Below, one piece after another: positions 1 to 64,000 of a stretch of DNA of 64,000 nt. The DNA is from a virus. Taxonomy: Duplodnaviria; Caudoviricetes. Both the position numbers and the translations under genes were made by a program. Each line of letters starts with the position of its first letter. Positions within the stretch are counted from its first letter, which is position 1. Under the pieces are notes generated by a model. The model was not told where the DNA came from, ran no database searches, and saw only the letters and a list, made by a program, of their open reading frames with translations. Location of the stretch: IMG/VR virus record IMGVR_UViG_3300022602_000026. One strand, written 5' to 3'.

Positions 1-969
1 CTAAACCGTGCAATTGATAATGCAACCATTGTATATAATAACAACAAGTTTATTAAAAAAGAAATTGAAAAACACAAAGAAAAGGCTGCTGATAAACAGG
101 TCAAAAACGAAGGTGTGGCGGAAGGCAAGGAAGAATTACACGCACAACTTCAATCAATCAATCAAAAGTTAAAATTAATGAGAGGTGGTCCAGTTGGAGA
201 ACCTAATAGTATGGCTTTTGTTGAAAAACGCAAAGAATTACTAAAACAAAAAGAACAAATACTATCACAGTTGAAGCAAGGTGTGGCGGAAGGTGATGTG
301 GTGGCATTTAAACGTCCGGTTAGTCAACCCAAGACAAACCAGCAACCACAAAACTATCATGCAGCACTAGAATTAGCCGGTGATTGGTTTTGGTTAGAGC
401 AAGGCCCAATGGCACACGAAATGGGAACTGCCAAGGAACGCAAAATGCAACGATTGGCTGCCCAAAAGTTGGTTGCACTCAAAAAATTGGGATACTCAGT
501 AGATTGGCCTTTGGACGACGATGATTTTTACGGCGTTGATTTAACATACATACCCACTAAACAGACCTGGCGTATTGATGCAGATAATTTAGGTGAAAGT
601 ATGCAAGGTGTAGTGGAAGCAGAGTTTGAGCCACACACTGCAAAGTTTGGTAAACAAGTATTGGGCTATGGTAAAGGTCGAGACGAGCCTGAAGGTCACA
701 ACAACATTGAAATACAGATCAATGGTCGTACTTGGAAAATCTTCCCGGGTGCAGGTCCAGAAGGCAGTAAAGCATGGTTTGAACAAAAGCAAAAGATGCG
801 TGAAATGTGCAAACGTAAAAGTGCCGAGACTGGTAAAGAATGGCGTATGTACATTACTGGTAGACCCACAACAGAGAGCGTGGCCAAAGCCAAAGAAGAA
901 GATATTACAGAAGATATATACGAGAGTAGACTTTATAAAATGAAACTAGCAGGATACGAGATCAAATGA
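1..969 (+). CDS. Modular hypothetical phage protein with GVAEG linkers; 5'-truncated by the window edge
   Basis: Frame 1 is open from base 1 (LNRAIDNATIV...KNEGVAEGK), so the track start at 115 is internal. GVAEG occurs twice. Confidence 0.7.
   Translation, partial: LNRAIDNATIVYNNNKFIKKEIEKHKEKAADKQVKNEGVAEGKEELHAQLQSINQKLKLMRGGPVGEPNSMAFVEKRKELLKQKEQILSQLKQGVAEGDVVAFKRPVSQPKTNQQPQNYHAALELAGDWFWLEQGPMAHEMGTAKERKMQRLAAQKLVALKKLGYSVDWPLDDDDFYGVDLTYIPTKQTWRIDADNLGESMQGVVEAEFEPHTAKFGKQVLGYGKGRDEPEGHNNIEIQINGRTWKIFPGAGPEGSKAWFEQKQKMREMCKRKSAETGKEWRMYITGRPTTESVAKAKEEDITEDIYESRLYKMKLAGYEIK
110..293 (+). repeat. 16-nt direct repeat AAGGTGTGGCGGAAGG at 110-125 and 278-293
   Basis: Exact match read from the sequence; both copies encode GVAEG in frame. 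Confidence 0.9.
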
Positions 970-1403
970 ACGAAGAATTACAAAAAGCAGCACGCATAGC
1001 ATTTGCCACAGAGTTTAGCTTTTACTTGAAAAGTCATTACTTTCACTGGAATGTAGAGGGTATTCACTTTCAAGAATATCATGCCTTGTTTGAAACCATC
1101 TACACCGAAGTGTATGGTATACTAGACGAGTTTGCCGAAAAGATTCGTAGCCTGGGTGCGTATGCTCCTGGTAGTCTCAGTAAATTAAGTATGTTGGCAC
1201 AAATAGAAGATCAAGACACGGTGCCCAACACACATGAAATGGTGTTGATGTTGTTGGAAGACAGTGATAAAGTCTGTGCACTATTAAAGATAGTTTATGA
1301 TGTTGCTGAATCTGCAGGCGAACATGGCTTCAGTAACTTTCTGGCAGAGCGTATGGACGCACATCGCAAACACAGTTGGATGCTACGCAGTAGTCTAAAA
1401 TAA
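966..1403 (+). CDS. dps: Dps/ferritin-like DNA-protection protein
   Basis: HYFHWNVEG..F...H..FE and D..AE.IR.LG ferroxidase motifs; C-terminal HRKHSWML; 145 aa. Confidence 0.9.
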   Translation: MNEELQKAARIAFATEFSFYLKSHYFHWNVEGIHFQEYHALFETIYTEVYGILDEFAEKIRSLGAYAPGSLSKLSMLAQIEDQDTVPNTHEMVLMLLEDSDKVCALLKIVYDVAESAGEHGFSNFLAERMDAHRKHSWMLRSSLK

Positions 1404-4400
1404 TGCATTTATTTGACTTGTTTGAATCTGCCACAAACTATGTCACACGTATAGACTCCAAGCCTATACAAGATTTTGCCTCCAATCTAAAAACATATCG
1501 ACACACCGATGACTGGACACAAAGTGGATTAGAAACCGGCGATGATTCATATTGGAAAAAGAAAAATTTAAAGACACAGACTAGTAAAGGATTATATGCC
1601 GGAGATCCGCAGTTTACAGCACTGTATGCCACAGGCAACGCACACGAAACTCGCTATGTGGCCAAATATGGTCCTGGGCATCCCATAGTATGGTTTGACA
1701 AAAAAGATTTACCAAGAATAAGAAATAAGAAAACCTATTTAACAGTATTTGATGCCGACAACTTTGAAAAGAAACCCAGTGGTGAATATTTTAGTAGCAA
1801 TCCCGGCGTGCCAGTTAAGCAAAAAGAAATATCCGATCCGTTCCAATACATAACCGATCAAGGTTGGGTTATACGCATCACCGACAATTTGCCCCAAGTA
1901 TTAAAGAAATTGCAACAGGAAAAAGACTGTCAATACGGCAGCGAAGGTATGAACGAAGACGTAGAAGAGGGTAAAATACTACACCCCGATAGAATCAACC
2001 TCTATCTAAATCTACGCAAGCCCAATGCCCGACCAATTCAAATAGCACACAACATTCCTTATAAGGCAATGGATGCAGTTATACAAAAACTTGTCAGCAA
2101 GTATTCCGACGTTGAAGCTGACATGTTTGAATTTAGGCCCGCTAGGGCTCTAAGAGAAGAACAAGATCCCGCAGTTGTGGAACTGTTAAAGAAAATGAAT
2201 TATCGTATGTGGGACAAAGGTGAAGGCGAATACGGCATGACCTTCAATAACACACGTCTTGAATTTAACAGTGCCGGAGTATTTTATAACGGCCCGCCAG
2301 TGAAAGGGCCCAATGGCGTCAAACCAAATTTTGGAATTAAATGGCGTCATGATCCCGAATGGTATAGCCCAAGGGGAGAAATAAGTTTCGGTCTGGCCTG
2401 GCAAATGGGGCTATTCCCAAAAATTAAGGGGATATATCCATATCTCCAAGCAATGGATAAACAGGGCCATAGCGATCGCAACAACTGTCTTAAAATAGAT
2501 CAGGTGATGGTAAAATCCGCCGTCGACTATGTTCGCAGCCAAAACACACCAGTCAATGAAGACAGTGGTGAGAATGACTTGTATGCTGCATACGATAAAA
2601 TCTTAATTGACCTGTGTGATGGTATTGTCAAGCATCAAAAGCAGGACAGTGATCGTTATGGTTTAGTTGCTGCCGCAGTTGTAGATCCCGATCACAATGT
2701 GGTATATGGTATAAATCACAAACTACCATCAGGTAAACGAGTACATGCCGAACGTGCTGCAATGGCAAATTATATTAACAAGTATGGTGCTATACCCGAG
2801 AATAGTGTTATAATAACCACACTGAGTCCCTGTGTTGATGATATGCCAGACCGTAAAGGACCCAGTTGCACAGAATTACTAAATGATAGTCCAATAACTA
2901 GAGTCTATGCCGGTTACCGAGACCACAGCCAAACACATCTAGCACACGATGAATTTGATGTTGTGTATACCGAAAACAAAAATATCGAAAGTGTTTGTAA
3001 AGAAATCGCAGACTGTTTCTTAGATGAAGAAGCCACTATGATGGATCCTGCTGACTATCGTGGTGAAAGTATAACCGAAGCCAAAAAGCGCCGAGCCAAA
3101 ACCCTAATTGATGGTATGATCAAGACCTTGGAACGTCAAGGCCGTAGCCGAGACGAAGCCATTGCCGATATCAAAAAGCAAGTGGATGCACAGTTTTATG
3201 AAAGCATTGATCATTTAGTAGAAGACGCATTTAATGGTATAGATATCAATATTGAAATACAAAAAGACGATGAATATGTTGATGATGACGATTACGATAA
3301 TCAAGTAATGTATGTTACAGCTACGAGTAACGGCCGTGAGTTGGGTCATGTATTATTTGCCTTTGATGGTGAATATTTACTACCACAAGACCTAGAAGTT
3401 GACGAACGTTATCGTGGACAAGGCATTGCTCAAACCATGTATGACTATGTGAAAAGTAAAGGTTATAAGATACGCCGTAGTGGTCAACAGACTGATGCTG
3501 GCGCTGGCTTTTGGGCCAAACATCGTCCCGGACAAAACGTGTGGGAAGCATTTGATCAACCCTATCAAATCAAATGGGAAAAGGGCGACTTTGGTGATTA
3601 TGATGCGCTGGCACAATTAGAGGATGGTAACTATCTCAGTATCATGTTTAACAAAGACTATAACAAACACAAGCAAGAAGGTTATAGTGTAGAATTTTGG
3701 AGAAACAACAGTCAAGAGGTCACTGGCGAAGGTGATGCACAACGTGTATTTGCCACAGTATTAAAGGCTATAAAACAGTTCATTAAAAAAACAAAACCCG
3801 GATTCATCATGTTCTCTGCCGACAAAGAACCCGAGTCGGGGCAGAGTGCAAGTCGTTCTAAATTATATTCTCGATTGGTACAACGCTATGCCGCTGCCTG
3901 GGGATATAGTGCTCGTGAACAAGATAGTGGACACAAGGTCACTTACGAATTAACTAGACTGGATTCGGATGTGGACGAAAACTTTGCTGATGGTAAAAAT
4001 CCCGGACGCAAGGGACTTGCTAAACGCTCAGGTGTTAACACCAAGGCCAGTGTAAGTAGTCTAAGAAAAACCGCTAAACATAGTACGGGAGAGAAAGCCC
4101 GTATGGCACACTGGTTGGCCAACATGAAGGCCGGCAAAAAGAAACATGCCAAAGAAGCCGTAGATGAAGATGCTATCAATGAAATTGAAAATTTACAATC
4201 ATACCAATATACAGGTGGTAAAGATGTGTTAAAACATCCTATGTTTACTGATCCCCGGGCAGTAAACCAAAAAAATATAAAACCGTTACCGGGCGGCAGT
4301 GGATTAAATTACGCCACTGTTGACAATGGACGTTTTTTAGAAATAAGAATATTAGATCAATCGGGGCAAGAAGCCGTCGGACAATTGAAATTGATGCGGG

Positions 4401-4909
4401 TAGGTTTTCCTATCAATAATGCATACCAAGTGAGTACTGTCACAGTGGATGAAGATTATCGAGGACAGGGTATTGCCAAGGCCTTGTACGGTGTTGCACT
4501 AAGCATATTAAAAATAACCTTGCTTGCCGGATCACAACAAACACCCGGCGGTAAACGTAATTGGATGAGTCTAGCACAAATTCCCGGAGTTGAAGTTCGC
4601 GGCTACGTAGAATTGGAAAACAGTGATCTTAAATATAAAAAGTTACATAAACAAAAAAATGCTAAGGATCTCGCAAGTGCAGAGAGAAGAAACGCAATAG
4701 TTGATAAAAATATCGATATTGTAATGGGACGATTGGGCGGTGACTATCTTGGAGACGACGAGGATGGCAATATGATTTTTGCTTTTGACGTAGTACCTGG
4801 TACCGGATCATTGATGCCAGCAGTAAAAACCGAATTAAACAAACTCTATTATGGTGAATACGATATGTTGTACGTAACTGGATTGTATGCACAGTGGCGT
4901 GGTGCATAA
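1403..4909 (+). CDS. 1168-aa multi-module protein: Zn-dependent nucleotide deaminase domain, two GNAT acetyltransferase domains and several unknown modules
   Basis: HAE (2744-2752) with LSPC...C deaminase motifs; VDERYRGQGIA and VDEDYRGQGIA acetyl-CoA motif A. Confidence 0.8.
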   Translation: MHLFDLFESATNYVTRIDSKPIQDFASNLKTYRHTDDWTQSGLETGDDSYWKKKNLKTQTSKGLYAGDPQFTALYATGNAHETRYVAKYGPGHPIVWFDKKDLPRIRNKKTYLTVFDADNFEKKPSGEYFSSNPGVPVKQKEISDPFQYITDQGWVIRITDNLPQVLKKLQQEKDCQYGSEGMNEDVEEGKILHPDRINLYLNLRKPNARPIQIAHNIPYKAMDAVIQKLVSKYSDVEADMFEFRPARALREEQDPAVVELLKKMNYRMWDKGEGEYGMTFNNTRLEFNSAGVFYNGPPVKGPNGVKPNFGIKWRHDPEWYSPRGEISFGLAWQMGLFPKIKGIYPYLQAMDKQGHSDRNNCLKIDQVMVKSAVDYVRSQNTPVNEDSGENDLYAAYDKILIDLCDGIVKHQKQDSDRYGLVAAAVVDPDHNVVYGINHKLPSGKRVHAERAAMANYINKYGAIPENSVIITTLSPCVDDMPDRKGPSCTELLNDSPITRVYAGYRDHSQTHLAHDEFDVVYTENKNIESVCKEIADCFLDEEATMMDPADYRGESITEAKKRRAKTLIDGMIKTLERQGRSRDEAIADIKKQVDAQFYESIDHLVEDAFNGIDINIEIQKDDEYVDDDDYDNQVMYVTATSNGRELGHVLFAFDGEYLLPQDLEVDERYRGQGIAQTMYDYVKSKGYKIRRSGQQTDAGAGFWAKHRPGQNVWEAFDQPYQIKWEKGDFGDYDALAQLEDGNYLSIMFNKDYNKHKQEGYSVEFWRNNSQEVTGEGDAQRVFATVLKAIKQFIKKTKPGFIMFSADKEPESGQSASRSKLYSRLVQRYAAAWGYSAREQDSGHKVTYELTRLDSDVDENFADGKNPGRKGLAKRSGVNTKASVSSLRKTAKHSTGEKARMAHWLANMKAGKKKHAKEAVDEDAINEIENLQSYQYTGGKDVLKHPMFTDPRAVNQKNIKPLPGGSGLNYATVDNGRFLEIRILDQSGQEAVGQLKLMRVGFPINNAYQVSTVTVDEDYRGQGIAKALYGVALSILKITLLAGSQQTPGGKRNWMSLAQIPGVEVRGYVELENSDLKYKKLHKQKNAKDLASAERRNAIVDKNIDIVMGRLGGDYLGDDEDGNMIFAFDVVPGTGSLMPAVKTELNKLYYGEYDMLYVTGLYAQWRGA

Positions 4910-5021
4910 AGTGTGCCGCAATGGTTAGTGAAGCTCCGCCTGCCAATTCGTTGATGCCTATACATAAAACACGGAAAGTAGTATAGCTCTTCTTCTCCAT
5001 TTGTCCGTGTTGCAACGGCAC

Positions 5022-5031
5022 TAAATATTTA
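5022..5031. promoter_or_regulatory. Palindrome TAAATATTTA giving a T4-late-like TAAATA box on both strands
   Basis: Perfect 10-bp palindrome ending one base before the ACP start codon. Confidence 0.45.
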
Positions 5032-5032
5032 T

Positions 5033-5260
5033 ATGATCACCCAACAACAACTATTCGAAGTTATAGCCAAAGCTGAAGACTTGGATCCAACGTCGTTGAC
5101 TTTGGAAACCAAGTTAAGTGATTTGGGTATAGATAGTCTTGCCAAAATGGAATTGATATTCCACGTTGAAGATCAATATAAAATTATGCTACCAAGTAAC
5201 GAGCTCGATGTTTCGACATTGGGCGAAGTTTTGGATTTGGTCAACAGACACCTACCTTAG
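5033..5260 (+). CDS. Acyl carrier protein
   Basis: 75 aa, acidic, LGIDSL phosphopantetheine attachment motif, followed by ELIFHVEDQYKI helix. Confidence 0.85.
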   Translation: MITQQQLFEVIAKAEDLDPTSLTLETKLSDLGIDSLAKMELIFHVEDQYKIMLPSNELDVSTLGEVLDLVNRHLP

Positions 5261-5261
5261 G

Positions 5262-5335
5262 ACTTTATGTCACGGTGTGCCCGGCTGCTGGGCCGAATAC
5301 TATGGGAGTCGTGCCCCGGAATGGTATTCTAAAGT
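5262..5335 (+). ncRNA. Candidate structured RNA (multi-stem, possible pseudoknot), family unassigned
   Basis: ACTTTA/TAAAGT, GCCCGG/CTGGGC and GAATAC/GTATTC stems; 34 of 50 bases G+C at 5271-5320 in an AT-rich genome. Confidence 0.4.
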
Positions 5336-5348
5336 GAGCAATTTACTC

Positions 5349-5377
5349 TTGCATTTTTACAACAACTCCCGTATAAT
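5349..5377 (+). promoter_or_regulatory. sigma70-type promoter
   Basis: TTGCAT-17 bp-TATAAT upstream of AGGAG RBS and ATG at 5396. Confidence 0.75.
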
Positions 5378-5395
5378 ACAATTTTAGGAGTAAAC

Positions 5396-5662
5396 ATGAG
5401 CGACTACAATCGTACATTTAACGGTGATGCAAAGATCAAACTAACACAACTGATCAACGAAGGTATGCAGGTACTACAAGAAGTTGAGGACCTAAATACC
5501 GGGCTTAATGAAACAATCAAAGCAATTGGTGAAGAATTAGAAATTAAACCTGCGACATTAAAGAAAGCAATTAAAATTGCTCATAAAGCACGACTAGGTG
5601 AAACCAATAGAGATCATGACGAATTGAACACAATTTTGGAAACGGTTGGTAAAACACTTTGA
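5396..5662 (+). CDS. Small dsDNA-binding protein, T4 DsbA/GapR-like
   Basis: 88-aa helical protein with the pattern L..E...L...IK....EELEIKPATLKKAIKIAHK. Confidence 0.55.
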   Translation: MSDYNRTFNGDAKIKLTQLINEGMQVLQEVEDLNTGLNETIKAIGEELEIKPATLKKAIKIAHKARLGETNRDHDELNTILETVGKTL

Positions 5663-6666
5663 AGACTATTGTTCATACCTGTAGTAGCGTATTGGTAAGG
5701 CCCAACGGTATAGTACGTTATATCAATAGTGTAATAGATCTGCAACGCAGTCTAGGGCATCGAGTTATATTTGTGACTGATGCCAAACCCACACAAAAGA
5801 TCAGCGCAGACAAAATACTTTACGTCAATGCCGAATCCGCATACATTCCCAATATGCGTGACGATCATGTGTGGTTACAGGTTTCGTCTCGGGTTGTATC
5901 ACAAATTGAGCAGGCATTTAAACAATTGGATGTAGAACCCAGTTTGGTTATTGCACACGACTTACACAGTTTTCTAGGTTGTGAACGAGAGTTCAAGGAT
6001 GGCGTTTTTGTACAACACGAAAGTGATGTAATGAACAACGACGGACGTTACAGTTTCTTAAGTGACGAATATTTGCAACAACAGATTGATGTTGTGAACC
6101 GTACCGAATGGCGAGTTGGCATGTGTGCTCCTTACAGTCATCAAATTCAGCCCAAACGACCCGTTTACACTCCGCCACCATTTGTGCCACAAGGTACAAC
6201 AGGGGCCAATCAAACACGTGGATTGTTATACATCGGTGACACTACCGATCGTAAAGGTGCCAGAGAATTCATGGCCATGGCACAGGCATTGGCAGTAACT
6301 CCAACTGTGATCACACACGAGCCTGATGCTGAATTATTTGCCGGTGCAGATGTGTATACATTTGGTCTTGATCAACGAGACGAAATGTTCAAACTGATCA
6401 GCGAATGCCGTGTTGCTTTTGTGCCCAGCAAGAACGAATGTTTTAGTTTGGCTATATTGGAGTCGGCTCAATTCATTCCCACAGTGGTTGACAGTCAGTA
6501 TCAATGGACTGAACATGTGGCGGACTTGGGTGTACTACGTGCCACCGGTGCCGAGTTGTATGCCGTAATCGATGCCGAATTACAAAGCACAACCAAATAC
6601 GATCGACGTTTGCTCGACATTTGGGCCCGCAACAGTATTCGTTTTTGGACCAACTTGACCACATGA
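5659..6666 (+). CDS. GT-B fold glycosyltransferase (GT4-like)
   Basis: N-terminal NGIVRY, YIGD...KG, and PSKNECFSLAILE (E-x7-E) motif. Confidence 0.75.
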   Translation: MKTIVHTCSSVLVRPNGIVRYINSVIDLQRSLGHRVIFVTDAKPTQKISADKILYVNAESAYIPNMRDDHVWLQVSSRVVSQIEQAFKQLDVEPSLVIAHDLHSFLGCEREFKDGVFVQHESDVMNNDGRYSFLSDEYLQQQIDVVNRTEWRVGMCAPYSHQIQPKRPVYTPPPFVPQGTTGANQTRGLLYIGDTTDRKGAREFMAMAQALAVTPTVITHEPDAELFAGADVYTFGLDQRDEMFKLISECRVAFVPSKNECFSLAILESAQFIPTVVDSQYQWTEHVADLGVLRATGAELYAVIDAELQSTTKYDRRLLDIWARNSIRFWTNLTT

Positions 6667-6947
6667 TAAAAAATATTGTCGACTACATACGCATAGACTG
6701 GCAAAGTAATCCTAGACGTTTTTGTTTAGAATTATTTTCTTGGGCCTGTGCCACCGGTAGTGCTGTAACTTTTGCCTTGACTGCACCCAATGTGCCATTT
6801 GTTCCATTGTACTTTGTTTACATATCGGGCACAGTATCTGCGGCATGGTGTTGTTATACACGTGGCAGTTTTGGCTTGATGGCCAATGCTGTTTTTATAG
6901 CCACAGTTGATTGTTTTGGTCTTGCAAGATTACTAAATATTATATAG
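6663..6947 (+). CDS. Small membrane protein
   Basis: Three hydrophobic segments; ATG at 6663 overlaps the upstream stop. Confidence 0.6.
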   Translation: MIKNIVDYIRIDWQSNPRRFCLELFSWACATGSAVTFALTAPNVPFVPLYFVYISGTVSAAWCCYTRGSFGLMANAVFIATVDCFGLARLLNII

Positions 6948-6951
6948 AGTC

Positions 6952-7003
6952 GTTGGCTATACCAACATGCAGAGTAAGTGTAAGCTCTAAATTACACAAG
7001 GAG
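6952..7003 (+). promoter_or_regulatory. Structured leader of the DNA polymerase gene (hairpin plus possible pseudoknot next to the RBS)
   Basis: GTTGG/CCAAC hairpin; AGAG/CTCT and GTGTAA/TTACAC interleaved stems; AAGGAG at 6998-7003. Confidence 0.4.
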
Positions 7004-7008
7004 TTAGT

Positions 7009-9672
7009 ATGAGTTACGTAGATGCTCTATTTGATCGAGCAAAAGATAGAATTCACGTTGTTGAACGTGTAGACGGCGAAAGAAAGTATAAAGAATACGC
7101 TGCCGAGTATGTTTTTTATTACGACGACCCCAAGGGCAAACACCGCACTATATTTGATACTCCGGTTTCAAGATTCCATACTAGAAACAGTAAAGAGTAT
7201 CACAAAGAACTAAAAGTAAATTCAGGCAAACGTTTGTGGGAAAGTGATATCAATCCCATATTTCGTTGTCTTGAATCAAACTATCTCGGGGCTACCTCGC
7301 CCCGATTACATACTGCATTTTTTGACATTGAGGTAGATTTTGATCCCGAAAAAGGTTATGCACCCACAAGCGATCCTTTTAATAAAATAACAGCCTTTTC
7401 CATTTACTTGGATTGGTTAGATAGACTTGTAACTTTGGTGGTTCCACCAAAGTCAATAAGTTGGGATACTGCTGAAGAAATCTGTAGCCGATTTGATAAC
7501 TGTTTTCTTTTTGAACGTGAAGAAGAAATGATCGATACATTTCTTGAACTAATACAAGACGCAGATATCTTAAGTGGATGGAACAGTGAGGGATTTGATA
7601 TTCCTTATACTGTGGGCCGCATTGTACGTGCCTTGAGCCGAGATGACCTAAGACGTTTGTGTTTGTGGAATCAAATGCCTAAAGAGCGTACATTTGAACG
7701 TTTTGGTGCAGAAAATATTACATTTGACTTGATTGGTCGTGTGCACATGGACTATATGCAACTGTACCGCAAGTACACATACGAAGAACGACACAGTTAT
7801 AGCTTGGATGCTATTGCCGAATACGAACTAGGCGAAAGTAAAACGCCTTATGAAGGAACTCTAGATCAGTTGTACAACAAAGACTTTCCCAAGTTTATCG
7901 AGTACAACCGACAGGATACAATGCTGATTGCAAAATTTGACAAGAAACTACGCTTTCTTGATCTTGCAAACGAATTGGCACATGATAACACAGTATTACT
8001 GGCCACTACAATGGGTGCAGTGGCAGTAACCGAGCAGGCGATTATTAACGATGCTCATCAACGTGGTATGGTAGTTCCTAACAGAAAGGGTCGTGATGAC
8101 AAAGAACAAACGCAGGCCGCAGGTGCCTATGTTGCTTATCCCAAAAGAGGTATGCACCGAGACATTGGTGCGATCGACATCAACAGTCTCTATCCCTCGG
8201 CTATTCGTGCCCTTAACATGGGACCGGAAACTATCGTCGGGCAACTCCGGCCAATAATGACCGATCTCTACATCTCGAAAAAGATGGAAGAAAACGGCGG
8301 AAACTTTGCCGAAGCATGGGAAGGTTTGTTTGGCAGTTTAGAATATACTGCTGTAATGGCAGGCGAAGTGGGTACCGAGATCACAATAGATTGGGAAGAT
8401 GGTAGAGAAAGTGTACACAGTGCCAAACAGGTATGGGACATTGTTTTTAACAGTAACCAACCTTGGACCCTGAGTGCAAATGGTACTATATTCAAATACG
8501 ACCGTAAGGGCATTATTCCTGCATTGTTGGAACGTTGGTACGCCGAGCGTAAGGAAATGCAAAAGAAACTCAAGGAAGCAGAAACAGATGAAGACAAAGC
8601 CTATTGGGACAAACGACAGTTGGTCAAAAAGATTAATCTTAATAGTTTGTATGGTGCTTTACTCAATCCTGGCTGTAGGTTTTTCGATAAACGTATTGGT
8701 CAATCTACCACACTTACCGGACGAGGAATTGCCCACCACATGGATTCGCACGTTAACGAAGCCATTACCGGGAAATACGACCACGTAGGTGATGCTGTCA
8801 TATATGGCGATACTGACTCGGTTTACTTCTCGGCCTGGCCCATGGTTCGAGAAGATGTTGAAGCCGGACGCATGGAATGGAACAAAGACATCGCTATACA
8901 GTTATATGATACCATTGCTGACAGTGTAAATGAATCGTTTCCGGCATTTATGGAACGTGCATTTCATTGTCCGCGAGAGATGGGTGCTATCATCAAGGGC
9001 GGACGTGAGCTTGTGGCATCAAAAGGTTTGTTTATTAAAAAGAAACGCTATGCAGTGCTCATCATAGACAAAGAAGGCAAACGTCTAGACACACACGGAA
9101 GCCCAGGCAAGGTAAAGGCCATGGGTTTGGACTTGAAGCGTTCAGATACTCCCAAAGTAGTACAAAACTTTTTAAGCGAGATCTTGATGGATGTGCTGAC
9201 CGGAGCCGAACGTGAAGCTATTATCGAAAAGGTAAAAGAATTTAAGATTGCATTTAAAGAGCGACCAGCCTGGGAAAAAGGCACACCTAAACGTGTAAAC
9301 AACTTGACCAAGTACACTGCCGAAGAACAACGATTGGGCCGAGCCAACATGCCCGGACACGTCAGAGCAGCAATGAACTGGAACAATCTAAAACGTATGC
9401 ATGGCGATAACTATTCTAGTGCTATTGTGGATGGTATGAAAACTATTGTATGCAAATTAAAGGATAATCCCCTAGGCTATACCAGTGTTGGTTACCCCAC
9501 TGATGTGCTACACATCCCACAATGGTTCAAAGACTTGCCGTTTGACAATAGTGCTATGGAAGGTGCTATTGTAGATCAAAAGGTAGAAAACTTACTGGGT
9601 GTTCTTGAATGGAAGATAAAAGAAAACACGGACATCGGTAGCACATTTGATAGTTTATTCAGCCAGGGCTAA
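7009..9672 (+). CDS. polB: Family B DNA polymerase (T4 gp43-like)
   Basis: Exonuclease motifs FFDIE, GWNSEGFDIPY and YNRQD; polymerase motifs DINSLYPS, KINLNSLYG and YGDTDS. Confidence 0.97.
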   Translation: MSYVDALFDRAKDRIHVVERVDGERKYKEYAAEYVFYYDDPKGKHRTIFDTPVSRFHTRNSKEYHKELKVNSGKRLWESDINPIFRCLESNYLGATSPRLHTAFFDIEVDFDPEKGYAPTSDPFNKITAFSIYLDWLDRLVTLVVPPKSISWDTAEEICSRFDNCFLFEREEEMIDTFLELIQDADILSGWNSEGFDIPYTVGRIVRALSRDDLRRLCLWNQMPKERTFERFGAENITFDLIGRVHMDYMQLYRKYTYEERHSYSLDAIAEYELGESKTPYEGTLDQLYNKDFPKFIEYNRQDTMLIAKFDKKLRFLDLANELAHDNTVLLATTMGAVAVTEQAIINDAHQRGMVVPNRKGRDDKEQTQAAGAYVAYPKRGMHRDIGAIDINSLYPSAIRALNMGPETIVGQLRPIMTDLYISKKMEENGGNFAEAWEGLFGSLEYTAVMAGEVGTEITIDWEDGRESVHSAKQVWDIVFNSNQPWTLSANGTIFKYDRKGIIPALLERWYAERKEMQKKLKEAETDEDKAYWDKRQLVKKINLNSLYGALLNPGCRFFDKRIGQSTTLTGRGIAHHMDSHVNEAITGKYDHVGDAVIYGDTDSVYFSAWPMVREDVEAGRMEWNKDIAIQLYDTIADSVNESFPAFMERAFHCPREMGAIIKGGRELVASKGLFIKKKRYAVLIIDKEGKRLDTHGSPGKVKAMGLDLKRSDTPKVVQNFLSEILMDVLTGAEREAIIEKVKEFKIAFKERPAWEKGTPKRVNNLTKYTAEEQRLGRANMPGHVRAAMNWNNLKRMHGDNYSSAIVDGMKTIVCKLKDNPLGYTSVGYPTDVLHIPQWFKDLPFDNSAMEGAIVDQKVENLLGVLEWKIKENTDIGSTFDSLFSQG

Positions 9673-9673
9673 C

Positions 9674-10612
9674 ATGAAGTTGTATGACTTAGTGAGTCTC
9701 AAAGAAGCTCTTAAACGAGAATTTGATACCGAGTTATCGATACAGGAGCTGACACGTCTACGCAATCGCATTGCGAATATTAAGTTACAGGTCAATTACT
9801 TGGATGCCGAATACGAGCAATCCGTAGACCAATGGATTGCGTATTACGACAACTTGATCTCTAAGATTAATTCTCCAATGGTTGAAAGCCAAACAAGAAT
9901 CAACGAGATCAACGATAGGATAACCGAACTGAGTCACAAATTGTTTGCCGACAGTTTTGTAATCGAAAGCAGTCAAGTCGACATTGACTTTGTTCGTGCT
10001 AATCGTAAAATTTCTTTGCCCGAAGACATGGAACAAACAGTCAAGCAACGAATACTGTTATACACTAATTGGCGTTATCCGGCATTGGAAATAGGTTGTA
10101 GAGACGGTGAATGGACACAGTATCTAGTTGCTGCTGATCCACTATATATCACCGATACATTTACAGAATTTTTAGACAACGCCAATAGTCAATTTCCCGG
10201 GGCATATCAAAATAGATTAAGAAAGTATCAGTTGAAAAATTATGACTTTTCTGCGTTACCAAAAAATCAATTTGCGTTTGTGTTTAGCTGGGGGCATTTT
10301 AATTTTCTCAGTTTAGATACCACTGGACAAATACTAAAACAACTTAGAGAATTAATGAGACCGGGAGGGGTATTTTTGTTCAGTTACAACGACGGGGATA
10401 CTCCGCAGGGAGCAGGCATGGCCGAAAACATGGCACAGACTTATTTGCCAAAAAGTCTATTAATACCCACTTGCGAGAGTTTGGGGTTTGAAATACTAAA
10501 TGATGCCAACTTGGGTCCAAATGTAACTTGGTTAGAAATTAAAAAGCCCGGTACATTACACACAGTCAAAGCACATCAAGTATTAGGCGAAGTAAAAAGA
10601 ATACAAAATTAA
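9674..10612 (+). CDS. Class I SAM-dependent methyltransferase with N-terminal coiled coil
   Basis: ALEIGCRDG motif I; FAFVFSW..F; LMRPGGVFLF. Confidence 0.75.
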   Translation: MKLYDLVSLKEALKREFDTELSIQELTRLRNRIANIKLQVNYLDAEYEQSVDQWIAYYDNLISKINSPMVESQTRINEINDRITELSHKLFADSFVIESSQVDIDFVRANRKISLPEDMEQTVKQRILLYTNWRYPALEIGCRDGEWTQYLVAADPLYITDTFTEFLDNANSQFPGAYQNRLRKYQLKNYDFSALPKNQFAFVFSWGHFNFLSLDTTGQILKQLRELMRPGGVFLFSYNDGDTPQGAGMAENMAQTYLPKSLLIPTCESLGFEILNDANLGPNVTWLEIKKPGTLHTVKAHQVLGEVKRIQN

Positions 10613-10621
10613 TCAAAAGCA

Positions 10622-10650
10622 TTGACAGGTCTAAATATAACTGTTACAAT
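10622..10650 (+). promoter_or_regulatory. sigma70-type promoter
   Basis: TTGACA-17 bp-TACAAT, then AGGAG RBS. Confidence 0.8.
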
Positions 10651-10670
10651 TACACATCATAGGAGAAACC

Positions 10671-11411
10671 ATGCAAGATTATTTAAAAGATATAGTACAA
10701 CACACAACTGGATTAGGCAACATTGATCTAATCAAGGTCACAGGAACCGACACAGAAACACTTATTAATAGCGTAAGCGAAGACCGTAGTGTTATTTTAG
10801 AAGCCAAGTTTAAATCAGCACACCCCGAGTTTATTGGCACATTTGGTATGCCAAATCTTGCAAAACTAAAAACAATTTTGAACATTGACGAGTATCGTGA
10901 AGATGCCAAGGTTTCTGTTAACACACAAACCAATACTGCCGGCGAAACAGTGCCTAGCGGCATTCACTTTGAAAACAAAGCCGGAGACTTTAAAAACGAT
11001 TATCGTTACATGGAAGCCGGTGTTATCAATGACAAACTTAAAACAGTCAAGTTTAAAGGTGTAAAGTGGGGAATTGATTTTGTGCCAACAGCGGCCAATA
11101 TTCAAAGATTGCGTTTTCAAGCAAGTGCAAACAGTGAAGAAACAACATTTACTGCCAAAACAGATGCACAAGGTAATTTGCATTTTTACTTTGGTGATCC
11201 AAATACCCATGCCGGTAATTTGGTATTTGCCAGTGGACTAAGTGGTAATTTTACAAAGACTTCGTGGCATTGGCCTGTTAACGTGGTGTTGAGTATTCTT
11301 GCATTACCTGGAGACAAGACATTTAAAATGAGTGACGAAGGCGCAAGTAAAATCACTGTTGATTCAGGCTTGATTGAATACGACTATATCATCCCTGCAC
11401 AAACAAAATAA
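10671..11411 (+). CDS. Probable DNA sliding clamp (gp45/PCNA-like)
   Basis: 246 aa, two-domain alternating beta/alpha pattern, FGMPNLAKLKTIL, near the polymerase gene; assignment by pattern only. Confidence 0.5.
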   Translation: MQDYLKDIVQHTTGLGNIDLIKVTGTDTETLINSVSEDRSVILEAKFKSAHPEFIGTFGMPNLAKLKTILNIDEYREDAKVSVNTQTNTAGETVPSGIHFENKAGDFKNDYRYMEAGVINDKLKTVKFKGVKWGIDFVPTAANIQRLRFQASANSEETTFTAKTDAQGNLHFYFGDPNTHAGNLVFASGLSGNFTKTSWHWPVNVVLSILALPGDKTFKMSDEGASKITVDSGLIEYDYIIPAQTK

Positions 11412-12409
11412 TGTCGGGTATAGCAGATGCTACACTGAAATTTTATCCTAGAGGTGCAGATGCAGGTGTTATAACACATACCTGCAATGCTCCGCATAGG
11501 GTAGTTAACATTGATACCACAGGATCATGTTATGTTTGTCATTGCGAAGCATGGTTGCCTATTTCAGTGGGCAATATTTTAGACTTTACAAGTTTAGAAC
11601 AGATATGGGATAGCGAAACTGCCAAAGAATTACAACAAGATGTTGACAGTCAAAAATTTACTTATTGTGCGGTTCGACATTGTGGAGTTGTAAATTACAA
11701 TATTGACTTTGCTCACTATCAAATTGGAGTCAACATTGACGAGAGTTGCAATCTTGCTTGTCCCAGTTGTCGTAAATCAATGACCAATCACACACAAGGC
11801 GAAGTATTTGATCTAAGAAAAAGTTATGTTGATCATTTGGTAACTCTTGTAAACAACTTTGACAAGCCGTTGAAATTGATAATGAGCGGTAACGGTGATC
11901 CACTAGCCAGTTTAATAATGCGTCCCTTGGTGCTGAACTGGCAACCAAAGAGCAACCAAACTATCAAACTGTTTACCAATGGGTTGTTAATGAAGAAGTT
12001 GTTGCCCGACAGTCCGGTGTTACCTTCGATTCGAGAATTTCAAATCAGTGTCGATGCCGGCAGTCATGATGTTTATCACGATGTTAGACGTCCGGGACGA
12101 TTTGATGTACTACAAGAAAACCTGCAATGGTTATCGGAAAATAGAAAAGGGGCCAGAGTAGATTTGCAGTTTTGCCTTCAGGCCAGTAATGCCAACGATG
12201 TTGTAAACTTTGCCGACATGTGTGATCGTTACGGATTCAATGGTAATATTGTCAAATTGGACAATTGGCATACATTTGACGACTTTGATCAGCGCGATGT
12301 AGTTGATAATAAAACACATCCGTTACATACAACAGCAATGCAACAACTAAAATTGGTTAAAGATCGCCGAAGCATCTGCATTAATTCATACCTATTGGAT
12401 TTAATATGA
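11411..12409 (+). CDS. Radical SAM protein with N-terminal Cys-rich (SPASM/twitch-like) domain
   Basis: CNLACPSC; GNGDPL; LFTNG; N-terminal C...CYVCHC...C..C. Confidence 0.85.
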   Translation: MSGIADATLKFYPRGADAGVITHTCNAPHRVVNIDTTGSCYVCHCEAWLPISVGNILDFTSLEQIWDSETAKELQQDVDSQKFTYCAVRHCGVVNYNIDFAHYQIGVNIDESCNLACPSCRKSMTNHTQGEVFDLRKSYVDHLVTLVNNFDKPLKLIMSGNGDPLASLIMRPLVLNWQPKSNQTIKLFTNGLLMKKLLPDSPVLPSIREFQISVDAGSHDVYHDVRRPGRFDVLQENLQWLSENRKGARVDLQFCLQASNANDVVNFADMCDRYGFNGNIVKLDNWHTFDDFDQRDVVDNKTHPLHTTAMQQLKLVKDRRSICINSYLLDLI

Positions 12410-13044
12410 ACTGGTTAGACCATTACCAACACAAAGGACATGTATTTGGCGAATGCATGAGTCATCAAGACAGTGAGTTAATGTATGTATATATTCCCAA
12501 AAATGCCAGCTCGTGGACCAAGCCCAACTTATTAGATTGGAAATGGGAGAATTACAATTATCACAGGGACAATTTGTATCACAAAACTGCTATAATAGTG
12601 TTACGTGATCCTGTAGATCGTTGGGTATCGGGTATTGCTGAATATATGTATCTTTACCATAAACACTTTCGACCAAATGCATCAATGCCAGTTGCCGTAC
12701 TGGATTTAATATTTGATAAAATAAGTTTTGACGATCACACCGAACGACAAATATATTTTATCGAAGGACTTGATCTAAATAAGTGTATATTTTTTAAATT
12801 TGAACATGACTATAGACACAAATTTAGCCATTTTCTTTTTACACAAAATATGCCAAATACTTATGCCAACTACGAGTTTCAACATGTCAGTGAACAAAAT
12901 CTCGAGCGGCGAAGATGGAAACAATTTATTCAGCACCAATTAGAAAATTCTAAATATATGTTTCAATTAAAACAATATTTCAAAGCCGACTACGAATTAA
13001 TTAATCAAGTAAAATTTTATGACCCAGGACAACCTAACACTTAA
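12406..13044 (+). CDS. Sulfotransferase family protein
   Basis: YVYIPKNASSW (5'-PSB-like) and VLRDPVDRWVSG (3'-PB-like) motifs. Confidence 0.75.
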   Translation: MNWLDHYQHKGHVFGECMSHQDSELMYVYIPKNASSWTKPNLLDWKWENYNYHRDNLYHKTAIIVLRDPVDRWVSGIAEYMYLYHKHFRPNASMPVAVLDLIFDKISFDDHTERQIYFIEGLDLNKCIFFKFEHDYRHKFSHFLFTQNMPNTYANYEFQHVSEQNLERRRWKQFIQHQLENSKYMFQLKQYFKADYELINQVKFYDPGQPNT

Positions 13045-14593
13045 ACAACGAGACTACGCAGTATTTTTACCGGCCATCAGCGGGTTTTATGCTACATTTA
13101 TTGGACGACAACGCACAGAACAGTATGTAGATCCTGCACGTTTTCCGCAGGGCTTAACTGATATGGAGCAACTTAATTGGCTTAACAGTCAACAGGCATT
13201 GTTTCCGTATAAATGGAGTTTGCATTCGGGCGGACATGCCAACTTGGATTTGACCAAGTTTGTCAGCAGTGAGGAAATGATACGTACACGTGAAGCGGGT
13301 ACTGTAATGATCGGAGACTCAGGCGGATTCCAAATTGCCAAGGGCTTGTGGGAAGGCGACTGGAAAGCCAATTCAGGATGTGCAGATGCACAAGGCAAAC
13401 GTGAAGCAGTGCTTAAATGGCTCGACGGCATTGCCGACTATGGCATGGGATTGGATATTCCCACTTGGGTAGTGCGTGACAAAAATGCCAGTGCCAAATG
13501 CAAAATTACCAAGCACCAAGAAGCAGTTGATGCCACAAGATTCAATAACGAATACTTTATTGCAAATCGCAAAGGCGTAAAAAATGGTGGTGCCAGGTTC
13601 TTGAATGTGTTACAAGGAGCAACACATAAAGATGCCGAAGAGTGGTATCAGACCATGAAAGACTATTGTGATCCTGCACGGTATCCCGACAAGCATTTTG
13701 ATGGTTGGGGCATGGGTGGACAAAACATGTGTGATGTACATCTTATATTGCATAGATTAATTACCATGAAGTATGATAATTTATTGCAAGAAGGCGTACA
13801 TGATTGGATGCACTTTTTAGGCACAAGCAAATTAGAATGGGCAGTATTGCTTACAGTTATTCAACGTAATGTTCGCAAATATATCAATCCCAAATTTACT
13901 ATCTCTTTTGATTGTGCAAGTCCGTTCCTAGCAACTGCCAATGGACAAGTATACTACGAAAACTCATTTCCATTAAATGGCAAATGGAGTTACCAAATGA
14001 AGAGTTGTGTCGACGACAAGAAGTATGCCACAGACACACGTAAATTCAGTACGGCATTAAAACAAGACTTTCCAAAAGAATTTGGTACGTTTGAAGACAG
14101 TCCAGTTAGTGATATGTTACAGATGAAAGATATCTGCATATACCGGCCCGGAGATCTAAACAAGAACGGCAAAGAAGGTCGAACCAGTTGGGACAGTTTT
14201 AGTTATGCATTGTTAATGGGGCATAATGTTTGGATGCATTTGACAGCAGTACAAGAAGCCAACAGACGTTTTGATGCGGGCGAGTATCCCGAAATGATGC
14301 GTACTAGTGTCACTGGCGAACGTTTTGAAGACATTGTAGAAAGTATATTTGCAGCGCCTACAAAAGAAGCCAGCATGGAAATTATTGAAAAGTACGATAG
14401 ATACTGGACCGAAATCATTGGCGGACGTGGGTTTACTGGCAAGAAACAACGTAATGCAATGACAACAACCAGCAACACCAATGTTTATGAATTAGAAGTA
14501 GATCTTTCTAAACCCAAACTAAGCAAGGCCGAAGCTAAGGCCAAAAAAGCAGCAAAGACACCAAAAATCAACACAGCAATCTTTGAGGAGTAA
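13019..14593 (+). CDS. TGT-fold transglycosylase, DpdA-like (7-deazaguanine insertion into DNA)
   Basis: IGDSGGFQI, MGLDIP, NVLQG, HFLG, SFDCAS and GHN TGT motifs; folE, queD and queE in the same region. Confidence 0.85.
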   Translation: MTQDNLTLKQRDYAVFLPAISGFYATFIGRQRTEQYVDPARFPQGLTDMEQLNWLNSQQALFPYKWSLHSGGHANLDLTKFVSSEEMIRTREAGTVMIGDSGGFQIAKGLWEGDWKANSGCADAQGKREAVLKWLDGIADYGMGLDIPTWVVRDKNASAKCKITKHQEAVDATRFNNEYFIANRKGVKNGGARFLNVLQGATHKDAEEWYQTMKDYCDPARYPDKHFDGWGMGGQNMCDVHLILHRLITMKYDNLLQEGVHDWMHFLGTSKLEWAVLLTVIQRNVRKYINPKFTISFDCASPFLATANGQVYYENSFPLNGKWSYQMKSCVDDKKYATDTRKFSTALKQDFPKEFGTFEDSPVSDMLQMKDICIYRPGDLNKNGKEGRTSWDSFSYALLMGHNVWMHLTAVQEANRRFDAGEYPEMMRTSVTGERFEDIVESIFAAPTKEASMEIIEKYDRYWTEIIGGRGFTGKKQRNAMTTTSNTNVYELEVDLSKPKLSKAEAKAKKAAKTPKINTAIFEE

Positions 14594-14595
14594 GT

Positions 14596-14775
14596 ATGGA
14601 TCGGTTAACCGAATTACAAAAGAGACATGCCACATTGGACAAACGTATAGACGCGATGAAGAAGACCGGACTTTATGGCGATACTGTTTTGGGAGAAATG
14701 AAGAAAGAAAGGTTGCATTTGCGTGATGAAATTGCTATACTAGAACAACAACAAACACATGCGGACAAAGAATGA
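14596..14775 (+). CDS. 59-aa DUF465/YdcH-like coiled-coil protein (not in the ORF track)
   Basis: Translated by hand: MDRLTELQKRHATLDKRIDAM...MKKERLHLRDEI; fills the gap with an overlapping stop/start. Confidence 0.65.
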   Translation: MDRLTELQKRHATLDKRIDAMKKTGLYGDTVLGEMKKERLHLRDEIAILEQQQTHADKE

Positions 14776-15281
14776 ACAGACAAGGGCACGAAACTGCTAG
14801 TTTCTTTTTTGGCAAGGAAGTAGAACATACTCCGGCACTGGGACTGGATACATTATTTGTAGTTGGAGTTCAAAGCACCGACGCAATTGCAAATGCATTG
14901 TCTGGAACTAGTCGACAAATACAACATATTTTCTTTGGTGCGAATCACAGTTTTGATCCGCAAACTCCCGAAGAATGGGACGCCTGGGAAAATATGATCA
15001 CATTCTTTTTGGCTCGAGACTATTGGTGCAGTTTGGATATTCCCATCGGCGCAGTTGAACCGTTCAACGATGGCGGATTAAACGATTACAACAATTTTAT
15101 TCCGCAGATAAGAATCCCAATTCCTTATATTAAATTATGGAATTATAATACCATGCTTAAAATCGATGACAAGGATTTTGCAGCAACCAATCCTGGTGTG
15201 TGGACACATAGTTTACATAACCTAAAAGACCGCAACGTATTCACAGATTGGTCCGAATACAAAAATGATCAAGTATTATGA
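14772..15281 (+). CDS. Hypothetical protein
   Basis: 169-aa ORF coupled to both neighbours. Confidence 0.7.
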   Translation: MNRQGHETASFFFGKEVEHTPALGLDTLFVVGVQSTDAIANALSGTSRQIQHIFFGANHSFDPQTPEEWDAWENMITFFLARDYWCSLDIPIGAVEPFNDGGLNDYNNFIPQIRIPIPYIKLWNYNTMLKIDDKDFAATNPGVWTHSLHNLKDRNVFTDWSEYKNDQVL

Positions 15282-15862
15282 TATTACCAACAGAACGAAT
15301 TATAGTCAGCTTAATTAGAAATTTAATTATTGGACGACAACTGCCCACTAATCAACACGGCGAAGCAGGACGTGCTGCCGAAGACTTGTTAGAAAGCATT
15401 GGAGTTCCTATTAATCGAGGGCCAGGTTGCGACATACAAGAATTTGATTGGGAAGTCAAAACTCGTAACGACAGTGCTACCAGTGCACAAACTATTGCCA
15501 CTATACATCCTAGAGATGTTGCTGCTTACCCGTATAAGCAATCACCTATTTACACAAAGTTTAGAAAACAACTTAGAATCACAACATCCACACAGAATAC
15601 CATTGATAATACTATCATTGCAGTTGATTTAATTGATTTTGATCAACCGCATGTGCAGGATCTAATAGAAGCAGCATACGAACATGGCCGACGACAGATC
15701 ATTGCCAATCCCGATATTGGCTACACACAGTACTTGGGCTATTATGGATACTTTGAACAAACAAAACAAAGTTCCAAGAACTATGATTTTAGACTCAGCG
15801 ACCAAGACATGGATGCATTGATTGCATCTGCAACTTCAACATTTGGAACTTTATTTTCATGA
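15278..15862 (+). CDS. Putative PD-(D/E)XK restriction-endonuclease-like protein (MvaI/BcnI/MutH-like)
   Basis: GEAGRAAEDLL...N.G.GCD....WEVKT...S.QT pattern. Confidence 0.55.
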   Translation: MILPTERIIVSLIRNLIIGRQLPTNQHGEAGRAAEDLLESIGVPINRGPGCDIQEFDWEVKTRNDSATSAQTIATIHPRDVAAYPYKQSPIYTKFRKQLRITTSTQNTIDNTIIAVDLIDFDQPHVQDLIEAAYEHGRRQIIANPDIGYTQYLGYYGYFEQTKQSSKNYDFRLSDQDMDALIASATSTFGTLFS

Positions 15863-16302
15863 ACCAAGAACAAAGAGAAACTGTAGAACGAATTAAAACA
15901 GCCGCGGTGCGTACAATTTTTGTAACGTTTCAAAAGGAAGGCATTCACTGCTATCCTGCGGCCGCAACCGACCCACAACTAGCAACAGGAGATGAATATG
16001 ATGTATCGTTTTTGGGCACTCCTCATCGTCATATATTCCACTTTAGGGTGGCAATTGATGTATTCCACAATGACCGAGATATTGAGTTTATTCAATTCAA
16101 GAGATGGTTGGAAAACCTATATAAAGATGCTATACTAGCATTAGACTACAAGAGTTGCGAGATGATTGCAGATGACTTGTACATACAAATTGCCGCACGT
16201 TATCCTAACCGTAACGTCACAATTGAAGTATCCGAGGACGGCGAAAACGGATGCGTCATCAACTACAACCTCACCCGTCCAAGTCAATCCATAGTAATTT
16301 AA
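15859..16302 (+). CDS. QueD-like T-fold paralog (DpdL-like)
   Basis: LGTPHRHIF (LxxxHRHxF), DIEF, SCEMIA and IEVSED T-fold motifs; distinct from the queD at 23078. Confidence 0.7.
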   Translation: MNQEQRETVERIKTAAVRTIFVTFQKEGIHCYPAAATDPQLATGDEYDVSFLGTPHRHIFHFRVAIDVFHNDRDIEFIQFKRWLENLYKDAILALDYKSCEMIADDLYIQIAARYPNRNVTIEVSEDGENGCVINYNLTRPSQSIVI

Positions 16303-16312
16303 GGAAAAACAA

Positions 16313-16579
16313 ATGGCAGAAGCCTGGTTAAAAAAATATCTTCGTATGAAACCCGAAGTAACAAACTTGCTTGACGATCTCGAAGGATATCTAGAGTTTT
16401 GTAAACGGCAAGGCTACGTATATGATGAAAATCATTTATACAACGAGAAGACTCCATGGGGAGAAATGCAACGTGTCAAAGCCGGCAAGCATCCCAAAGA
16501 TAATTGGAGTCCACATCCCAAAGAACGTAGAGACTTCCGTCCACGTGACACAAACACAAATTGGAAATATCGTGACTAA
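16313..16579 (+). CDS. Hypothetical protein
   Basis: 88-aa ORF with AAGGA RBS. Confidence 0.65.
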   Translation: MAEAWLKKYLRMKPEVTNLLDDLEGYLEFCKRQGYVYDENHLYNEKTPWGEMQRVKAGKHPKDNWSPHPKERRDFRPRDTNTNWKYRD

Positions 16580-16940
16580 TCCCTTTAAAGACCAATCTAA
16601 ATTTATGCGAGCCTGCGACCAAAGCGTGGGCACGTACAATCTAGATCAGTTTACTATGTATGTAAACTTAATCTCAGAAGAAGCCGGTGAACTAGGACAA
16701 GCACTAGCCGATGCCAATGATGTTGAGGTACTGGATGCATTAATAGATATTCTAGTAGTCACTATTGGTGCTGCACACAGTATGGGTGCTGATGTTGAGG
16801 GTGCTTGGAAAGAAGTAATGAGCACTAACTTTGCCAAGATTGGCGAAGATGGCAAAGTACGCAAACGTGAAGACGGTAAAGTACTCAAACCCTTAGGTTG
16901 GAAGGCTCCCGAACTTGAACCATTTTTAAAGGCCAAATAA
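16572..16940 (+). CDS. MazG-like/PRA-PH all-alpha NTP pyrophosphohydrolase
   Basis: LISEEAGEL, EVLDALIDILVV, SxNxAK, DGKVLKP; probable GTG start at 16572. Confidence 0.8.
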   Translation: MTNPFKDQSKFMRACDQSVGTYNLDQFTMYVNLISEEAGELGQALADANDVEVLDALIDILVVTIGAAHSMGADVEGAWKEVMSTNFAKIGEDGKVRKREDGKVLKPLGWKAPELEPFLKAK

Positions 16941-16941
16941 T

Positions 16942-18147
16942 ATGCGTAAGTTATGGTACATGGGCCTAGAGCCCTACAAAGCAAGATACACTCTACAACT
17001 GCAAGACTGGAACGAAGCAGTATTCAAGCGTAGAGGTATCAATTATGAAATAGTCACAGGCGAAACATTAAGCAATGATCAAGCCATTGTTACTGGACAA
17101 GTGTTAGACGCACACGGACGTACTTACTTTGGTATGAGTCAGTTGATGAATTTGATTCGACGATTAAAAGCAGGAGATGTAACAAATGAAGACGTCATTT
17201 ACTTTGAAGACATGTTCCAGCCCGGTATCGAAAGTTTGCCATATATTTTTGACCAAATTGCCCCTGATTTTCGGCCCCGTGTTGCTGTGCGTTGTCTTGC
17301 TCAAAGTATTGATCCTGACGATTTCGTACATGTATGGGGCATGTCTAAGTGGATGGGCTTGTACGAGAAAATGGTGGACTCGTTCGCAGACCTCGTCCTG
17401 GCCTCAAATGAAGAAATGGTAATGCACATGAAGATTGCAGGCTGGGAAGCCCCCTTGTATAATATTAGTGGATTAGCATTTGGCAAGGAGGAAGTACGTG
17501 CACGAGTACCTGGTGAGCTAAAGCCGTTTAAAGAACGTGCACTACGTGTGGGCTTTGCAGCACGTTGGGATCAAGAAAAGCAACCAGACTTTTACATGGA
17601 CTTTATTGAAGAATGGAATCGACGTTATCCACATCTAGGCGTAGAGTTTTGTGTGTTTAGTGGTGCTAAACTAAAAAGCAACAACGACAGTTACATGAAT
17701 CGTACACGTGACATGCAGGCACGTGGATTGTTGACATTGCACGAGGACTTAGAGAAAAATGATTATTATGCTTTACTTAATGATACTAGGGTGCTATTTA
17801 ATTGTGCTCTTCAAGATTGGGTGTCCAACACTGTCAGTGAAGCAGATACTCTCGGATGTAATGTTCTATATCCTGCTTATAGGAGTTTCCCTGAGACCTT
17901 TGCTAACGATCATACAAGATTGTATGTGCCTTGGAGCATAGATGATGCTATCAACAAATTGTATCCATTGTTAAATGATCCAAGTCCTAACACGGGTAAG
18001 ATCTCTGATTGGACTGATGGCACTATTGATCGCATTGTTGATATCTTGGAAGGTACCAGCAACAACAGACACAAAAAATGGGAACACAACAAGTGGTCTC
18101 GTAACAGTGTTGACTATCGTAAATACACGCACGAAAGCAAGTATTGA
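16942..18147 (+). CDS. GT-B fold glycosyltransferase
   Basis: VGFAARWDQEKQP, YYALL, QDWVSNTVSEA, LYPAYRSFPE, resembling a GT-B nucleotide-sugar-binding domain. Confidence 0.7.
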   Translation: MRKLWYMGLEPYKARYTLQLQDWNEAVFKRRGINYEIVTGETLSNDQAIVTGQVLDAHGRTYFGMSQLMNLIRRLKAGDVTNEDVIYFEDMFQPGIESLPYIFDQIAPDFRPRVAVRCLAQSIDPDDFVHVWGMSKWMGLYEKMVDSFADLVLASNEEMVMHMKIAGWEAPLYNISGLAFGKEEVRARVPGELKPFKERALRVGFAARWDQEKQPDFYMDFIEEWNRRYPHLGVEFCVFSGAKLKSNNDSYMNRTRDMQARGLLTLHEDLEKNDYYALLNDTRVLFNCALQDWVSNTVSEADTLGCNVLYPAYRSFPETFANDHTRLYVPWSIDDAINKLYPLLNDPSPNTGKISDWTDGTIDRIVDILEGTSNNRHKKWEHNKWSRNSVDYRKYTHESKY

Positions 18148-18845
18148 TGAAGACTTTGTTGTCGGGATGTTCGTTAAGTGATTACTGTGGATGGAATGAA
18201 ATTGGTAATCACAGTGACGAACGGTGCTGGTACAATATTGTTGCAAACCGTTACAATCTTGATCTTACTAATCTTAGCTATGGCGGACATAGTAATCGCG
18301 AGATCTTGCATAAAATTGCAACCAATATATTGTTAGACGATTACGAACTTGTAATTGTACAACTGACCAGTACCAACCGACATTGGTTTTATCGCTACGA
18401 TAATCCCGAAGAGTTTTGTATTCTAAACGGGGCCAACATAGAAAACGCCAAAAGCCAAAGCGAACAAGATGCCTTTAATGTTTTTAGATTTGAGTTTAAT
18501 AACGTCTATGCCGAATTAGAACGCGATTTAGTTTCGTTATTAATGATACAACACTATCTTGAATCAAGATCTATTCCTTTGGTATTAGTAGACATGATGG
18601 GTGCCGGAGCAACAATGAATTCGTTTCGAATCAATCCAGCAAAACACAGTACTCATTGCAGTCCTGAATATTTGAAAAAATTATCTGCACTGTCTAGTAA
18701 ATTAAACCTAAATAATTCTGTTGGATTTGACGGAGGAATACTGATGTTACAAAATGATTTTGCTGATGATCTTGCACACCCAGGTGCGAAAACAAACATA
18801 AAATTTGCCGAATTAATTGGCGACATTATCAATAAATTAAAATGA
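18144..18845 (+). CDS. SGNH/GDSL-like protein
   Basis: GCS block I, GGHSN block II, DLAHP block V. Confidence 0.55.
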   Translation: MMKTLLSGCSLSDYCGWNEIGNHSDERCWYNIVANRYNLDLTNLSYGGHSNREILHKIATNILLDDYELVIVQLTSTNRHWFYRYDNPEEFCILNGANIENAKSQSEQDAFNVFRFEFNNVYAELERDLVSLLMIQHYLESRSIPLVLVDMMGAGATMNSFRINPAKHSTHCSPEYLKKLSALSSKLNLNNSVGFDGGILMLQNDFADDLAHPGAKTNIKFAELIGDIINKLK

Positions 18846-19825
18846 TTAGAAAAATTATAGTAACCGGAGGTTGTGGTTATATTGGTAGTCATGTGGCTCG
18901 TGCATTCAAACAACGTGGCGATACTGTATACATTATTGATCAAGTACAACGAGATCATACATTACAAAATATGGATGGTTGGGTTATAAATGACTTTGCC
19001 AGCGATGCGGCCTTGAGTTTTATTCGCATGAACGAGCCTGATGTTGTTGTGCATTGTGCTGGCACTAGCTTAGTAGGACCCAGCATGCGAGATCCTGGAG
19101 AATACTACAACAATAACATAGCAAAAACTATTCAATTGCTTAATGTTGTCAAGGATATCGCCAAAAAACCTGCCATTATGTTTTCTAGTAGTGCCAGTGT
19201 ATACGGTGAGCCCGATCGACTGCCTTTAGTAGAAGATGATCCCGTAAAGCCTATTAGCCCATATGGTAATACAAAGGCCATGACTGAAAGTATACTTCGT
19301 GACTATTGGGGTGCGTATGCACTACAGAGCATGTGCTTTAGATACTTCAATGCCGCTGGTGCTGAACCCATCAACTTTGATCTAGGACAAGAACCCGGCG
19401 CTACACATATTGTGGCACGATTGTTAGAAGCCAAACTTGCAGGCACTGCATTCGTTTTAAACGGCATTGATTTTGGCACCGACGATCATACTGCGGTGCG
19501 TGACTATGTACATGTGTGGGATATTGCACGAGCACATGTGCTAGGTGCAAGTTACATGTTGGACGACTATCCGCAAATGGGTGCACACGTTTACAATCTC
19601 AGCACAGGTCGTGGCACAAGCAATTTGGAAATCATTAACCATGTTACTGCCCGTTACGGCCGGATGGAACAAATAGCCTATGGTCCAAGACGACATGGCG
19701 ATCCTGCACAGTTATATGCTGATGCCAGCAAAGCACGAAGACAATTGAGTTGGACTCCATTGTTTAGTGACTTGGAAACAATCGTTGATAGTGCTTATAG
19801 GTGGTATACAAAAGATGGCGTTTGA
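18842..19825 (+). CDS. galE: UDP-glucose 4-epimerase
   Basis: VTGGCGYIGSH, FSSSASVYG, YGNTK, RYFNAAGA, RDYVHV. Confidence 0.92.
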   Translation: MIRKIIVTGGCGYIGSHVARAFKQRGDTVYIIDQVQRDHTLQNMDGWVINDFASDAALSFIRMNEPDVVVHCAGTSLVGPSMRDPGEYYNNNIAKTIQLLNVVKDIAKKPAIMFSSSASVYGEPDRLPLVEDDPVKPISPYGNTKAMTESILRDYWGAYALQSMCFRYFNAAGAEPINFDLGQEPGATHIVARLLEAKLAGTAFVLNGIDFGTDDHTAVRDYVHVWDIARAHVLGASYMLDDYPQMGAHVYNLSTGRGTSNLEIINHVTARYGRMEQIAYGPRRHGDPAQLYADASKARRQLSWTPLFSDLETIVDSAYRWYTKDGV

Positions 19826-20411
19826 TAAATTATTTGAGTTTGAATCTGCATTAGCCAAATACACCGGAGCACCTTATGTGGTGTTAACTGATGGTTGTAC
19901 ACATGCTCTAGAACTGTGCTTTAGACATGACCGTATTACCGCTACTACTTTAACTCCGTATACGTATCTTAGTATCCCCATGATGTTGCGGCAACTCAAG
20001 ATCAATTTTGAGTTTTATCCCGACACATTACCACATAGACAACAATGGGTTGGTGAATACAAGTTTGAGGCCACTCGTATTTGGGATAGTGCTAGATTAC
20101 TCAAACCCAATATGTATCAAGCAGGGCAGGCGCAATGTGTAAGTTTTGGACATGGAAAGCCTTTACAACTAGGTCGAGGTGGTGCTATACTAACAGATGA
20201 TGTTGAATTATATGAATGGGCCAGTCTTGCACGTAGTGATGGTAGAGATCTTAGAATCTCCCCGTGGGAACAACAAGAATATTTTACACAAGGTTATCAC
20301 TACTGTCCAACATTGGAACTATGCGAACAAGGTCTAAATAAATTATCAACCGCAGACACTGAACCTAAATACTATCAATATCCAGACTTAAGGAAAATAA
20401 ATGTACGATAA
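19815..20411 (+). CDS. Short DegT/DnrJ/EryC1/StrS PLP-dependent aminotransferase-like protein
   Basis: FESALAKYTG, CTHALEL, WDSA, SFGHGK...GRGGAILTDD. Confidence 0.75.
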   Translation: MAFDKLFEFESALAKYTGAPYVVLTDGCTHALELCFRHDRITATTLTPYTYLSIPMMLRQLKINFEFYPDTLPHRQQWVGEYKFEATRIWDSARLLKPNMYQAGQAQCVSFGHGKPLQLGRGGAILTDDVELYEWASLARSDGRDLRISPWEQQEYFTQGYHYCPTLELCEQGLNKLSTADTEPKYYQYPDLRKINVR

Positions 20412-21168
20412 AGCACACAAAGATTTTAAAGAACAAGAAACTGCCCTAGATGCAATGGCTGGAGACGGCGGTTATAGCGAAGGCACTATGCACGGTTATT
20501 TAGGTGCCGTAATGAGACGTAACGGCAAACGCTTTTGGGCCGGCGATAATATTAGTGAGTATGTAAAAGAGGAAGATATTCCTCGACTAATCGACGAAGC
20601 AACCGAGGCATTTGAACGAGTGTTGGACTGTTTGCTGATTGATCGAGAAAACGATCCTAATAGCAAAGGTACTGCAAGACGTCTTGCTAAAATGTATTTC
20701 AACGAAATTATGGAGGGCAGATATGTTCCAGGACCCGACGCAACCAGTTTCCCCAACGACAGCGAAGACAGATACGAAGGTATGTTGGTGGTACGAAGTG
20801 AGCTCCGCTCTATGTGCAGTCATCATCATCAGCCCGTTACTGGTGTCGCTTACATTGGCATCATCGCCGCACAAAAACTTATTGGTCTTAGCAAGTACAC
20901 TCGTATTGCTCAGTGGTGCGCTCGTCGCGGCACTCTCCAGGAAGAGTTGTGTAACGATATTGCTCGGGAAATAGAACGTGCTACAGGTGCTGAAAACTTG
21001 GGTGTTTATATCCAAGCAACACATGGATGCTGTGAGAATCGAGGTATTATGGCACATAGTTCATTAACACAAACTACAGTATTAAAAGGCAGTTTCAAGG
21101 ACGATGCTGGGGTAAAGAAAGAATTCTTTGATAATATCAAAATGCAACAAGAGTTCGCTCCCCGCTGA
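20401..21168 (+). CDS. folE: GTP cyclohydrolase I
   Basis: TARRLAKMY, SMCSHHHQP, IGLSKYTRIA, LQEEL, HGCC..RG. Confidence 0.95.
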   Translation: MYDKAHKDFKEQETALDAMAGDGGYSEGTMHGYLGAVMRRNGKRFWAGDNISEYVKEEDIPRLIDEATEAFERVLDCLLIDRENDPNSKGTARRLAKMYFNEIMEGRYVPGPDATSFPNDSEDRYEGMLVVRSELRSMCSHHHQPVTGVAYIGIIAAQKLIGLSKYTRIAQWCARRGTLQEELCNDIAREIERATGAENLGVYIQATHGCCENRGIMAHSSLTQTTVLKGSFKDDAGVKKEFFDNIKMQQEFAPR

Positions 21169-21169
21169 T

Positions 21170-21198
21170 TTGACACCAAATGACTAAAGTAGTATAAT
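21170..21198 (+). promoter_or_regulatory. Consensus sigma70 promoter, AATG-spacer class
   Basis: TTGACA-ccaAATGactaaagtag (17 bp)-TATAAT. Confidence 0.9.
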
Positions 21199-21227
21199 TG
21201 TGGTATTGTAAAACTACAGGAGCTCCT

Positions 21228-22661
21228 GTGAAATATATAGCATCAATTCTGTGTACTTTAGTATTAACCGCTTGCGGGGGTGGGGGCGGAGGAGTTGCTT
21301 CGATTCCGGTACCGCCATCATCGCCCCCTCCAGTGGCTCCGCCAAGCAATACCATGTTGTCGGCAGAGAATAATTCAGTTACTGTTACAGATATAGTAGA
21401 CTACCCCACTGCAGGCAATTATGATTTTTCCAGTGTTAACTATGGATTTGGTCGATTTGGCAGTACCACTGCTACTTGCTTTGTGGCGCAGACATTTGCT
21501 AGATTGAACGGGGTAAGTTCTTCGGCTATTCCCGATGCTCCACTATATGTTGGATGTGTGCAAGGCGACGGATCTGTTAAAGAAGTTAGCCAACAATTAT
21601 TTGGTGCACAATTATACGTCAACGGCAACTATCCCTTGGTTGCAGACTTTAACGGTGACGGCATTGATGACTTGTTTTTATACGATGCTTATGATGGCAA
21701 CAGTCCTGCAGGTTTTGAAGTTGCACTGATCAGCAACGCCAACGGAACCTATACTCAAAATAGATATACCATGACCGACCCTGGTGGTTGGGCCATCGGC
21801 AGTGATCAAAATGCCGCAACCGATATCAATCACGATGGATGTTTAGATGTATTGAATGTGGGTGGTAAGTCAATGTTGCAGGTCAAATCGGGCACAACCT
21901 GTACAGGTGCATTTACCGAACAGTATTATACTGGCTCGATAGCACAATATGGTAGTGCAGTCTGCGCCGGCGACTTTGCCAATCTCGGATATGATCAGTA
22001 TGTGTTTGCCGATGCCAATAATGCAAATTTGGTTGTTCCCAATAATATACTCACCATTGACCCTACAACTTTTGCAATTACTTCGGTAACTGCATTGCCA
22101 ATGCCATATTGGAATGTGCTTAATAATGCAACAACAGCCAATCCAGCGGCACATAACTTTGCCTGTAGGACCGCAGATATAAACAACGATGGACATCCCG
22201 ATATCTTGATTTTTACAAGACCTATGCCGGCATTTGCTACAGGTGGTGGGTGGAGCAGTCAAAGTTATGTTCAAATTTATTTGAATAACGGCACTGGCGG
22301 GTTCACTGACATTAGCGCAACAGCATTGCCGGGATATAATACTAACACAATGGGATCGTATAGTCCCAGGATAATTGACATCAATGGCGATGGCTATTTG
22401 GATATTGTGCTAGAGGGAACTACATTTAGTAATGCTCCAGGCAATCAAGTTTGGATCAACAACAAGAACAATACATTTACATCAGTATTCACTAACGAGT
22501 TGACCAACTTGTATGCGTCAGTTCCCAGTACCGCATCGGGCATGATCCCCAGTATGTTACCGATTCAAGTTAATAATGCATGGAATTATATTATACAAGT
22601 TCAAGATTCTAACAATCACTATCATATTGAAGTTGCCAATACTCAATATGTTTTTAAATAG
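21228..22661 (+). CDS. Lipoprotein with FG-GAP/VCBS beta-propeller repeats
   Basis: Signal peptide and LTAC lipobox; repeats ADFNGDGIDDL, DINHDGCLDV, ADINNDGHPDI, DINGDGYLDI; GTG start after CAGGAG. Confidence 0.85.
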   Translation: MKYIASILCTLVLTACGGGGGGVASIPVPPSSPPPVAPPSNTMLSAENNSVTVTDIVDYPTAGNYDFSSVNYGFGRFGSTTATCFVAQTFARLNGVSSSAIPDAPLYVGCVQGDGSVKEVSQQLFGAQLYVNGNYPLVADFNGDGIDDLFLYDAYDGNSPAGFEVALISNANGTYTQNRYTMTDPGGWAIGSDQNAATDINHDGCLDVLNVGGKSMLQVKSGTTCTGAFTEQYYTGSIAQYGSAVCAGDFANLGYDQYVFADANNANLVVPNNILTIDPTTFAITSVTALPMPYWNVLNNATTANPAAHNFACRTADINNDGHPDILIFTRPMPAFATGGGWSSQSYVQIYLNNGTGGFTDISATALPGYNTNTMGSYSPRIIDINGDGYLDIVLEGTTFSNAPGNQVWINNKNNTFTSVFTNELTNLYASVPSTASGMIPSMLPIQVNNAWNYIIQVQDSNNHYHIEVANTQYVFK

Positions 22662-22669
22662 GAATAAAA

Positions 22670-23002
22670 ATGATACCATTACCACCAGGATGTACTGTGT
22701 CCTATCATATATGGATAGATGTAGATGCTATCACAGATGAAATGTGTGAATGGTTTAGCATGATTGGCGGCACTGTGACCGAAAAGGCTGAAACCTTTAC
22801 TGGTAGATCTTATAGCTTAAAGGTCGTAAAACAAGTGCAATATGGACGATCTAAACCCAGTTACTATAGACAAGACGGCACTGGCTATGTTAAAATAAAC
22901 TTTCACGGTAGCGATGCTTCAACTGCAAGTGTGTTCCTACTTAAATTTATGGACAATGTAGTGGCTCATAATATGAAACAAGAATTTGATTTGAGTAAAT
23001 AA
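22670..23002 (+). CDS. Hypothetical protein
   Basis: 110-aa ORF with AGGA RBS. Confidence 0.65.
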   Translation: MIPLPPGCTVSYHIWIDVDAITDEMCEWFSMIGGTVTEKAETFTGRSYSLKVVKQVQYGRSKPSYYRQDGTGYVKINFHGSDASTASVFLLKFMDNVVAHNMKQEFDLSK

Positions 23003-23004
23003 TC

Positions 23005-23070
23005 TATAGCGGTCTTGGCTTCATCCCGCTTTATAAACTCTGCCAGCCTATGCTACAATTAACATAGGAG
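23005..23070 (+). ncRNA. Candidate structured 5' leader of queD (pseudoknot plus RBS-sequestering hairpin)
   Basis: AGCGG/CCGCT, TTGGC/GCCAG and CCTATG/CATAGG pairings. Confidence 0.45.
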
Positions 23071-23077
23071 AAACAGC

Positions 23078-23611
23078 ATGTCAGACGACTTTAACGCAGT
23101 ATTCAAACGAGAATACAAACCAGTAACTTACCGATACACCAGTACAAAAGAATACCACGATGCATTTCCGTGCGCTTACCGACAATGGCGAGCCGACAGT
23201 CATTGTAATTTGATACATGGTTATAGTTTCAGTATGAAGTTTTACTTTGGTACTGATGACTTGGATGTGCGTAACTGGGCCGCTGACTACGGTGGCTTAA
23301 AAGAGCTTAAACGAACACTAGAAGATCAATTTGATCATACGCTATTGGTGGCCGAAGACGATCCCGAACTGGAAATATACCGATTACTAGAATCAAAGAA
23401 CATGGCCAAACTGACTATCCTACCAAGACTGGGGTGTGAAGGTTTAGCAGACATGCTTTACAAGTATGTTAATGGCGTTTACATTCCTGATATGTGGGGA
23501 CCAGGTGAAGCAGATAGACTTTGGTGCTATCGAGTTGAAGTAAGAGAAACACAAAGCAACATGGCCTATCGAGAAGGACATAGAGAAGACGGCGAGGACT
23601 TGTTTGCTTAA
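23078..23611 (+). CDS. queD: 6-carboxy-5,6,7,8-tetrahydropterin synthase
   Basis: HCNLIHGYS (C-x3-HGH-like), DYGGLK, FDHTLL, EVRET. Confidence 0.88.
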   Translation: MSDDFNAVFKREYKPVTYRYTSTKEYHDAFPCAYRQWRADSHCNLIHGYSFSMKFYFGTDDLDVRNWAADYGGLKELKRTLEDQFDHTLLVAEDDPELEIYRLLESKNMAKLTILPRLGCEGLADMLYKYVNGVYIPDMWGPGEADRLWCYRVEVRETQSNMAYREGHREDGEDLFA

Positions 23612-23814
23612 TGGATATTAACATCATGTATCTAGCCATTGTGTTCTTTTGCCAAGGAACACAATGTGGTGCAATGTCGGTCGAGACACCGTACGCAAAT
23701 CAAGCCGAATGTCGATCAGATGTGGCCCAAGCCGAAGAAAAGTTTCGACAAGATCCCTCGATAACCATTGTCGAGGGAAGATGTGCAAGGTTTAATAACG
23801 GGCTAAAATCATAA
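23611..23814 (+). CDS. Small hypothetical protein with hydrophobic N-terminus
   Basis: 67 aa with four Cys; translationally coupled to queD. Confidence 0.55.
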   Translation: MDINIMYLAIVFFCQGTQCGAMSVETPYANQAECRSDVAQAEEKFRQDPSITIVEGRCARFNNGLKS

Positions 23815-23832
23815 TTTATCAAGAAGATTCAT

Positions 23833-24693
23833 TTGCTTAACACTGATATTCAATGGATACATGTAGAGGCGTCAAGTAAATGTAATGCTTGGTGCCCGGC
23901 TTGCCCAAGGAATAAAAACGGGTTTGGTATCGCTGACAACTTGATCGAGGAAGATTTGTCTATTGCTAGACTTGTATCGGTACTAGATCAATTGCCCAAT
24001 TTGCACGGAATACAATTTTGTGGTAATTTTGGTGATCCTGTGATAGCCAACAACATTTTAGATTTGATATCTGTGGCAATGAAATATGCTAAAAAGATAC
24101 AAATACACACAAATGGTAGTTTGCGATCCACGGCGTGGTGGCGAGAATTAGCAACTGTGTTACAGAATGTTGATCACGATGTTTGGTTTGGTATAGATGG
24201 ATTGGCCGGCGTACACGAGATATATCGACAGGGCACAGATTATGACAAAGTTATTGACAATGCTACCAGTTTTATTGATGCCGGAGGTGTTGCAACTTGG
24301 CAATTTATTCCGTATGCACACAACGAACATCAAATACGCGACTGCTTAAAGACCAGTCAACGATTGGGATTTCGTCAATTCAAATTGGTAAAGTCGTTTA
24401 GAGATATAACCGAAGCAAGACACTACCGCACCGGAGATGGTTTTAAATTACTTGCCCCAAAAGAAATCAAACAAATTATACAAATGCCAACATCAAAAAC
24501 CAAAGTTGATCCGGTAGACTGTATGCATTTGACTCAACCTGGAATTTATCTAGGAGCAAATGGTAAATTAAGTTACTGTTGTTATCATCATAATCTACAA
24601 TCGGCAGAAAAACAATTTGATTCTTTGCAAGAATTGTTGTATAATAACATCAACTTGGATCATAAACAATGTATATTTTCATGTGGGAAATAA
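23833..24693 (+). CDS. Radical SAM protein
   Basis: CNAWCPAC, CGNFGDP, HTNG, FGIDG; C-terminal Cys cluster. Confidence 0.85.
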   Translation: MLNTDIQWIHVEASSKCNAWCPACPRNKNGFGIADNLIEEDLSIARLVSVLDQLPNLHGIQFCGNFGDPVIANNILDLISVAMKYAKKIQIHTNGSLRSTAWWRELATVLQNVDHDVWFGIDGLAGVHEIYRQGTDYDKVIDNATSFIDAGGVATWQFIPYAHNEHQIRDCLKTSQRLGFRQFKLVKSFRDITEARHYRTGDGFKLLAPKEIKQIIQMPTSKTKVDPVDCMHLTQPGIYLGANGKLSYCCYHHNLQSAEKQFDSLQELLYNNINLDHKQCIFSCGK

Positions 24694-24694
24694 T

Positions 24695-24967
24695 ATGAAC
24701 GAAAAAATAGAAGAAGCACTGGGCATATTGCAAGAGGAATGTGCCGAAGTAATACAAGATGTCAGCAAGTGTAGACGTTTTGGCGTGGACAATGTATACT
24801 TAAACGGTGAAGGCACGCAACGAGAAAATCTTGCAAAAGAAGTTGGCGATGTACTGGCCATGATTGATATTCTAATTGAACAAGGCCTATTCACACAGAG
24901 TGAACTAGATGTTGCCAAATCAAACAAAAAAATTAAACTTAAGAAGTGGTCAAAAATATATGAGTAA
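24695..24967 (+). CDS. MazG-like pyrophosphohydrolase
   Basis: LQEECAEVIQ...K and KEVGDVLA motifs. Confidence 0.75.
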   Translation: MNEKIEEALGILQEECAEVIQDVSKCRRFGVDNVYLNGEGTQRENLAKEVGDVLAMIDILIEQGLFTQSELDVAKSNKKIKLKKWSKIYE

Positions 24968-25808
24968 ATTAAAAGTAGCAGAATTATTTTATAGTGTACA
25001 GGGCGAAGGACGTTACATGGGTGTTCCTTCTGTGTTCTTACGTGTGTTTGGATGTAACTTTAAATGTGCCGGCTTTGGCATGCCTCGAGGAGAAACTAGT
25101 AATGAAGTTGAAGATATTGCTCAAGTGGTCCACATGTTTGACGATTATAAACAATTGCCTTTGGTATCTACTGGATGTGACAGTTATGCTAGTTGGGATC
25201 CTAGGTTTAAGCATCTTAGTCCCATGCTTGATACTGACGCAATTGCCAATCAGATTATAGACATACTACCTCACAAGGGGTGGGAAGACGAGCATCTTGT
25301 AATCACAGGCGGTGAACCTTTGCTGGGTTGGCAAAGACAGTATCCCGACTTGTTGGATAATGTCAACATGGCAGGACTAAAAGAAATTACATTTGAAACA
25401 AATGGTACACAAAAGTTAACCGATGACTTCAAGAAGTATTTGTTTAAATGGCGTCAACAAAATAAGAATAGAGAAATAACTTTCAGTGTGAGTGCTAAAC
25501 TGCCCGCAAGTGGCGAGACATGGGCGGAAGCAATACAACCAAAGACTGTATGCGAATATGAATGGTTTGGTACTGCTTATTTGAAGTTTGTTGTTGCAAC
25601 CGAACAAGACATATTAGATGCAGAACGTGCAGTCAAAGAATATCGTGATGCTGGCTTTGTAGGACACGTGTACTTAATGCCCGTAGGTGGTGTTGAAAGT
25701 GTTTATACGTTAAATGCAAAGAACGTAGCACTAGCAGCAATGCAACGTGGTTGGCGTTACAGTGATCGACTACAAGTGCCACTATTTAAAAATGAGTGGG
25801 GTACTTAA
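24960..25808 (+). CDS. queE: 7-carboxy-7-deazaguanine synthase
   Basis: ELFYSVQGEG, VFLR..GCNFKC, CDS, VITGGEP, FETNGT, SAK, RLQ. Confidence 0.9.
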   Translation: MSKLKVAELFYSVQGEGRYMGVPSVFLRVFGCNFKCAGFGMPRGETSNEVEDIAQVVHMFDDYKQLPLVSTGCDSYASWDPRFKHLSPMLDTDAIANQIIDILPHKGWEDEHLVITGGEPLLGWQRQYPDLLDNVNMAGLKEITFETNGTQKLTDDFKKYLFKWRQQNKNREITFSVSAKLPASGETWAEAIQPKTVCEYEWFGTAYLKFVVATEQDILDAERAVKEYRDAGFVGHVYLMPVGGVESVYTLNAKNVALAAMQRGWRYSDRLQVPLFKNEWGT

Positions 25809-26039
25809 TTGCCAATGGATATACTTAGCGATCTAAATCACTTTTACTACCGGGCACAGTGGAGGCAAAAGTTTGCACTGTGGCCTAGGCGTTGTGCACG
25901 ATCGGGTCGCCGTATATTTTTTGAACGAGCCTACCAAGGCACCGCTATGTACACTGGCCCTGGTGAACCTGTGTACGAACATCATTGGCACCGTAGAGAC
26001 GAACATTTATTATGGTTGCTGACACGACCCGTTAAATAA
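25809..26039 (+). CDS. Hypothetical protein
   Basis: 76-aa Trp/Arg-rich ORF in operon. Confidence 0.55.
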   Translation: MPMDILSDLNHFYYRAQWRQKFALWPRRCARSGRRIFFERAYQGTAMYTGPGEPVYEHHWHRRDEHLLWLLTRPVK

Positions 26040-26053
26040 AATAAAGGACCAAC

Positions 26054-26455
26054 ATGGCAACAAGAAAACCCAAAGCAGAAACAGAAGTTAAAAAAGCTCC
26101 GGCTCGAAAGACTGCGAAGAAACCCGCAGTAGAAAAGACTGCAAAAGATATTGCAACAGAAAAAGGCGAGCCCTGGGTCAGTGTTATTAGCGTTGAATTA
26201 GATCCAGAGAACATTGGCAATGGTGCATTTGAATTAGATTGGAATGACAAGTTTATTACCAATTTGGTAAGGCAAGGATACCAAAGCAAGCCGGGCGAAG
26301 AAGAAAGCGTCATAGTCGACCGTTGGTTTCAAACTGTGTGCAAAAATATTGCCATGGAAAGTTACGAGCAATGGGAAGCAAATCAACCAGTAGATGCACG
26401 TCCTAGAATAATTGATCGACGTGACGTTGGCGGTGGACGTACCGAGGCAAGTTAA
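26054..26455 (+). CDS. Hypothetical protein with Lys/Ala-rich N-terminus
   Basis: 133 aa; AAGGA RBS. Confidence 0.7.
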   Translation: MATRKPKAETEVKKAPARKTAKKPAVEKTAKDIATEKGEPWVSVISVELDPENIGNGAFELDWNDKFITNLVRQGYQSKPGEEESVIVDRWFQTVCKNIAMESYEQWEANQPVDARPRIIDRRDVGGGRTEAS

Positions 26456-26695
26456 ATGGAAGGTTTAAAACCACCACGCACACTGAAGTTTTATCAATTG
26501 ACCAAACTGTCAATCAGTGGTGGTCTTTATATAACTCCGGCTGGCATTGGCACCGGCACTATCGGGAGCGGTATATTTCGAACCCTGGATGAAGCCGAAC
26601 AAAATCGCACAATGGAAATACTCAGAGACAAAGACGGCACAGGCACTTATCATGTGTTTGAATTGGAATTCCCTAACCCGGCGTATCAAGAATGA
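26456..26695 (+). CDS. Hypothetical protein
   Basis: 79-aa coupled ORF. Confidence 0.6.
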   Translation: MEGLKPPRTLKFYQLTKLSISGGLYITPAGIGTGTIGSGIFRTLDEAEQNRTMEILRDKDGTGTYHVFELEFPNPAYQE

Positions 26696-27402
26696 TATTA
26701 TATGTAAACGGTGACAGCCATAGTGCTGGTCATGGCACTAAAAATCCTGCAGGCATGGCCTATAATGATTCAAAATATTTTGAACTAGGAGATGCTCCGC
26801 ATCCAGACAATTTGCCCTATAGTTATGGCTACTTGGCAGCGCAGGATCTAGGACTAGATCTAGTTTGCCAAGCCGAAAGCGGCAGCAGCGTTGAGCGTAG
26901 CATACGAATGACTAAAAAGTTTGTATACCAAACAAATCAAAATGTTTTTGTATTAATTGGTTTTCCGTCCATAGAACGAGAAGAATGGAATTATAAAGGT
27001 CAATGGTTTCAAATTAATGCCAGTGGGCATAACATATTACCCGACGGGTTACAAACACGATACAAAGAATGGATTGCTAAATACGATAACAAGGTATGGC
27101 ATCGACGTGCACTTTATTTAAACGATGTGATACGGGATTTTCACACTTGGTTAGACACGCGAAATATTCCGCATTTGTTTTTTAATACCGAACAAAGTTT
27201 ATCGGCAAATACAACACATTACCAGTTTGACAATAGTTATTTGGGTGCATACGATAACACACTTATCTACAGTCATTGGCTTCGAGCACAAGGACATGTA
27301 CCCGACGAATGGAGTCATTTTGGAGTCGACGGGCATCGAGCTTGGGCAGACTTTTTAAAACCATTTATAAATGATAATATACGTAAACGGCGACAGTCAT
27401 AG
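26692..27402 (+). CDS. SGNH/GDSL-like protein (tandem paralog 1)
   Basis: MILYVNGDSHS, ESGSS, REEW, HFGVDGH. Confidence 0.6.
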   Translation: MILYVNGDSHSAGHGTKNPAGMAYNDSKYFELGDAPHPDNLPYSYGYLAAQDLGLDLVCQAESGSSVERSIRMTKKFVYQTNQNVFVLIGFPSIEREEWNYKGQWFQINASGHNILPDGLQTRYKEWIAKYDNKVWHRRALYLNDVIRDFHTWLDTRNIPHLFFNTEQSLSANTTHYQFDNSYLGAYDNTLIYSHWLRAQGHVPDEWSHFGVDGHRAWADFLKPFINDNIRKRRQS

Positions 27403-28081
27403 TGCTGCCGCAGAAGCAGTCAACAACTACGCCTTTGCCGAAGACGATCCCCAGTTCTGGGCATTGGGCCGTAAGCCACATCCCGATAATGAACGTGTGA
27501 GTTATGGATGCCATATAGCAAATAAACTGGGTGCTATACTACACTGTGATGCTGAAAGTGCAAGTAGTAACAGTCGTATATTCCGTACCACACAAGATTA
27601 TCTACGATGCTACAGTAAACCCGATTTACTCGTAATTGGCTGGAGTACTTGGGAACGTGAAGAATGGTGGGACGATGTTACACAGAGATATTGGCAAATT
27701 AATGCCGGGGGCATTGGCGAAGATTGGCCACAAAGCATCAAGGATCGATATAAGAATTGGGCTTTAAAATTAAACTATCAAGCATCAATTAATAAATCAC
27801 ATAGAGCTATATATAATTTTCATCGCAAGTTATTAAACGATGGAGTAATCCATTATTTCTTTACCTGCTACGAACCATTTGCTCATGTAGAAAAACTGGA
27901 TTGGAGCGATTGCTATCTAAATCCGTATGATAAAGACTACACTTACTACAATTGGTGTCAGAATCAGGGATTCAAAACAGTTAATCCCAAGAGTTACCAT
28001 TTTGGGGCAGATGCTCACGAGGCCTGGGCCGAATTTATATATCCCAAAATTGTCCAAAGTTGCTTGACACGTAATGAATAA
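27371..28081 (+). CDS. SGNH/GDSL-like protein (tandem paralog 2)
   Basis: MIIYVNGDSHS, ESASSN, REEW, HFGADAH; same length (236 aa) as its neighbour. Confidence 0.6.
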   Translation: MIIYVNGDSHSAAAEAVNNYAFAEDDPQFWALGRKPHPDNERVSYGCHIANKLGAILHCDAESASSNSRIFRTTQDYLRCYSKPDLLVIGWSTWEREEWWDDVTQRYWQINAGGIGEDWPQSIKDRYKNWALKLNYQASINKSHRAIYNFHRKLLNDGVIHYFFTCYEPFAHVEKLDWSDCYLNPYDKDYTYYNWCQNQGFKTVNPKSYHFGADAHEAWAEFIYPKIVQSCLTRNE

Positions 28082-28092
28082 TATGCTATTAT
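28064..28092 (+). promoter_or_regulatory. sigma70-type promoter, AATG-spacer class
   Basis: TTGACA-cgtAATGaataatatgc-TATTAT with extended -10 TG. Confidence 0.75.
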
Positions 28093-28098
28093 TATGAC

Positions 28099-29094
28099 AT
28101 GAAATACTTAATCGTTGATACTGCTAATACATTCTTCCGTGCACGTCACTCGGCCGCTCGCCAAGCAGACACTTGGGACAGGTTGGGCTTTGCTGCTCAC
28201 GTCACACTCAACTCTATTGCCAAAGCATACCGCGAACAAAAAGCAGATCATGTTGTGATCTGTTTAGAAGGACGTAGCTGGCGCAAGGACTTTTATGCCC
28301 CGTACAAAGCGAACCGTGCAGTTGCAAGAGCCGCGCTCACAGAAAAAGAAGCCGAAGAAGATAGACTATTTTGGGAAACTTTTGACGATCTCAAAACGTT
28401 CTTCTACGAAAAGTCAAATTGTACTGTTCTCCGGCACGAAGCATTGGAAGCAGATGACTTGGTGGCAGGATGGATACAAGCACACCCACAGGATTCACAT
28501 GTAATTGTCAGCAGTGACACAGACTTTTATCAACTACTTGCAGACAATGTTGTACAGTACAATGGTATCAGTGACGAGCTTCATACACTGGCGGGTATAT
28601 TGGATAAGAAAGGCAAATTGGTTATAGATAAAAAGACTAAAGAGCCTAAACGGATTCCCGATCCCAAATGGATCTTGTTTGAAAAATGTATGCGTGGCGA
28701 TGCTACTGACAATGTGTTTAGTGCTTATCCAGGTGTGCGTACCAAAGGCACTAAAAACCGAGTGGGCCTACAAGAAGCATTTGAAGATAGAAACAACAAA
28801 GGATTTGCGTGGAACAATCTCATGCTTCAACGTTGGACTGACCATAACGGCGTCGAGCACAAGGTTCTAGATGACTATCATCGTAATGTGACCATTGTGG
28901 ACTTGACGGCTCAGCCCGATGCAGTTAAAATGAACATAGCAAAAACTATCGCAGAAAATAGCGTGCCAAAAGACATACCACAAATTGGTACTAAGTTTTT
29001 GAAGTTTTGTGGCAAGTATGATTTGAAACGTATCAGTGAAAACATTCAAGGTTACGTGGACTTTTTATCAGCAAGTTATCCGGAGAAGACATGA
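28099..29094 (+). CDS. rnh: T4-type RNase H / 5'-3' flap exonuclease
   Basis: LIVD..N, WRK..Y..YKANR, EADD, SSDTD, GDATDNV...PG. Confidence 0.9.
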   Translation: MKYLIVDTANTFFRARHSAARQADTWDRLGFAAHVTLNSIAKAYREQKADHVVICLEGRSWRKDFYAPYKANRAVARAALTEKEAEEDRLFWETFDDLKTFFYEKSNCTVLRHEALEADDLVAGWIQAHPQDSHVIVSSDTDFYQLLADNVVQYNGISDELHTLAGILDKKGKLVIDKKTKEPKRIPDPKWILFEKCMRGDATDNVFSAYPGVRTKGTKNRVGLQEAFEDRNNKGFAWNNLMLQRWTDHNGVEHKVLDDYHRNVTIVDLTAQPDAVKMNIAKTIAENSVPKDIPQIGTKFLKFCGKYDLKRISENIQGYVDFLSASYPEKT

Positions 29095-29630
29095 TTACAC
29101 TAAAGCAATGGCTAGAGCTGGCCAATTACCGAATCACAGAAGGTGACCGTTATTTGTGGAACTGCTACGGCAAGGACACATTTATGTTGGCCAATTGGAA
29201 TGGCATACATGGACGAGGTGGGTACAGCATTGACATTGTATTTGATACAAAAACGCAAACAGTATACGAAGTTTCAGCACATGACTTTACCAACGAACGT
29301 GCATATCGAATGATCAATCCCCTGTATGCAAAAGCACATGCCGAAGAAGCTGCCACACGTAGTATCGACATGAACACAGCATGGGACGGTGTTGACTACA
29401 CAGATCTAGACGTTGAAGAAGACTTTGTGGAAAAGGCCACTGCTATTGTTAATGGCCGAGAGTACGACACACGAGTTATGATACAATTGGAACTTGACAG
29501 TGATCTAGAGATGGCGATTTATCGTAATGCACATAGGTTAGATATGACTGTGAACGATTACATACAAATGGCACTGGTTGAAATGATTAAGTCTAAAGCT
29601 CCGGAACTATTGGAGACTGTGGATGCTTAG
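29091..29630 (+). CDS. Hypothetical protein
   Basis: 179-aa coupled ORF. Confidence 0.7.
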   Translation: MITLKQWLELANYRITEGDRYLWNCYGKDTFMLANWNGIHGRGGYSIDIVFDTKTQTVYEVSAHDFTNERAYRMINPLYAKAHAEEAATRSIDMNTAWDGVDYTDLDVEEDFVEKATAIVNGREYDTRVMIQLELDSDLEMAIYRNAHRLDMTVNDYIQMALVEMIKSKAPELLETVDA

Positions 29631-29991
29631 TGGGCTAACTGGAAGTCAATACATTAATACCTCGGGCAATGAAGTCGCTGGCGGTCCATATATCAATGCC
29701 GATACTCCGGTGCCTGCCCCAGCTAGGGGTGCTCTGAGATTTAACAACGCCCGCATAGAAACATGGGATGGAAATTATTGGACCCAAATCTATGGACCAT
29801 ATGGATCAGTAAGCCTAACCCCCGACGCCGTTGAAGCAATTAACTGGGTACGTGAAAAAATTACGATGGAACGGCATATTGAACAACTTGCTCAAGACCA
29901 CGTGGCAGTTGCAGATGCACTGGCCACTGCAAAGGAAAGTTTAGACCGTCTACAGGTCGTTGTAGCACTAACAGACAAAGGATTAAAATGA
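29623..29991 (+). CDS. Hypothetical protein
   Basis: 122-aa coupled ORF. Confidence 0.65.
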   Translation: MLSGLTGSQYINTSGNEVAGGPYINADTPVPAPARGALRFNNARIETWDGNYWTQIYGPYGSVSLTPDAVEAINWVREKITMERHIEQLAQDHVAVADALATAKESLDRLQVVVALTDKGLK

Positions 29992-30311
29992 TTAAATGGT
30001 TATGTAACAAAATAGTACAATGGGGTCAAGATTACGACAAATGTGATGAAGCAGTGTATGCCAGTCCCGTTACCACCGGTAAACCCACTAGACGCAAAGG
30101 CCATCGTTTAGGTGCCGACTTTGACAACCCCGACATTCCCAGAACATTTAGATTTGATGTCAGTGTGGGCCGTGGTGGTGTTGTGTTAATTACAAGACGC
30201 TATGATCCCAAAAAGGACGAGACTGTTGAGATCTTAAATGTCATACATGATGACCAAGACATTTCTGCTCAGGTTGGACAAATTGTAGCAATGGAAATGA
30301 TCAAGTCATGA
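29988..30311 (+). CDS. Hypothetical protein (paralog of the next gene)
   Basis: C-terminal FRF.V..G.GG.V...I.DD.D....VGQIV.M pattern. Confidence 0.65.
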   Translation: MIKWLCNKIVQWGQDYDKCDEAVYASPVTTGKPTRRKGHRLGADFDNPDIPRTFRFDVSVGRGGVVLITRRYDPKKDETVEILNVIHDDQDISAQVGQIVAMEMIKS

Positions 30312-30712
30312 AGGAACTTGCGGATCGTAAACATCGGTATGATAAAGCATACAATGTATTATTTCCAAAGCCCCGCAGTTGGAGATTGAGATTTTTTCAT
30401 TGGCTCACTCAAGGTAGAATAATATTAGAGGAAGAAAACAAAGTGGCAACAAACGCATATCAATCAGCATACGGTCAACTGCAAACTGTAACATTGGCAA
30501 ATCCCAGCAGTAGTATGAATCTACCGGGTATTAGTTTTAAAATAACTAGTGCCAATGGTGGTACTATTATCTCAGTAAACGAAAGCGCACCGCAATATAC
30601 TCTTGGAGCCAACGGCAGTTCGGAAGAACTTTATATTATACCCGATGGTGTAGAGGATTTTGATCGCGAACTGGGCAAAATAATTACAATGTATAGGATG
30701 AAACAAAAATAA
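30308..30712 (+). CDS. Hypothetical protein (paralog of the previous gene)
   Basis: C-terminal ISF.I..ANGG.I...IIPD..D....LGKII.M pattern. Confidence 0.65.
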   Translation: MKELADRKHRYDKAYNVLFPKPRSWRLRFFHWLTQGRIILEEENKVATNAYQSAYGQLQTVTLANPSSSMNLPGISFKITSANGGTIISVNESAPQYTLGANGSSEELYIIPDGVEDFDRELGKIITMYRMKQK

Positions 30713-31182
30713 TGGAAGCAATAGCCAAACCCGTAGTCAAAGACAAATTCTGGATTGTGGAGCAGTATGGCAGTAAAATTGCCACTATCCAAGCAGTGGA
30801 CGAAAATGGCGGATTTGTTTATGTGCACGACAACGAACGCGAGCACTTTCCCAGTATCAAACTAATCAGTAAAAAGTACAACATACAATTTGTCAAAGCC
30901 GAAAAGCCCAAGAAAACAATCGAGCACGATATCTATGGATTTCCTGTTAGTGGCACTCCTTGCAATCAAGTACTGGATGTGCAAAGATATTTGCCAATTT
31001 ATACCAAGGGCAATAAAAGCAAAAGTTTCTTCTGCGCCGGTTATTATTTGATCAAGTTTGGTACCAATTGGACACAACAATTTTGTCCCAAATTAATTAC
31101 TTTGAATAGATATGAATATCAAGGGCCATTTAAAACCATAGAATCGGCTCAACAATCAATGAGAGAAATGAATGGAAGATAA
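30712..31182 (+). CDS. Hypothetical protein
   Basis: 156-aa coupled ORF. Confidence 0.7.
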   Translation: MEAIAKPVVKDKFWIVEQYGSKIATIQAVDENGGFVYVHDNEREHFPSIKLISKKYNIQFVKAEKPKKTIEHDIYGFPVSGTPCNQVLDVQRYLPIYTKGNKSKSFFCAGYYLIKFGTNWTQQFCPKLITLNRYEYQGPFKTIESAQQSMREMNGR

Positions 31183-31390
31183 ATTAAGTATTCATGTACG
31201 TGCATTCAACGAAAAAGTTCGTATAATGAACTCGAGTCAACGAAAAGATCTATTGCTGAGTGCACAAGAAGCAAGAAATCTTCATGCTGACATATTTGCA
31301 TTGTTATCACAAATAGCAGAACTGCAGACTCAACCACGAAGTGAACCCGAATCTCGCCAAATTCTAATGGATGGCGGCGGTTTCAAATAA
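31172..31390 (+). CDS. Hypothetical protein
   Basis: 72-aa coupled ORF. Confidence 0.6.
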   Translation: MEDKLSIHVRAFNEKVRIMNSSQRKDLLLSAQEARNLHADIFALLSQIAELQTQPRSEPESRQILMDGGGFK

Positions 31391-31437
31391 TATACATTGT
31401 TATTGGAGATAAATAAAATGTATATCAAGGAAAAAAG

Positions 31438-31728
31438 ATGTCAAGACCAAAGCCAACAGTATTGTTGGATCATGTAAATAAAACAAATTACAAAAGTGAT
31501 CAAGTTTTAGCCAGTGAAGGAATCTGGGCAGTATTCTACGATAATCAACCCATTAATTTAAAAACTCACAATGTATTAATTGCGTATCCCGGGCCGAAAT
31601 ACAAAAAAGTAAGTTTTTCAAATTCGGGACATGCCATTAATTTGTGTAAGAAATTAAATACTTTATTCAAGACAGATAAATTTACAGTAGTCTTGTTAAA
31701 GCAAGGTGACACAATCTACAAACCCTAG
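31438..31728 (+). CDS. Hypothetical protein
   Basis: 96 aa; AAGGA RBS; ATAAATA at 31409-31415 upstream. Confidence 0.7.
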   Translation: MSRPKPTVLLDHVNKTNYKSDQVLASEGIWAVFYDNQPINLKTHNVLIAYPGPKYKKVSFSNSGHAINLCKKLNTLFKTDKFTVVLLKQGDTIYKP

Positions 31729-32083
31729 TCGACAAAAACATTGGCAAAATCTAGCAATAGAAAAGGCAGGGTATAATCCACGACGAGATTTTACTAATAT
31801 CAATACCACCTGGTGGTTTAATGGTATAAACCCAGACAGCCTACGACTCAGCCGAACCGGTGCACAATGGTTTGACGAAAACGCCAAATTTGGATTTTAT
31901 CTTGTTAAGTTGGCCAAACCCATAACTGGTCGACAAATGTTACAATTGGAAAAGTTTTTTGCCTGCCCGTACTATCTAACCACTAAAAGCATATATCTCA
32001 TAGATGAAGCCACATTTATTATGTTGCAATTAAATGCCGGAAATCTTGCACAATATTTAGACAATTTAGAAGACAATCAGTGA
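31706..32083 (+). CDS. Hypothetical protein
   Basis: 125-aa ORF. Confidence 0.6.
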   Translation: MTQSTNPSRQKHWQNLAIEKAGYNPRRDFTNINTTWWFNGINPDSLRLSRTGAQWFDENAKFGFYLVKLAKPITGRQMLQLEKFFACPYYLTTKSIYLIDEATFIMLQLNAGNLAQYLDNLEDNQ

Positions 32084-32084
32084 T

Positions 32085-32113
32085 TTGACCATTAATGGCA
32101 ATTTGTATATAAT
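32085..32113 (+). promoter_or_regulatory. sigma70-type promoter, AATG-spacer class
   Basis: TTGACC-attAATGgcaatttgta-TATAAT. Confidence 0.8.
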
Positions 32114-32146
32114 AGTAATTGCGTATTTAATTTACCAAGGAACACT

Positions 32147-32650
32147 ATGAATCCCGATCGCGACCTCGCAGTAGACAGTGCCAAATTTGAATACATCTGG
32201 CCCAAGGCCTATCCCTATTATTCCAAGATCCCGCTTGTGACAAAGTTTGTACGCAAACTGGTCCAAGACGACATTATTGGACTAGGGCAGATGTTTGAAA
32301 AGGCAATCAGTGTGCAATGCCGAATTGTACGCGAAAGCACGAGAGGGCGCGACTTTAAAAATGGTGATGATGCCAAATTGGTCGTAGTTAGGACTCATAC
32401 TCGCGGTACAGCTTATGCTGCTCCGGTCACCAACATTCATGCCAAGACCGGAAACTTGTTGATAGCGGTGTACGAGCGCAAACAAAAGAAATGGTATCAC
32501 TTCAAGATCCCGTATGCGGCATACAAACATATTCCTGCGTCAAGTAACATTGACATTGTGTTTGAACTGGATGGAACGCCCAAACGAAAAAATCGTCAAA
32601 GCGTCAATTGGTGGAATTACGAAGTCGCGACCTTTAAGGATCTAGCATGA
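32147..32650 (+). CDS. Hypothetical protein, possibly PD-(D/E)XK nuclease-like
   Basis: G..FE.AI ... RDF..G.DAK pattern; weak. Confidence 0.4.
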   Translation: MNPDRDLAVDSAKFEYIWPKAYPYYSKIPLVTKFVRKLVQDDIIGLGQMFEKAISVQCRIVRESTRGRDFKNGDDAKLVVVRTHTRGTAYAAPVTNIHAKTGNLLIAVYERKQKKWYHFKIPYAAYKHIPASSNIDIVFELDGTPKRKNRQSVNWWNYEVATFKDLA

Positions 32651-33696
32651 GTTATTTAGATGTAATACGTACCAAGTACGATATTAAAGACTACAAAGAA
32701 GCAAAAGTAGAAATACCCAAACTTCCCACAGAAGGTATTGTGTTGATTGTGGGCACTAGTGGTAGTGGCAAGAGTACTATACTACGAAGTTTAGGCGAAC
32801 TCAAGCAACCCTACATAGATGATGAAGCCTATGTAATCGATAACTTTAGCTCACCCGAACGCGGTGAAGAACTGTTGTTAAGTTGTGGATTGCGTACTAT
32901 ACCTGCTTGGTTTAGACCGCCTGTTACACTCAGCAATGGTGAACGGCATAGATTTGAAATGGCCATGAGTTTGGATCAAGGTATCAACACCATTGATGAA
33001 TTCACCAGTGTGGTGGATCGTGATACTGCCAAGAGTTTAGCATACAGTGTTCGCAAGTATTATGATCGACAGGCAGACGGTAAGCCGTTATACATTGCCA
33101 GTTGCCACAGGGACATAGTAGAATGGTTAGACCCCGACTACGTATATGACACGGACTTACGTGTCTTAGAAAACCGGAGGTCACTTCATCGATTGGGGCG
33201 ACCCTCCATTACTCTCACCATCCGCAGCGCAAGTAGCACGTATTGGCGACTGTTTGGTAAGTATCACTATCTAGACACTGCACTGGCCAAAGGTGCACAT
33301 TGTTATGTGGGCCTAATAGACAACAAGCCGGTGGTGTTTGGTGCTGTTATTCATAGCACCAGCGGAACACTACACAGTTATTGGCGTGGTCATAGAACTG
33401 TGGTGCTACCCGAGTTTCAAGGCCTGGGTATTGGATCGGCATTCAGTGATGCAGTAGCAGAAATATATCACAGTCGCGGCCTGTTGTATTACAGCAAGAC
33501 TGCACATCCTGCGTTTGGCGAGCATAGGAATCGTAGTCCTCTATGGCAAGCCACTAGCACCAATGGCAAAAGTCGTGCTAACAGTTATTTAAACAAGGAT
33601 GGCACCAAGCGAGCCATGCCCGGCTATGGTGGAACTACTGTGGAACGCGATGCAGCTCGTGTGTGCTATTCACACAAATACATTGGAAAAAGTTAG
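32647..33696 (+). CDS. ABC-ATPase/GNAT acetyltransferase fusion
   Basis: GTSGSGKST Walker A, LSNGE signature, IDEF Walker B, ASCH H-loop, then RTVVLPEFQGLGIG GNAT motif A. Confidence 0.85.
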   Translation: MSYLDVIRTKYDIKDYKEAKVEIPKLPTEGIVLIVGTSGSGKSTILRSLGELKQPYIDDEAYVIDNFSSPERGEELLLSCGLRTIPAWFRPPVTLSNGERHRFEMAMSLDQGINTIDEFTSVVDRDTAKSLAYSVRKYYDRQADGKPLYIASCHRDIVEWLDPDYVYDTDLRVLENRRSLHRLGRPSITLTIRSASSTYWRLFGKYHYLDTALAKGAHCYVGLIDNKPVVFGAVIHSTSGTLHSYWRGHRTVVLPEFQGLGIGSAFSDAVAEIYHSRGLLYYSKTAHPAFGEHRNRSPLWQATSTNGKSRANSYLNKDGTKRAMPGYGGTTVERDAARVCYSHKYIGKS

Positions 33697-34088
33697 GCAC
33701 TAGCAAGTTCTTGTTCACCTTGCGGAGTCAAGAACCAAAATCCATCGCCAGGAGTTACAATCAATCCCGCACTTTCTAGACTGTCATAAACACGTTGTTG
33801 ACTATCTGTAACGCCACGTATGTCTTGTTGAAAGTCTAATTTATGGTTATTAGCAACGTCAATTGCTTTCAACAACAATAGTTTGCCGTATCCTTGCCCT
33901 AGAAAACGGCCGTCAACTTCCACTTCATTATTGACATCATCAGTGTCAGGATCTCGAACAAAATTAAAATGACCTATGCGTTTGCCCTGAGCCGATAAGG
34001 TGATTTGAAAACTACTTGCGAAATTGTCAGGTGTATGTACTGCAAATTGTAGTCCCGATGATTCTGTTAGGATTTCTGTTATTCGCAT
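33693..34088 (-). CDS. GNAT acetyltransferase-like protein with MRITEILTE leader
   Basis: VEVDGRFLGQGYGKLL motif A. Confidence 0.7.
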   Translation of the reverse strand: MRITEILTESSGLQFAVHTPDNFASSFQITLSAQGKRIGHFNFVRDPDTDDVNNEVEVDGRFLGQGYGKLLLLKAIDVANNHKLDFQQDIRGVTDSQQRVYDSLESAGLIVTPGDGFWFLTPQGEQELASA

Positions 34089-34702
34089 TATGTGTACACC
34101 AAACTGTCTATTCTTTTGTAGCGAATGTTAAATGCGTTCATTAGTAATTCTACTTCGCGCAAACATTGATCTCGTGCCCCGCCAACTATATAAGCACCAC
34201 TAAAACGTTTTAATTGTGCAATACTGGTCCAATTAACACTAATAGGATCATCTTCCATTTCCTGCATAGCACCCATGATCAAACTCTGTTGTGGAGTGCG
34301 TCTGTTAGATGCAGGAAATTGTAATTCTCTACTGTCACTTTTCTTTTGTTGATATAGTTCACGTATAGTGGCAATAATTGTTGCAGACTCTATTCCCGAA
34401 TCCATCCAGCTTCTTAAATAACCATAGCCTTTGTCCGCTATTTGAACTCTACGCCAATTCTCAGGAGCAAATCCCGAATCGTCCCAATATTCTTTAATAC
34501 TTTGAATAGTATCTCCACTGAGTCCTTGATCTTCTGCGTTGACAAACATCAATACTGGTCCGGTTTGATGGTTTACAAATTGAATAATTTCTGTGAATAC
34601 GGAGTTTTCATCACCGTCATTCATGCCCGAATATTCAGGTTGTACATCCACCACTATAACAGGGTGTGCTCGGCCTTCTGTGATGATTTCTTGTATACGC
34701 AT
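34088..34702 (-). CDS. Isochorismatase/cysteine-hydrolase-fold protein with MRIQEIITE leader
   Basis: VIVVDVQPEY N-terminal motif; IVGGARDQCL catalytic-Cys region. Confidence 0.55.
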   Translation of the reverse strand: MRIQEIITEGRAHPVIVVDVQPEYSGMNDGDENSVFTEIIQFVNHQTGPVLMFVNAEDQGLSGDTIQSIKEYWDDSGFAPENWRRVQIADKGYGYLRSWMDSGIESATIIATIRELYQQKKSDSRELQFPASNRRTPQQSLIMGAMQEMEDDPISVNWTSIAQLKRFSGAYIVGGARDQCLREVELLMNAFNIRYKRIDSLVYT

Positions 34703-34711
34703 TATATTGGG

Positions 34712-35437
34712 TTATTTCATATCTGCAAGTGGGTCAAACAACACCACGTGACCATCACTGCCCATGGCGTAGTTGTTTATGTTGTCAAAATCAACATACA
34801 CATTTCCGTTGTATAATCGGTATGAATTTTTTCGTGCTATTCCTACTAAATCTAACACTGTTTGAACAAATTGTTGTAATTTTTCTTCACCGCCCAAATA
34901 AGTGATAGCAGTTGCTACCCACAGTTGTTCTTCTCTACTGGCTCGTGGATTTTGAAATTGACTCTCAGAGTCTTTTCTGGGCTCCTTGTCTACAAATCTT
35001 TTTAAGAATTGCTGGTATACGTTTTTGTTTTGAGCGTTATGGTATATCCAATTTGCCATGACATAAACCCCCCTCACTACTCCTTGACGCCCTTTAAACG
35101 GAAACAATCGTTCCATTCTGATCTGCAAATAGGGACGACCTTGATACATAAACTGATTCCACCCCGACATCTGTGGTAGAAATTCATTGTCAGGATGTTG
35201 TTGGCAATAATCAGCAAACAATTTAAAAACTTTTTGTGGCCTAGTAAGTTCACCTGCGACATCATCTGACTTGAATAAGTTTGTGCCCAATATCTTGAGC
35301 ACCATGCCAGTATCAGGTTCTAAAAAGGCCATACTGTCACCGCCTTGACCAAGATATTGATATCCACGACTGATTAAGTCAGCCTTGATGCTGCGACTGT
35401 GTGCTGAGGCTTCTGTAAGGATTTCTGTTATTCGCAT
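34712..35437 (-). CDS. Protein-kinase-like protein with MRITEILTE leader
   Basis: LGQGGDSMAF Gly-loop, VLKI, RMERL, DFDNINN, VLFDP; start placed at 35437 from the shared leader. Confidence 0.6.
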   Translation of the reverse strand: MRITEILTEASAHSRSIKADLISRGYQYLGQGGDSMAFLEPDTGMVLKILGTNLFKSDDVAGELTRPQKVFKLFADYCQQHPDNEFLPQMSGWNQFMYQGRPYLQIRMERLFPFKGRQGVVRGVYVMANWIYHNAQNKNVYQQFLKRFVDKEPRKDSESQFQNPRASREEQLWVATAITYLGGEEKLQQFVQTVLDLVGIARKNSYRLYNGNVYVDFDNINNYAMGSDGHVVLFDPLADMK

Positions 35438-35441
35438 GTTG

Positions 35442-35448
35442 TATTTAT
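35442..35448 (-). promoter_or_regulatory. T4-late-like promoter ATAAATA for the antisense three-gene cassette
   Basis: Minus strand reads cATAAATAcaacATG. Confidence 0.6.
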
Positions 35449-35471
35449 GTTGTTTTCCCGCAACAGTCAAT

Positions 35472-35500
35472 TTGTCCAGAAATGACACTTTTGCTATAAT
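35472..35500 (+). promoter_or_regulatory. sigma70-type promoter, AATG-spacer class
   Basis: TTGTCC-agaAATGacacttttgc-TATAAT. Confidence 0.75.
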
Positions 35501-35531
35501 ATGAACATAGTAAGAAATTAGGAGTTGAACA

Positions 35532-35762
35532 ATGTTACAAGCCGTATTTGAAAATACCGTAAAATCACAAGTTGTTGCATACGACGCAACGGCAAACCCT
35601 AGCTTCGTTAACGGCTCTCTTTTTGTAGAGTTTGTTGCTGATGCTGATTTCACTGCAGAATCAAAAGCACGCCAGGTGCTTAACGAACTCAAGTGCCTTA
35701 ATTACCGAGTTCAACTGGCCGGCCCAATTGGCAACGAATACGCATACGATTTTGTTGCGTAA
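35532..35762 (+). CDS. Hypothetical early protein
   Basis: 76 aa; own promoter and AGGAG RBS. Confidence 0.65.
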   Translation: MLQAVFENTVKSQVVAYDATANPSFVNGSLFVEFVADADFTAESKARQVLNELKCLNYRVQLAGPIGNEYAYDFVA

Positions 35763-35776
35763 TTGCAACACCACGT

Positions 35777-35805
35777 TTGCTCAGAAAAGACGTTTAAGTT
35801 ATAAT
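35777..35805 (+). promoter_or_regulatory. sigma70-type promoter (AAAG spacer variant)
   Basis: TTGCTC-agaAAAGacgtttaagt-TATAAT. Confidence 0.6.
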
Positions 35806-35833
35806 AAGATATAGTGAAAAACAAGGATTTGCA

Positions 35834-36046
35834 ATGATTCAGGACTATGGAATGTTTACCCCAGAAGGCAATGCGGCAGTTCACGGCATTGTTTTATTAA
35901 GTCGTGTACATGAGCAGAGCTGGCTCTGCACTTGGCAAGCCCTGGTTAATCTTGCTCGAGAACCTGGCTTTGAAGAAGCCACAGACACTATGGTTCGTGA
36001 AATTGTTTACGACGCCTGCAAATTTACAACAGATTTTTATGTCTAA
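35834..36046 (+). CDS. Hypothetical early protein
   Basis: 70 aa; own promoter and AAGGA RBS. Confidence 0.65.
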   Translation: MIQDYGMFTPEGNAAVHGIVLLSRVHEQSWLCTWQALVNLAREPGFEEATDTMVREIVYDACKFTTDFYV

Positions 36047-36047
36047 T

Positions 36048-36076
36048 TTGACACGAAATGACAATCGCAATATAAT
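36048..36076 (+). promoter_or_regulatory. Consensus sigma70 promoter, AATG-spacer class
   Basis: TTGACA-cgaAATGacaatcgcaa-TATAAT. Confidence 0.9.
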
Positions 36077-36098
36077 ACATTTTTAACTAGGAGAAACT

Positions 36099-37199
36099 AT
36101 GTCAGTAGCAGAACACCGCACCGTTAGTCCCACAGAAGCACGTAGTCGCGTTTTACGTTGTTTTAAGAATAAACGTCCAGTATTTTTATGGGGCCCTCCC
36201 GGCATCGGTAAGAGTGAACTGGTAGCAGATTTGACCGCAGAACTTGGCGGACACATGATTGACTTGCGTTTGGGTCAAATGGAGCCCACAGACATTCGTG
36301 GTATTCCATTCTTTAACAAGACAAACGAAAAGATGGATTGGGCTCCTCCAATTGACTTGCCTGACGAAGAAATGGCTAGTAAGTATCCAATCGTTGTGCT
36401 ATTTTTAGATGAGATGAATTCAGCGGCACCCAGTGTGCAGGCAGCTGGTTATCAACTTATTCTTAACAGACGTATCGGTAAGTATGTGCTTCCAGACAAT
36501 GTGGTTATTGTTGCGGCCGGTAACAGAGAATCTGATAAAGGTGTTAGTTACAGAATGCCAAGTCCCTTAGCCAATCGCTTTGTTCACTTGGAAGTTAAAT
36601 GTGACTTTGATTCGTGGTTCCAATGGGCCGTTAATCACAACATCCACCAGGACGTAGTAGGTTACATTGGCTTTGCTAAACAGGCTTTGTTTGAGTTTGA
36701 TCCCAAGAGTGCTAGTCGCAGTTTCGCTACTCCACGCTCATGGAGTTTTGTTAGTGACTTCTTGCAAGACGAAGATGCTAGCGATGCAGAGCTTACAGAC
36801 TTGATTTCAGGTACTGTAGGTGAAGGTACTGGTATTAGTTTTATGGCGCATCGTAAGGTGGCAGGTCAAATGCCCAAGCCCGAAGATGTGTTGAGCGGTA
36901 AGGTCAAAGAGCTTAAAGTAAAAGAAGTCAGTGCTATGTACAGTTTGACAATCTCCATGTGCTATGAATTGCAAGATCAGTACAAGAAGTTGGGCAAGGA
37001 AAAACTTGCAGACTGGCATGCACAGGCCGACAACTTCCTGGGCTTTATGATGGCGAACTTTAGCACAGAGTTGGTGGTTATGGGTGCAAGAGTTGCGCTT
37101 ACAACTTACAACTTGCCCATGGTACCTGGCAAGATGAAGAACTTTGACGAGTTCCATAAACGCTTTGGCAAGTACATTATTGCTGCTAGCGGTAAGTAA
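36099..37199 (+). CDS. MoxR-like AAA+ ATPase
   Basis: GPPGIGKS, DLRL, LFLDEMN, AAGNR, LANRF, ATPRSW. Confidence 0.9.
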   Translation: MSVAEHRTVSPTEARSRVLRCFKNKRPVFLWGPPGIGKSELVADLTAELGGHMIDLRLGQMEPTDIRGIPFFNKTNEKMDWAPPIDLPDEEMASKYPIVVLFLDEMNSAAPSVQAAGYQLILNRRIGKYVLPDNVVIVAAGNRESDKGVSYRMPSPLANRFVHLEVKCDFDSWFQWAVNHNIHQDVVGYIGFAKQALFEFDPKSASRSFATPRSWSFVSDFLQDEDASDAELTDLISGTVGEGTGISFMAHRKVAGQMPKPEDVLSGKVKELKVKEVSAMYSLTISMCYELQDQYKKLGKEKLADWHAQADNFLGFMMANFSTELVVMGARVALTTYNLPMVPGKMKNFDEFHKRFGKYIIAASGK

Positions 37200-37201
37200 A
37201 C

Positions 37202-37225
37202 AAAGGGGCTTAGGCCCCTTTTTTT
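37202..37225 (+). terminator. Rho-independent terminator
   Basis: AAAGGGGC-TTAG-GCCCCTTT followed by a T-tract, immediately after the stop codon. Confidence 0.85.
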
Positions 37226-37227
37226 GT

Positions 37228-37938
37228 ATGAATTTTTTACCTGTTCCAAAATTACTTAAATGGGCACCCAGTGTTCCTCAACAGTATACCAGTAAGAAAA
37301 GTATACTATTGACCACGGGGTGCAGTTTCACCGCTAGTACATTACAAACTGATTTTGCTGCTTCGTGGCCGGGATTTGTTTTGGATCGTTGTGGATTTGA
37401 TCATTGTGTTGACTATAGTTATCCCGGAGTAGGAAACGAATACATTGGCGACAGTATTTTGCATCATTTGGCAAGTGTGCCAAATCCAGACGATTACATG
37501 GTGATTGTGATGTGGTCGGGATTGGATCGTATGGCAGTAAAAAGTTTGGGCGCTGAACAACCCAATCTAAATGGCACGGTATACAGTAATGGTGCAAAAG
37601 ATTCTATTAGAGGAACTGCAATTTCAAAGAGTAAAATGTTTGAAGTTAAAAAATACTTGGAATCTCGGCACATTCCCTATGTGTTTACCATGTACGCTAA
37701 TTTATTATTTCCGCCGTATATTCCCAAGCGAGACGGCACCCCTGAATTCAAAGATGACGCATTAAAGCAGATTAATTGGATCCCAAATCAACCAATGGAT
37801 TTTCTATACGAATTTGGATTTAAGAATTCGTTGTTGTCCGATGATTTATTTCATCCTACTAATAAATGCACGGATCTTTGGACCGATAAGGTGCTTTTAC
37901 CCCAAATGTGTGCAGGAAATTTAATTGAAAAACTGTAG
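37228..37938 (+). CDS. SGNH/GDSL-like protein
   Basis: TTGCSFT, PGVGN, DLFHP. Confidence 0.55.
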   Translation: MNFLPVPKLLKWAPSVPQQYTSKKSILLTTGCSFTASTLQTDFAASWPGFVLDRCGFDHCVDYSYPGVGNEYIGDSILHHLASVPNPDDYMVIVMWSGLDRMAVKSLGAEQPNLNGTVYSNGAKDSIRGTAISKSKMFEVKKYLESRHIPYVFTMYANLLFPPYIPKRDGTPEFKDDALKQINWIPNQPMDFLYEFGFKNSLLSDDLFHPTNKCTDLWTDKVLLPQMCAGNLIEKL

Positions 37939-37957
37939 TCTAAAAACAACACTGAAT

Positions 37958-37986
37958 TTGCCCAGAAATGGTGATTTTGTTATAAT
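37958..37986 (+). promoter_or_regulatory. sigma70-type promoter, AATG-spacer class
   Basis: TTGCCC-agaAATGgtgattttgt-TATAAT. Confidence 0.75.
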
Positions 37987-38017
37987 ATATACATAAGTTA
38001 AAGATTTAGGCGCAAAG

Positions 38018-38128
38018 ATGACACCAGAACAAATCCAAAAGCACAATGCGAAACATGCACGTGATGAAAAATTGTGGATTCTGATTATCGTAGGTATTTG
38101 TGTTGCAACATATTTCTTTTCAAAGTAA
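38018..38128 (+). CDS. 36-aa single-TM microprotein (not in the ORF track)
   Basis: MTPEQIQKHNAKHARDEKLWILIIVGICVATYFFSK, directly after a promoter. Confidence 0.5.
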   Translation: MTPEQIQKHNAKHARDEKLWILIIVGICVATYFFSK

Positions 38129-38138
38129 GGAGCATACT

Positions 38139-38327
38139 ATGAACTTCCAATACGAAATGGTCCTAGTAGAATCTTTTCAGCCTAAAGAAGGCAGAGGCTA
38201 CCACTCCGAGCGAGTAGTACAAAGGTTTGAAGACAAGCAGGTAGCAGAAGGATTCGCTAACTCCTATAACAAAGAAGCCCTGCCTAACCAGTTCTATTCA
38301 GTACGTAAAATCAAGGAAGCACAATGA
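38139..38327 (+). CDS. Hypothetical protein
   Basis: AAGGAG RBS; 62 aa. Confidence 0.6.
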   Translation: MNFQYEMVLVESFQPKEGRGYHSERVVQRFEDKQVAEGFANSYNKEALPNQFYSVRKIKEAQ

Positions 38328-38512
38328 AACCGATTATAGATAGATTGCGTATGGTGTTTTTCGGAGTCTTTGTAATTGTCGTTGGTATCTACAGTCCAAA
38401 GACCTGCATGAAAGCAGTTGGCATGGTTGTAGGTGATAGCGAAGAATACAATCCCGTTCTCATCCGTAAGCGTCACCGCAAAGAATTCTTATCAAACTAC
38501 AATAAAGGTTAA
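38324..38512 (+). CDS. Small membrane protein
   Basis: 62 aa with one hydrophobic segment. Confidence 0.55.
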   Translation: MKPIIDRLRMVFFGVFVIVVGIYSPKTCMKAVGMVVGDSEEYNPVLIRKRHRKEFLSNYNKG

Positions 38513-38515
38513 TAA

Positions 38516-38704
38516 ATGGCTACTACAGCAAACGGAAGAAAATACATTATCATAAGCGCCATTCTATATGAGGACCTTGTGGATCTAGTTAACAACGCAC
38601 TGGACGCAGGCTACATTTGCATGGGCGGTGTGGCTACTACTGCTGGACCTAATGGGCAACGAGTGCTCCAAGCAATGGTCAAGAGCACCACTTACGGAGT
38701 CTAA
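38516..38704 (+). CDS. DUF1737-like small protein
   Basis: Y.II.....EDL...VN.AL..GY...GGV...QAMVK pattern. Confidence 0.55.
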   Translation: MATTANGRKYIIISAILYEDLVDLVNNALDAGYICMGGVATTAGPNGQRVLQAMVKSTTYGV

Positions 38705-38705
38705 T

Positions 38706-38734
38706 TTGACTCATAATGACAAAGATGCTATAAT
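38706..38734 (+). promoter_or_regulatory. sigma70-type promoter, AATG-spacer class
   Basis: TTGACT-catAATGacaaagatgc-TATAAT. Confidence 0.85.
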
Positions 38735-38762
38735 TAAGTATAGTAAGAAACAAGGAATACAA

Positions 38763-40031
38763 ATGTCAGAAACAACATTAGCAGAAAAAACTAAAGTTAA
38801 AACAGTTACCGATCCCCGAGTAGATGCAAGTGCACGAGATAAATTGGTTACTGCACGTATTGGATTATTGCTTAAGGCACCTTTCTTTGGTAACCTTGCT
38901 ACACGTTTGACTTTGACTAATGCAGATGACTGGTGTGGTACTGCCGCAACAGATGGCCGTCGCTTTTATTACAATAGTGAGTTCATTAACAAGATGCCAC
39001 TCAAGCAAGTAGAGTTCTTGTTTGGACACGAAGTGTTGCACGTGGTATACGATCACATGGGACGTAACGGCGAACGTGATCGCAAAATTGCCAACATTGC
39101 CGCAGACTTTTGCGTTAACGCAGATTTGCTAGAACAACGTGTTGGTGAAAAGATTCCTGTAGGCTTGTATGACAACAAGTATGCAGGTTGGAGCATGGAA
39201 GAAGTCTACGACGACTTGATGAAAAATGCTGACAAGATGGAAATTGAGCAGTACATTGATAAACTGCTTGACGAACACTTGGATGGCGATGGCGACGGTG
39301 AGAATGACGGTGACGGCCGAGATGGTGAAGGTCGAGATGGTAAAGGTCGTCCTAAGTTAACTGAAGAAGAACGTAAACAAATACGTGACGAGATCAAGGA
39401 TGCAGTACTGCAAGCCGCACAGGCAGCAGGTGCAGGCAACTTGCCCGGTGGTGTTAAACGTCTTATCAAAGATCTCACAGAGCCACAAATTTCATGGAAA
39501 GAATTACTAGAGCAACAAATACAATCTACTATCAAAAGTGACTACACCTTTGCACGTCCCGGACGCAAGTCTTGGCACATGGATGCTATCCTGCCCAGTG
39601 CAAAGCCTGGAGAAACAATTGACGTAGTTATTGGAATTGACACATCTGGTTCAATTGGGCCCGAAGACTTAAAGATCTTCTTCTCAGAAATCAAAGGTAT
39701 TATGGATTCGTACACCGAATACAATATCTTTGTTATGGGTTGGGATACTGCGGTTGGTGGTACCAAATTGTTCACAAGCGAAAACATGGAAGACATTACT
39801 TCATTCGACCCACAAGGTGGTGGTGGTACTGATCCACATTGCGTTTGGAACTACTTGATTGAGAATGGAATGGAGCCTAAGAAACTTATTATGTTCACAG
39901 ACTATTGCTTCTTTGGATGGAACCCAAAAGAAGTTGAAAGTTATGCAGACACAGTTTGGATCATTAAAGGCAATCCCAACGCTGAACCTGAATTTGGGAT
40001 TTGGGCGCATTACGAAGAGGCGAAAAAGTAA
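38763..40031 (+). CDS. Metallopeptidase-vWA protein (DUF2201-like), partner of the MoxR ATPase
   Basis: TAATDG, HEVLH (HExxH), N.AAD..VN, IDTSGSI MIDAS, GGGGTD, MFTD. Confidence 0.85.
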   Translation: MSETTLAEKTKVKTVTDPRVDASARDKLVTARIGLLLKAPFFGNLATRLTLTNADDWCGTAATDGRRFYYNSEFINKMPLKQVEFLFGHEVLHVVYDHMGRNGERDRKIANIAADFCVNADLLEQRVGEKIPVGLYDNKYAGWSMEEVYDDLMKNADKMEIEQYIDKLLDEHLDGDGDGENDGDGRDGEGRDGKGRPKLTEEERKQIRDEIKDAVLQAAQAAGAGNLPGGVKRLIKDLTEPQISWKELLEQQIQSTIKSDYTFARPGRKSWHMDAILPSAKPGETIDVVIGIDTSGSIGPEDLKIFFSEIKGIMDSYTEYNIFVMGWDTAVGGTKLFTSENMEDITSFDPQGGGGTDPHCVWNYLIENGMEPKKLIMFTDYCFFGWNPKEVESYADTVWIIKGNPNAEPEFGIWAHYEEAKK

Positions 40032-40142
40032 TGTATATAACTAACTACACTGGAGAAATCCAGTTGCCGTACGATGCAGACCTGCTGGTATGGCTCCAAC
40101 AAACTTATCCACATTCACGCTACATAGCGAAGGAAAAACAAA

Positions 40143-40337
40143 ATGACCCTAGATAAATTTAAAACCATAATTGGTTACAATAACCCCAAAGTAATTTATT
40201 TTATTATTGGTGTAGTATCAATGAGTGCACTAGACTCGTTGGCACAAGGCAATTATACAACTGCTGCACTTTATGGTGTTCTTGCTTTGATTAATATTCT
40301 TTTAGATAGGACTGACAATGGCCAAAAAGCTCAATAA
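40143..40337 (+). CDS. Small two-TM membrane protein
   Basis: 64 aa, hydrophobic. Confidence 0.55.
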   Translation: MTLDKFKTIIGYNNPKVIYFIIGVVSMSALDSLAQGNYTTAALYGVLALINILLDRTDNGQKAQ

Positions 40338-40671
40338 AGACACTCCTGAAATCAATTCCGTTGATGCCGACTTAAAGGATGTATTGGAAGATGTAACCGG
40401 GGTTAAAAAAGAACCCGCTGTTATATATCATAATGCTCCTGAAGATCTGGACGCAGCACGTGAACGCATTATGGAATTGGAAATGCGTTTGGGCGACTTG
40501 CACCGTGCCTGCGAAATTGCAGTGGTATGCAAAGACTTTGGCTTAATGGAAAGTTTTCTTGCACCTTCAGAAGCGGCACTAGAAAAGAAGATTGTAGTGG
40601 AATATCCGCAAACGGGCCCTATGAAGATTACAATTGTCACCGACAAGAAAGAGGAAAATGCTGAAGCATAA
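40318..40671 (+). CDS. Hypothetical protein
   Basis: 117-aa ORF with AGGA RBS. Confidence 0.65.
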   Translation: MAKKLNKDTPEINSVDADLKDVLEDVTGVKKEPAVIYHNAPEDLDAARERIMELEMRLGDLHRACEIAVVCKDFGLMESFLAPSEAALEKKIVVEYPQTGPMKITIVTDKKEENAEA

Positions 40672-40951
40672 CGAAGTTAATCCGTTATCAGTATTTGGAC
40701 TGCGGAGAGTAGATCACTGTCCTCCGCATTTCACTCAATTTGTTTTTGACGCACAAGTCACGGACAAACTTATAACTGACTGGATCTACGAGAATTTAAC
40801 TGGTAGATTTTGGTACGGGGATAATTACTCGTTAAACTCTACTCGCAAGGATGCACGAGTGGTCATGAACAAGTGTGCCGCTTTTGAGATTCCTGGCGAA
40901 GCCAGTTATTTTGCTCTACAATTAGATACCATCAATAAACACGACTGGTAA
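40658..40951 (+). CDS. Hypothetical protein
   Basis: GAGGA RBS before ATG at 40658. Confidence 0.65.
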   Translation: MLKHNEVNPLSVFGLRRVDHCPPHFTQFVFDAQVTDKLITDWIYENLTGRFWYGDNYSLNSTRKDARVVMNKCAAFEIPGEASYFALQLDTINKHDW

Positions 40952-41011
40952 AAATTTTTCCATTATAACTACAGACATTAAATAAATGTAGTTATTAAAT
41001 GGAGAAATATA

Positions 41012-41278
41012 ATGGCTGATGAAATCACGCAAGATACCACAGTATCACAAGATGTTCCTGCAACAGTTGCCGAAGCATCTCCCCCAAGTTTACAGTTATC
41101 TGACCTAGTTGTAATATTACAAACACTACAGGTAACCGCACAACGTGGAGCAATTCGTGCCGATGAAATGACAACAGTGGGCGGAGTCTACGATCGTTTG
41201 TTTGCATTTTTAGAAGCACAAGGTGTAATTGCACGCCAAGCTCCGACCCCAACTCCCGAGGAAACACCAAATGCTTAA
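41012..41278 (+). CDS. Hypothetical protein
   Basis: 88 aa; GGAG RBS. Confidence 0.65.
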   Translation: MADEITQDTTVSQDVPATVAEASPPSLQLSDLVVILQTLQVTAQRGAIRADEMTTVGGVYDRLFAFLEAQGVIARQAPTPTPEETPNA

Positions 41279-41939
41279 ACACATCGGCCGTCATGGCGAC
41301 AAAAAAATTGTACTAGCGTATCGTCAAATTCCCGGCGATGATCATATGTGCTTGGTAATTTACAGTGATACATTGCCACAGATGTTGCACGATGAAGTTA
41401 TGAAAGTGCTCGAGAGTCCAGTGGGACAAAATTCAAAAGAACTTGCTGATGCATTGTTCCGTCAAACCATGCCCAATGGTGCAAACTGTTTAGAAACTTT
41501 GCACAAGAGCGGCATGTTAAAGAAGGTAAACACCAATCAAGTTGTTATTACTCCCAATGCCAAATCAAGTGTGCGTTTAGATGAACTAAACACTATTTTG
41601 AACGAGATGGACAAGGGCGAAGAAGCTATTAAGAAAATGGCCGACTTGGATAAAAATGCCGGCATGAGCGGTAAGAGACGTGAGCCAAAAGAAGTAGGAG
41701 CTAATCCTGCAAGTCGTACTAATGCAGCGGAAATGAGCACTGCCACTATAGGTGATGTGTTGACTGATGATCAGTTGGCCGCACAACGGGTAGCACAGGC
41801 CGCCAAAATGAAATTAGACGCACAAGCATTATTAGCCGAAGCTGCACGACTAGAAAGCGAAGCAGCAACTTTAACACCTACAAAAACCGATGGCACAACA
41901 AAACCCAAAAAGACCGTCCGCAAAAAACAAACGGCATAA
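41271..41939 (+). CDS. Hypothetical protein with Ala-rich C-terminal coiled coil
   Basis: GAGGA RBS before ATG at 41271. Confidence 0.7.
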   Translation: MLKHIGRHGDKKIVLAYRQIPGDDHMCLVIYSDTLPQMLHDEVMKVLESPVGQNSKELADALFRQTMPNGANCLETLHKSGMLKKVNTNQVVITPNAKSSVRLDELNTILNEMDKGEEAIKKMADLDKNAGMSGKRREPKEVGANPASRTNAAEMSTATIGDVLTDDQLAAQRVAQAAKMKLDAQALLAEAARLESEAATLTPTKTDGTTKPKKTVRKKQTA

Positions 41940-42237
41940 GCTGACTATATCCTCTAAGGATAAATGGAAACAGATACTGAAAGAAGTCGAAAAACTCGAA
42001 GCACCGGTATCTGTTATACAAACTATTTCAGTTAATTTGATAGATGGCACTCAAGTTGAAATTGATGTAGAGGAATTGTTAAAAGAGGGCATGAGCGAAA
42101 CAGATCTAGAAGAAGAGATAAATTCAAAACTGCGTGATTTAGATAGCATCATTTCCAATGTTGATTTTTTTATCAACATTGACCATGTTGCCAAAACAGT
42201 TCAGCCCATCACAGACAGTTTGCTTAAGAATTTATGA
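41890..42237 (+). CDS. Hypothetical protein
   Basis: 115-aa ORF. Confidence 0.6.
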   Translation: MAQQNPKRPSAKNKRHKLTISSKDKWKQILKEVEKLEAPVSVIQTISVNLIDGTQVEIDVEELLKEGMSETDLEEEINSKLRDLDSIISNVDFFINIDHVAKTVQPITDSLLKNL

Positions 42238-43346
42238 TTTCGGGCAACTTTGGACTTTTGTTACCAGTGTCGGGAATGTGTGCCACAGTGCATTTCGATT
42301 TTGACTACGCAAAGTCCAATGTGTTACGACCCAATGATAATTTACAAATCTATCACGATGCCGAACAGTATATCAATGCATCGCATGACTATAAAATAGC
42401 TGTGTTCGACGATTGGATTGACGGCGTTGGTCCGCAAGTGACACAGGCCACTGTTGACTGGCGAGTTCGTGTCAAAAATGCCAGTGACCATGTTATTCAT
42501 CATGCAGGTGAATTTCAAATTGCACATTTAAACTATATACTTGAATCAACAAAACAAGAAAAAAATATAACCTTTAGCTCGAGTGCAGTAATACACGAAC
42601 CACAAGGATTGCCGTTTGTTACATCTGTGATATGGTTTGTTACCACTACCGACTTGTATGTCAAATGCTATAAAGGCAAACTGCAACAACTGACTCCGTT
42701 TGTAACCAAGCCCTACTACTTTGATTACTTGCCGGGCTCGGTCAAATCACATAGGGTAAGAGTTGCTAATTACATCCGTAATAATTTAGCAGACAAAATA
42801 ATTGCAAGTCCTTTTTTCGAGCCCGGACGCACACGCACACCTGAAGAAATAGAAGAATTTTGGGAAGAGGGAATGAAAGATTTTGATTTTAATTCGTCGA
42901 GTACTGCACAGTACAACGGATTTGGTCCGTTGGCCAGTCACATCATTCCCATCAAAATATACAATAAAACTTGCTATAGCATAGTGGCCGAAACTACCAT
43001 TGATGATAAATATTCTTTTTACACTGAAAAAATAGCCAAGCCAATTTTGGCAAGTAGACTTTTTATAGTGTTTGCTGGAAAACATTATTTAAAAGGTCTT
43101 AGACAAATGGGGTTTAAAACGTTTGATGGCATCATTGACGAAAGTTATGATGAAATCGACAACAACGAAGCTCGGTGGGATGCGGCACTCGAGCAGGTAA
43201 ACTACTTGTGTAGTCAACCGCAAAACGAGATACTAGAGAAAATTATTCCGATAGTGACTCACAATTATAGACAGATGTTGAATTACGATTGGCAACGTCC
43301 AATTGAATATTTGATTGAAGATCTATTTATAAAATCAACAATTTAA
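42234..43346 (+). CDS. Glycosyltransferase-like protein (GT10-like C-terminal TEK motif), paralog 1
   Basis: IVAET...YTEKIAKPI...L..MGFKTF...DESYD. Confidence 0.5.
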   Translation: MISGNFGLLLPVSGMCATVHFDFDYAKSNVLRPNDNLQIYHDAEQYINASHDYKIAVFDDWIDGVGPQVTQATVDWRVRVKNASDHVIHHAGEFQIAHLNYILESTKQEKNITFSSSAVIHEPQGLPFVTSVIWFVTTTDLYVKCYKGKLQQLTPFVTKPYYFDYLPGSVKSHRVRVANYIRNNLADKIIASPFFEPGRTRTPEEIEEFWEEGMKDFDFNSSSTAQYNGFGPLASHIIPIKIYNKTCYSIVAETTIDDKYSFYTEKIAKPILASRLFIVFAGKHYLKGLRQMGFKTFDGIIDESYDEIDNNEARWDAALEQVNYLCSQPQNEILEKIIPIVTHNYRQMLNYDWQRPIEYLIEDLFIKSTI

Positions 43347-43352
43347 TAAACT

Positions 43353-43856
43353 ATGATAAATGCAATTTTTGCCGCCGATCAATACGGTGGTATAGGATTC
43401 CAAGGCTCTTTACCTTGGCCAAACATCAGCAATGATTTAAAAAACTTCAAACGGCTCACTGAAGGGCACGTGGTAGTAATGGGTCGTAAAACCTATGACG
43501 ATCCCAAACTGCCCAAGCCACTAGTGGGACGAACAGTGTATGTTGCCAGTAAACGATTGATTGCTGATTCAGTATATCAAATCAGTGGCGACATTGCCAG
43601 CGAAGTACTCAAAATAGAACAAGCACATCCCGATAAAATAATTTGGGTCGTTGGCGGATCTGAAATAATCGAACAATGCCAGGATCTTTACGACAACATT
43701 TACTTGACACATGTCAAGGGTTCGTATAAAATAGATGTTAAAGTGAACCTTAAAGGATTATTGTCCGGGAAGCTAATGCGTTATGCAAGTGCTGCGCCCG
43801 AAGATAATTGTACATTTGTAAGATATGAATCAATCTTTAGACGACCAAAAGCCTAA
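43353..43856 (+). CDS. folA: Dihydrofolate reductase
   Basis: GGIG..GSLPW, DL..FK..T, VVMGRKT, PL.GR, WVVGG. Confidence 0.93.
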   Translation: MINAIFAADQYGGIGFQGSLPWPNISNDLKNFKRLTEGHVVVMGRKTYDDPKLPKPLVGRTVYVASKRLIADSVYQISGDIASEVLKIEQAHPDKIIWVVGGSEIIEQCQDLYDNIYLTHVKGSYKIDVKVNLKGLLSGKLMRYASAAPEDNCTFVRYESIFRRPKA

Positions 43857-44559
43857 AATTTTTATTGGCGGGGATAGTTTTGGATGCGGCGAGTGGGACG
43901 AAAGTAGCACTCGTGTTGTTCATCTTGGATTAGAACAATACTTTAAGGATCGTGGATATCAAGTTATCAATTCATCAAAAGGTGGCAGTTCTAATGCAGC
44001 ATCTATTGCACGACTCATTGACAGTTTAGATAAAAGTTTTGTCAAAAATGACATTGTGTTTTGGATACAGTCCGACTGTTTGCGAGAACTAAGGCCGTTT
44101 ACAAATATCGCATCGTTGATAATCAAGGCCAATGGCTTAGCCGAACTTGTACAACAAATCACAGAAAAAGACTATGCAACTTTAAACTCGGCAGCAGTCA
44201 AATTTGACACCAAGATTCATTTAATTGGCGGGATACAAGATATCATGGTATCCAGTCTAACAAACTTTACCAATCTAAATGCTATAGTGCCCAGCTGGAT
44301 TTATATGCTAGTGGGGCATTTTGAAGAATATCAAGATTTATTCCCGCACCATTTACACACCGAAGAAGCGTCAAAATACATCACACTAAAAGTAATACGA
44401 GATCTCAAACTGTTTTATCGTGTGTTGGATGTGTTGTATAAAATGGAACGAAGTTGGATCTTGTATCGTGAAGATGCGTTCCGTCCCGACAAAATACATC
44501 CCAATCGAGACAGTCATCGAATATTGTTTGACCATCTAGTAAAAGAGTTGTTGTTATGA
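43825..44559 (+). CDS. SGNH/GDSL-like protein
   Basis: IGGDSFG, GGSSN, DKIHP. Confidence 0.6.
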   Translation: MNQSLDDQKPKIFIGGDSFGCGEWDESSTRVVHLGLEQYFKDRGYQVINSSKGGSSNAASIARLIDSLDKSFVKNDIVFWIQSDCLRELRPFTNIASLIIKANGLAELVQQITEKDYATLNSAAVKFDTKIHLIGGIQDIMVSSLTNFTNLNAIVPSWIYMLVGHFEEYQDLFPHHLHTEEASKYITLKVIRDLKLFYRVLDVLYKMERSWILYREDAFRPDKIHPNRDSHRILFDHLVKELLL

Positions 44560-45248
44560 TACATGCTTTTGGTGATAGTTTTGTTGTTGGTGACCAAGAT
44601 GACTATATCGGAGATGCCAATACCAATCCCAACGATCCGCCCACACACGGCATGAACGAACACGAGCGTACTGAGTATCTCAAATACAATGTTAGTTTTG
44701 CAGCCTTGATTGCCAAACAATTAAACACTGGTTTAAAAAATTATGCCGTGCGCGGCACTGGCAATTATCCACAGTTAGATATGCTTTGGAACCAATTGGT
44801 CGATAAAAACATAACTGCCGACGATGTTGTATTATTTGGAGTCACTACCGGAATTAGAGACCGTGCTGGTTCGTTGGATTATAAAGATTTAAGCAAGTCA
44901 TTGAGTGTGTTGCATTTGGCAAATTGGGACGATATTGGTGATATACCAAAAGTAGATCAATTTTATGTACTAAGTACACTAACACAACTAAGTGTTGCGT
45001 TTGGTGTTAGAATCATAAAGTTTAATTTGTTTGATCAAGCTCTAGACTTTGAATTCAATGACTATTTACGTGGCACTTTAGTCGATATCTTAAACGACAC
45101 TTACGGACAAAATATTGCTCATCCCTATCACGATCAATTAAAAATACCTGCCGGATACGAAGCACTATATACTTATAAAAAACATCCCAGTGTACAGGGA
45201 CATCAAAAAATAGCCCGTTGGTTTTTAAAGAACACGTTCAATGAATAA
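44556..45248 (+). CDS. SGNH/GDSL-like protein
   Basis: AFGDSFV, RGTGN, KKHPSVQGH. Confidence 0.6.
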   Translation: MIHAFGDSFVVGDQDDYIGDANTNPNDPPTHGMNEHERTEYLKYNVSFAALIAKQLNTGLKNYAVRGTGNYPQLDMLWNQLVDKNITADDVVLFGVTTGIRDRAGSLDYKDLSKSLSVLHLANWDDIGDIPKVDQFYVLSTLTQLSVAFGVRIIKFNLFDQALDFEFNDYLRGTLVDILNDTYGQNIAHPYHDQLKIPAGYEALYTYKKHPSVQGHQKIARWFLKNTFNE

Positions 45249-46212
45249 ACTAGAATACGATATATCAGACACCGGGTTGGGCACCCTTATATGCTTGGTA
45301 TCTACCTTTTTGCACAGCAACCAACAGATTGTGTTGAACACCAATAAACCAACAAGTGCTTTGTTTGCATTCAAAAGTATTTTCAATATTCCCGATAGTC
45401 AACTGTTGGTGAACTTTGCGCCCACACTAAAAGACGATATCATTTTGTCTTCGAGTCACAAACTCATGGTATCGGACATTGTAAAAACTTTTGCTCCCTA
45501 TCTTGAATTGAGCAAGGTCAATGTACTGGGACAACAACGCTCGTTGCGCGGTGCCGGCAAGCCGTGTGTTGCACTTTTGTGCTACAACAACTATCAGTCG
45601 TTTTTGGATTTTGATCCAACCCGTAGCACCTATCCCGATAACAGATATCACAGCATTGACGAGTATGCCGATTTATTTCGATTGATAAAGAGTGCCGGAT
45701 ACGAAGTAATGACCTTGGACAGCATGGAAATCAATCTCGAGCAAAAAGTTTATATGTTAAACGAATTGTGCGATGCAGTTGTGTGTTACGAAGGCGGACT
45801 TGGTCACCTAGCGCATTTGCTAAAGATACCCACTGTGCTATTGCCGTACCGATATCAACCCGGAGCATTTCGCAGTAGATGGAATCCCTATCTCAATTTG
45901 TTGCACTTGGATAAACGAACTTACTTTGTTGAAAGCATGGACGAAGTCAAATCCTGGACCACAAATTCGTTTCGGGAATTGATATCTAGTTTGTACAACG
46001 AGTCGGGAAACAATTTATTTTTATCAAAAGATTTAGACATAGAATTTTCTGAAGATTTTAAAACTGTTTCCATTTACGATGCCGAATTGGATTTACGCGA
46101 AGTTTCCGAGATACCAATAACAGATTTTGAATACGACTTTTACAACAACTATATCAAAGAATTAAAAATGTTCAATGATATAACACCTAAATTTATTAAG
46201 AGAACAACATGA
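45241..46212 (+). CDS. GT-B glycosyltransferase, GT9/heptosyltransferase-like
   Basis: LEQKVYML..CDAVVCYEGGLGHLAHLLKIPTV, a variant of DSGxxHxAxA...P. Confidence 0.55.
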   Translation: MNKLEYDISDTGLGTLICLVSTFLHSNQQIVLNTNKPTSALFAFKSIFNIPDSQLLVNFAPTLKDDIILSSSHKLMVSDIVKTFAPYLELSKVNVLGQQRSLRGAGKPCVALLCYNNYQSFLDFDPTRSTYPDNRYHSIDEYADLFRLIKSAGYEVMTLDSMEINLEQKVYMLNELCDAVVCYEGGLGHLAHLLKIPTVLLPYRYQPGAFRSRWNPYLNLLHLDKRTYFVESMDEVKSWTTNSFRELISSLYNESGNNLFLSKDLDIEFSEDFKTVSIYDAELDLREVSEIPITDFEYDFYNNYIKELKMFNDITPKFIKRTT

Positions 46213-47108
46213 AACAATACTTAGATGCACTACGCCAAGTACTCGAGTCGGGTACAGAACATCAAGACCGAACCGGTACCGGAACTCGTAGCCTGTTTGG
46301 TTTACAACAACGATACGATTTGCGACAAGGCTTTCCGGCAGTTACTACCAAGAAGCTGGCTTGGCGAGCTGTTGTATCAGAATTGCTTTGGTTCATTGAA
46401 GGTTCGGGGGACGAACGACGCCTGCGTGAAATTTTGCATGGCGACCGGGACTCGGAAAAAGGCACCATCTGGACTGCCAATGCCGAAGCCGATTACTGGC
46501 GACCCCGGGCACAATTTGACGGCGACTTGGGTCGTGTATACGGAGTACAGTGGCGCCATTGGCAACAGACCGAGCGTGAATGGATACAAAAGAACGGTGC
46601 TAACTATATAAAAAATAAAGAAATTGATCAATTAGATCAATTGATAAGAAGTATTAAACAAGATCCTTATAGCCGTAGACATATATTGACTGCGTGGAAC
46701 GTTGCCGACTTGGGTAAGATGGCACTACCTCCTTGTCACGTCTTGGCTCAGTTTAGTGTCAGACATGTACCTGGCGGCAGAGATGAACTCAGTTGCCAGA
46801 TGTACCAACGGAGTTGTGATATGTTTTTAGGGGTTCCATTTAATGTGGCAAGCTATAGCTTGTTAACGCATATGATCGCTCAAGTGTGCGATCTTGCCGT
46901 AGGAGAGTTTGTTCACGTTCTCGGCGACGCTCACATCTACCTTAATCACATTGAGCAGGTAAATGAACAATTGAAACGTGAACCCTTACCTGCGCCACAA
47001 CTATGGCTTAACCCTGATATTAAAGATATAGATGGGTTCACTATGGACGATATTAAGTTATTAAACTATCAATCACTAGATGCTATTCGAGCAGAAATGG
47101 CAGTATGA
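46209..47108 (+). CDS. thyA: Thymidylate synthase
   Basis: DRTGTGT, ELLWFI, YGVQWR, MALPPCH, YQRSCDMFLGVPFN, HIYLNH. Confidence 0.97.
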   Translation: MKQYLDALRQVLESGTEHQDRTGTGTRSLFGLQQRYDLRQGFPAVTTKKLAWRAVVSELLWFIEGSGDERRLREILHGDRDSEKGTIWTANAEADYWRPRAQFDGDLGRVYGVQWRHWQQTEREWIQKNGANYIKNKEIDQLDQLIRSIKQDPYSRRHILTAWNVADLGKMALPPCHVLAQFSVRHVPGGRDELSCQMYQRSCDMFLGVPFNVASYSLLTHMIAQVCDLAVGEFVHVLGDAHIYLNHIEQVNEQLKREPLPAPQLWLNPDIKDIDGFTMDDIKLLNYQSLDAIRAEMAV

Positions 47109-47644
47109 TACTAATCATTGGACGTAGCGATTTATCTGCAGCACTAGCGGCTATACTAGATGATGTAGTCATAGTTGGTCGACCCGATTATGACTTTTCT
47201 TTAAAAAGCGACTGCGATCGTTTGGTAAATACCTATACTCCCAACGTGGTAATTAATACTGTTGGGGTTATCAATCAAGATCTCTGGACCACGCTAACCA
47301 CTAATTATGTAGGAGTTGCGTATTTGACTTTAGAATTTTTTAACAAACTCAACCAAGCACATATTATCAATATATCCAGCGCATCAAGTTTTTGGGTCAG
47401 CTATCCCGACATCGACGATTCAAGACTGTCCTATAACTTGAGCAAAGAAGCATTGTCAACATTTGGGCGACACATGAATAGAAAAATTGTTGACTCCAAT
47501 AAAAATATTGTAACCACAATTGAGCCGGGAAAATTTAACAGTAAGATGAATGGGTACACTGGTGGTATGCCCGTCGAACATGTAGCCAATTGGATCAAAC
47601 GAGTAATTAAAGATCCAGTTGCACAACTTTCAATAATAAAATAA
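47105..47644 (+). CDS. Short-chain dehydrogenase/reductase-like protein
   Basis: VINTVG, INISSAS, YNLSK (YxxxK), IEPG. Confidence 0.7.
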   Translation: MILIIGRSDLSAALAAILDDVVIVGRPDYDFSLKSDCDRLVNTYTPNVVINTVGVINQDLWTTLTTNYVGVAYLTLEFFNKLNQAHIINISSASSFWVSYPDIDDSRLSYNLSKEALSTFGRHMNRKIVDSNKNIVTTIEPGKFNSKMNGYTGGMPVEHVANWIKRVIKDPVAQLSIIK

Positions 47645-48723
47645 TGCTAAAACTTGCCGATGTAAAATCTGTACAATTAGAAATAAGCAGTTACTGTAAT
47701 GCTGCTTGTCCTCAGTGTCCGAGAAATTACTTTGGCGGAGATACTATACCCACATTGCCGTTGCGTAAATGGACCTTGGCCGAATTCAAAAATATATTCA
47801 CAGTTGAATTAATGAATCAACTTGAACAAGTTTATTTTTGTGGTACTTATGGCGATCCACTTACCAATTCACATATAGTGGATATGTGCAAATATCTAAG
47901 AGAACACAGCAAGATTAAAATTGGCATACACACAAATGGCGGTATTGGTAGCGAACATACCTACAAAGAACTAGCCAAGGTTGTAGACTTTATTGCTTTT
48001 GGTATTGATGGATTAGAAGACACAAATCATTTGTATCGTAGAAATGTCAAATGGAATAAAATTTTAAAAAATGCCAGTGCATTTATTGATGCCGGTGGAT
48101 ATGCAATTTGGGATTTTATTGTATTCCAACACAACGAACATCAAACCGAAGTTGCAAAGACTCTAAGCAAAGAACTAAAATTTGCCGAGTTCAATATCAA
48201 AAAGACCGGAAGATTTCTAAATCATGTGCACGAGTACATTGATTCCTTGCCGGTATACGATCGAAAGAAAAATTTAGAGTATACAATATCCATTCCCACT
48301 AAAAAAGAATTTGTTAATAAGAATTACAAAAAATTAGAACTTGTTAGACAACAGCATGGATCATTATCCTCGTATGCACAAACAACAAAAATAAATTGCA
48401 ATGCCCTTAGAATCAAAGAAATATATATTGGATCTGACGGATTTGTGTTTCCCTGCGGATGGTTGCACGATCGACTTTACGGACACAATGTAGAAGGGCA
48501 CAATGATCATTATCAAATAAAACACATGATGCACAGTGCCGGCGGGTGGGACCGGGCCAATATTTTTTATACACCATTGGCCGATATCGTTGATGGTAAA
48601 TGGTTTGAAGAAATTGATGCCAGCTGGCACAATGACAAAAGGCTTGATCGTTGTGGTATCATGTGTGGTAGTGTTGTTAACTTAATAGGTGCACAAAACG
48701 AAGATGTCAAATACAAACCCTGA
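47644..48723 (+). CDS. Radical SAM protein with C-terminal SPASM/twitch domain
   Basis: CNAACPQC, CGTYGDP, HTNG, FGIDG, VFPCGW, C..MC. Confidence 0.88.
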   Translation: MLKLADVKSVQLEISSYCNAACPQCPRNYFGGDTIPTLPLRKWTLAEFKNIFTVELMNQLEQVYFCGTYGDPLTNSHIVDMCKYLREHSKIKIGIHTNGGIGSEHTYKELAKVVDFIAFGIDGLEDTNHLYRRNVKWNKILKNASAFIDAGGYAIWDFIVFQHNEHQTEVAKTLSKELKFAEFNIKKTGRFLNHVHEYIDSLPVYDRKKNLEYTISIPTKKEFVNKNYKKLELVRQQHGSLSSYAQTTKINCNALRIKEIYIGSDGFVFPCGWLHDRLYGHNVEGHNDHYQIKHMMHSAGGWDRANIFYTPLADIVDGKWFEEIDASWHNDKRLDRCGIMCGSVVNLIGAQNEDVKYKP

Positions 48724-49816
48724 AGATTATTTTAAAACTCCCACAATACTCAATGATTTGGTATCATACGTAAATCTCAAAGAGTTATATGTTTGCCAAG
48801 CAGGACAATTCGAAACAAATCAGTATACTAGATTTAAATATTTAAAAAATAAAATAGTTGTTGCGTATTGGCCCGAATACAACGAACATGCATATCTTGA
48901 AGATGTACTAAAATTTAGTAAAGAATATTTTGATCGCACCGGAAAACTAAACAACTATTTTATTTTTTTATCAGTGCACGATTACGAACCCGAACTAAAA
49001 GAAAAATACAGTGACTTTTTTACTTTGATTGTAGATCCCTTGTTGTATGCGTACTTCACTGAAACCAAAGACATTCCCAATATTGCACTAGAGCCCAAGA
49101 TAGATAAAAAATTACATTTTCTAGCTCTAAATAGTCGTGCCAGTATTGCAAGACAATCGTTGTATTATTTCTTTAAAAAATATAACTTGCAAGAAAAGTC
49201 TTATTTTACCTATCACGGAAATTTAAAAAAGGGCGCTGCATTTAAATCCTATGATCAAATAGCCGATATATGCACCGATAATAATCCACCTTGGTATCTT
49301 GCCGATTTAGATTTATACGAACTCAATAAAAAAATTCCTGTCACTATAGCCGGTGACAATTTTGGCGGCAACGACTGGAGTCCGGGCACTGATTTTTATT
49401 ATCCAGATACTTTTTGTTCATTGGTATTTGAAGCCTACGACGATAACACTCAAGCACATCTCACAGAAAAATCATTTAAGGCTATTGCATTTTATCATCC
49501 GTTTATAATATATTCCAATCCCGGTACATTAAAAGTGTTACAAGACCTAGGTTTTAAAACTTTTGGTGATTTTTGGGACGAGAGTTACGATTCTTTAAGT
49601 GCACATCATCGATTGGAAGCTGTTTTTCGTTTGGTATTAGAAATATCTAATTGGTCGCAGGAAAAAATCAATCAAGTGTATAATAAGATGTTGCCGATAC
49701 TAGAACACAATCATAATCATTTTTTTCAATTATCAAATTTGTTCAACGCAACAAAACCCGAATTATACAGTAGAATTAAAACAATAGCAGAATCTAAAAA
49801 GGGCTTATTAGGATGA
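48704..49816 (+). CDS. Glycosyltransferase-like protein (GT10-like TEK motif), paralog 2
   Basis: LVFEA...LTEKSFKAI...PFII...L..LGFKTF...WDESYD. Confidence 0.5.
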   Translation: MSNTNPEDYFKTPTILNDLVSYVNLKELYVCQAGQFETNQYTRFKYLKNKIVVAYWPEYNEHAYLEDVLKFSKEYFDRTGKLNNYFIFLSVHDYEPELKEKYSDFFTLIVDPLLYAYFTETKDIPNIALEPKIDKKLHFLALNSRASIARQSLYYFFKKYNLQEKSYFTYHGNLKKGAAFKSYDQIADICTDNNPPWYLADLDLYELNKKIPVTIAGDNFGGNDWSPGTDFYYPDTFCSLVFEAYDDNTQAHLTEKSFKAIAFYHPFIIYSNPGTLKVLQDLGFKTFGDFWDESYDSLSAHHRLEAVFRLVLEISNWSQEKINQVYNKMLPILEHNHNHFFQLSNLFNATKPELYSRIKTIAESKKGLLG

Positions 49817-50781
49817 GATATCTTGTAACTGGCGGTGCTGGATTTATTGGACATAATGTAGTACGTTGTCTGGAGTCAATGGGACACGAATGCATTATAC
49901 TTGATAGTATCACCGATTATGGATTTGTAGATAAAAAAGAATTAGAGTATTTGAAACGAGAAAGATTACAACGCATACGGGCCAGTATACATCATATAGA
50001 TTTACGAGATCATGCGGCAGTAAAAGACATGATGGGCAGTTTTGCGTTTAATGGAGTTATACACCTGGCTAGTTTTCCTAGACAAAAGGTATTTGCTCGA
50101 AACCCCATATGGGGTGCAGATGTAATGGGCACTGGTTTGATCAATCTATTAGAATGGACTCGAGCATACCGGATACCTAAATTTGTTTATGTAAGTTCGA
50201 GTATGGTGTACGGAGACTTCCGGGACGGAGTTGTAGAAACTGCCGAATGCAATCCTGCAGGTCAGTACGGTATCATGAAATATATGGGAGAACGACTTGT
50301 TAAAGATTATGCTAGTCGTGGCGCTTTTGATTATAGCATTGTACGTCCCTCTGCTGTATATGGCGAATATGACGTGGAAGACCGAGTTGTGTCAAAGTTC
50401 ATGCTGGCAGCAATGCGTGACCAAACAATCACAGTGCGTGGGGCAAACGAGTCATTAGACTTTACTCACGTGGATGATGTAGCACAAGGTATAGCACTTG
50501 CAACAACCAAGCCAGAAGCCAACAGAAACATTTATAACATGACACGTTCGGCAGGCAAAAAGATTACATTACTGGATGCTGCTGCATTGTGTATCAAGAT
50601 AGCAGGTCATGGAAAAATTGACATACAAGATAAAGATCCCAATTTTCCTAGTAGAGGCCGATTAAACATTGATCGTGCTCGACAGGATCTTGGTTACGAT
50701 CCCAAGATAAATGTCAAAGAAGGATTCAAGCGTTATCATCAATGGTTTCGAGAGAGCGAATTTTGGCAACAAAAACTATAA
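49813..50781 (+). CDS. NAD-dependent NDP-sugar epimerase/dehydratase
   Basis: VTGGAGFIG, HLAS, SSSMVYG, YGIMK, DFTHVDD. Confidence 0.9.
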   Translation: MRYLVTGGAGFIGHNVVRCLESMGHECIILDSITDYGFVDKKELEYLKRERLQRIRASIHHIDLRDHAAVKDMMGSFAFNGVIHLASFPRQKVFARNPIWGADVMGTGLINLLEWTRAYRIPKFVYVSSSMVYGDFRDGVVETAECNPAGQYGIMKYMGERLVKDYASRGAFDYSIVRPSAVYGEYDVEDRVVSKFMLAAMRDQTITVRGANESLDFTHVDDVAQGIALATTKPEANRNIYNMTRSAGKKITLLDAAALCIKIAGHGKIDIQDKDPNFPSRGRLNIDRARQDLGYDPKINVKEGFKRYHQWFRESEFWQQKL

Positions 50782-50783
50782 AG

Positions 50784-51881
50784 ATGTACGGCGTTGATCG
50801 CCAATATCAAAATTTGAAACGAGAAGTCTTGGACATAACTGACCAAGTACTCAGTACCGGACAAGTTTTGGATGGAGATTATACTACACGATTTGAGTTG
50901 GCCATGGCACATCGCCTAGGCCGCGACTATGCCGTTGTTGTTAATAGTGCCACTACAGGCTTGCTTTTTGCACTAAATTCAATAGCTCCCAAGAAGAAAC
51001 AGGGTCTTTTGATACCTGCAGTTAGCTATATTGCTACCATGAACTCTGCAATACTGTCTAAGTATGCAGATATACACGTTTGTGATGTAGATGCCGGCGG
51101 ATTAATAGATTTAGGCCGGGCCAATCAAGCCATGGGCGCCGAGATCGAAACTGTCATGTATGCCAACTTGTTTGGCAATACTGTGGACTGGGACAGATTT
51201 CAAATAATGACTCAATTCTTTGGCAGTGATCGGGTCAGAGTTGTTGAAGATGCTGCACAGAGTTTTGGTGCCAGTTTCAATGGTGTACCGTCGGGCAAGA
51301 TGGGCGATGTCAGTGTACTGAGTTTTGACCCCACAAAGAACTTGAACAACTTTGGATCAGGCGGTATGATATTGACCGACGATGGCAACGTTAATGAATT
51401 TGTTAGAAACATACGCGACAATGGCAAGCATACTGGACATGAACTACCGGGCATTAATAGTAAAATGAGTGAAGTAGATTGTGCCATTATGATCATGAAA
51501 CTCAAACACTTTGATAAATGGCAAGCACGTCGTACTGAAATTGCCGATTACTACACACGAGAACTACAGGAATATGTGGAAGTTCCTGTTGCTACTCCAG
51601 GTGCAGTTCACGCTTGGAGCAAGTATGTGATCCGTGTGCCCAATAGAATAATGTTAAAGAAACATTTAGATTACAATGACATCGAATCAAAAATGACCTA
51701 TACTCGCACACTGTACGAGGAGTTTGTGGGCAGGAGTTATGCGCCAGTGTCGCTTGCAGAGCCCGGCGATTGGGAATGTCATAGATTTACTCGGGAATGT
51801 TTATCGTTGCCAATATATCCCGAGTTATACGATAGTGAAGTTGAACGAGTAGTTAAAACTATACGCGAGTATTTTCGTTAA
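50784..51881 (+). CDS. DegT/DnrJ/EryC1/StrS NDP-sugar aminotransferase
   Basis: NSATTGL, EDAAQSFG, SFDPTKNL...GSGG, NSKMSE, LSLPIYP. Confidence 0.92.
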   Translation: MYGVDRQYQNLKREVLDITDQVLSTGQVLDGDYTTRFELAMAHRLGRDYAVVVNSATTGLLFALNSIAPKKKQGLLIPAVSYIATMNSAILSKYADIHVCDVDAGGLIDLGRANQAMGAEIETVMYANLFGNTVDWDRFQIMTQFFGSDRVRVVEDAAQSFGASFNGVPSGKMGDVSVLSFDPTKNLNNFGSGGMILTDDGNVNEFVRNIRDNGKHTGHELPGINSKMSEVDCAIMIMKLKHFDKWQARRTEIADYYTRELQEYVEVPVATPGAVHAWSKYVIRVPNRIMLKKHLDYNDIESKMTYTRTLYEEFVGRSYAPVSLAEPGDWECHRFTRECLSLPIYPELYDSEVERVVKTIREYFR

Positions 51882-54520
51882 ATCCCATAACGAAGTTTAA
51901 CTGCTTCAAATCTTGTTCGTAACCAAGCCCACTCAAATGATAATTTGAGTTTCTCATAATCCCCACCCACTTCATCGTAATAAGCAACTGCATCACGAGC
52001 ACCTGCTAGACAGTAATCACTGTACTTTCCCTTGGCTTGTGTGCACCACACATCAAGTCTATGTGAGTTTTCTAGTGTAGGTGCCGTTGCATCAAAGTGT
52101 TTTAACTTTATTACTTCTCTAAATGCAGTACGCCATGTCATCCAAGGATCCTGATTAAAATGTGCCGTTCCTGACAATATCGGCACCGATTCGTGCGGTT
52201 GTGATAGCGTAAAGTCTATCCCAGGGTCGTTATTTTCCAGCACCAGCCGTTTGTTGTATGCTATTACGCCTTGGTGACCGTACTCTAAACCATTAACAGG
52301 ATTACGTGCATTAAAGATATAGTGCTTGGGTTCTTGCCAATAGTCTGGCATCCAATCTCGCCAGGGAAAATGAACGTCAACTTCTATTTTAGCAAATACT
52401 GCAAAGAACCAAGGTGTATTACTTGCCCTGGCAGCTGCTTGATAAGCGGCAGTTCTACCGTTGACTCCACGTATCCATTTTATTTCACTGCCGGTGCTAT
52501 TAGACACATAACATAGTGTATCGTACCACTTTTCCTCATCGGGTTCACCATTACTGATGTAGACAATATCTATGCCCTGGTGTGATTTATCATTGTAATA
52601 TTCGCTTACATAATAAGCCTTGTTTAAATAGGGATAGTCGTATATTTGTGTTCGTAAATGTTGTTTAATATCTCGGGGCACTATACAAGTTGCTCCAGAT
52701 CGAGTTGCTCGCACTACTGTGCGATCTTTTTCGCTCCACAAGCAATTGTTCAACAACAATTTTAAACCAGGTTGGTTAGTAAATGTCACATAAGGAGTTT
52801 TAAAATCATAGTTTTTAATTTCTGTGACTAAATCATCTCCTGTATAAACATGAACCGGCATTGGGTAACGTTCAACAAAACTATCTTCCACATAGTTGAT
52901 CACATTAAACCAGTCCAACAACTCAAGTTCAACCATTTGTTTTTTAAACGATTCAACATGTATATAAAATGTATCGCCTCTTTTTTCGGCCTCGCTTCTA
53001 AAACAATGTATCATTTCTCGTTGCCAAGGTTCAGGTTCCCAAGTGAAGTCAAAATAATTATACTTGCACAAACTGCTGATGATCCAAACGTATTCGGTTT
53101 CTGCGTTGTTGGCAATGCGTTTTAGTACATCTAAGTATTCGCCCACAAAACGTGTGCGTATTACCTCACCCACTTCTACTTTGAGATAGTTGTAATTATC
53201 ATTGCTTTCAGGATTACCATGATCCACATAGTAAATATCCGCAGTGGCTTCGGGCTTGTGCACCATTTGATTCCTTACAAAGTTTAGATTAGGAAACTGT
53301 TCTAGGCCGGTAGCCCATTTTGCGTGACGTTCAAATTCATACCGGTTGATTAAAAATGTATCACTCCACTTGTTGTGCTGGCTAGGGAATACATGAGTCA
53401 TGAACTGTTGCCAGTGCTCGGGATGCCAATTAAAATCAAAGTCTTCGTAATTGTAATCGCTACTGATAACCCAAAACTTTGTACCTTTAACACGATTTAC
53501 ACATCGTTGTATTGTTTCAAACAGACTGTTTGCATATCGTACTTTTGTAACTGTGTACTTGGCAGACAGTATATCAAATCTAACTGGGCTCTTCTCATTA
53601 CCGCGATCGATAAAAAATATTTCCAATGTTTTAGTTGCAATTGCATCATTGTGTACCAGTGGTATAGGTCCCGCAAACTTGTCAGTGACTGCACCAGGCA
53701 CACGATATATAACGCCGGCGCTTATACTGTACTCATCGGCAAAATGATGCACAAACGGGTCATCATTGGGATGTGGTATCCAACTATAGTCTATGCTTTC
53801 AGAATCTATATGTTCGGTTATTTCCCAATTGGTTCTATTTGCTAACAGTCGAGGCGTCATGTAGTCCACATACTTACGCTCGGTCGCTCCCGGTGTATGA
53901 TACTCTACTGTGGGCATAACTTCGGCAGGATACCATTGATTACCAAATACATATATGAATGGTGGATCTCCGGGATCGGGAACCCAACTGCGATCAAACT
54001 CACAGTCAATTAGTATACTCCAATTGTTGTGCGGAGTTAATCTAGCACAGGGATCACGCATATATTTTTCTTCTCGAGCATTGTCAACTGTGTATACCAC
54101 TGTGGGCATTATTTCACCAGGCCACCACTGATTACCAAACACATATTTGTATGTAGGGTCATGTGGATGTGGCCTCCAACTGTAATCAAATTCGCAGTCG
54201 GATAATACTTGGAAAAGTGTTTGATCGGGCAACGAGTTTACAACAGTGTTGTGGAAGTGCCATTCTCGATTTTGTACTGTGTGTCGATTTGCTAGATAAA
54301 CTCCACCAAATTGATGCCATTGGCTGGGCCATACATGTACATACTGTGACTGCCACGGTACCGGTACAAAATCAAAATCAATTTGACTATGATCGTAGTC
54401 GCTATAAATAAACCAGTAGTACCGAGTTTTTGACTGGCGTGCTGCGTCATCCAAGTCACGTGCTGGCTTTTCAAATGCAAACAAATTGGGCTTACGGCCC
54501 AAATAAAAAACATCAAACAT
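51878..54520 (-). CDS. 880-aa multi-module GT-A-like glycosyltransferase
   Basis: Four similar modules; C-terminal DIVYISNGEP...YGHQG...WRTAFRE; internal DxSWxPxPxDP repeats. Confidence 0.6.
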   Translation of the reverse strand: MFDVFYLGRKPNLFAFEKPARDLDDAARQSKTRYYWFIYSDYDHSQIDFDFVPVPWQSQYVHVWPSQWHQFGGVYLANRHTVQNREWHFHNTVVNSLPDQTLFQVLSDCEFDYSWRPHPHDPTYKYVFGNQWWPGEIMPTVVYTVDNAREEKYMRDPCARLTPHNNWSILIDCEFDRSWVPDPGDPPFIYVFGNQWYPAEVMPTVEYHTPGATERKYVDYMTPRLLANRTNWEITEHIDSESIDYSWIPHPNDDPFVHHFADEYSISAGVIYRVPGAVTDKFAGPIPLVHNDAIATKTLEIFFIDRGNEKSPVRFDILSAKYTVTKVRYANSLFETIQRCVNRVKGTKFWVISSDYNYEDFDFNWHPEHWQQFMTHVFPSQHNKWSDTFLINRYEFERHAKWATGLEQFPNLNFVRNQMVHKPEATADIYYVDHGNPESNDNYNYLKVEVGEVIRTRFVGEYLDVLKRIANNAETEYVWIISSLCKYNYFDFTWEPEPWQREMIHCFRSEAEKRGDTFYIHVESFKKQMVELELLDWFNVINYVEDSFVERYPMPVHVYTGDDLVTEIKNYDFKTPYVTFTNQPGLKLLLNNCLWSEKDRTVVRATRSGATCIVPRDIKQHLRTQIYDYPYLNKAYYVSEYYNDKSHQGIDIVYISNGEPDEEKWYDTLCYVSNSTGSEIKWIRGVNGRTAAYQAAARASNTPWFFAVFAKIEVDVHFPWRDWMPDYWQEPKHYIFNARNPVNGLEYGHQGVIAYNKRLVLENNDPGIDFTLSQPHESVPILSGTAHFNQDPWMTWRTAFREVIKLKHFDATAPTLENSHRLDVWCTQAKGKYSDYCLAGARDAVAYYDEVGGDYEKLKLSFEWAWLRTRFEAVKLRYGI
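53901..54200 (-). repeat. Tandem ~36-aa coding repeat DCEFDxSWxPxPxDP...YVFGNQWxPxExMPTVxY (2 copies; a third, degenerate copy near 53750-53810)
   Basis: Visible in the translation and in the DNA (actgtgggcat...attaccaaa.acata). Confidence 0.8.
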
Positions 54521-55784
54521 GTATAATATTAATAGTCATTACGAAAATATTTTTCATTACTTAAACACTATTGTAACAGATCCAAGGTGTCTTTACCTAA
54601 TGCCTTATGGGTCAACTTCGCCAAAAAATCTAGAATTCTTAATGCAAGACATTGGCTTTTGGCCCGGAGATCGCGGACAACTATTTTTGTTTTACGATCA
54701 AGAACCCATATTGGGAACATTCAATTTTGAGCTATTGGATCATGTCTGTAATAGTTTTTTACACGGAGATAAATTTGTTTTAGTTACCACAGAACGAGAT
54801 AGCCAAACTTTGGATTTAATCAAAGAAAAATACAAATGTCCTGTTGTCTATTACTTTCATCATGTGTTTGCTGCCCACGATTGGTTTAGGGGAGTTAAAT
54901 TTGATTCTAGACTTGTTGATCCAAGCAAAAGAAAATTGACTAAAAAGTACATTACCTTTAATCGAATAACAAGTAATTTACGAGTGTATCGTAGTTTATT
55001 TATTAGCGAATTAATTAAACGCGATATACTTGAACAGGGCTATGTAAGTTATAGCGACGTATGCCCCGAGAACGGATCTAGCTATGAGCAAAATCTATTA
55101 GATGCTGTAGATGAAAAATTAATTACACAAACAGTTGCAACCGAAGCCATCAACAATATCAATCAAGTGTCTTTGCCATTGCGTATCGATTTCAAAGACG
55201 AAAAGCTAATTCCTAACAGTAGTTTTATATTAAGTGCAGTTACCGAAACACAAGAAAGTTTTATTTATGTGGTCACTGAAACTTGCTATTGGGAACGCAA
55301 ATGTCATCTAACTGAAAAAATATTTAAACCCATTGTAAGTCGAATGCCATTTATACTTGTTGGGCCGGCACATAATTTAGCGTATCTACGCAGTTATGGA
55401 TTTCGAACATTTGATAAATGGATCGACGAAAGTTACGATACGATTGAAGATCCTATTGCACGTATGAGCATGATCGGAGCCGTACTGTCGGATTTATGTA
55501 CATTAAGTTTGCACGATTTAGAATGTATGCTTGCCGAAATGCAAGAAGTCTTAGAATATAACTACAATTTATTTTATAGTCAGGAGTTTATTGATCGTTG
55601 CTGGGGCGAACTAACTGATAATCTCAAGTCTGTGACCGATACTTTGCTAGTTCCTCCAAGACTAAAGGAATCCATCGAGATGTATCTTGAGTCAAAATCC
55701 TTATTTGATATTTTTGGGGAGGCTGCCATAGATGGTTGGTGTCCTCATACCTCCCAGTCGTTAGAGTATCCACCCACACCGTAA
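54519..55784 (+). CDS. Glycosyltransferase-like protein (GT10-like TEK motif), paralog 3
   Basis: YVVTET...LTEKIFKPI...PFIL...LRSYGFRTF...DESYD; start codon uncertain. Confidence 0.55.
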   Translation: MYNINSHYENIFHYLNTIVTDPRCLYLMPYGSTSPKNLEFLMQDIGFWPGDRGQLFLFYDQEPILGTFNFELLDHVCNSFLHGDKFVLVTTERDSQTLDLIKEKYKCPVVYYFHHVFAAHDWFRGVKFDSRLVDPSKRKLTKKYITFNRITSNLRVYRSLFISELIKRDILEQGYVSYSDVCPENGSSYEQNLLDAVDEKLITQTVATEAINNINQVSLPLRIDFKDEKLIPNSSFILSAVTETQESFIYVVTETCYWERKCHLTEKIFKPIVSRMPFILVGPAHNLAYLRSYGFRTFDKWIDESYDTIEDPIARMSMIGAVLSDLCTLSLHDLECMLAEMQEVLEYNYNLFYSQEFIDRCWGELTDNLKSVTDTLLVPPRLKESIEMYLESKSLFDIFGEAAIDGWCPHTSQSLEYPPTP

Positions 55785-56055
55785 AGTCTGCGTCATAGAT
55801 ATCGCGCATTTCTTGTAACGGGCAAACAAAGTCGGCAATTACAAAATCAGATTCTATTCTACCGGACATTTCTCGCATTCGTTTAGATTGTCTAATTCTT
55901 CCCTCGTGACTGAAATCCCAATCATCGTATTCTTCACGAACTCGATCGGCATTTAACCAAACGGTTTTAAATCCACGCGAGTCAAGCTCTTGCTTGAGTG
56001 CATCGGCTAAAGTGGTTTTGCCTGCGCCCGGTAGGCCCATTATTAGTATTCTCAT
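55624..56055 (-). CDS. cysC: Adenylylsulfate (APS) kinase-like protein
   Basis: GLPGAGKTT, LNADRVR, DFS.EGR.RQ..R, DFVCP. Confidence 0.8.
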   Translation of the reverse strand: MRILIMGLPGAGKTTLADALKQELDSRGFKTVWLNADRVREEYDDWDFSHEGRIRQSKRMREMSGRIESDFVIADFVCPLQEMRDIYDADFTVWVDTLTTGRYEDTNHLWQPPQKYQIRILTQDTSRWIPLVLEELAKYRSQT

Positions 56056-57545
56056 GAGCAGACTTTAACACCATATAGTCGTTCAAACCTATCTGCATCG
56101 GCTCTATCGTTTACCATAGGTTCGCCACGTATGTTTAAACTTGTATTAAGCAACATGGGGCATCCGGTCATTACAAACCATTTCTCTAACAGTTCTCTTA
56201 TTCCCGATCCGTCTCGTGCAACTGTTTGTACTCGACTTGTTCTATCGTGATGTACAATAGCAGGAAATAAATCGGGATTCCTGCAAGTAGCCACTGATTG
56301 CATGTAAGGGCTAGTAGCGAAGCCCCGAGGCATATCAAAATACTCCTGGGCATATTCTTCAAGAATGACCGGCGCGAAAGGCCTAAATCGTTGTCTGCGT
56401 TTGATTTCATTTACTTTGTCCTTGATTTCACTTCCTCGCGGATCTGCGAGTAAACTTCTATTTCCCAGGGCTCTAGGTCCGAATTCTGCGCGGCCACTAG
56501 CCACACCAACAATTTTATCACCGAGTAAGTGATCAAGTACGTCGTTAACAGGATAGGCACCAGGTATATCATGGCCAAGAAAAGCATCGCGCCAATTAAC
56601 ACGTTTTTTATACGCCAGCGCCGCAGCACCAAGACTGCTCCCGGCATCGCCAGGATTTGGCATAATCCATACATTATCAAAATAAGCTCCTATGTGTCTA
56701 TTGGCACTACAGTTAAGAGCAACACCGCCCATATAAACTAAGTTGTTGCTCCACCCCATCTTTTTAGCACGATGCATAACATTGAGTATTAATATCTCTG
56801 CTGTATTCTGTGCACTATGCGCCATTTCCTCTACACCGGCCTCTTGAAAAAAGCCTTCGGTAAAGCCCACGTGCAAGTTTTGTCGTAGTCTAACTTCATA
56901 TTCATTTTCAATTACTGCGGTTTGTACCAAGTCATCAAACACGTTAGTACCATACGCTGCCATGCCCATTGTGATGTATTCTTCTTCGTTGGGACGTAAG
57001 CCACAACGTTGTGTCATAGCACTATAAAACAATCCAATACTGTGTGGATACCGTTGTCCCCACAGTCGTTTGTAAGTTGCTTCGCCTTGGCTATTGTATT
57101 CGGCACCCCAGATACTGATAGTATCCCATTCGCCTATAGCATCAATGACAACTACTGTGGCACGATCAAATGGACTTGTTTGGAATCCAGCGGCCGCATG
57201 ACTTAAATGATGATTGTAACTCTTGACCGGTACACCAGAAATATCAAAAATCTTTAATTGATCTTGTACGATTCGACGTGTGCTTAATTTTGTCCACTCA
57301 ATGCCCTGACCCGAATACCATTGGCGTGCTTGTTTGTATAACGGACGTTCGTAATAGGCAATGGCGTCAAGACTGAAACAATTCTCAGCGTTGACCAAAT
57401 CCCATACCATTTCCGAATGTAGGTCGGGATCGTTCTTGATTTTACTGTATCTTTCACTGTGTGCGGCAAATAATATATCCCCTTTGGGCGATAACAATGT
57501 TACTGCGGCATCATGAAAGCCAGCCGAAACTCCTAATATGTTCAT
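56052..57545 (-). CDS. O-carbamoyltransferase (NodU/CmcH/TobZ family)
   Basis: HDAA, HHLSHAA, DAIGE, GGVALNC, GDAG, EFGPRALGNRS, FRPFAP, LNTSLN..GEP. Confidence 0.93.
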   Translation of the reverse strand: MNILGVSAGFHDAAVTLLSPKGDILFAAHSERYSKIKNDPDLHSEMVWDLVNAENCFSLDAIAYYERPLYKQARQWYSGQGIEWTKLSTRRIVQDQLKIFDISGVPVKSYNHHLSHAAAGFQTSPFDRATVVVIDAIGEWDTISIWGAEYNSQGEATYKRLWGQRYPHSIGLFYSAMTQRCGLRPNEEEYITMGMAAYGTNVFDDLVQTAVIENEYEVRLRQNLHVGFTEGFFQEAGVEEMAHSAQNTAEILILNVMHRAKKMGWSNNLVYMGGVALNCSANRHIGAYFDNVWIMPNPGDAGSSLGAAALAYKKRVNWRDAFLGHDIPGAYPVNDVLDHLLGDKIVGVASGRAEFGPRALGNRSLLADPRGSEIKDKVNEIKRRQRFRPFAPVILEEYAQEYFDMPRGFATSPYMQSVATCRNPDLFPAIVHHDRTSRVQTVARDGSGIRELLEKWFVMTGCPMLLNTSLNIRGEPMVNDRADADRFERLYGVKVCS

Positions 57546-58173
57546 AAAGTTTGTTTGCTACTTGTTTGTGTCCGTCGTCAAGAAAATGTCCATTTGGTCC
57601 ACGTTTACAACCCTGTGTCCATTCAGCCATCCCTGCATTGGGCCATCCCAGATAATGTTGCCGATCTATCAATTGATCTAAATGGTAGTATTGTAAGTAA
57701 TGACTGTTATGATAGTACTCGTTGCCCACAGTTCTCAGCATCACATAACGTATATTACAGGATTTTAAGAAATTTTGCAACAAAATAACGTCCATTAAAT
57801 GTTGTTGATACATCCAAGTACTGTTATGATGTTCGTTTATGTATTCCAGTAGTTCCATTCTCCAAACTTGCCCACTGCTCTGGAACATATTTCCCGAATA
57901 TCCGGGCCAAATATCATAGGGGCCGGCTGCATCAGCAAACTCCATTCGCCCGGGACTGCTCCAACCAATTATAACAAAGTCAATGGGAATTTTGTTTGCT
58001 ATCTGCTCCATTACTGTACGCACCATGCGTCGATTTCCCGACCCAGGTCGAGCAAGATTGTTTACTTTGCATCCTATTGTTCTTGAAAGAAGATAGGGAT
58101 ATGCGTTCATTATATCCGAAAGTTCTTCTCCGTAGGTGAAACTGTCGCCTACGGCCAATATATTATTAATCAT
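57511..58173 (-). CDS. SGNH/GDSL-like protein
   Basis: AVGDSFT, PGSGN, NGHF...GH. Confidence 0.6.
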   Translation of the reverse strand: MINNILAVGDSFTYGEELSDIMNAYPYLLSRTIGCKVNNLARPGSGNRRMVRTVMEQIANKIPIDFVIIGWSSPGRMEFADAAGPYDIWPGYSGNMFQSSGQVWRMELLEYINEHHNSTWMYQQHLMDVILLQNFLKSCNIRYVMLRTVGNEYYHNSHYLQYYHLDQLIDRQHYLGWPNAGMAEWTQGCKRGPNGHFLDDGHKQVANKLYEHIRSFGWLS

Positions 58174-58271
58174 TTGTATATAAAAGGATCTCGTTTGCGT
58201 AGCTCTCGGAGCTTTTTGCGATAACGTATTTCAAGTACAAGTCGATTGTACATTTTCTTTAACCATTTCAT
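58170..58271 (-). CDS. 33-aa basic microprotein A (not in the ORF track)
   Basis: MKWLKKMYNRLVLEIRYRKKLRELRKRDPFIYK; stop overlaps the next ATG. Confidence 0.75.
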   Translation of the reverse strand: MKWLKKMYNRLVLEIRYRKKLRELRKRDPFIYK

Positions 58272-58272
58272 G

Positions 58273-58953
58273 TTATATTCTTTCTAGTATGTATATCACT
58301 AACCCGCCACTTCGATAATTAAACAACGCAGGTATTAGTATATTATTTAAGATACTTGGACCGGCCGAGGTTATTTTCCATCCCGGAGTCATTGCTTGTA
58401 CTTGCTTTTGTGTAAAACTCAATTCAAATGGATTTTGTTCTTGATCTTGGTATAGTATATCACTGTGATAATTTATTTGTAGGAATCTTTTTGCTATCTT
58501 GCCCACGGGATGATATAATCCCAATATCATTTTTCCATTATCGGCTACACTGTCCAATAACTTTGGTAATACTTGTTGATATTCGGGAATATGATGTAGA
58601 ACTCCTTGACACAAAACAATATCAAATTTGTTGGGTATTGTGTATTTGACTACATCTTCTTTAAGAAAAGTAACATTTGTTATACGGTTTGACCTTGCAA
58701 ATTCTTTTGCATAGTCAATTGAGGTTGCAAAGTCTAGACCAACAATATTTGTATTTTTGTTTCGTAGTGCCAATAAGTTAGATATTAATCCAGTACCACA
58801 ACCAACATCTAAAACAGTACTTGCTCGGGATACCTGCGTATTTATAATGTGTAAATATCTATTCTCAATTGGATCTCCGTAGCTGGATAACTGTTCTAGA
58901 GTGTAATAGCCCGGGAACGGAGTTTTATCATAGAATTCTTTTACCGATGTCAT
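58273..58953 (-). CDS. Class I SAM-dependent methyltransferase
   Basis: VLDVGCGTG, GLD, FDIVLCQGVLHH. Confidence 0.9.
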   Translation of the reverse strand: MTSVKEFYDKTPFPGYYTLEQLSSYGDPIENRYLHIINTQVSRASTVLDVGCGTGLISNLLALRNKNTNIVGLDFATSIDYAKEFARSNRITNVTFLKEDVVKYTIPNKFDIVLCQGVLHHIPEYQQVLPKLLDSVADNGKMILGLYHPVGKIAKRFLQINYHSDILYQDQEQNPFELSFTQKQVQAMTPGWKITSAGPSILNNILIPALFNYRSGGLVIYILERI

Positions 58954-59051
58954 TTGTAAAGATACGGATCTCGTTTACGAATTTGTTTTAATACTCGGCG
59001 ATAATGTATTGCTAACTTTATTTCTTTATAAAGATTTCTTAACCAGTTCAT
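58950..59051 (-). CDS. 33-aa basic microprotein B (not in the ORF track)
   Basis: MNWLRNLYKEIKLAIHYRRVLKQIRKRDPYLYK; stop overlaps the next ATG. Confidence 0.75.
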   Translation of the reverse strand: MNWLRNLYKEIKLAIHYRRVLKQIRKRDPYLYK

Positions 59052-59832
59052 TGAATTTGTCTTTCATTAATTCGGCAGCTGCTTGATGTGCTTGTTCCAA
59101 TGGATGTGTTGTGCCTATAGGATATTTATTTTCCACTGCCCATTGATAAAAGCCTCGCGGTGTTGTTGTGTTCCAAGGTTCATGCGCTGGCTCAAACAAA
59201 AACCATTTATCAAAATTGATTTGTTTGTTAAGGTTTACTACGTTTAAGTCCTGTTGCGATTGATTGTAAAACATATTGGTATCTGCACAAGTAAACATAT
59301 AGGGTATTTGATTACTGTCAAGGTATTGTTGTAAAAATAACATTTCCTTAACCGAAGAATATGTTTCGTATAACTCGTTATCGCCAATATTTTTATAAAA
59401 GATTTTTGCAAATTTGCCCAATTCGGTTTGATTCAACTTGGCAAAATGATCAGTATGGTGTTTTGCTATTACTTGGTCCGACTTCACAATGTGCAATATC
59501 TCGTCCATGGTATCGTGTGAGTCCCAGGGAGTTAAACTATACCAGTTACTGGTTCTAACCTGTTGATTAAAATAAAATTCGTATCTACAACTAAACGTCC
59601 ATGTAACATGCACAAATAATTTTTGTTCCAGGTATTGGTTGCAGGCGTTGATCACTTGTCTTGCAATTGCGCTATTAGAATTTCCAGTTTGTGCTGTACA
59701 GAGATACTCTAAGTTGTAATTGTTGGCCAGTAGAGCTGGGAATGTAGATTTGCTGGGCACATGAGTTCCCGGCAATTGATCTGCCAATTCAGTTCCATAA
59801 ACAAAACTATCACCCCCGGCTACTAAAATCAT
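59026..59832 (-). CDS. SGNH/GDSL-like protein
   Basis: MILVAGGDSFV, TGNSN, TTHPLEQAH. Confidence 0.6.
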   Translation of the reverse strand: MILVAGGDSFVYGTELADQLPGTHVPSKSTFPALLANNYNLEYLCTAQTGNSNSAIARQVINACNQYLEQKLFVHVTWTFSCRYEFYFNQQVRTSNWYSLTPWDSHDTMDEILHIVKSDQVIAKHHTDHFAKLNQTELGKFAKIFYKNIGDNELYETYSSVKEMLFLQQYLDSNQIPYMFTCADTNMFYNQSQQDLNVVNLNKQINFDKWFLFEPAHEPWNTTTPRGFYQWAVENKYPIGTTHPLEQAHQAAAELMKDKFNELVKKSL

Positions 59833-60880
59833 ATCCTGGTCGTAATCTTTCAATTTGTTGTTGATAATAGTCTGCATCGGTCCAAGTATAATCGTATACT
59901 GCACGTACATCACCGGCTTCTATGCTGAGTATATCTAAATATTTTGACAGTACGGGCCAAACTTTTCGAAAGTCTGTGGTGCCAAAGCTCTTGAGCAACT
60001 CAACTTGACCAACAGGGTGGTATCCATAATTGTATTCGGTATTTTGTGCATCAAATCCGTTACGATGCAACCACTCCCTAAATCCAGTCATTTCTCGTGT
60101 GTGCCACGGATGCGGTCCATTAAAGATAACATCTTGTGCCCACTCAATATCAAACTCTCCACTATAATAGCGTAAATGAGTAATAGCATCACAAGTAGCA
60201 CTATCGATATCCACTCCATGCTCATCACGATAGACTTCATAAAGCGTTTTACCAATCTGCGTCCAATGGAGGTAGACTTCCCCGAATCGTCTATCGTATC
60301 TAGTTTCATCAAAAGAGGTTTTATGTTCATGGGGGAAATCTATCCTGGGTGCATTTAAGAAAGTTGTTATTTGACTGGGTCGAATCCATTCGGGTTGTGT
60401 TGCTTGTTTGCGTTGACTCAACATCAAACTCTCTGCTTCGTGACATAAATTGTTTAGTTGTCTAATGGCAAACTTTGTTTCATAGTCTGCACGTCGGTAA
60501 TAATCACTTAACTCCCACACAGTACCTTGTAAATGTTCAAAGTGATTATGTAGCCTATTCATAACATCTTGATTGGGATCTAAACCCTCGCGCATAGTGC
60601 TGGGCAAATATACTTCAGGTATCCAATATTCCTGGCCAAAGAATCGATTGATTTGATTTGTTGCCCAATTAAGTTCTCGACATATAAAATCTAAGTTTCT
60701 AGCACTATCAGGAAAACCCAAAAAGCAAAAATTCTTTTCAAGATAATTGTTGTTACGCAATAAATCTTGCAATGCTAGGTACCATAACTCGCCTATAGGC
60801 GAATCGTTTACTGCAATTGTGTAATCAATTTGATCCCGTTTGTTTAACGGGTTGCGTAGTACTATTTTAACTTGTCTCAA
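59810..60880 (-). CDS. Hypothetical protein
   Basis: 356-aa ORF in operon; NRLHNHFE, LNNLCHE; no family recognised. Confidence 0.7.
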   Translation of the reverse strand: MRQVKIVLRNPLNKRDQIDYTIAVNDSPIGELWYLALQDLLRNNNYLEKNFCFLGFPDSARNLDFICRELNWATNQINRFFGQEYWIPEVYLPSTMREGLDPNQDVMNRLHNHFEHLQGTVWELSDYYRRADYETKFAIRQLNNLCHEAESLMLSQRKQATQPEWIRPSQITTFLNAPRIDFPHEHKTSFDETRYDRRFGEVYLHWTQIGKTLYEVYRDEHGVDIDSATCDAITHLRYYSGEFDIEWAQDVIFNGPHPWHTREMTGFREWLHRNGFDAQNTEYNYGYHPVGQVELLKSFGTTDFRKVWPVLSKYLDILSIEAGDVRAVYDYTWTDADYYQQQIERLRPGYDFSSRG

Positions 60881-62183
60881 TGCTGTCCCACCATGCTAAT
60901 ACTGCTGGACGTTCAGACAGTATGTCTCTCATAGTATACACGTCTTTGCGAATAGACTCAAGAGTTAATATACGTTGTTTGCCCTTTATTAATCCAATTT
61001 GGTAAGTGTCAGGCCACTGTTCCGCAAATGTGGGTCTAGTTTTCAGCTGGACTAAGATATCCTTTAACGGGGTGCTACCACTTGGCAATTGCCGTATCTC
61101 GTCATCTATCCAGGGATCTAATAGTTCCCGGGGTAGGGCTAAAGGTGACATAACTATGTCCGGGCTGAAACTAAAAATTACTTTGGCAAGGATTTCCGCA
61201 CCAAGTTCTTTTCCAAGAGCTTGCACTCGCCCACATTCGAACATGCCTGGCAACGTGAGTGTAAAATCGATTCGCATCTGTCGAGCATTAGTTGCAATCT
61301 CAGTTCCTCTACGGAAGTTCTCAAGCCACCGATCGTACTCAAGGCCTGTTCTAATATATTCGCCAATCGCTCCTGTTCCGTCGAGCGATGCACAGATTTG
61401 CCAATCCCGTAAATGGGGCAAAATATCGGTATAAAGCCCAATGCCACGATAACTAATACGGGACAAATTAGTATTATATCTAGCATAAACATTTTTGCCA
61501 TCTCCTAATTCAACAATCCGTTTCATGTACTTCCAATGTTGCTCGTACATCAACGGCTCCCCGCCCACCCAGTAGACTTCTTCAACTCTATGTTCTTCTA
61601 CTGCGTCGCTAAACTCTTGTTCAATTTGAGTCGCTTGGAATTGTTCAATTTGTTGTTTGATTTCGGGTCGCATCCAATTGTTCTTGGGATTGGTGTAGTC
61701 GATCATGTGGTGTGTGCGTTGTTCGGTCTCCCATGCACTTGACAACATATCGCCACACATGCGGCACTTGAAATTGCAGAGATTACTGAACCGATAGTCC
61801 CAGCTCACCGGCCGCATTGTTGTGCGGCCTGTGTCATCTGTGGAAGCGATTGCTTCATTGTACTTATCGCCAAACAGTTGGTTAAAATAACTGCGGTAAA
61901 CAGAGGTATTCAACAGTTTATCATTACATACTTCGCACTCGGGTAATGTTTCGCCGGACATCATGCGTTTTCGTACGGAGCGCATGTGGTCACCGTTCCA
62001 ATGTTCGTCCAGGGTGATAGGTATATACCGACCAGAACCGGCGCTGGTGTCGATATACTGTTGAAAGTTTTGTGCAGGTTCACGACTGGCACAACACATT
62101 CTGCGTTCAGTTTGCGGACTCAAATAAGTATGACACCAAGCGGCTAAACACAAATTAGGAGGCTTTTCTTTCGGAAATTCCAT
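60867..62183 (-). CDS. Radical SAM protein with N-terminal SPASM/twitch-like domain
   Basis: C.AAW...MCCAS...C..C; CNFKCRMC; GGEP; YNTN; SLDG; start placed at 62183. Confidence 0.88.
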   Translation of the reverse strand: MEFPKEKPPNLCLAAWCHTYLSPQTERRMCCASREPAQNFQQYIDTSAGSGRYIPITLDEHWNGDHMRSVRKRMMSGETLPECEVCNDKLLNTSVYRSYFNQLFGDKYNEAIASTDDTGRTTMRPVSWDYRFSNLCNFKCRMCGDMLSSAWETEQRTHHMIDYTNPKNNWMRPEIKQQIEQFQATQIEQEFSDAVEEHRVEEVYWVGGEPLMYEQHWKYMKRIVELGDGKNVYARYNTNLSRISYRGIGLYTDILPHLRDWQICASLDGTGAIGEYIRTGLEYDRWLENFRRGTEIATNARQMRIDFTLTLPGMFECGRVQALGKELGAEILAKVIFSFSPDIVMSPLALPRELLDPWIDDEIRQLPSGSTPLKDILVQLKTRPTFAEQWPDTYQIGLIKGKQRILTLESIRKDVYTMRDILSERPAVLAWWDSIETS

Positions 62184-62192
62184 TTTTAATTG

Positions 62193-62199
62193 ATAAATA
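62193..62199 (+). promoter_or_regulatory. T4-late-like promoter ATAAATA upstream of the HNH gene
   Basis: ATAAATA 65 bp before the ATG, followed by a GATG/CATC hairpin and an AAAGGA RBS. Confidence 0.5.
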
Positions 62200-62263
62200 A
62201 AAGTGCAGGTCGCGATGCTACCAACATCCACCCGCTCTAACAGTTGTAAAGGAACTATCAGCA

Positions 62264-62842
62264 ATGATATTTATAGATAACAAATATACTCGTTGGTATT
62301 ATAACATAATCACTAACTCACAAGCAAGAACTCTGCCTCTAGATGTTTACACCGAGAAACATCATGTTATTCCTAGAAGTCTAGGCGGAAATAACTCAAA
62401 ATCTAATCTAGTCAGTCTAACTGCAAAAGAACATTTTATATGTCATCTCTTGTTGCCAAAAATGCTAACAGGTGATAACAAGTTAAAAATGGTATATGCA
62501 TTATACTGCATAACCCATGTTCGCAATAAGGGACAAACGACCCGACATGTACCTACATCGAGACTTTTTAATAAGATAAAAGAAGACTGGAAATCGAGTA
62601 TTAAAGGACGAGTTGCACACAATAAAGGCAAGCCAATGTCGGCCGAGCAGAAAGAAAAACTGCGATTAGCTAACATTGGAAAAACCTATACTAGGTCTGC
62701 TGAATATTTACAAAAACAATCATTGGCACAAACTGGTAAATCAAGAGGCAAAGGACGAGCATCTAATAGAAAAGGTATTGCAATGTCAGAGGAACAAAAA
62801 GCAAAGATCCGCAATACCTTACTTAAAAGATATCGTGGTTAA
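62264..62842 (+). mobile_element. Free-standing HNH homing endonuclease with NUMOD3-like DNA-binding repeats
   Basis: EKHHVIPRSLGG.N...NLV.LTAKEHFICH; repeats KGKPMSAEQKEKL and KGIAMSEEQKAKI; antisense to both neighbours. Confidence 0.88.
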
Positions 62843-64000
62843 TAACCCATTGCTCCGGCTATTTCTGGATGTGTGTCTCGAAAGTTTTGTTTGCGATATG
62901 CATCAGTTTGTTGCATTTGTCTTAAAAACTCTCGGCCATCACTGCCCTGACCCAATTCAATAAATTTAATAACACGATCTATTTCTTCTTGATGTTTATT
63001 TGTGGTCCAAAATTTAGTTTTTAGTTTGTTTAATACCAACTCTTGTGCTCGTGGAGTCATATACTGTATGCTCATGTGATTGGGACTGTGTAACATATTA
63101 AAGTAAATGCTACCAAAATCTTTAGTATCAGCCCAAGCCAATAACTCATCCAAGTAATAAACATTTTGTATATTGATAGTAAAGCATAACTGAGTAGTAA
63201 TGTTAGGTGCCCATTCTGTTTTGGCAAAATGTGTTCGGTCAATATTACTGTTAGCTTCTGCCCAATTGGCACCGTAACGTTCGTATTCAAAACGTTCGCC
63301 CACATTATCAATACTGAATGCAATGTCCACTCGACCAAACTTTGCCCACATAGGTACATGCGGTAACGGTGTTTGTGTGGCATTGGTGTTGTAGTGTATG
63401 TCAATGTTTCGACTATATCCTTGATCTACTGCATATTGTAGTAGATCAAAGTGCTCTTGTATTAACCAGGGCTCACCGCCAGTAAACTCAAAATATCGAA
63501 TGTTGGGCAACAATGCTTTTAAGTTTTCCCAGAACCCAGGGCTTTCTTCGGGCCACTTGCCGGCCTTGAGCCAAGTATATGCGATGTGCTTTTTCTTGTC
63601 TGCACCTTGAGGCAAGTAATCCATTTCTTCTGCGGCCCACTTGCTACTACTCCATGATCCGCATATACGACATTTTAAATTGCAAATGTTACCAAGTTTT
63701 AAATCTACAAACCAAAGTTGATTGGGAGTATCATTCGCCCAATCCACTTCGGGATATAATTCTTTAAGTCTAACCTGCGTGTGCATACGTTTACTGGTAC
63801 GGCCTGCATCTTCCTCGTCCCAACATCTCTTACAAGTTGCGGGTTTGGCGCCTACACGAAATTGTCGACGCAGATCCTGCATGTACTGACTTTTGTATAC
63901 AACTTGTAAATTTGTTTTAGTTAGGTCGTATTTGTTACCGGCTTCGTCTACGATCTCGTCATGTGCAAGACAACAGGGCCTAGTGGTACCCATTGGACTA
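62839..64000 (-). CDS. Radical SAM protein with N-terminal SPASM/twitch-like domain; 5'-truncated by the window edge
   Basis: RPCC...C..C; CNLKCRIC; TGGEP; YNTN; FSID; frame open to the window end. Confidence 0.88.
   Translation of the reverse strand, partial: SPMGTTRPCCLAHDEIVDEAGNKYDLTKTNLQVVYKSQYMQDLRRQFRVGAKPATCKRCWDEEDAGRTSKRMHTQVRLKELYPEVDWANDTPNQLWFVDLKLGNICNLKCRICGSWSSSKWAAEEMDYLPQGADKKKHIAYTWLKAGKWPEESPGFWENLKALLPNIRYFEFTGGEPWLIQEHFDLLQYAVDQGYSRNIDIHYNTNATQTPLPHVPMWAKFGRVDIAFSIDNVGERFEYERYGANWAEANSNIDRTHFAKTEWAPNITTQLCFTINIQNVYYLDELLAWADTKDFGSIYFNMLHSPNHMSIQYMTPRAQELVLNKLKTKFWTTNKHQEEIDRVIKFIELGQGSDGREFLRQMQQTDAYRKQNFRDTHPEIAGAMGY

Follow-up and report, generated by a model that had tools for sequence, protein, structure and literature searches.

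Why a tailed phage should encode a deaminase, two acetyltransferases and a series of further domains in one open reading frame is the question raised by positions 1403-4909 (plus strand) of the window, the whole 64-kb stretch of viral DNA analysed here. The initial annotation had read the encoded protein as an N-terminal MHLFDLFE-S followed by about nine modules, including a HAE/PC..C deaminase, two GNATs and a basic module. Translation of the ORF gave a 1168-aa polypeptide (P0001) with precisely this N-terminus (MHLFDLFE|S), and Pfam matches and module borders bore out the rest: an 8-residue leader, MHLFDLFE, is followed by nine modules, with joints at E185, E252/253, E386, E559, E607, E715, E859 and E922/E927. 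A Pfam scan placed dCMP_cyt_deam_1 at residues 416-504 and GNAT domains at 620-706 and about 1002-1036, with weak matches to DUF6886 (85-171) and DUF6934 (769-830); the basic NFADGKNPGRKG module occupies residues 860-922, and the whole protein scored 36.9 bits against Acetyltransf_1 (cutoff 20.7). Disparate domains are thereby gathered in one phage polypeptide: a deaminase, two GNATs, DUF6886, DUF6934 and four more modules. No MuF (Phage_Mu_F) domain was found in the protein by Pfam scan at E up to 1, and none of the Alt-like ART, MuF, ArdC, DarA/B, N4 vRNAP or relaxase Pfam domains was present in it. No embedded processing peptidase was seen in P0001 or in relatives carrying ART, ParB and zeta-toxin domains.

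Module A (aa 9-185, positions 1427-1957; this and all following modules lie on the plus strand) corresponds to DUF6886 and ends in GMNE185. Its fold is possibly ADP-ribosyltransferase-like, a lead only. Foldseek comparison of the N-terminal model with the PDB returned no match, the VIA-wide comparison returned weak matches only, and profile searches of the PDB gave no hits for module A, G or H. Module B (aa 186-253, 1958-2161), a small alpha/beta domain delimited by homologs and the model and ending in ALRE252-E253, stands directly behind the leader in at least 14 homologs (MHLFDLFE|D..EGKIL). The beta-rich module C (aa 254-386, 2162-2560), ending in PVNE386, has only four homologs, is missing from the syntenic relative and gave no fold match. 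Module D (aa 387-559, 2561-3079), ending in SITE559, is a zinc deaminase of the CDA superfamily in which the zinc-binding and catalytic motifs are kept on the deaminase fold (HAE ... SPC-x11-C); its catalytic residues are strictly conserved, as is motif A of both GNATs. Judged by these residues, module D looks catalytically intact, with RibD/TadA/guanosine-type deaminases nearest to it. A role as a mutagenic or anti-defence factor is speculation.

Module E (aa 560-607, 3080-3223), ending in HLVE607, is a basic two-helix mini-module (helices 557-578 and 583-601) defined by pLDDT, which dips on either side, and by homologs, in which its presence does not depend on that of its neighbours. Module F (aa 608-715, 3224-3547), ending in NVWE715, is a minimal GNAT acetyltransferase by Pfam (Acetyltransf_1 and Acetyltransf_7) and by alignment A8, with the acetyl-CoA-binding motif A (R/Q-x-x-G-x-G/A) as RYRGQGIA, and in homologs it occurs immediately behind a leader (MRAKEFIIE|DAFNG). 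Module G (aa 716-859, 3548-3979), ending in DVDE859, is the commonest module of the P0001 family and was assigned to DUF6934 by Pfam (at cutoff), PHROGs 16075 and 6387, and alignment A7. No relationship of module G to the GNAT module emerged from hhalign. Module H (aa 860-927, 3980-4183; alignment A9 and pLDDT) is a basic three-helix mini-domain followed by a VDE922/INE927 spacer; it reads NFADGKNPGRKG...MAHWLANMK, is modelled with pLDDT 90-95 over residues 870-913, stands last in most family architectures and also occurs as stand-alone viral proteins of 61-67 aa. Module I (aa 928-1168, 4184-4909, stop codon included) is a second GNAT with a C-terminal extension and the motif A DYRGQGIA, matching Pfam GNAT families (marginally when taken alone, at 20.1 bits) and phrog_15502; a stand-alone homolog, P0167, starts MRATDFVTE|IER.

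All the hydrophobic-x-Glu motifs that the initial annotation had proposed as domain borders were found in P0001 (MNE185, LRE252-E253, VNE386, ITE559, LVE607, VWE715, VDE859, VDE922 and INE927), and their placement was borne out by homology breakpoints, structure prediction and module indels. Across 120 homologs, BLAST HSP ends and starts clustered at residues 8, 185, 253, 384-386, 559-560, 605-610, 711-715, 853-859 and 914-922. When 443 breakpoints were called across 261 family proteins without use of the motif, [ILVM]-x-E ended exactly on the breakpoint in 36% (random 1.6%, maximum 3.4% in 200 trials) and lay within ±4 residues of it in 68% (random 14%). The joint logo was V62/L16/I15/M7 at P3, E at P1 and A/N/D/G at P1'.

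AlphaFold models gave pLDDT <50 between confident domains at 1-10, 185-196, 247-253 and 383-392 (model of residues 1-392, alignment A2) and at 546-555, 599-606, 709-714, 857-861 and 914-957 (full-length model, alignment A1), so the joints are disordered rather than buried inside folded domains. Because the rows for modules A and C and the divergent module I were unaligned in A1, the full-length model cannot be relied on over residues 1-390 and 930-1168; a separate model was made for residues 1-392. MAFFT alignments A3, A4 and A5, made of the query and fragments of shuffled relatives, were mis-registered and were excluded. At the DNA level, the syntenic relative differs by whole-module indels at nt 1426/1427, 1966/1967, 2160/2161 and 2557/2558, and DNA homology to it ends at nt 1426. 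Taken together, these three independent lines (breakpoints, pLDDT dips and whole-module indels) identify the joints as true module borders. Upstream of module H, 47 distinct DNA joints were compared, and [ILVM]-x-E was present in 38 of them, written with many codons and with many P2 residues. As read from these joints, it is the peptide that is conserved and not the DNA. The nine off-motif joints (e.g. GWNSE|) count against a protease-cut polyprotein, as does the consideration that flexible acidic linkers could be kept for non-proteolytic reasons.

The family is large and extensively shuffled. At E<=1e-3, 4019 50%-identity clusters match P0001, and 260 family proteins display 141 architectures, in addition to stand-alone copies of modules. 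Module order is not fixed, since both GF and FG occur, and cassette indels fall exactly on joints when the locus is compared with the nearest relative, whose syntenic locus occupies the same genomic position and is about 84% identical; the proposal that modules swap at Glu linkers is thus upheld. One module may follow many upstream partners (QGVAE|, NVWE|, NVNE|, SITE|), and modules are also found directly behind leaders (MRASEFITE|AFDQP, MRAKEFIIE|DAFNG, MRATDFVTE|IER). Other domains carried by family relatives include ART, zeta-toxin kinase, ParB-like, GH19/LysM, NMNAT and NUDIX. Among GenBank phages, a near-identity DNA search gave no match and tblastn recovered single modules only. In ORF252 of Vibrio phage nt-1, module G follows NLTE| (NLTE|AFDKP); the adjoining gene starts MIEFLTE|. 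Vibrio phage nt-1 is a true T4-like phage. For the nt-1 homolog, the literature searched yielded no usable virion data from the KVP40 group.

The leader (aa 1-8, positions 1403-1426, plus strand) ends in L-F-E and, from family N-termini, T4 IPII/IPIII and pLDDT, is a candidate propeptide of the T4 CTS type. Family N-termini are MHLFDLFE, MRAxEF[IL]xE and similar (e.g. MRAQEFITE, MRAREFIAE, the latter also on the related contig G002), and T4 IPII/IPIII begin MKTYQEFIAE (read from NC_000866), a capsid-targeting sequence that the family leaders resemble. Leaders had also been noted at 33.7-35.4 kb, where three tandem minus-strand single-module genes were confirmed: 33693-34088, with leader MRITEILTE|S and a module that recurs inside polyvalent relatives (20 BLAST hits among family proteins); 34088-34702, with leader MRIQEIITE|G (3 hits among family proteins); and 34712-35437, with leader MRITEILTE|A and the ATG at 35437 as its likely true start. 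An ATAAATA lies 4 nt before this ATG, a spacing too small to interpret. None of the cultured relatives Phosso, Atu_ph07, GAP32 and nt-1 showed the leader pattern, which counts against capsid targeting.

The DNA polymerase of the phage is T4-like. No prohead protease gene was found within the 64-kb window, a point against a protease-cut polyprotein. Five large related contigs, with DNA polymerases that are 63-78% identical overall, were compared. Peptidase_S77 (T4 gp21) and the T4 Gp23 major capsid protein scored above Pfam cutoffs in three of the five (G002-G004, DNA polymerase 70-78% identical); Peptidase_S77 was not found in the other two, both of which are fragments. In G002, an acidic core protein adjoining the protease starts MNKYEQLIE| and the protease itself MAYLKE|, and LLE/ILE motifs occur close to the N-terminus of the capsid protein. 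The immediate surroundings of the P0001 gene count against a packaged polyprotein: it lies among genes for replication and metabolism (Dps, ACP, DNA polymerase) and shows translational coupling to the Dps gene. The T4 late promoter TATAAATA was no more frequent than expected by chance, and none was found upstream of 1403.

We consider it probable that P0001 is a capsid-targeted polyprotein, cut by a prohead protease into packaged and injected enzymes, of an uncultured T4-superfamily jumbo myovirus in the Atu_ph07/Phosso/GAP32 neighbourhood. A packaged polyprotein is strongly suggested because the leader is T4-CTS-like, the joint motif is of gp21 type, relatives encode a gp21 homolog and the joints are disordered and exposed; from this we infer capsid targeting, cleavage, injection and enzymatic targets. 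T4-type and giant-phage prohead proteases cleave C-terminal to Glu, a 10-residue CTS suffices to package foreign proteins, and the IPs and Alt are injected (PMC3012670, PMC9026906, PMC5694885, PMC9958956). By analogy, the 8-9-residue leader would act as a T4 capsid-targeting sequence and bring the whole chain into the prohead scaffolding core, where the activated gp21-type protease would cleave after the Glu of each exposed V/I/L/M-x-Glu linker. Cleavage would yield about nine proteins of 5-27 kDa, among them DUF6886 (possibly ART-like), the zinc deaminase, two GNATs, DUF6934 and the small basic helical domain. Like T4 IPI-III and Alt, the released modules would be retained in the head and reach the host together with the DNA. 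Because each module would have its own cut site, modules could be inserted, lost and reordered as cassettes.

The same joints could instead belong to a single uncut enzyme of ~130 kDa, packaged or not, in which they would be no more than flexible linkers that have been conserved, or module ends at which recombination is tolerated. Polyvalent proteins of 2-15 domains are known, some of which, e.g. N4 vRNAP, are packaged unprocessed (PMC5512222), and the non-structural gene context would suit such a protein; we nevertheless regard it as unlikely, since it leaves unexplained why the leader ends in the joint motif and is followed immediately after the Glu by the first module, why that motif is the T4-type protease site, and why codons and P2 are free to vary whereas the P1 Glu and the P3 V/I/L stay conserved.

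Gene context also bears on whether the modules, once freed by a Glu-specific protease (gp21-type or other), act in the producing cell and are never delivered. The replication and metabolic neighbours, the lack of a detected late promoter and the metabolic-looking modules (a RibD-like deaminase here, NMNAT or NUDIX in relatives) would accord with this, but the T4 gp21 protease is active only within assembled proheads (PMC9958956), the leader matches a capsid-targeting sequence, and ART, zeta-toxin kinase, ParB-like and GH19/LysM domains in relatives are typical of injected effectors, which together make this reading rather improbable. Cleavage within proheads could also mark a disposable head-core or scaffold protein like T4 gp22, gp67 and gp68, cut to pieces and expelled to free space for the DNA, its enzyme-like folds incidental or inactive. 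T4 core proteins are cleaved at several sites (PMC9026906) and module H is a small basic peptide; the strict conservation of the deaminase catalytic residues and of motif A in both GNATs, and a variability of module content so extreme as to be unlike a structural scaffold, make this explanation very improbable.

A broader proposal, which we advance tentatively and hold to be somewhat doubtful, is a general cargo system in this T4-superfamily jumbo-phage clade: one ~9-residue leader and protease sites at all joints would permit packaging of arbitrary enzyme strings at fixed stoichiometry, their separation within the head and their injection. Cassette exchange would shape the evolution of the strings, as it does for polymorphic toxins; the ubiquitous module H could be a co-packaged DNA-binding or ejection helper; and the deaminase, NMNAT, NUDIX and ART-like modules would target host nucleotide and NAD-based immunity in the first seconds of infection. 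Should the cuts occur as predicted, the 4019 clusters would represent a very large, hitherto undescribed store of effectors delivered by the virion, with borders readable from sequence, and hundreds of uncharacterised domains (DUF6886, DUF6934, module H and others) could be expressed one by one and tested for roles in counter-defence or host takeover. The T4 capsid-targeting principle would be widened from single internal proteins to polyproteins, and leader plus V-x-E linkers would constitute a natural design rule for multi-protein loading of T4-type capsids.

Several known systems share features with this family. Like T4 IPI/IPII/IPIII and Alt, its members begin with a short leader whose last residues are hydrophobic-x-Glu (MKTYQEFIAE compared with MRAQEFITE or MHLFDLFE), have unrelated fast-evolving cargoes that include host-modifying enzymes (T4 Alt is an ART), and belong to a lineage in which related contigs encode a gp21-type protease. 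Whereas the T4 proteins are single, with one leader each, here up to nine or more predicted cargoes are concatenated with a predicted cut site at each joint, and the basic terminal module H recurs. In phiKZ, 201phi2-1 and SPN3US, many packaged inner-body and ejection proteins are likewise cleaved after Glu (by gp175/gp245), sometimes multiply, at S/A/G-x-E or A-x-E motifs (PMC5694885, PMC9026906); these phages differ in lineage and motif, and their cuts strip propeptides from structural and ejection proteins rather than separating a string of enzymes. Head packaging and swappable toxin or enzyme modules are also found in the MuF-type polymorphic toxins of temperate phages and in P1 DarB/DdrB, but these are targeted by an N-terminal structural domain instead of the cleavable leader predicted here, and no MuF or Dar domain was detected in P0001 by Pfam. 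RNA-virus polyproteins (e.g. with picornavirus 3C sites) offer an evolutionarily unrelated parallel, with one translation product, a protease site per joint and fixed stoichiometry; theirs is replication machinery, whereas here accessory effectors would be released by an in-prohead protease.

With polyvalent proteins (Iyer, Burroughs, Anand, de Souza and Aravind 2017, PMC5512222), the family shares many disparate enzymatic domains per phage polypeptide, extensive shuffling, predicted delivery with the DNA and recurrent GNAT, ART, NTase, lysozyme and ParB-like domains. Those authors proposed processing via embedded zincin-like or other peptidase domains, and their text mentions 'deaminase' and 'prohead' only in passing and does not discuss linkers (PMC5512222). 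Unlike polyvalent proteins, the present family is defined by the CTS-like leader and the V/I/L-x-Glu joints, and MuF, ArdC, DarB and other seed domains are missing. In the searchable literature, polyvalent proteins and gp21/CTS processing are described separately, and we found no paper joining both; the P0001 family shows features of these two known kinds, the internal proteins of T4 and the polyvalent proteins of Aravind.

The probable polyprotein P0001 is encoded by an open reading frame of 1168 aa at 1403–4909 (+), with the N-terminus MHLFDLFE/SATNY (slashes denote expected cuts). The initial annotation had proposed a string of modules, including a deaminase and two acetyltransferases, bordered by hydrophobic-x-Glu motifs. 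All of these motifs were found (E8, E185, E252/253, E386, E559, E607, E715, E859, E922 and E927), and Pfam matches were obtained for all three enzymes: a CDA-type deaminase at aa 416–504 and GNAT domains at aa 620–706 and about 1002–1036. Sub-threshold Pfam matches were seen for DUF6886 (aa 85–171) and DUF6934 (aa 769–830). BLAST alignments with 120 length-matched homologs broke at 8, 185, 253, 384–386, 559–560, 605–610, 711–715, 853–859 and 914–922. In an all-versus-all comparison of 261 family proteins, in which 443 breakpoints were called without reference to any motif, HSPs clustered with their starts on P3 of the nearest [ILVM]-x-E and their ends on its Glu. Exact coincidence was observed for 36% of the breakpoints (random 1.6%, maximum 3.4% in 200 trials) and coincidence within ±4 residues for 68% (random 14%). 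The motif was enriched relative to shuffled sequences (z = 12; control motifs z = 3–6), and the joint logo read P5 Q/K, P4 G/N, P3 V62/L16/I15/M7, P2 A/W/N, P1 E, P1' A/N/D/G and P2' F.

In a structural model of residues 1–392 (mean pLDDT 72.6), pLDDT fell below 50 only at 1–10, 185–196, 207–210, 247–253 and 383–392. The full-length model contained domains with pLDDT > 90 across 390–913, with dips between domains at 546–555, 599–606, 709–714 and 857–861, and then at 914–957. That the dips lie at the motifs suggests that the latter occupy exposed, disordered linkers rather than positions within folds. Judged by homology breakpoints and predicted structure, which agree, the motifs are true module borders, as had been proposed.

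As for the modules themselves, F (aa 608–715) and I (aa 928–1168) are predicted GNATs with an intact motif A. Module G (aa 716–859), a DUF6934 domain, is the commonest in the family; it had no detectable relation to GNATs, and no relative of solved structure was found for it. No function could be assigned to modules B, C and E (aa 186–253, 254–386 and 560–607). Module H (NFADGKNPGRKG...MAHWLANMK, window 3980–4183) is a basic, confidently modelled three-helix mini-domain that mostly stands last in relatives. It also occurs as stand-alone viral proteins of 61–67 aa, whose Atlas clusters hold as many as 1123 viral members, and few parts of the system are as widespread.

The family is large (4019 clusters at 50% identity at E<=1e-3; 742 at E<=1e-30). 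The same module was met behind many upstream partners, always directly after a Glu (...QGVAE/AFDNPY, ...NVNE/AFDKPY, ...NVWE/AFDQPY) or directly after a leader (MRASEFITE/AFDQPY, MRAKEFIIE/DAFNGIDI, MRATDFVTE/IERIG). Labelled by the nine modules of P0001 only, 260 relatives displayed 141 architectures, with both GF (49) and FG (35) orders; the domains with which these modules are combined in relatives include NMNAT, NUDIX, Amidoligase_2, ART, zeta-toxin kinase, Pol-beta NTase, ParB-like, GGCT and GH19/LysM. The gene of the closest relative on a long contig (P0002, 352.7 kb) is flanked in the same way (ferritin-[polyvalent]-ACP-...-polymerase), with a DNA identity of about 81–87%, and modules A and C are missing from it at these positions. 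Homology is interrupted at nt 1426/1427, 1966/1967, 2160/2161 and 2557/2558, each of which falls on a joint or no more than three codons away. These data bear out the earlier suggestion that modules can be swapped at Glu linkers. Upstream of module H, [ILVM]-x-E was kept in 38 of 47 distinct DNA joints, with many P3 codons and almost any residue at P2, which argues for conservation of a degenerate peptide motif and not of a recombination sequence. Some joints deviate. GWNSE/AFD, which lacks a hydrophobic P3, recurs upstream of module G in 17 distinct DNA variants (loci L002–L078); the protease may accept Asn at P3 or read Trp at P4 instead, or else some joints may stay uncut.

The polyvalent ORF starts within the stop codon (TAATG) of a translationally coupled Dps/ferritin-like gene (966–1403, +; Pfam Ferritin, 1.3e-21), a pairing also kept in the 352-kb relative (L086). 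Downstream lie a stand-alone acyl carrier protein gene (5033–5260, +) and the adjoining family-B DNA polymerase, and the surroundings comprise replication and metabolic genes. No late promoter was recognisable for the polyvalent gene, and the 64-kb window contains no prohead protease gene. The polymerase shares 51% identity with its counterpart in Sinorhizobium phage Phosso and 44% with those of Atu_ph07, GAP32, CBB and BF, all jumbo myoviruses of the T4 superfamily; a GenBank phage search found no near-identical DNA among cultured phages. Five large IMG/VR contigs carrying P0001 relatives have polymerases 63–78% identical to that of the window.

Elsewhere in the window, a methyltransferase and a SPASM/radical-SAM enzyme (9647–14593, +) come after the acyl carrier protein and form with it a biosynthetic set unusual in a phage. 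A thymidylate-synthase homolog and, after it, a radical-SAM protein, nucleotide-sugar epimerase and aminotransferase, with a carbamoyltransferase nearby (46209–51881, +; 56052–57545, -), could represent a DNA hypermodification or sugar pathway. A MoxR-type AAA+ ATPase accompanies a DUF2201 protein (VWA-like, putative metallopeptidase; 36099–37199 and 38628–40031, +), a pair known mostly from cellular genomes. Two adjacent 236-aa paralogs (26692–27402 and 27371–28081, +) both begin MI[LI]YVNGDSHSA, a sequence reminiscent of block I (GDS) in SGNH/GDSL hydrolases.

Family N-termini fall into the classes MRAxEF[IL]xE, MHLFDLFE, MK[IV]LQI[IL][TK]E and MNLKELDSF; T4 IPIII and IPII begin MKTYQEFIAE/A (NC_000866), and a leader in the related contig G002 reads MRAREFIAE. 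The similar leaders noted earlier at 33.7–35.4 kb are indeed present: three tandem genes (33693–34088, 34088–34702 and 34712–35437, -), single-module counterparts of P0001, start MRI[TQ]EI[LI]TE, and ATAAATA precedes the ATG of the first gene (35437) by 4 nt. The other two, which lie downstream (33693–34088 and 34088–34702), encode modules that recur within polyvalent relatives.

The three closest contigs (G002–G004; polymerase identity 70–78%, CheckV completeness 51–60%) encode a prohead protease of the gp21 type (Peptidase_S77, E 1.7e-28 to 3.3e-25) as well as a T4 Gp23 capsid protein (E about 1e-97), and both matches exceed the Pfam cutoffs. In G002 the head genes are in T4 order. Locus L079 (G002:C1:77848-81297) includes the gp21 homolog and, immediately before it, an acidic core protein that begins MNKYEQLIE/F, similar to the T4 capsid-targeting sequence (CTS). 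The protease begins MAYLKE/H, comparable to LIE-9 of T4 gp21; the scaffold contains IINE and AINE, and the capsid protein LLE7, LLE19 and ILE33. The T4 cleavage consensus was reportedly given by Black and colleagues in 1994 as L/I-x-E. In T4, the first 10 residues of IPIII suffice to package foreign proteins, gp21 is active only once the prohead has assembled, and IPs and Alt are injected along with the DNA; gp21 and giant-phage prohead proteases cleave C-terminal to Glu at short motifs, and LIE-9 is cited as fitting the gp21 logo, these papers confirming only the Glu of the consensus (PMC3012670, PMC9026906, PMC5694885, PMC9958956).

The most economical reading is that P0001 is probably a capsid-targeted polyprotein: a single leader would bring the entire chain into the core of the prohead, a gp21-type protease would then cleave each exposed V/I/L/M-x-Glu joint, and the released modules would remain in the head and be injected. 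This accounts jointly for the leader, for its ending like the joints, for the match to the specificity of the superfamily's protease, and for the cassette-like evolution. That the string instead works as an uncut polyvalent enzyme appears unlikely, and cutting at the joints without delivery of the products still less likely; a disposable core protein seems very improbable.

The capsid-targeted polyprotein would bring together two known concepts, namely CTS-directed packaging with gp21 processing, as in the T4 internal proteins and Alt, and the "polyvalent proteins" of Iyer et al. 2017 (PMC5512222), who propose processing via embedded metallopeptidase domains and whose text mentions "deaminase" and "prohead" in passing only and "linker" nowhere. 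Full-text literature searches on polyvalent proteins, prohead protease and capsid targeting returned no description of leader-plus-joint polyproteins. The genuine T4-like Vibrio phage nt-1 carries a two-module protein with ...NLTE/AFDKP (module G), next to a gene starting MIEFLTE/.

Follow-up and report, generated by a model that had tools for sequence, protein, structure and literature searches.

A Probable DpdL-Type 7-Deazaguanine DNA-Modification Module within the Replication Gene Block of a Large Uncultured Freshwater Phage

DpdL-Type Systems and Their Counterparts in Cultured Phages

The closest described system is that of the Cellulophaga phage phiST, whose DNA carries dDG and which holds the minimal DpdL gene set (PMC10516641). 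In their 2023 NAR paper, Cui, Hutinet et al. proposed that DpdL, a QueD paralog with an LxxxHRHxF motif replacing CxxxHGH, is a decarboxylase of 7-carboxy-7-deazaguanine (CDG), and assigned it to phages that hold DpdA, FolE, QueD, and QueE and lack QueC (PMC10516641). Expression of dpdL and dpdA from phiST or ACP17 in E. coli, however, yielded no dDG (PMC10516641).

The locus described here lies in a 64-kb window (the whole stretch of DNA analysed) from the genome, of roughly 400 kb, of a large uncultured freshwater phage. Like phiST, it encodes FolE, QueD, QueE, an LxxxHRHxF QueD paralog, a transglycosylase of the TGT superfamily, and a MazG-type pyrophosphohydrolase, while QueC and QueF are absent from both (for our phage, within the 64 kb). 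It thus belongs to a kind of system already known, since it matches the DpdL-type route that was put forward for phiST in 2023. Despite these similarities, there are clear departures. The transglycosylase, of 524 residues, belongs to a separate lineage, shows no detectable likeness to the 259-residue DpdA3 of phiST, and is not a DpdA3. In addition, the operon in the window and its relatives holds a GT4-like glycosyltransferase, GalE, a short DegT-like protein, and a conserved protein of 169 residues; searches of phiST found neither the glycosyltransferase nor the 169-residue family, and no GalE or DegT-like gene was seen in the region around its dpdL. Finally, the dDG of phiST DNA is a measured product, whereas that of the phage studied here is predicted.

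The DNA of the Pseudomonas jumbo phage PA5oct carries a "modified G" (PMC12191111), the chemical identity of which is not reported in the literature searched. Its cluster (EST35_0316-0322) encodes a transglycosylase of the same lineage as ours (36% identical over 81% of its length) and shares the order DpdA, GT4-like protein, DpdL, and then QueE, with a clamp-like gene upstream. However, the PA5oct DpdL bears HFH instead of HRH, GalE is represented in the cluster region by no more than a short homolog of its N-terminal part (EST35_0320), no DegT-like or 169-residue homolog was detected there, and a small phosphoribosyltransferase-like gene is part of the cluster. Adjacent dpdA, dpdL, and GT4-like genes of the same family, accompanied by FolE, QueD, and QueE, occur in the Synechococcus phage BUCT-ZZ01, the Acidovorax phage ACP17, and the Xanthomonas phage X1; the BUCT-ZZ01 glycosyltransferase is 62% identical to ours over its full length. 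Unlike ours, the DpdA proteins of these three phages belong to a different lineage, akin to proteins of the Vibrio phage nt-1/VH7D type, and are only weakly similar to the window transglycosylase (E 5.7e-4), and X1 holds extra PAPS-reductase-like and PIG-L-like genes.

Gene Content and Conservation of the Locus

The five genes named in the original prediction—a TGT-like gene at 13019, a T-fold paralog at 15859, folE, queD, and queE—were all confirmed on the plus strand. From 10671 to 25808, every gene runs in the same direction, with mostly overlapping stops and starts, and the deazaguanine genes are set within the replication gene block of the phage. This block is marked by a sliding-clamp-like protein (10671..11411, plus strand, as are all features below), which shares 31% identity with the "DNA polymerase III sliding clamp beta" of Phosso and 35% with the product of the PA5oct gene immediately upstream of its DpdA. 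We assembled 80 related loci, 30 of which come from contigs with at least 9 kb of downstream flank and were used for counting downstream genes. The clamp-like gene was found in all 75 relatives with sufficient upstream flank, and the order DpdA, 169-residue protein, DpdL, glycosyltransferase, GalE, and FolE is kept in 27–30 of the 30 contigs. We put the probability that this locus is a DpdL-type 7-deazaguanine DNA-modification module inside the replication gene block at roughly 0.6.

FolE, a GTP cyclohydrolase I (20401..21168; PF01227, 5.4e-37), is 64% identical to the Phosso protein. The QueD-like CPH4 synthase (23078..23611) matches PF01242 with 55.6 bits and phrog_2389 at 9e-35, holds the motif CNLIHGY, and could be aligned with the QueD proteins of ACP17 and phiST. 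The assignment of QueE, the radical-SAM CDG synthase (24960..25808), is based on phrog_2076 (1.9e-50), on five QueE NCBIfam models (1e-12 to 1e-14, all under their curated cut-offs), and on the sequence itself. Its cluster cysteines are arranged as C49-x3-C53-x36-C90 (numbered from 24909), although the start at 24960 (MSKLKVAELF...), as originally proposed, is likelier than the ORF start at 24909. This protein is conserved at 56–74% in all five large relative contigs.

The lack of QueC, QueF, and Gat noted originally was borne out by Pfam scans of 64 ORFs of the window, including every ORF of at least 130 residues, and neither an SGGxDS PP-loop motif nor a QueF motif was present in ORFs of at least 80 residues. 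Likewise, no QueC, QueF, or PP-loop protein scored over cut-off in the five relative contigs, which span 96–220 kb and are 27–51% complete. QueC could nevertheless lie elsewhere in the roughly 400-kb genome.

A Divergent Transglycosylase

The product of 13019..14593 is a DpdA-like guanine transglycosylase, proposed from its motifs and modelled fold to exchange guanine in DNA for a deazaguanine base. Counting against this assignment, no match was found in Pfam (TGT and DpdA models included), PHROG, or NCBIfam, sequence searches with its profiles found no solved TGT, the CxCxxC zinc motif of TGTs was not seen, and the AlphaFold model has only a middling pLDDT of 67. In favor of it, the best 50 of 145 Foldseek matches (E <= 0.001) are all tRNA-guanine transglycosylases, as are the top 50 VIA entries, with Z scores of 12.8–14.9 over 278–312 residues. 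The motifs D100-SGGFQ, LD146IP, and SFD298C are invariant throughout the lineage, and hhalign aligned SFDCASP with MFDCVMP of E. coli Tgt. More than 600 relatives are present in IMG/VR, and the lineage is common to PA5oct, Sinorhizobium phage Phosso, and Vibrio phage 2.275.O. In PA5oct, the enzyme lies beside DpdL and QueE, and in Vibrio phage 2.275.O beside QueF, QueC, Gat, and FolE.

DpdL and Its 169-Residue Neighbor

The T-fold QueD paralog of 147 residues encoded by 15859..16302 matches phrog_17812 (3e-37) and contains LGTPHRHIF, which, at nucleotide 16012, is the sole such motif in six-frame ORFs of at least 80 residues. The original statement that a QueD paralog has been linked to CDG decarboxylation is correct (PMC10516641), and the suggested alignment with DpdL and QueD sequences returned 58% identity to the ACP17 protein and 35–38% to phiST DpdL; across the DpdL proteins of phiST, ACP17, PA5oct, and Phosso, identity ranges from 35 to 70%. 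Judged by sequence and shared gene context, the protein is a clear member of the DpdL family and, by analogy, the proposed CDG decarboxylase of this phage. Its gene occurs in all 30 relatives with sufficient flank.

In the relatives, the conserved 169-residue protein (14772..15281) is always encoded between the DpdA-like gene and dpdL (30/30), and a homolog lies upstream of ACP17 dpdA. It holds many invariant His, Asp, and Glu residues. Its structural model (pLDDT 75) gave no clear fold match, the best VIA entry being QueE with a non-significant Z score of 6.7. In one metagenomic protein, from a single 1.5-kb contig, this domain is fused to DpdL.

Predicted Pathway

In the module proposed here, FolE would convert GTP into dihydroneopterin triphosphate, from which QueD would make CPH4 and QueE, CDG, all three belonging to established enzyme families. 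Without QueC, the pathway could not proceed to preQ0. Following the 2023 proposal, DpdL would then remove the carboxyl group of CDG to give 7-deazaguanine, and the TGT-fold enzyme, as its fold, motifs, and context suggest, would replace guanine in phage DNA by this base, relying on conserved aspartates in DSGGFQ and FDC. Pools of dGTP or deazapurine nucleotides may be trimmed by the pyrophosphohydrolases of the MazG type. DNA modified in this way would be expected to resist restriction enzymes that read G.

The original reading, which favored dDG or dCDG, or else an unknown derivative, over preQ0/G+, is the reasonable one given the gene content. From the genes present, the most likely product is dDG or a sugar-bearing derivative of it.

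Glycosyltransferase, GalE, and the Identity of the Final Base

Because a sugar-transferring enzyme is built into the gene set, the final base could be either plain 7-deazaguanine or a sugar-bearing form not yet described. The GT4-like (GT-B) glycosyltransferase (16942..18147) is co-inherited with dpdL and has weak family matches. Glyco_trans_1_2 was matched by 20 of 23 family members and Glycos_transf_1 by 17 of 23 (E <= 1), with best scores of 3.7e-5 and 2.5e-4, respectively, under the curated cut-off, and its profile matched the WlaC glycosyltransferase in the PDB (3.5e-4). GalE (18842..19825) is a true UDP-glucose 4-epimerase (TIGR01179 equivalog, 295.5 bits vs. a cut-off of 262.3). The short DegT/aminotransferase-like protein (19767..20411; 214 residues) covers part of the fold only (PF01041, 8.5e-11, profile positions 162–212), locally resembles the full-length DegT of the window near its GGxILTDD region, and is present in 27 of the 30 relatives, where it has about 207 residues. 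These three proteins and the 169-residue protein are inherited with the core genes and are likely to contribute to their pathway. The original prediction names neither the glycosyltransferase nor GalE, whose conservation hints at an end product other than plain dDG and makes an unknown derivative a serious option.

Sugars on modified bases have precedents. In T4, GT-B DNA glucosyltransferases decorate hydroxymethylcytosine, and eukaryotic tRNA contains mannosyl- or galactosyl-queuosine, where QTMAN is a GT4 enzyme; as in these systems, a GT-B glycosyltransferase is encoded here with a modified-base pathway. Unlike in them, we know of no acceptor hydroxyl on 7-deazaguanine. QTMAN clusters are among the language-model look-alikes of the window glycosyltransferase (a lead only), while the QTMAN_N Pfam model matched none of five glycosyltransferase-bearing phage records.

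An end product carrying a hexose or hexosamine, in which the GT4-like enzyme decorates the base with a GalE-balanced UDP-sugar before or after insertion by DpdA, is a tentative alternative to plain dDG, although the less probable one. It is favored by the presence of both genes in the same operon in 30 of 30 relatives, and by the finding of this glycosyltransferase family beside dpdL in no fewer than five phage groups that are otherwise unrelated (ACP17, X1/BUDD, PA5oct-like phages, Phosso, and BUCT-ZZ01); in Phosso, it remains with dpdL even though dpdA is 170 kb distant. Moreover, tblastn of the glycosyltransferase against 50,697 phage records matched only phages encoding DpdL. DpdL is also fused to a PIG-L/LmbE-like deacetylase-type domain in seven protein clusters, and this domain is free-standing beside the glycosyltransferase in X1, although the PIG-L assignment is sub-threshold. 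The ThyA of the window is a true thymidylate synthase, and therefore no hydroxymethyl-pyrimidine acceptor is in view. On the other hand, C7 of 7-deazaguanine offers no obvious hydroxyl or amine handle, the literature search found no glycosylated deazaguanine in DNA, and the family matches of the glycosyltransferase are weak. Furthermore, phiST, RHph_I1_18, Bakedbeans, and Ahp1 hold DpdL, with no glycosyltransferase found, so the latter is dispensable for DpdL.

Insertion into DNA or Other Targets

Base exchange by the transglycosylase is also to be weighed against incorporation of the modified base as a deoxynucleotide during replication, with dGTP cleared by enzymes of the MazG type and the TGT-like protein serving as a helper or in salvage. 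The cluster adjoins a family-B polymerase and the clamp, and holds two MazG-like genes, just as a MazG/dUTPase gene adjoins dpdL in phiST. The first encodes a MazG/PRA-PH-type nucleotide pyrophosphohydrolase (16572..16940; PF01503, 2.4e-9; phrog_671, 3e-34), whose ORF was called from 16422, with the domain beginning near residue 50, and is variable, occurring in 2 of the 30 relatives; the second (24617..24967; 116 residues) matches PF03819 just over the cut-off (1.1e-4). One metagenomic protein in which DpdL is fused to a dUTPase/dCTP-deaminase-like domain would also fit incorporation, as would the phosphoribosyltransferase-like genes of the BUCT-ZZ01 and PA5oct clusters, but a search of the window for such a gene found none. 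Incorporation is nonetheless unlikely, given that the transglycosylase is kept with intact catalytic motifs in all 80 loci, and that DpdA has been argued to be present in every deazaguanine phage, with insertion taking place after replication (PMC10516641). Finally, a role of the enzyme on phage or host tRNA, with unmodified virion DNA, is highly improbable: the fold matches listed are all tRNA-guanine transglycosylases, but the gene lies within the replication module, with the clamp on one side and dpdL on the other, the DNA of PA5oct, the phage with the nearest cultured homolog, is restriction-resistant, the CxCxxC motif that marks the zinc subdomain of tRNA enzymes was not seen, and Pfam scans of the window revealed no QueA, QueG, or QueF for tRNA queuosine.

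Minor Features of the Operon

Two further ORFs flank dpdL, both without a match in family searches: a variable insert of 194 residues (15278..15862), outside the conserved module and present in 3 of the 80 loci, and a small ORF of 88 residues (16313..16579), conserved in 28 of the 30 relatives whose flank was long enough. A sigma-70-like promoter-like site (11/12 match) is located at 10622-10650, upstream of the clamp-like gene.

A DpdL-type core pathway

The core of the gene cluster is of a known kind, the DpdL-type pathway, which is the QueC-free route proposed in the Cellulophaga phage phiST. With a probability of about 0.6, base exchange by this core supplies the phage DNA with a 7-deazaguanine that bears neither a nitrile nor an aminomethyl group. 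The genes lie in a run transcribed in a single direction (10671-25808, +), in which the stop and start codons of most genes overlap. Their identities come from Pfam, PHROG, and NCBIfam scans of the window ORFs, which identified FolE (20401-21168, +), a QueD-like synthase (23078-23611, +), and QueE (ending at 25808, +), all of them claimed in the original prediction; its QueE start at 24960 is also likelier than the start of the ORF at 24909. The run further holds two MazG-type pyrophosphohydrolases, a short DegT-like protein (19767-20411, +), and GalE (18842-19825), which matches the equivalog model TIGR01179 over its full length (295.5 bits versus a curated cut-off of 262.3). The QueD motif (nt 23204) reads CNLIHGY, as in the QueD proteins of Acidovorax phage ACP17 and phiST, instead of CxxxHGH. 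In QueE (24909-25808), the cluster cysteines follow the pattern CxxxC-x36-C, in which approximately 36 inserted residues precede the third cysteine.

The signature protein of the pathway is DpdL, a QueD paralog in which CxxxHGH is replaced by LxxxHRHxF, and which has been named a candidate decarboxylase of 7-carboxy-7-deazaguanine (CDG) (PMC10516641). Its gene was found in phages that encode DpdA, FolE, QueD, and QueE, but not QueC, and the homologue of ACP17 was cloned as dpdL by the same authors (PMC10516641). Cui, Hutinet and colleagues (NAR 2023) reported 2'-deoxy-7-deazaguanosine (dDG, for which they give m/z 267.109) in phiST; the decarboxylase activity of the founding members is unproven, and reconstitution in a heterologous host failed (PMC10516641). 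In the window, the family scans of the second QueD-like protein (15859-16302, +; 147 aa) return a single unnamed PHROG, phrog_17812, at 3e-37. Alignment with DpdL and QueD sets makes the homology to DpdL clear: the motif LGTPHRHIF (residues 52-60) aligns exactly with LSLNHRHLF of phiST and LGSPHRHLF of ACP17, and the protein shares 58% identity with the ACP17 homologue, 35-38% with that of phiST (CGPG_00067), and 60-70% with those of Pseudomonas phage PA5oct, RHph_I1_18, and Sinorhizobium phage Phosso. Because of this exact alignment and the homology to named and cloned DpdL proteins, the link to DpdL made in the original prediction proves right. At E<=1e-10, the family comprises 551 clusters among 1.84 billion representatives. 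The window protein is thus a predicted decarboxylase, proposed to convert CDG to 7-deazaguanine, which would give dDG in virion DNA.

Absence of QueC and QueF

Neither QueC nor QueF was found by Pfam scans of 64 window ORFs, which included every ORF of at least 130 aa, and no PP-loop or QueF motif occurs in the window ORFs of at least 80 aa, so that the claim that both are missing from these 64 kb holds. Both are likewise absent from five contigs of relatives, that is, of IMG/VR contigs with a homologous transglycosylase (96-220 kb, 27-51% complete by CheckV), all five of which encode QueE. Weak matches to the QueC model in relatives correspond to a NadE-like protein and to another PP-loop protein, neither of which is in the window. 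The combination of DpdA, FolE, QueD, and QueE without QueC therefore extends from the 64-kb window to the five partial contigs, and the absence of QueC and QueF is, on these sequence scans, well supported but not proven.

The transglycosylase

The DpdA-like protein (13019-14593, +; 524 aa) holds a DSGGFQ motif and matches no family in Pfam, PHROG, or NCBIfam; at E<=0.01, neither PF01702 (TGT) nor PF23859 (DpdA) detects it, and PF23859 has no match in the records of five relatives even at E<=1. A structure model built with 22 relatives (pLDDT 67) is predicted to have a TGT-type TIM-barrel fold: the best 50 of its 145 Foldseek matches (E<=0.001) are all tRNA-guanine transglycosylases, as are the top 50 VIA entries (Z 12.8-14.9, 278-312 residues aligned). 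In contrast to the structural comparison, searches with two sequence profiles of the protein retrieved no solved TGT structure. Eleven sequences of the lineage, including those of PA5oct, Phosso, and Vibrio phage 2.275.O, share invariant D100-SGGFQ, LD146IP, and SFD298C motifs. The hhalign alignment, whose overall score is weak (E 0.0016), places D298 of SFDCASP on the FDC aspartate of the MFDCVMP segment of E. coli Tgt, the segment with the catalytic nucleophile.

By tblastn, the transglycosylase matches only PA5oct-like Pseudomonas jumbo phages (36% identity), Phosso (28%), and Vibrio phage 2.275.O (31%). Membership in the DpdA3 subfamily (phiST and CP220 type) is ruled out, since no homology to the phiST DpdA3 is detectable (hhalign against the family profile, probability 1%, 12 columns aligned), and the likeness to the ACP17-type DpdA is faint (E 5.7e-4). 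The neighborhoods of the relatives differ. In PA5oct, the transglycosylase of this lineage adjoins DpdL and QueE, whereas in Vibrio phage 2.275.O (L093:5905-12606), where it carries an insert of approximately 90 residues, it adjoins QueF, a YhhQ-like transporter, QueC, Gat, and FolE. These neighborhoods tie the lineage to deazaguanine synthesis in two pathway contexts, and the second of them means that one DpdA lineage serves both QueC-containing and QueC-free pathways.

A role in tRNA modification, to which the closest structural matches belong, is less likely than an action on DNA. The CxCxxC...H zinc motif of tRNA TGTs is not seen in the lineage alignment, where C373 alone is invariant in that region, and the location of the gene in the replication module lends indirect support to DNA as the substrate. 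So does PA5oct, whose DNA resists several restriction enzymes with G in their sites, from which its authors infer an unnamed modified G (PMC12191111). Entry of the modified base by replicative incorporation is also less likely than exchange by this TGT-type protein.

The protein ends in a lysine- and alanine-rich tail (residues 472-524, 14434-14593; KAEAKAKKAAKTPK) that is missing from most relatives, whose transglycosylases end near residue 482; the tail may have been added for DNA binding.

Gene content of relatives

More than 600 IMG/VR contigs encode the transglycosylase at 66-76% identity, and 80 of the loci were compared. Of the 30 with at least 9 kb downstream, all encode the 169-aa protein (14772-15281, + in the window), DpdL, the GT4-like glycosyltransferase (16942-18147, +), and GalE, whereas the short DegT-like protein and FolE are found in 27 each. 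Compact relatives show the order DpdA, 169-aa protein, DpdL, small ORF, glycosyltransferase, GalE, DegT-like protein, and FolE, with overlapping ends. For the 169-aa protein, comparison with the PDB and AFDB gave no convincing structural match. A match to QueE (Z 6.7) is under the meaningful level, the matches of its family to "Cake" designer proteins are artefacts of repeats and include no passing stretch, and comparison with the PIG-L-like domain shows no relation.

Several window ORFs, starting at 11411, 15278, 18144, 21198, and 23833, are rare inserts, each found in 1-13 of the 80 loci. They include a radical-SAM/SPASM gene (11411-12409, +; 8 loci), another radical-SAM gene (23833-24693, +; 13 loci), and a 194-aa ORF without a family match between the 169-aa gene and dpdL (15278-15862, +; 3 loci), which looks like a mobile insert. 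A sulfotransferase-like gene at 12406 is commoner (36/80). The gene of an FG-GAP protein (21198, +) occurs in one of the 80 loci, and a perfect 12/12 sigma-70 consensus (TTGACA, 17 nt, TATAAT; 21170-21198) fills the 29-nt gap between it and folE, which together suggest a moron with its own promoter. Promoter- and terminator-like sites are no more frequent than in shuffled sequence. No Rfam family, preQ1 riboswitches included, reaches its gathering score in 10000-27000, and a queD leader therefore has no Rfam support.

The glycosyltransferase and the end product

The window glycosyltransferase itself scores 0.055 against Glycos_transf_1-type models. However, 20 of the 23 members of its family match Glyco_trans_1_2 (best 3.7e-5) and 17 match Glycos_transf_1, the family profile matches WlaC at 3.5e-4, and the atlas look-alikes of the window protein are GT4 clusters; the family is thus weakly but consistently predicted to be GT1/GT4-like. 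A relationship to QTMAN, the tRNA-queuosine mannosyltransferase, finds no support in the QTMAN_N model (PF12038), which detects nothing at E<=1 in the records of five GT-bearing phages.

The gene adjoins dpdL in ACP17, PA5oct, Phosso, X1/BUDD, and the Synechococcus phage BUCT-ZZ01, whose enzyme is 62% identical to that of the window; in Phosso, it is kept beside dpdL even though dpdA sits 170 kb away. A tblastn search of 50,697 phage records matched five with the glycosyltransferase, every one of them encoding DpdL, and 29 with DpdL itself. The whole genomes of the DpdL-bearing phages phiST, RHph_I1_18, Bakedbeans, and Ahp1 hold no homologue, and DpdL phages therefore fall into two classes, GT-bearing and GT-free. 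The only one with measured DNA, phiST, belongs to the GT-free class.

These associations raise a further, tentative reading, which we consider possible but less likely than not: instead of plain dDG, the end product would be a 7-deazaguanine in DNA bearing a hexose or aminosugar, made by the GT4-like enzyme fed by GalE, perhaps with the assistance of the 169-aa protein and the short protein resembling aminotransferases. Speaking for it is the retention of the glycosyltransferase and GalE with DpdL in all 30 relatives' loci. The thymidylate synthase of the window is a true ThyA, so no hydroxymethyl-pyrimidine acceptor for the glycosyltransferase is in view. On the other side, phiST and the other GT-free phages have DpdL without the glycosyltransferase. 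If true, such a base would be a purine hypermodification without description in the literature searched, and the role of DpdL may be wider than plain decarboxylation.

A wider role is hinted at by the recurrent fusion of DpdL to a PIG-L/LmbE-like domain, a known GT4 partner. Seven clusters of DpdL homologues (P0029, P0049, P0063, P0104, P0117, P0120, and P0128) bear an N-terminal domain with PHVDDE and DxHPxH motifs, whose Pfam PIG-L matches are sub-threshold (2-3e-4). In the synthesis of mycothiol, bacillithiol, and GPI, GT4 enzymes classically work together with PIG-L/LmbE deacetylases. The domain is free-standing in Xanthomonas phage X1 (L090:3387-4034), two genes upstream of the glycosyltransferase, and the window has no PIG-L-like gene. 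Other DpdL proteins are fused to a PAPS-reductase-like or a dUTPase-like domain; a fusion to the 169-aa family, on one 1.5-kb contig, may be an assembly error. In BUCT-ZZ01, a small gene between those of QueE and QueD has a product with the annotation xanthine-guanine phosphoribosyltransferase (L095:2093-2554), and a 27% identical homologue lies directly upstream of QueE in PA5oct (L001:15946-16380). These proteins might serve the salvage of released guanine or the synthesis of deazapurine nucleotides.

Distribution and significance

7-Deazaguanines are one of the main means by which phages shield their DNA against restriction enzymes and other defences, and of their pathways the DpdL branch is understood least. 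Judging from the window, this branch is common among the giant phages of fresh water, where it uses a transglycosylase lineage missed by the family models tried. It is accompanied by a glycosyltransferase in this and several further phage lineages, and also by a sugar epimerase in this freshwater group, which offers a concrete reason for the failure of dpdA and dpdL alone in E. coli. Many freshwater metagenome studies of 2012-2017 contain near-identical DNA (a share of at most 0.65 of sampled words); the 50,697 phage records hold no near DNA match, and no RNA runs are listed with the stretch.

Other features of the window

Beyond QueE, five radical-SAM proteins carry CxxxCxxC, encoded at 11411-12409, 23833-24693, and 47644-48723 (+), and at 60867-62264 and 62839-63993 (-); in the first, a SPASM domain precedes the radical-SAM core. 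A 1168-aa protein (1403-4909, +) combines dCMP/cytidine deaminase zinc-binding and GNAT acetyltransferase domains with two DUFs, an architecture unusual for a phage nucleotide enzyme. A second sugar/nucleotide block (42234-51881, +) comprises DHFR, three unknowns, a weak GT9-like protein, the true ThyA, a short SDR, a radical-SAM enzyme, another unknown, a 4,6-dehydratase-like SDR, and a PseC-like aminotransferase, and may make an amino-dideoxy sugar. Finally, a NodU/CmcH-type carbamoyltransferase with both Pfam domains (1e-38 and 4e-48) is encoded at 56052-57545 (-), adjoining DUF6071 and methyltransferase genes.

Follow-up and report, generated by a model that had tools for sequence, protein, structure and literature searches.

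Three consecutive genes on the minus strand of a tailed-phage sequence (Caudoviricetes; IMG/VR record IMGVR_UViG_3300022602_000026) begin with almost the same nine residues and then continue as three unrelated enzymes, which raises the question of what the shared leader is for. It is difficult to find out which proteins a phage delivers along with its DNA, the more so when the phage is uncultured, and a leader that marked such proteins would be informative. The answer favoured here, and held to be probable from comparisons with T4 and with related phages, is that the 9-residue leader corresponds, in this lineage, to the capsid targeting sequence (CTS) of T4, and that the proteins bearing it are packed, cut and injected. 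The window, which denotes throughout the whole analysed stretch of 64,000 nucleotides, was searched together with related viral loci.

The antisense cassette and its enzymes

The three genes, here called A, B and C, are consecutive and antisense, as the original prediction had stated; the plus strand carries every flanking gene of any size (Table 1). Open reading frames and a six-frame motif scan agree on the leader, since M[RK]I.E[IL]..E and looser versions of it match exactly three times when all six frames of the window (64 kb) are read, each time at the start of A, B or C. The cassette lies where it had been placed, although gene A starts at 35437 and not at 35448, the earlier end coordinate having taken in the box upstream. 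An alternative start of gene A at an upstream TTG (35692) was rejected as an accidental in-frame extension; in relatives, this stretch of upstream DNA is followed by different genes, and it contains promoters. Within the cassette, the gene C ATG overlaps the gene B stop (TAATG). Two of the leaders had been said to share their DNA, and this is so for A and C: the 20-mer ATGCGAATAACAGAAATCCT is present in two copies, at the starts of these two genes (0.01 expected by chance), and A and C are identical at 26/27 leader nucleotides, against only 9/33 over the next 33. Without the leader, the three proteins have no significant mutual BLASTP similarity (best E = 5), in line with the claim that they are unrelated. 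No match was found between the cassette DNA or the A, B and C proteins and GenBank phages, and a PHROGs search with the three proteins gave no useful match.

Table 1. Positions of the cassette genes, promoter-like elements and slot borders in the window
Feature	Position	Strand	Description
Gene A	35437..34712	minus	241 aa; leader MRITEILTE, then A; protein-kinase-like domain
Gene B	34702..34088	minus	204 aa; leader MRIQEIITE, then G; isochorismatase/nicotinamidase-like cysteine-hydrolase fold
Gene C	34088..33693	minus	131 aa; leader MRITEILTE, then S; probable small GNAT acetyltransferase
Leader codons of gene A	35411..35437	minus	26/27 nt same as gene C leader
CATAAATAC box	35449-35441	minus	ATAAATA ends 4 nt before gene A ATG at 35437
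Divergent intergenic region	35438..35531		between cassette and plus-strand 76-aa gene
Sigma-70-like site	35472-35500	plus	inside divergent intergenic region
Right slot border	32647..33696	plus	P-loop/ABC-type ATPase fused to GNAT (phrog_11143); converges on gene C, stop codons overlap by 4 nt
Left slot border	35532..37199	plus	76-aa gene and MoxR-like AAA ATPase (phrog_1297)
Perfect TTGACA-17-TATAAT	36048-36076		in left slot border

The domain types originally assigned to the three proteins are probably right, through Foldseek for the kinase-like A, through VIA for the isochorismatase-like B and, weakly by Pfam, for the GNAT C. All of the top 50 Foldseek matches of A are protein kinases, at an E of about 4e-3 and with only ~130 columns aligned; its model has a pLDDT of 67.6 and leaves the C-terminal 35 residues unmodelled. 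A Gly-rich loop and VLKI are present, and D216/N222/D235 are invariant in the family, the window copy having a one-residue insertion. For B (AF2 model, pLDDT 89.5), Foldseek against PDB gave no clear fold, and neither Pfam nor a profile search against PDB sequences gave a match. A wide VIA search did give a fold, the three-layer alpha/beta type, with the top 28 matches all from the isochorismatase-like family (Z 8.3-10.4, rmsd about 3 A, 119-137 residues aligned). D19 (VVDVQ), K91 and C180 (GGARDQC) are invariant among 68 homologues and, as judged from motif position, stand at the places of the family motifs, as a candidate Asp-Lys-Cys catalytic triad; there is no invariant His, and a metal-dependent nicotinamidase is therefore unlikely. 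The pair E9-G10 is nearly invariant in the gene B family as well and could belong to that domain. Gene C contains acetyl-CoA motif A as RFLGQGYG and scores 19.7 bits against Pfam Acetyltransf_1, below the cut-off of 20.7; matches in PDB are weak, and the homologues P0134 and P0135 carry PF00583 (JGI name, GNAT).

The possibility that the leader is a structural part of each domain was considered and rejected. AlphaFold models give the leader a pLDDT of 60 (B) or below 50 (A), structural matches between B and isochorismatase folds start only at about residue 9-12, and two-domain relatives of gene B keep the leader at the far N-terminus.

The leader in relatives, its codons and the slot

Scanning the window and its relatives recovered the leader as a portable N-terminal element. 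In the window and 40 related loci, 109/110 six-frame matches stand at the start of an ORF that is 60 aa or longer, and in 160 related viral loci (1.65 Mb) 336/342 matches open an ORF, 316 of those being the first Met. The 298 unique leader proteins form at least 45 BLAST clusters of unrelated cargo and yield the consensus M-(R/K)-(A/I)-x-E-(F/I/L)-(I/L/V)-x-E, in which E5, the hydrophobic positions 6-7 and E9 are kept, followed mostly by S, G, A, Q or D. There are about 5-11 leader genes per genome, with up to 12 in one 19-kb locus, and the cargo includes many enzymes of 13-90 kDa. Other cargo comprises LysM-lysozyme/SLT, amidoligase, SprT-like peptidase, GNATs and small very basic proteins, types that would fit ejected proteins. 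In fused relatives of gene B, the internal junction reads hydrophobic-x-E and then G (VTE/G, LTE/G, LDE/G), as expected if these were cleavage sites.

Close relatives have four different leader-tagged gene sets in the same genomic slot, and homology among these cassette versions stops right after the leader. On the mechanism proposed here, related phages would exchange the content of the slot by recombining within the DNA that encodes the leader; the swapping of cassettes at the leader shows how arsenals of this kind turn over. The slot is like the T4-type hyperplastic regions and ip loci in being fixed between conserved genes, in varying in content between close relatives and in having short conserved border sequences. 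For T4-type phages the borders are reported to be promoter-stem-loop (PeSL) cassettes (PMC2839356, PMC4122927), whereas here they consist of the leader-coding sequence and a TAAATA box.

An ATAAATA box had been claimed 4 nt before the first ATG and is indeed there, as CATAAATAC. A box of the TAAATA type heads the cassette in relatives too, whichever gene stands first, and A, B and C would form one antisense cassette with its own promoter of this type. In a T4 late promoter, TATAAATA stands some 6 nt ahead of the transcription start, and a 5' UTR carrying an SD comes next. This layout is not found at the cassette, where the box is CATAAATA, 4 nt separate its end from the ATG and there is no SD; at the structural genes of the related contig G002 and of phage PA5oct, such boxes lie 25-40 nt upstream, with SDs. 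Because the box stands 4 nt before the ATG, the mRNA would be leaderless, and the cassette box may be a leaderless promoter variant. Late timing of the cassette, which the original prediction had assumed, is a tentative proposal drawn from this box. We discarded the idea of a sigma-70 promoter driving the cassette: the scan found none on the minus strand upstream of A, and in TTGACT-17-TAAATA the T that is invariant in the -10 element is missing.

These start regions bear on a different reading of the leader, namely that it is conserved at the nucleic-acid level, as a start-region signal of leaderless or SD-less mRNA and/or as a recombination site, with the peptide as a by-product. The scarcity of SD-like sequences among leader genes (19/76), the TAAATA 4-6 nt before the ATG in 12/76, the near-identity of the A and C leader DNA and the end of homology past the leader would all suit such a signal. 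Nevertheless, codons within the leader vary synonymously (Arg AGA/CGA/CGT, Phe TTT/TTC, Ile ATT/ATA/ATC) while the residues are kept, which points to selection on the peptide. Moreover, the internal, translationally coupled genes B and C have the leader as well, the TAAATA-N4-7-ATG geometry also stands ahead of many leader-free genes in these phages, and a tag shared at the protein level would equally lead one to expect recombination at the leader. A purely nucleic-acid role is accordingly considered highly improbable, and the leader is treated below as a peptide signal.

Comparison with T4 and other delivery systems

T4 internal proteins (IPs) offer the closest comparison for such a peptide. 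IPII and IPIII start with MKTYQEFIAE, then A, versus MRAxEFITE, then G, A or S, here; the shared core is xEF(I/L)xE, although nine residues are too few for statistics. Residues 4 and 7 of the T4 CTS serve targeting, and residues 8 and 10 processing (PMC9026906). T4 Alt is cut at ITE-6 and LTE-619 (PMC5694885), and the window leader, which reads MR-ITE-ILTE, holds both of these site types. Like the CTS of IPI, IPII and IPIII and the Alt propeptide, the leader is short and N-terminal, ends in Glu, and has I or L in the P3 position and a small residue following the putative cut site. Further points of likeness to the T4 CTS are portability onto unrelated proteins, a gp21-type protease with a gp22-type scaffold (here encoded in relatives), and loci that vary between relatives. 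The leader differs in being one residue shorter, with Arg as its second residue. In T4 the set comprises three small IPs and Alt, whereas the cargo here, known from sequence only, falls into at least 45 clusters and includes many enzymes, and the phages that carry it are uncultured freshwater-type jumbo phages, unlike T4; the contigs come from bog-lake and freshwater samples.

We know of no short universal 9-residue tag described for the phiKZ-type giant phages. In phiKZ, 201phi2-1 and SPN3US, a T4-related prohead protease cuts many head-internal proteins after Glu, and paralogues share identical N-terminal propeptides (PMC5694885). Processing at Glu sites by such a protease resembles what is proposed for the present system; the differences are a motif of (S/A/G)-x-E, long propeptides and membership of a nucleus-forming group with its own RNA polymerases. 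Polyvalent proteins (Iyer, Burroughs, Anand, de Souza and Aravind 2017) resemble the leader cargo in their GNAT, lysozyme/SLT, amidoligase and metallopeptidase domains and in their predicted delivery with the DNA, and fused multi-domain relatives occur here as well, with a 1168-aa example in the window. A polyvalent protein is one giant polypeptide, whereas here there are mostly separate small genes, each tagged, and the 2017 text, as searched, does not mention a leader of this kind.

Lineage, prohead protease and the proposed mechanism

The lineage is that of the Rak2, GAP32, PA5oct and Phosso jumbo phages, the MCP being 64-69% and the DNA polymerase 44-51% identical to the Phosso, PA5oct, GAP32 and Atu_ph07 counterparts. 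Leader matches lie at 331487 and 339080 in Phosso and at 392813 in Atu_ph07. A gp21-type (S77) prohead protease is encoded in six related contigs, three of them complete genomes. One of the six is G002, which has portal, core proteins, S77 protease, scaffold and gp23-type MCP, with leader genes 5-15 kb away. The other five are large leader-bearing contigs (three complete), each with one S77 protease and with 5-11 leader matches, versus 0-1 for a reversed-pattern control. The search for a gp21-like protease thus succeeded in G002 and in 5/5 of these contigs but not within the window, whose 64 kb hold no head or protease gene. The neighbours of the cassette are replication-type genes, not structural ones. 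Complex prediction between the G002 S77 protease and the N-terminal 45 residues of one G002 leader protein returned a score of 0.00, with no answer, and counts neither way.

In the mechanism proposed here, the leader would dock proteins, soon after their synthesis, onto the scaffolding core of a prohead under assembly, where the gp21-type (S77) protease would cut after the Glu of (I/L)-x-E, i.e. after E9 and possibly also after E5; in T4, such a cut is lost when the Glu is replaced by Asp. The mature kinase-like protein (about 27 kDa), cysteine hydrolase (about 22 kDa) and GNAT (about 13 kDa) would then be retained in the head and accompany the DNA into the host. For A, B and C we infer docking, cleavage, packaging, injection, host targets and late timing from sequence. 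The original prediction of a portable packaging tag is borne out as regards portability, likeness to the T4 CTS and gp21 sites, and the presence of the S77 protease in relatives; packaging itself is argued by comparison.

The best link between leader and virion comes from PA5oct, in which EST35_0150 (gp150; sequence from G10, GYYNPADDSSAIAHK) starts with MKINDIITE, sits between the portal and protease genes, is annotated as structural and was found in virions by ESI-MS/MS. This protein also lends itself to a variant of the mechanism, in which the leader does send proteins to the prohead to be cut there, and the cargo acts in the head or in assembly, or is degraded and lost, rather than being injected as effectors. 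EST35_0150 is no enzyme: it belongs to the head module, where its gene takes the place that gp67/gp68 have in T4 (portal, small core proteins, protease), and the acidic core proteins of the clade have leader-like N-termini (e.g. MNKFEQLIE). The cargo at large, however, consists of folded enzymes of many kinds that are swapped fast between close relatives, which fits arms-race effectors better than assembly parts, and the CTS-tagged IPs and Alt of T4 are injected (PMC5694885). A role confined to the head is thus given very little weight beside injection.

The second leader gene of PA5oct, EST35_0271, was not detected in virions, an observation that would suit a leader recognised in some other process, such as by a phage or host AAA+ protease or chaperone for activation or timed degradation, in membrane-proximal localisation or in export, instead of a capsid address. 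The window cassette lies amid non-structural genes and adjoins a MoxR-type AAA ATPase, ClpP- and FtsH-like proteins occur in relatives, and two leader proteins (L023:7616 and L028:13122) go on with a Tat-like or Sec-like signal peptide after the leader, which is odd for head-internal proteins. A tag of this type would leave unexplained the likeness to the T4 CTS and gp21 sites, the S77 protease in the five contigs and G002, and the virion protein from the PA5oct head module, and it is regarded as unlikely.

If the leader is a true capsid address, as favoured here, it would provide a sequence-only list of candidate injected effectors in hundreds of jumbo-phage contigs, mostly from families without a Pfam match. 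Early host manipulation by phosphorylation, acetylation and an unspecified amide hydrolysis would be implied, the CTS principle that T4 applies to three small internal proteins would be extended into a general means of delivery, and a natural 9-residue tag would be at hand for loading foreign proteins into large capsids. The broader proposition, that in a large clade of uncultured, T4-related jumbo phages a single short peptide serves as the label by which dozens of enzyme families, evolving fast and easily swapped, are loaded into the capsid for co-injection, is put at about an even chance. One could then read the clade's repertoire of injected effectors off the sequence, and the DNA that encodes the label would also serve as the recombination joint at which effectors are exchanged. 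The families named in connection with this arsenal include kinase-like proteins, cysteine hydrolases, GNATs, nucleotidyltransferase-like proteins, lysozymes and small basic proteins.

Some observations in the lineage weigh against the capsid-address reading. PA5oct has only about two clear leader genes, and no strict leader match was found in GAP32 or in a Vibrio relative. In several complete genomes, a small head protein carries only a half-leader (M-x-L-x-E...).

The leader and its distribution

The cassette consists of three adjacent minus-strand genes (A, B and C), whose reading frames and starts, and the opposite orientation of their neighbours, are as described in the original prediction; the sizeable ORFs around the cassette are all on the plus strand. 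When the six frames of the window were scanned with regular expressions, the nine-residue leader motif M(R/K)IxE(I/L)xxE and looser forms of it were found only at the starts of A, B and C. The reported sharing of DNA by two leaders was borne out: a 20-mer is common to A and C (two occurrences vs 0.01 expected), and 26/27 leader nucleotides are identical, followed by 9/33 of the next 33. Past the leader the proteins are indeed unrelated, with no significant mutual similarity among leaderless A, B and C in BLASTP. B and C are translationally coupled through a TAATG junction. The stop codons of C and of a convergent plus-strand ABC-ATPase/GNAT gene overlap, leaving no space for a terminator on either strand.

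Coordinates of features in the window and in related viral loci
Feature	Position	Strand	Description
Gene A	35437..34712	minus	241 aa, start MRITEILTE
Gene B	34702..34088	minus	204 aa, start MRIQEIITE
Gene C	34088..33693	minus	131 aa, start MRITEILTE
Stop codon overlap	33693-33696		4 nt, C and ABC-ATPase/GNAT gene
ATAAATA box	35449-35441		within CATAAATAC, ends 4 nt before ATG of A
Sigma-70-like site with TG extension	35472-35500		before 76-aa gene
Perfect TTGACA-17-TATAAT	36048-36076		22 nt upstream of MoxR-like AAA ATPase gene
Multi-domain ORF	1403-4909		1168 aa
EST35_0271 (PA5oct)	L082:3382-3768	antisense	MKIKEIILE, 123 aa from that ATG
Homing-endonuclease-like ORF (G002)	L041:764-1369		between prohead protease and scaffold genes
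Twelve-gene leader array	L028:6022-15416		end of 61-kb IMG/VR contig
Small basic protein	L034:12283-12474		leader-tagged
Small basic protein	L030:9775-10059		leader-tagged
Small basic protein	L087:9449-9748		leader-tagged
Tat-like protein	L023:7616-8497		leader, SRRGFLRGLGAAG, LysM + SLT/lysozyme domains
Sec-like protein	L028:13122-13508		leader, hydrophobic stretch with AHA at end

The leader is retained in homologues of A, B and C down to 35% identity, most commonly as MRAxEF(I/L)TE, and proved far more widespread than first noticed. A six-frame census with the pattern M[RK]xx[ED][FILVMY]xxE, covering 686 kb (the window and 40 IMG/VR loci that surround B homologues), returned 110 matches, of which 109 open an ORF of 60 aa or more; these represent 85 unique proteins, which form 31 BLAST clusters. 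Scanning IMG/VR for one codon version of MRAxEFITE yielded at least 120 stretches, many on contigs of 100-350 kb. With these added (1.65 Mb), 336/342 matches open an ORF, 316 of them as the first Met, giving 298 unique proteins (median 138 aa) in 45 clusters. Codons at the kept residues vary synonymously (Arg AGA/CGA/CGT, Phe TTT/TTC, Ile ATT/ATA/ATC), indicating that constraint acts on the leader peptide. E9 is mostly followed by S, G, A, Q or D. Two-domain relatives of B still have the leader at their extreme N-terminus, and at the internal junction ahead of the B domain they retain a hydrophobic-x-E and then G (VTE|G, LTE|G, LDE|G).

Likeness to the T4 capsid targeting sequence

The T4 internal proteins IPII and IPIII start MKTYQEFIAE, then A, and IPI, with the start MKTFKEF, is cut after ITE-19 (T4 record). 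Residues 1-10 of IPIII are reported to be enough for encapsidation, and foreign proteins that bear the tag are taken into heads; targeting involves positions 4 and 7, and processing involves positions 8 and 10 (PMC9026906; PMC3012670). The prohead protease gp21 cuts every T4 core and internal protein after Glu, with Alt sites at ITE-6 and LTE-619 (PMC5694885). The leader has the same xEF(I/L)xE core, and the form in the window, MR-ITE-ILTE, contains both ITE and LTE. A capsid address is the best explanation of the leader and is proposed with moderate confidence; on this reading the system would be a variant of the T4 targeting system and not one of a different kind. No publication describing the leader was found in the literature searched, coverage of which was incomplete, so that an earlier description is possible.

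The phage belongs to a T4-related jumbo group with Phosso, PA5oct, GAP32/Rak2 and Atu_ph07 (MCP 64-69%, DNA polymerase 44-51% identity), which is reported to have a T4 gp33 orthologue and sigma factors of its own (PMC7824862). The 64-kb window holds no head genes and no gp21-like protease. An S77-family protease was present in the related 180-kb contig G002 and, as exactly one match each, in five large leader-bearing contigs (three complete, with terminal repeats). These five have 5-11 leader matches each vs 0-1 for a reversed-pattern control. In G002 the T4 order is kept (portal, small basic core, acidic core, S77 protease, gp22-like scaffold, gp23-type MCP), and several leader genes lie 5-15 kb from this head module, among tail-fibre-like genes. 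Head-core proteins in the large genomes have a hydrophobic-x-E within residues 1-10, e.g. MNKFEQLIE and MSQELLE. Endonuclease-like ORFs also occur in the G002 module, one being homing-endonuclease-like and a second, large one lying directly after the MCP gene.

The sole experimental anchor for the capsid-address reading is EST35_0150 of PA5oct, a 73-aa protein encoded between the portal and protease genes that has MKINDIITE as its N-terminus and whose annotation is that of a structural protein detected by ESI-MS/MS. PA5oct gp152 is confirmed as the prohead protease (PMC7318152), and a text search of that paper found no discussion of propeptides. Only about two leader genes occur in PA5oct, and the second, EST35_0271, was not detected in virions. 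It stands alone between plus-strand genes annotated as DNA polymerase III and ClpP, and its GenBank CDS is annotated from a start further upstream. Neither GAP32 nor a Vibrio relative gave a strict leader match.

Gene exchange and start geometry

On one side, the slot that the cassette occupies is bordered by a MoxR-like AAA ATPase and a 68-76-aa gene; its other border is the ABC-ATPase/GNAT gene. Its content differs among close relatives, the sets being always antisense and always leader-tagged: A-B-C in the window; B-C in L001, L003 and L004; B with a 246-aa GNAT-containing protein and a 296-aa protein in L002 and L088-L090; and a 172-aa protein with B and A in L091-L094. The variable ip loci of T-even phages offer a parallel to this exchange. 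Whichever gene comes first is preceded by the same promoter-like DNA ending CATAAATA(C/T)A, and nucleotide homology between slot versions spans the leader and ends just past it, which accounts for the 20-mer that A and C have in common.

The ATAAATA box before A, proposed as a late promoter, is real and conserved, but its position reflects a start geometry that is general in these phages, without a Shine-Dalgarno (SD) sequence. No SD lies between the box and the ATG of A, so a transcript from the box would be leaderless or nearly so. In loci L001-L040, TAAATA ends 3-8 nt before the ATG in 12/76 leader ORFs vs 32/584 non-leader ORFs of 100 aa or more. Such sites without an SD recur at about 44 places in these loci, often directly after a terminator hairpin and in leader and non-leader genes alike, which suggests that these phages have a class of leaderless transcripts. 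In G002 and PA5oct, boxes of this type lie 25-40 nt upstream of structural genes, which do have an SD. The window has only 12 ATAAATA boxes in all. Late timing of the cassette is plausible, since it lies antisense to genes with sigma-70-type promoters.

Cargo and enzyme identities

The domain calls of the original prediction appear to hold. B has 813 metagenomic homologues; 68 of these were used to build an AlphaFold model, which is confident (pLDDT 89.5) apart from residues 1-10 (pLDDT 60). No clear match to this fold came from Foldseek, and in an exhaustive VIA search places 1-28 were all isochorismatase-family cysteine hydrolases (Z 8.3-10.4), including nicotinamidase PncA, N-carbamoylsarcosine amidase and RutB. 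In the 68-homologue alignment D19, K91 and C180 are invariant, at what appear to be signature positions of the family, and no histidine is; the substrate is thus probably not metal-bound as in PncA. The host pncA-pncB1-nadE NAD salvage operon is up in PA5oct infection (PMC7318152), and B has the fold of PncA-type amidases; a putative link to NAD metabolism is possible. A, with 12 homologues, gave a mediocre model (pLDDT 67.6, leader <50), for which the best 50 Foldseek matches were all protein kinases; its family retains a Gly-rich loop, a VLKI strand and invariant D216, N222 and D235. C is predicted to be a minimal GNAT: its Pfam score is slightly below the cut-off, an acetyl-CoA motif is found and its homologues match PF00583. 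The leader is unlikely to be a structural part of each domain: the VIA matches of B start at approximately model residue 9-12, past the leader, and leader pLDDT is low in both A and B.

Other recognised cargo includes LysM with phage lysozyme or SLT, amidoligase, SprT-like peptidase, DUF6267, more GNATs, nucleotidyltransferase-like proteins and very basic small proteins, and most leader-tagged proteins have no Pfam match. The small basic proteins of L034, L030 and L087 (64-99 aa) are reminiscent of the T4 internal proteins, which are likewise small and basic. One has NFADGRKPGRKG, a motif also present after the leader in the longer C homologues P0136-P0142. In two proteins, from L023 and L028, the leader precedes a Tat-like or Sec-like export signal, which would be exposed on the injected protein if the leader is cut off in the head; another possibility is that neither protein ever enters it. 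The largest array observed, in L028, has 12 consecutive same-strand genes that all start with the leader, almost none with a Pfam match.
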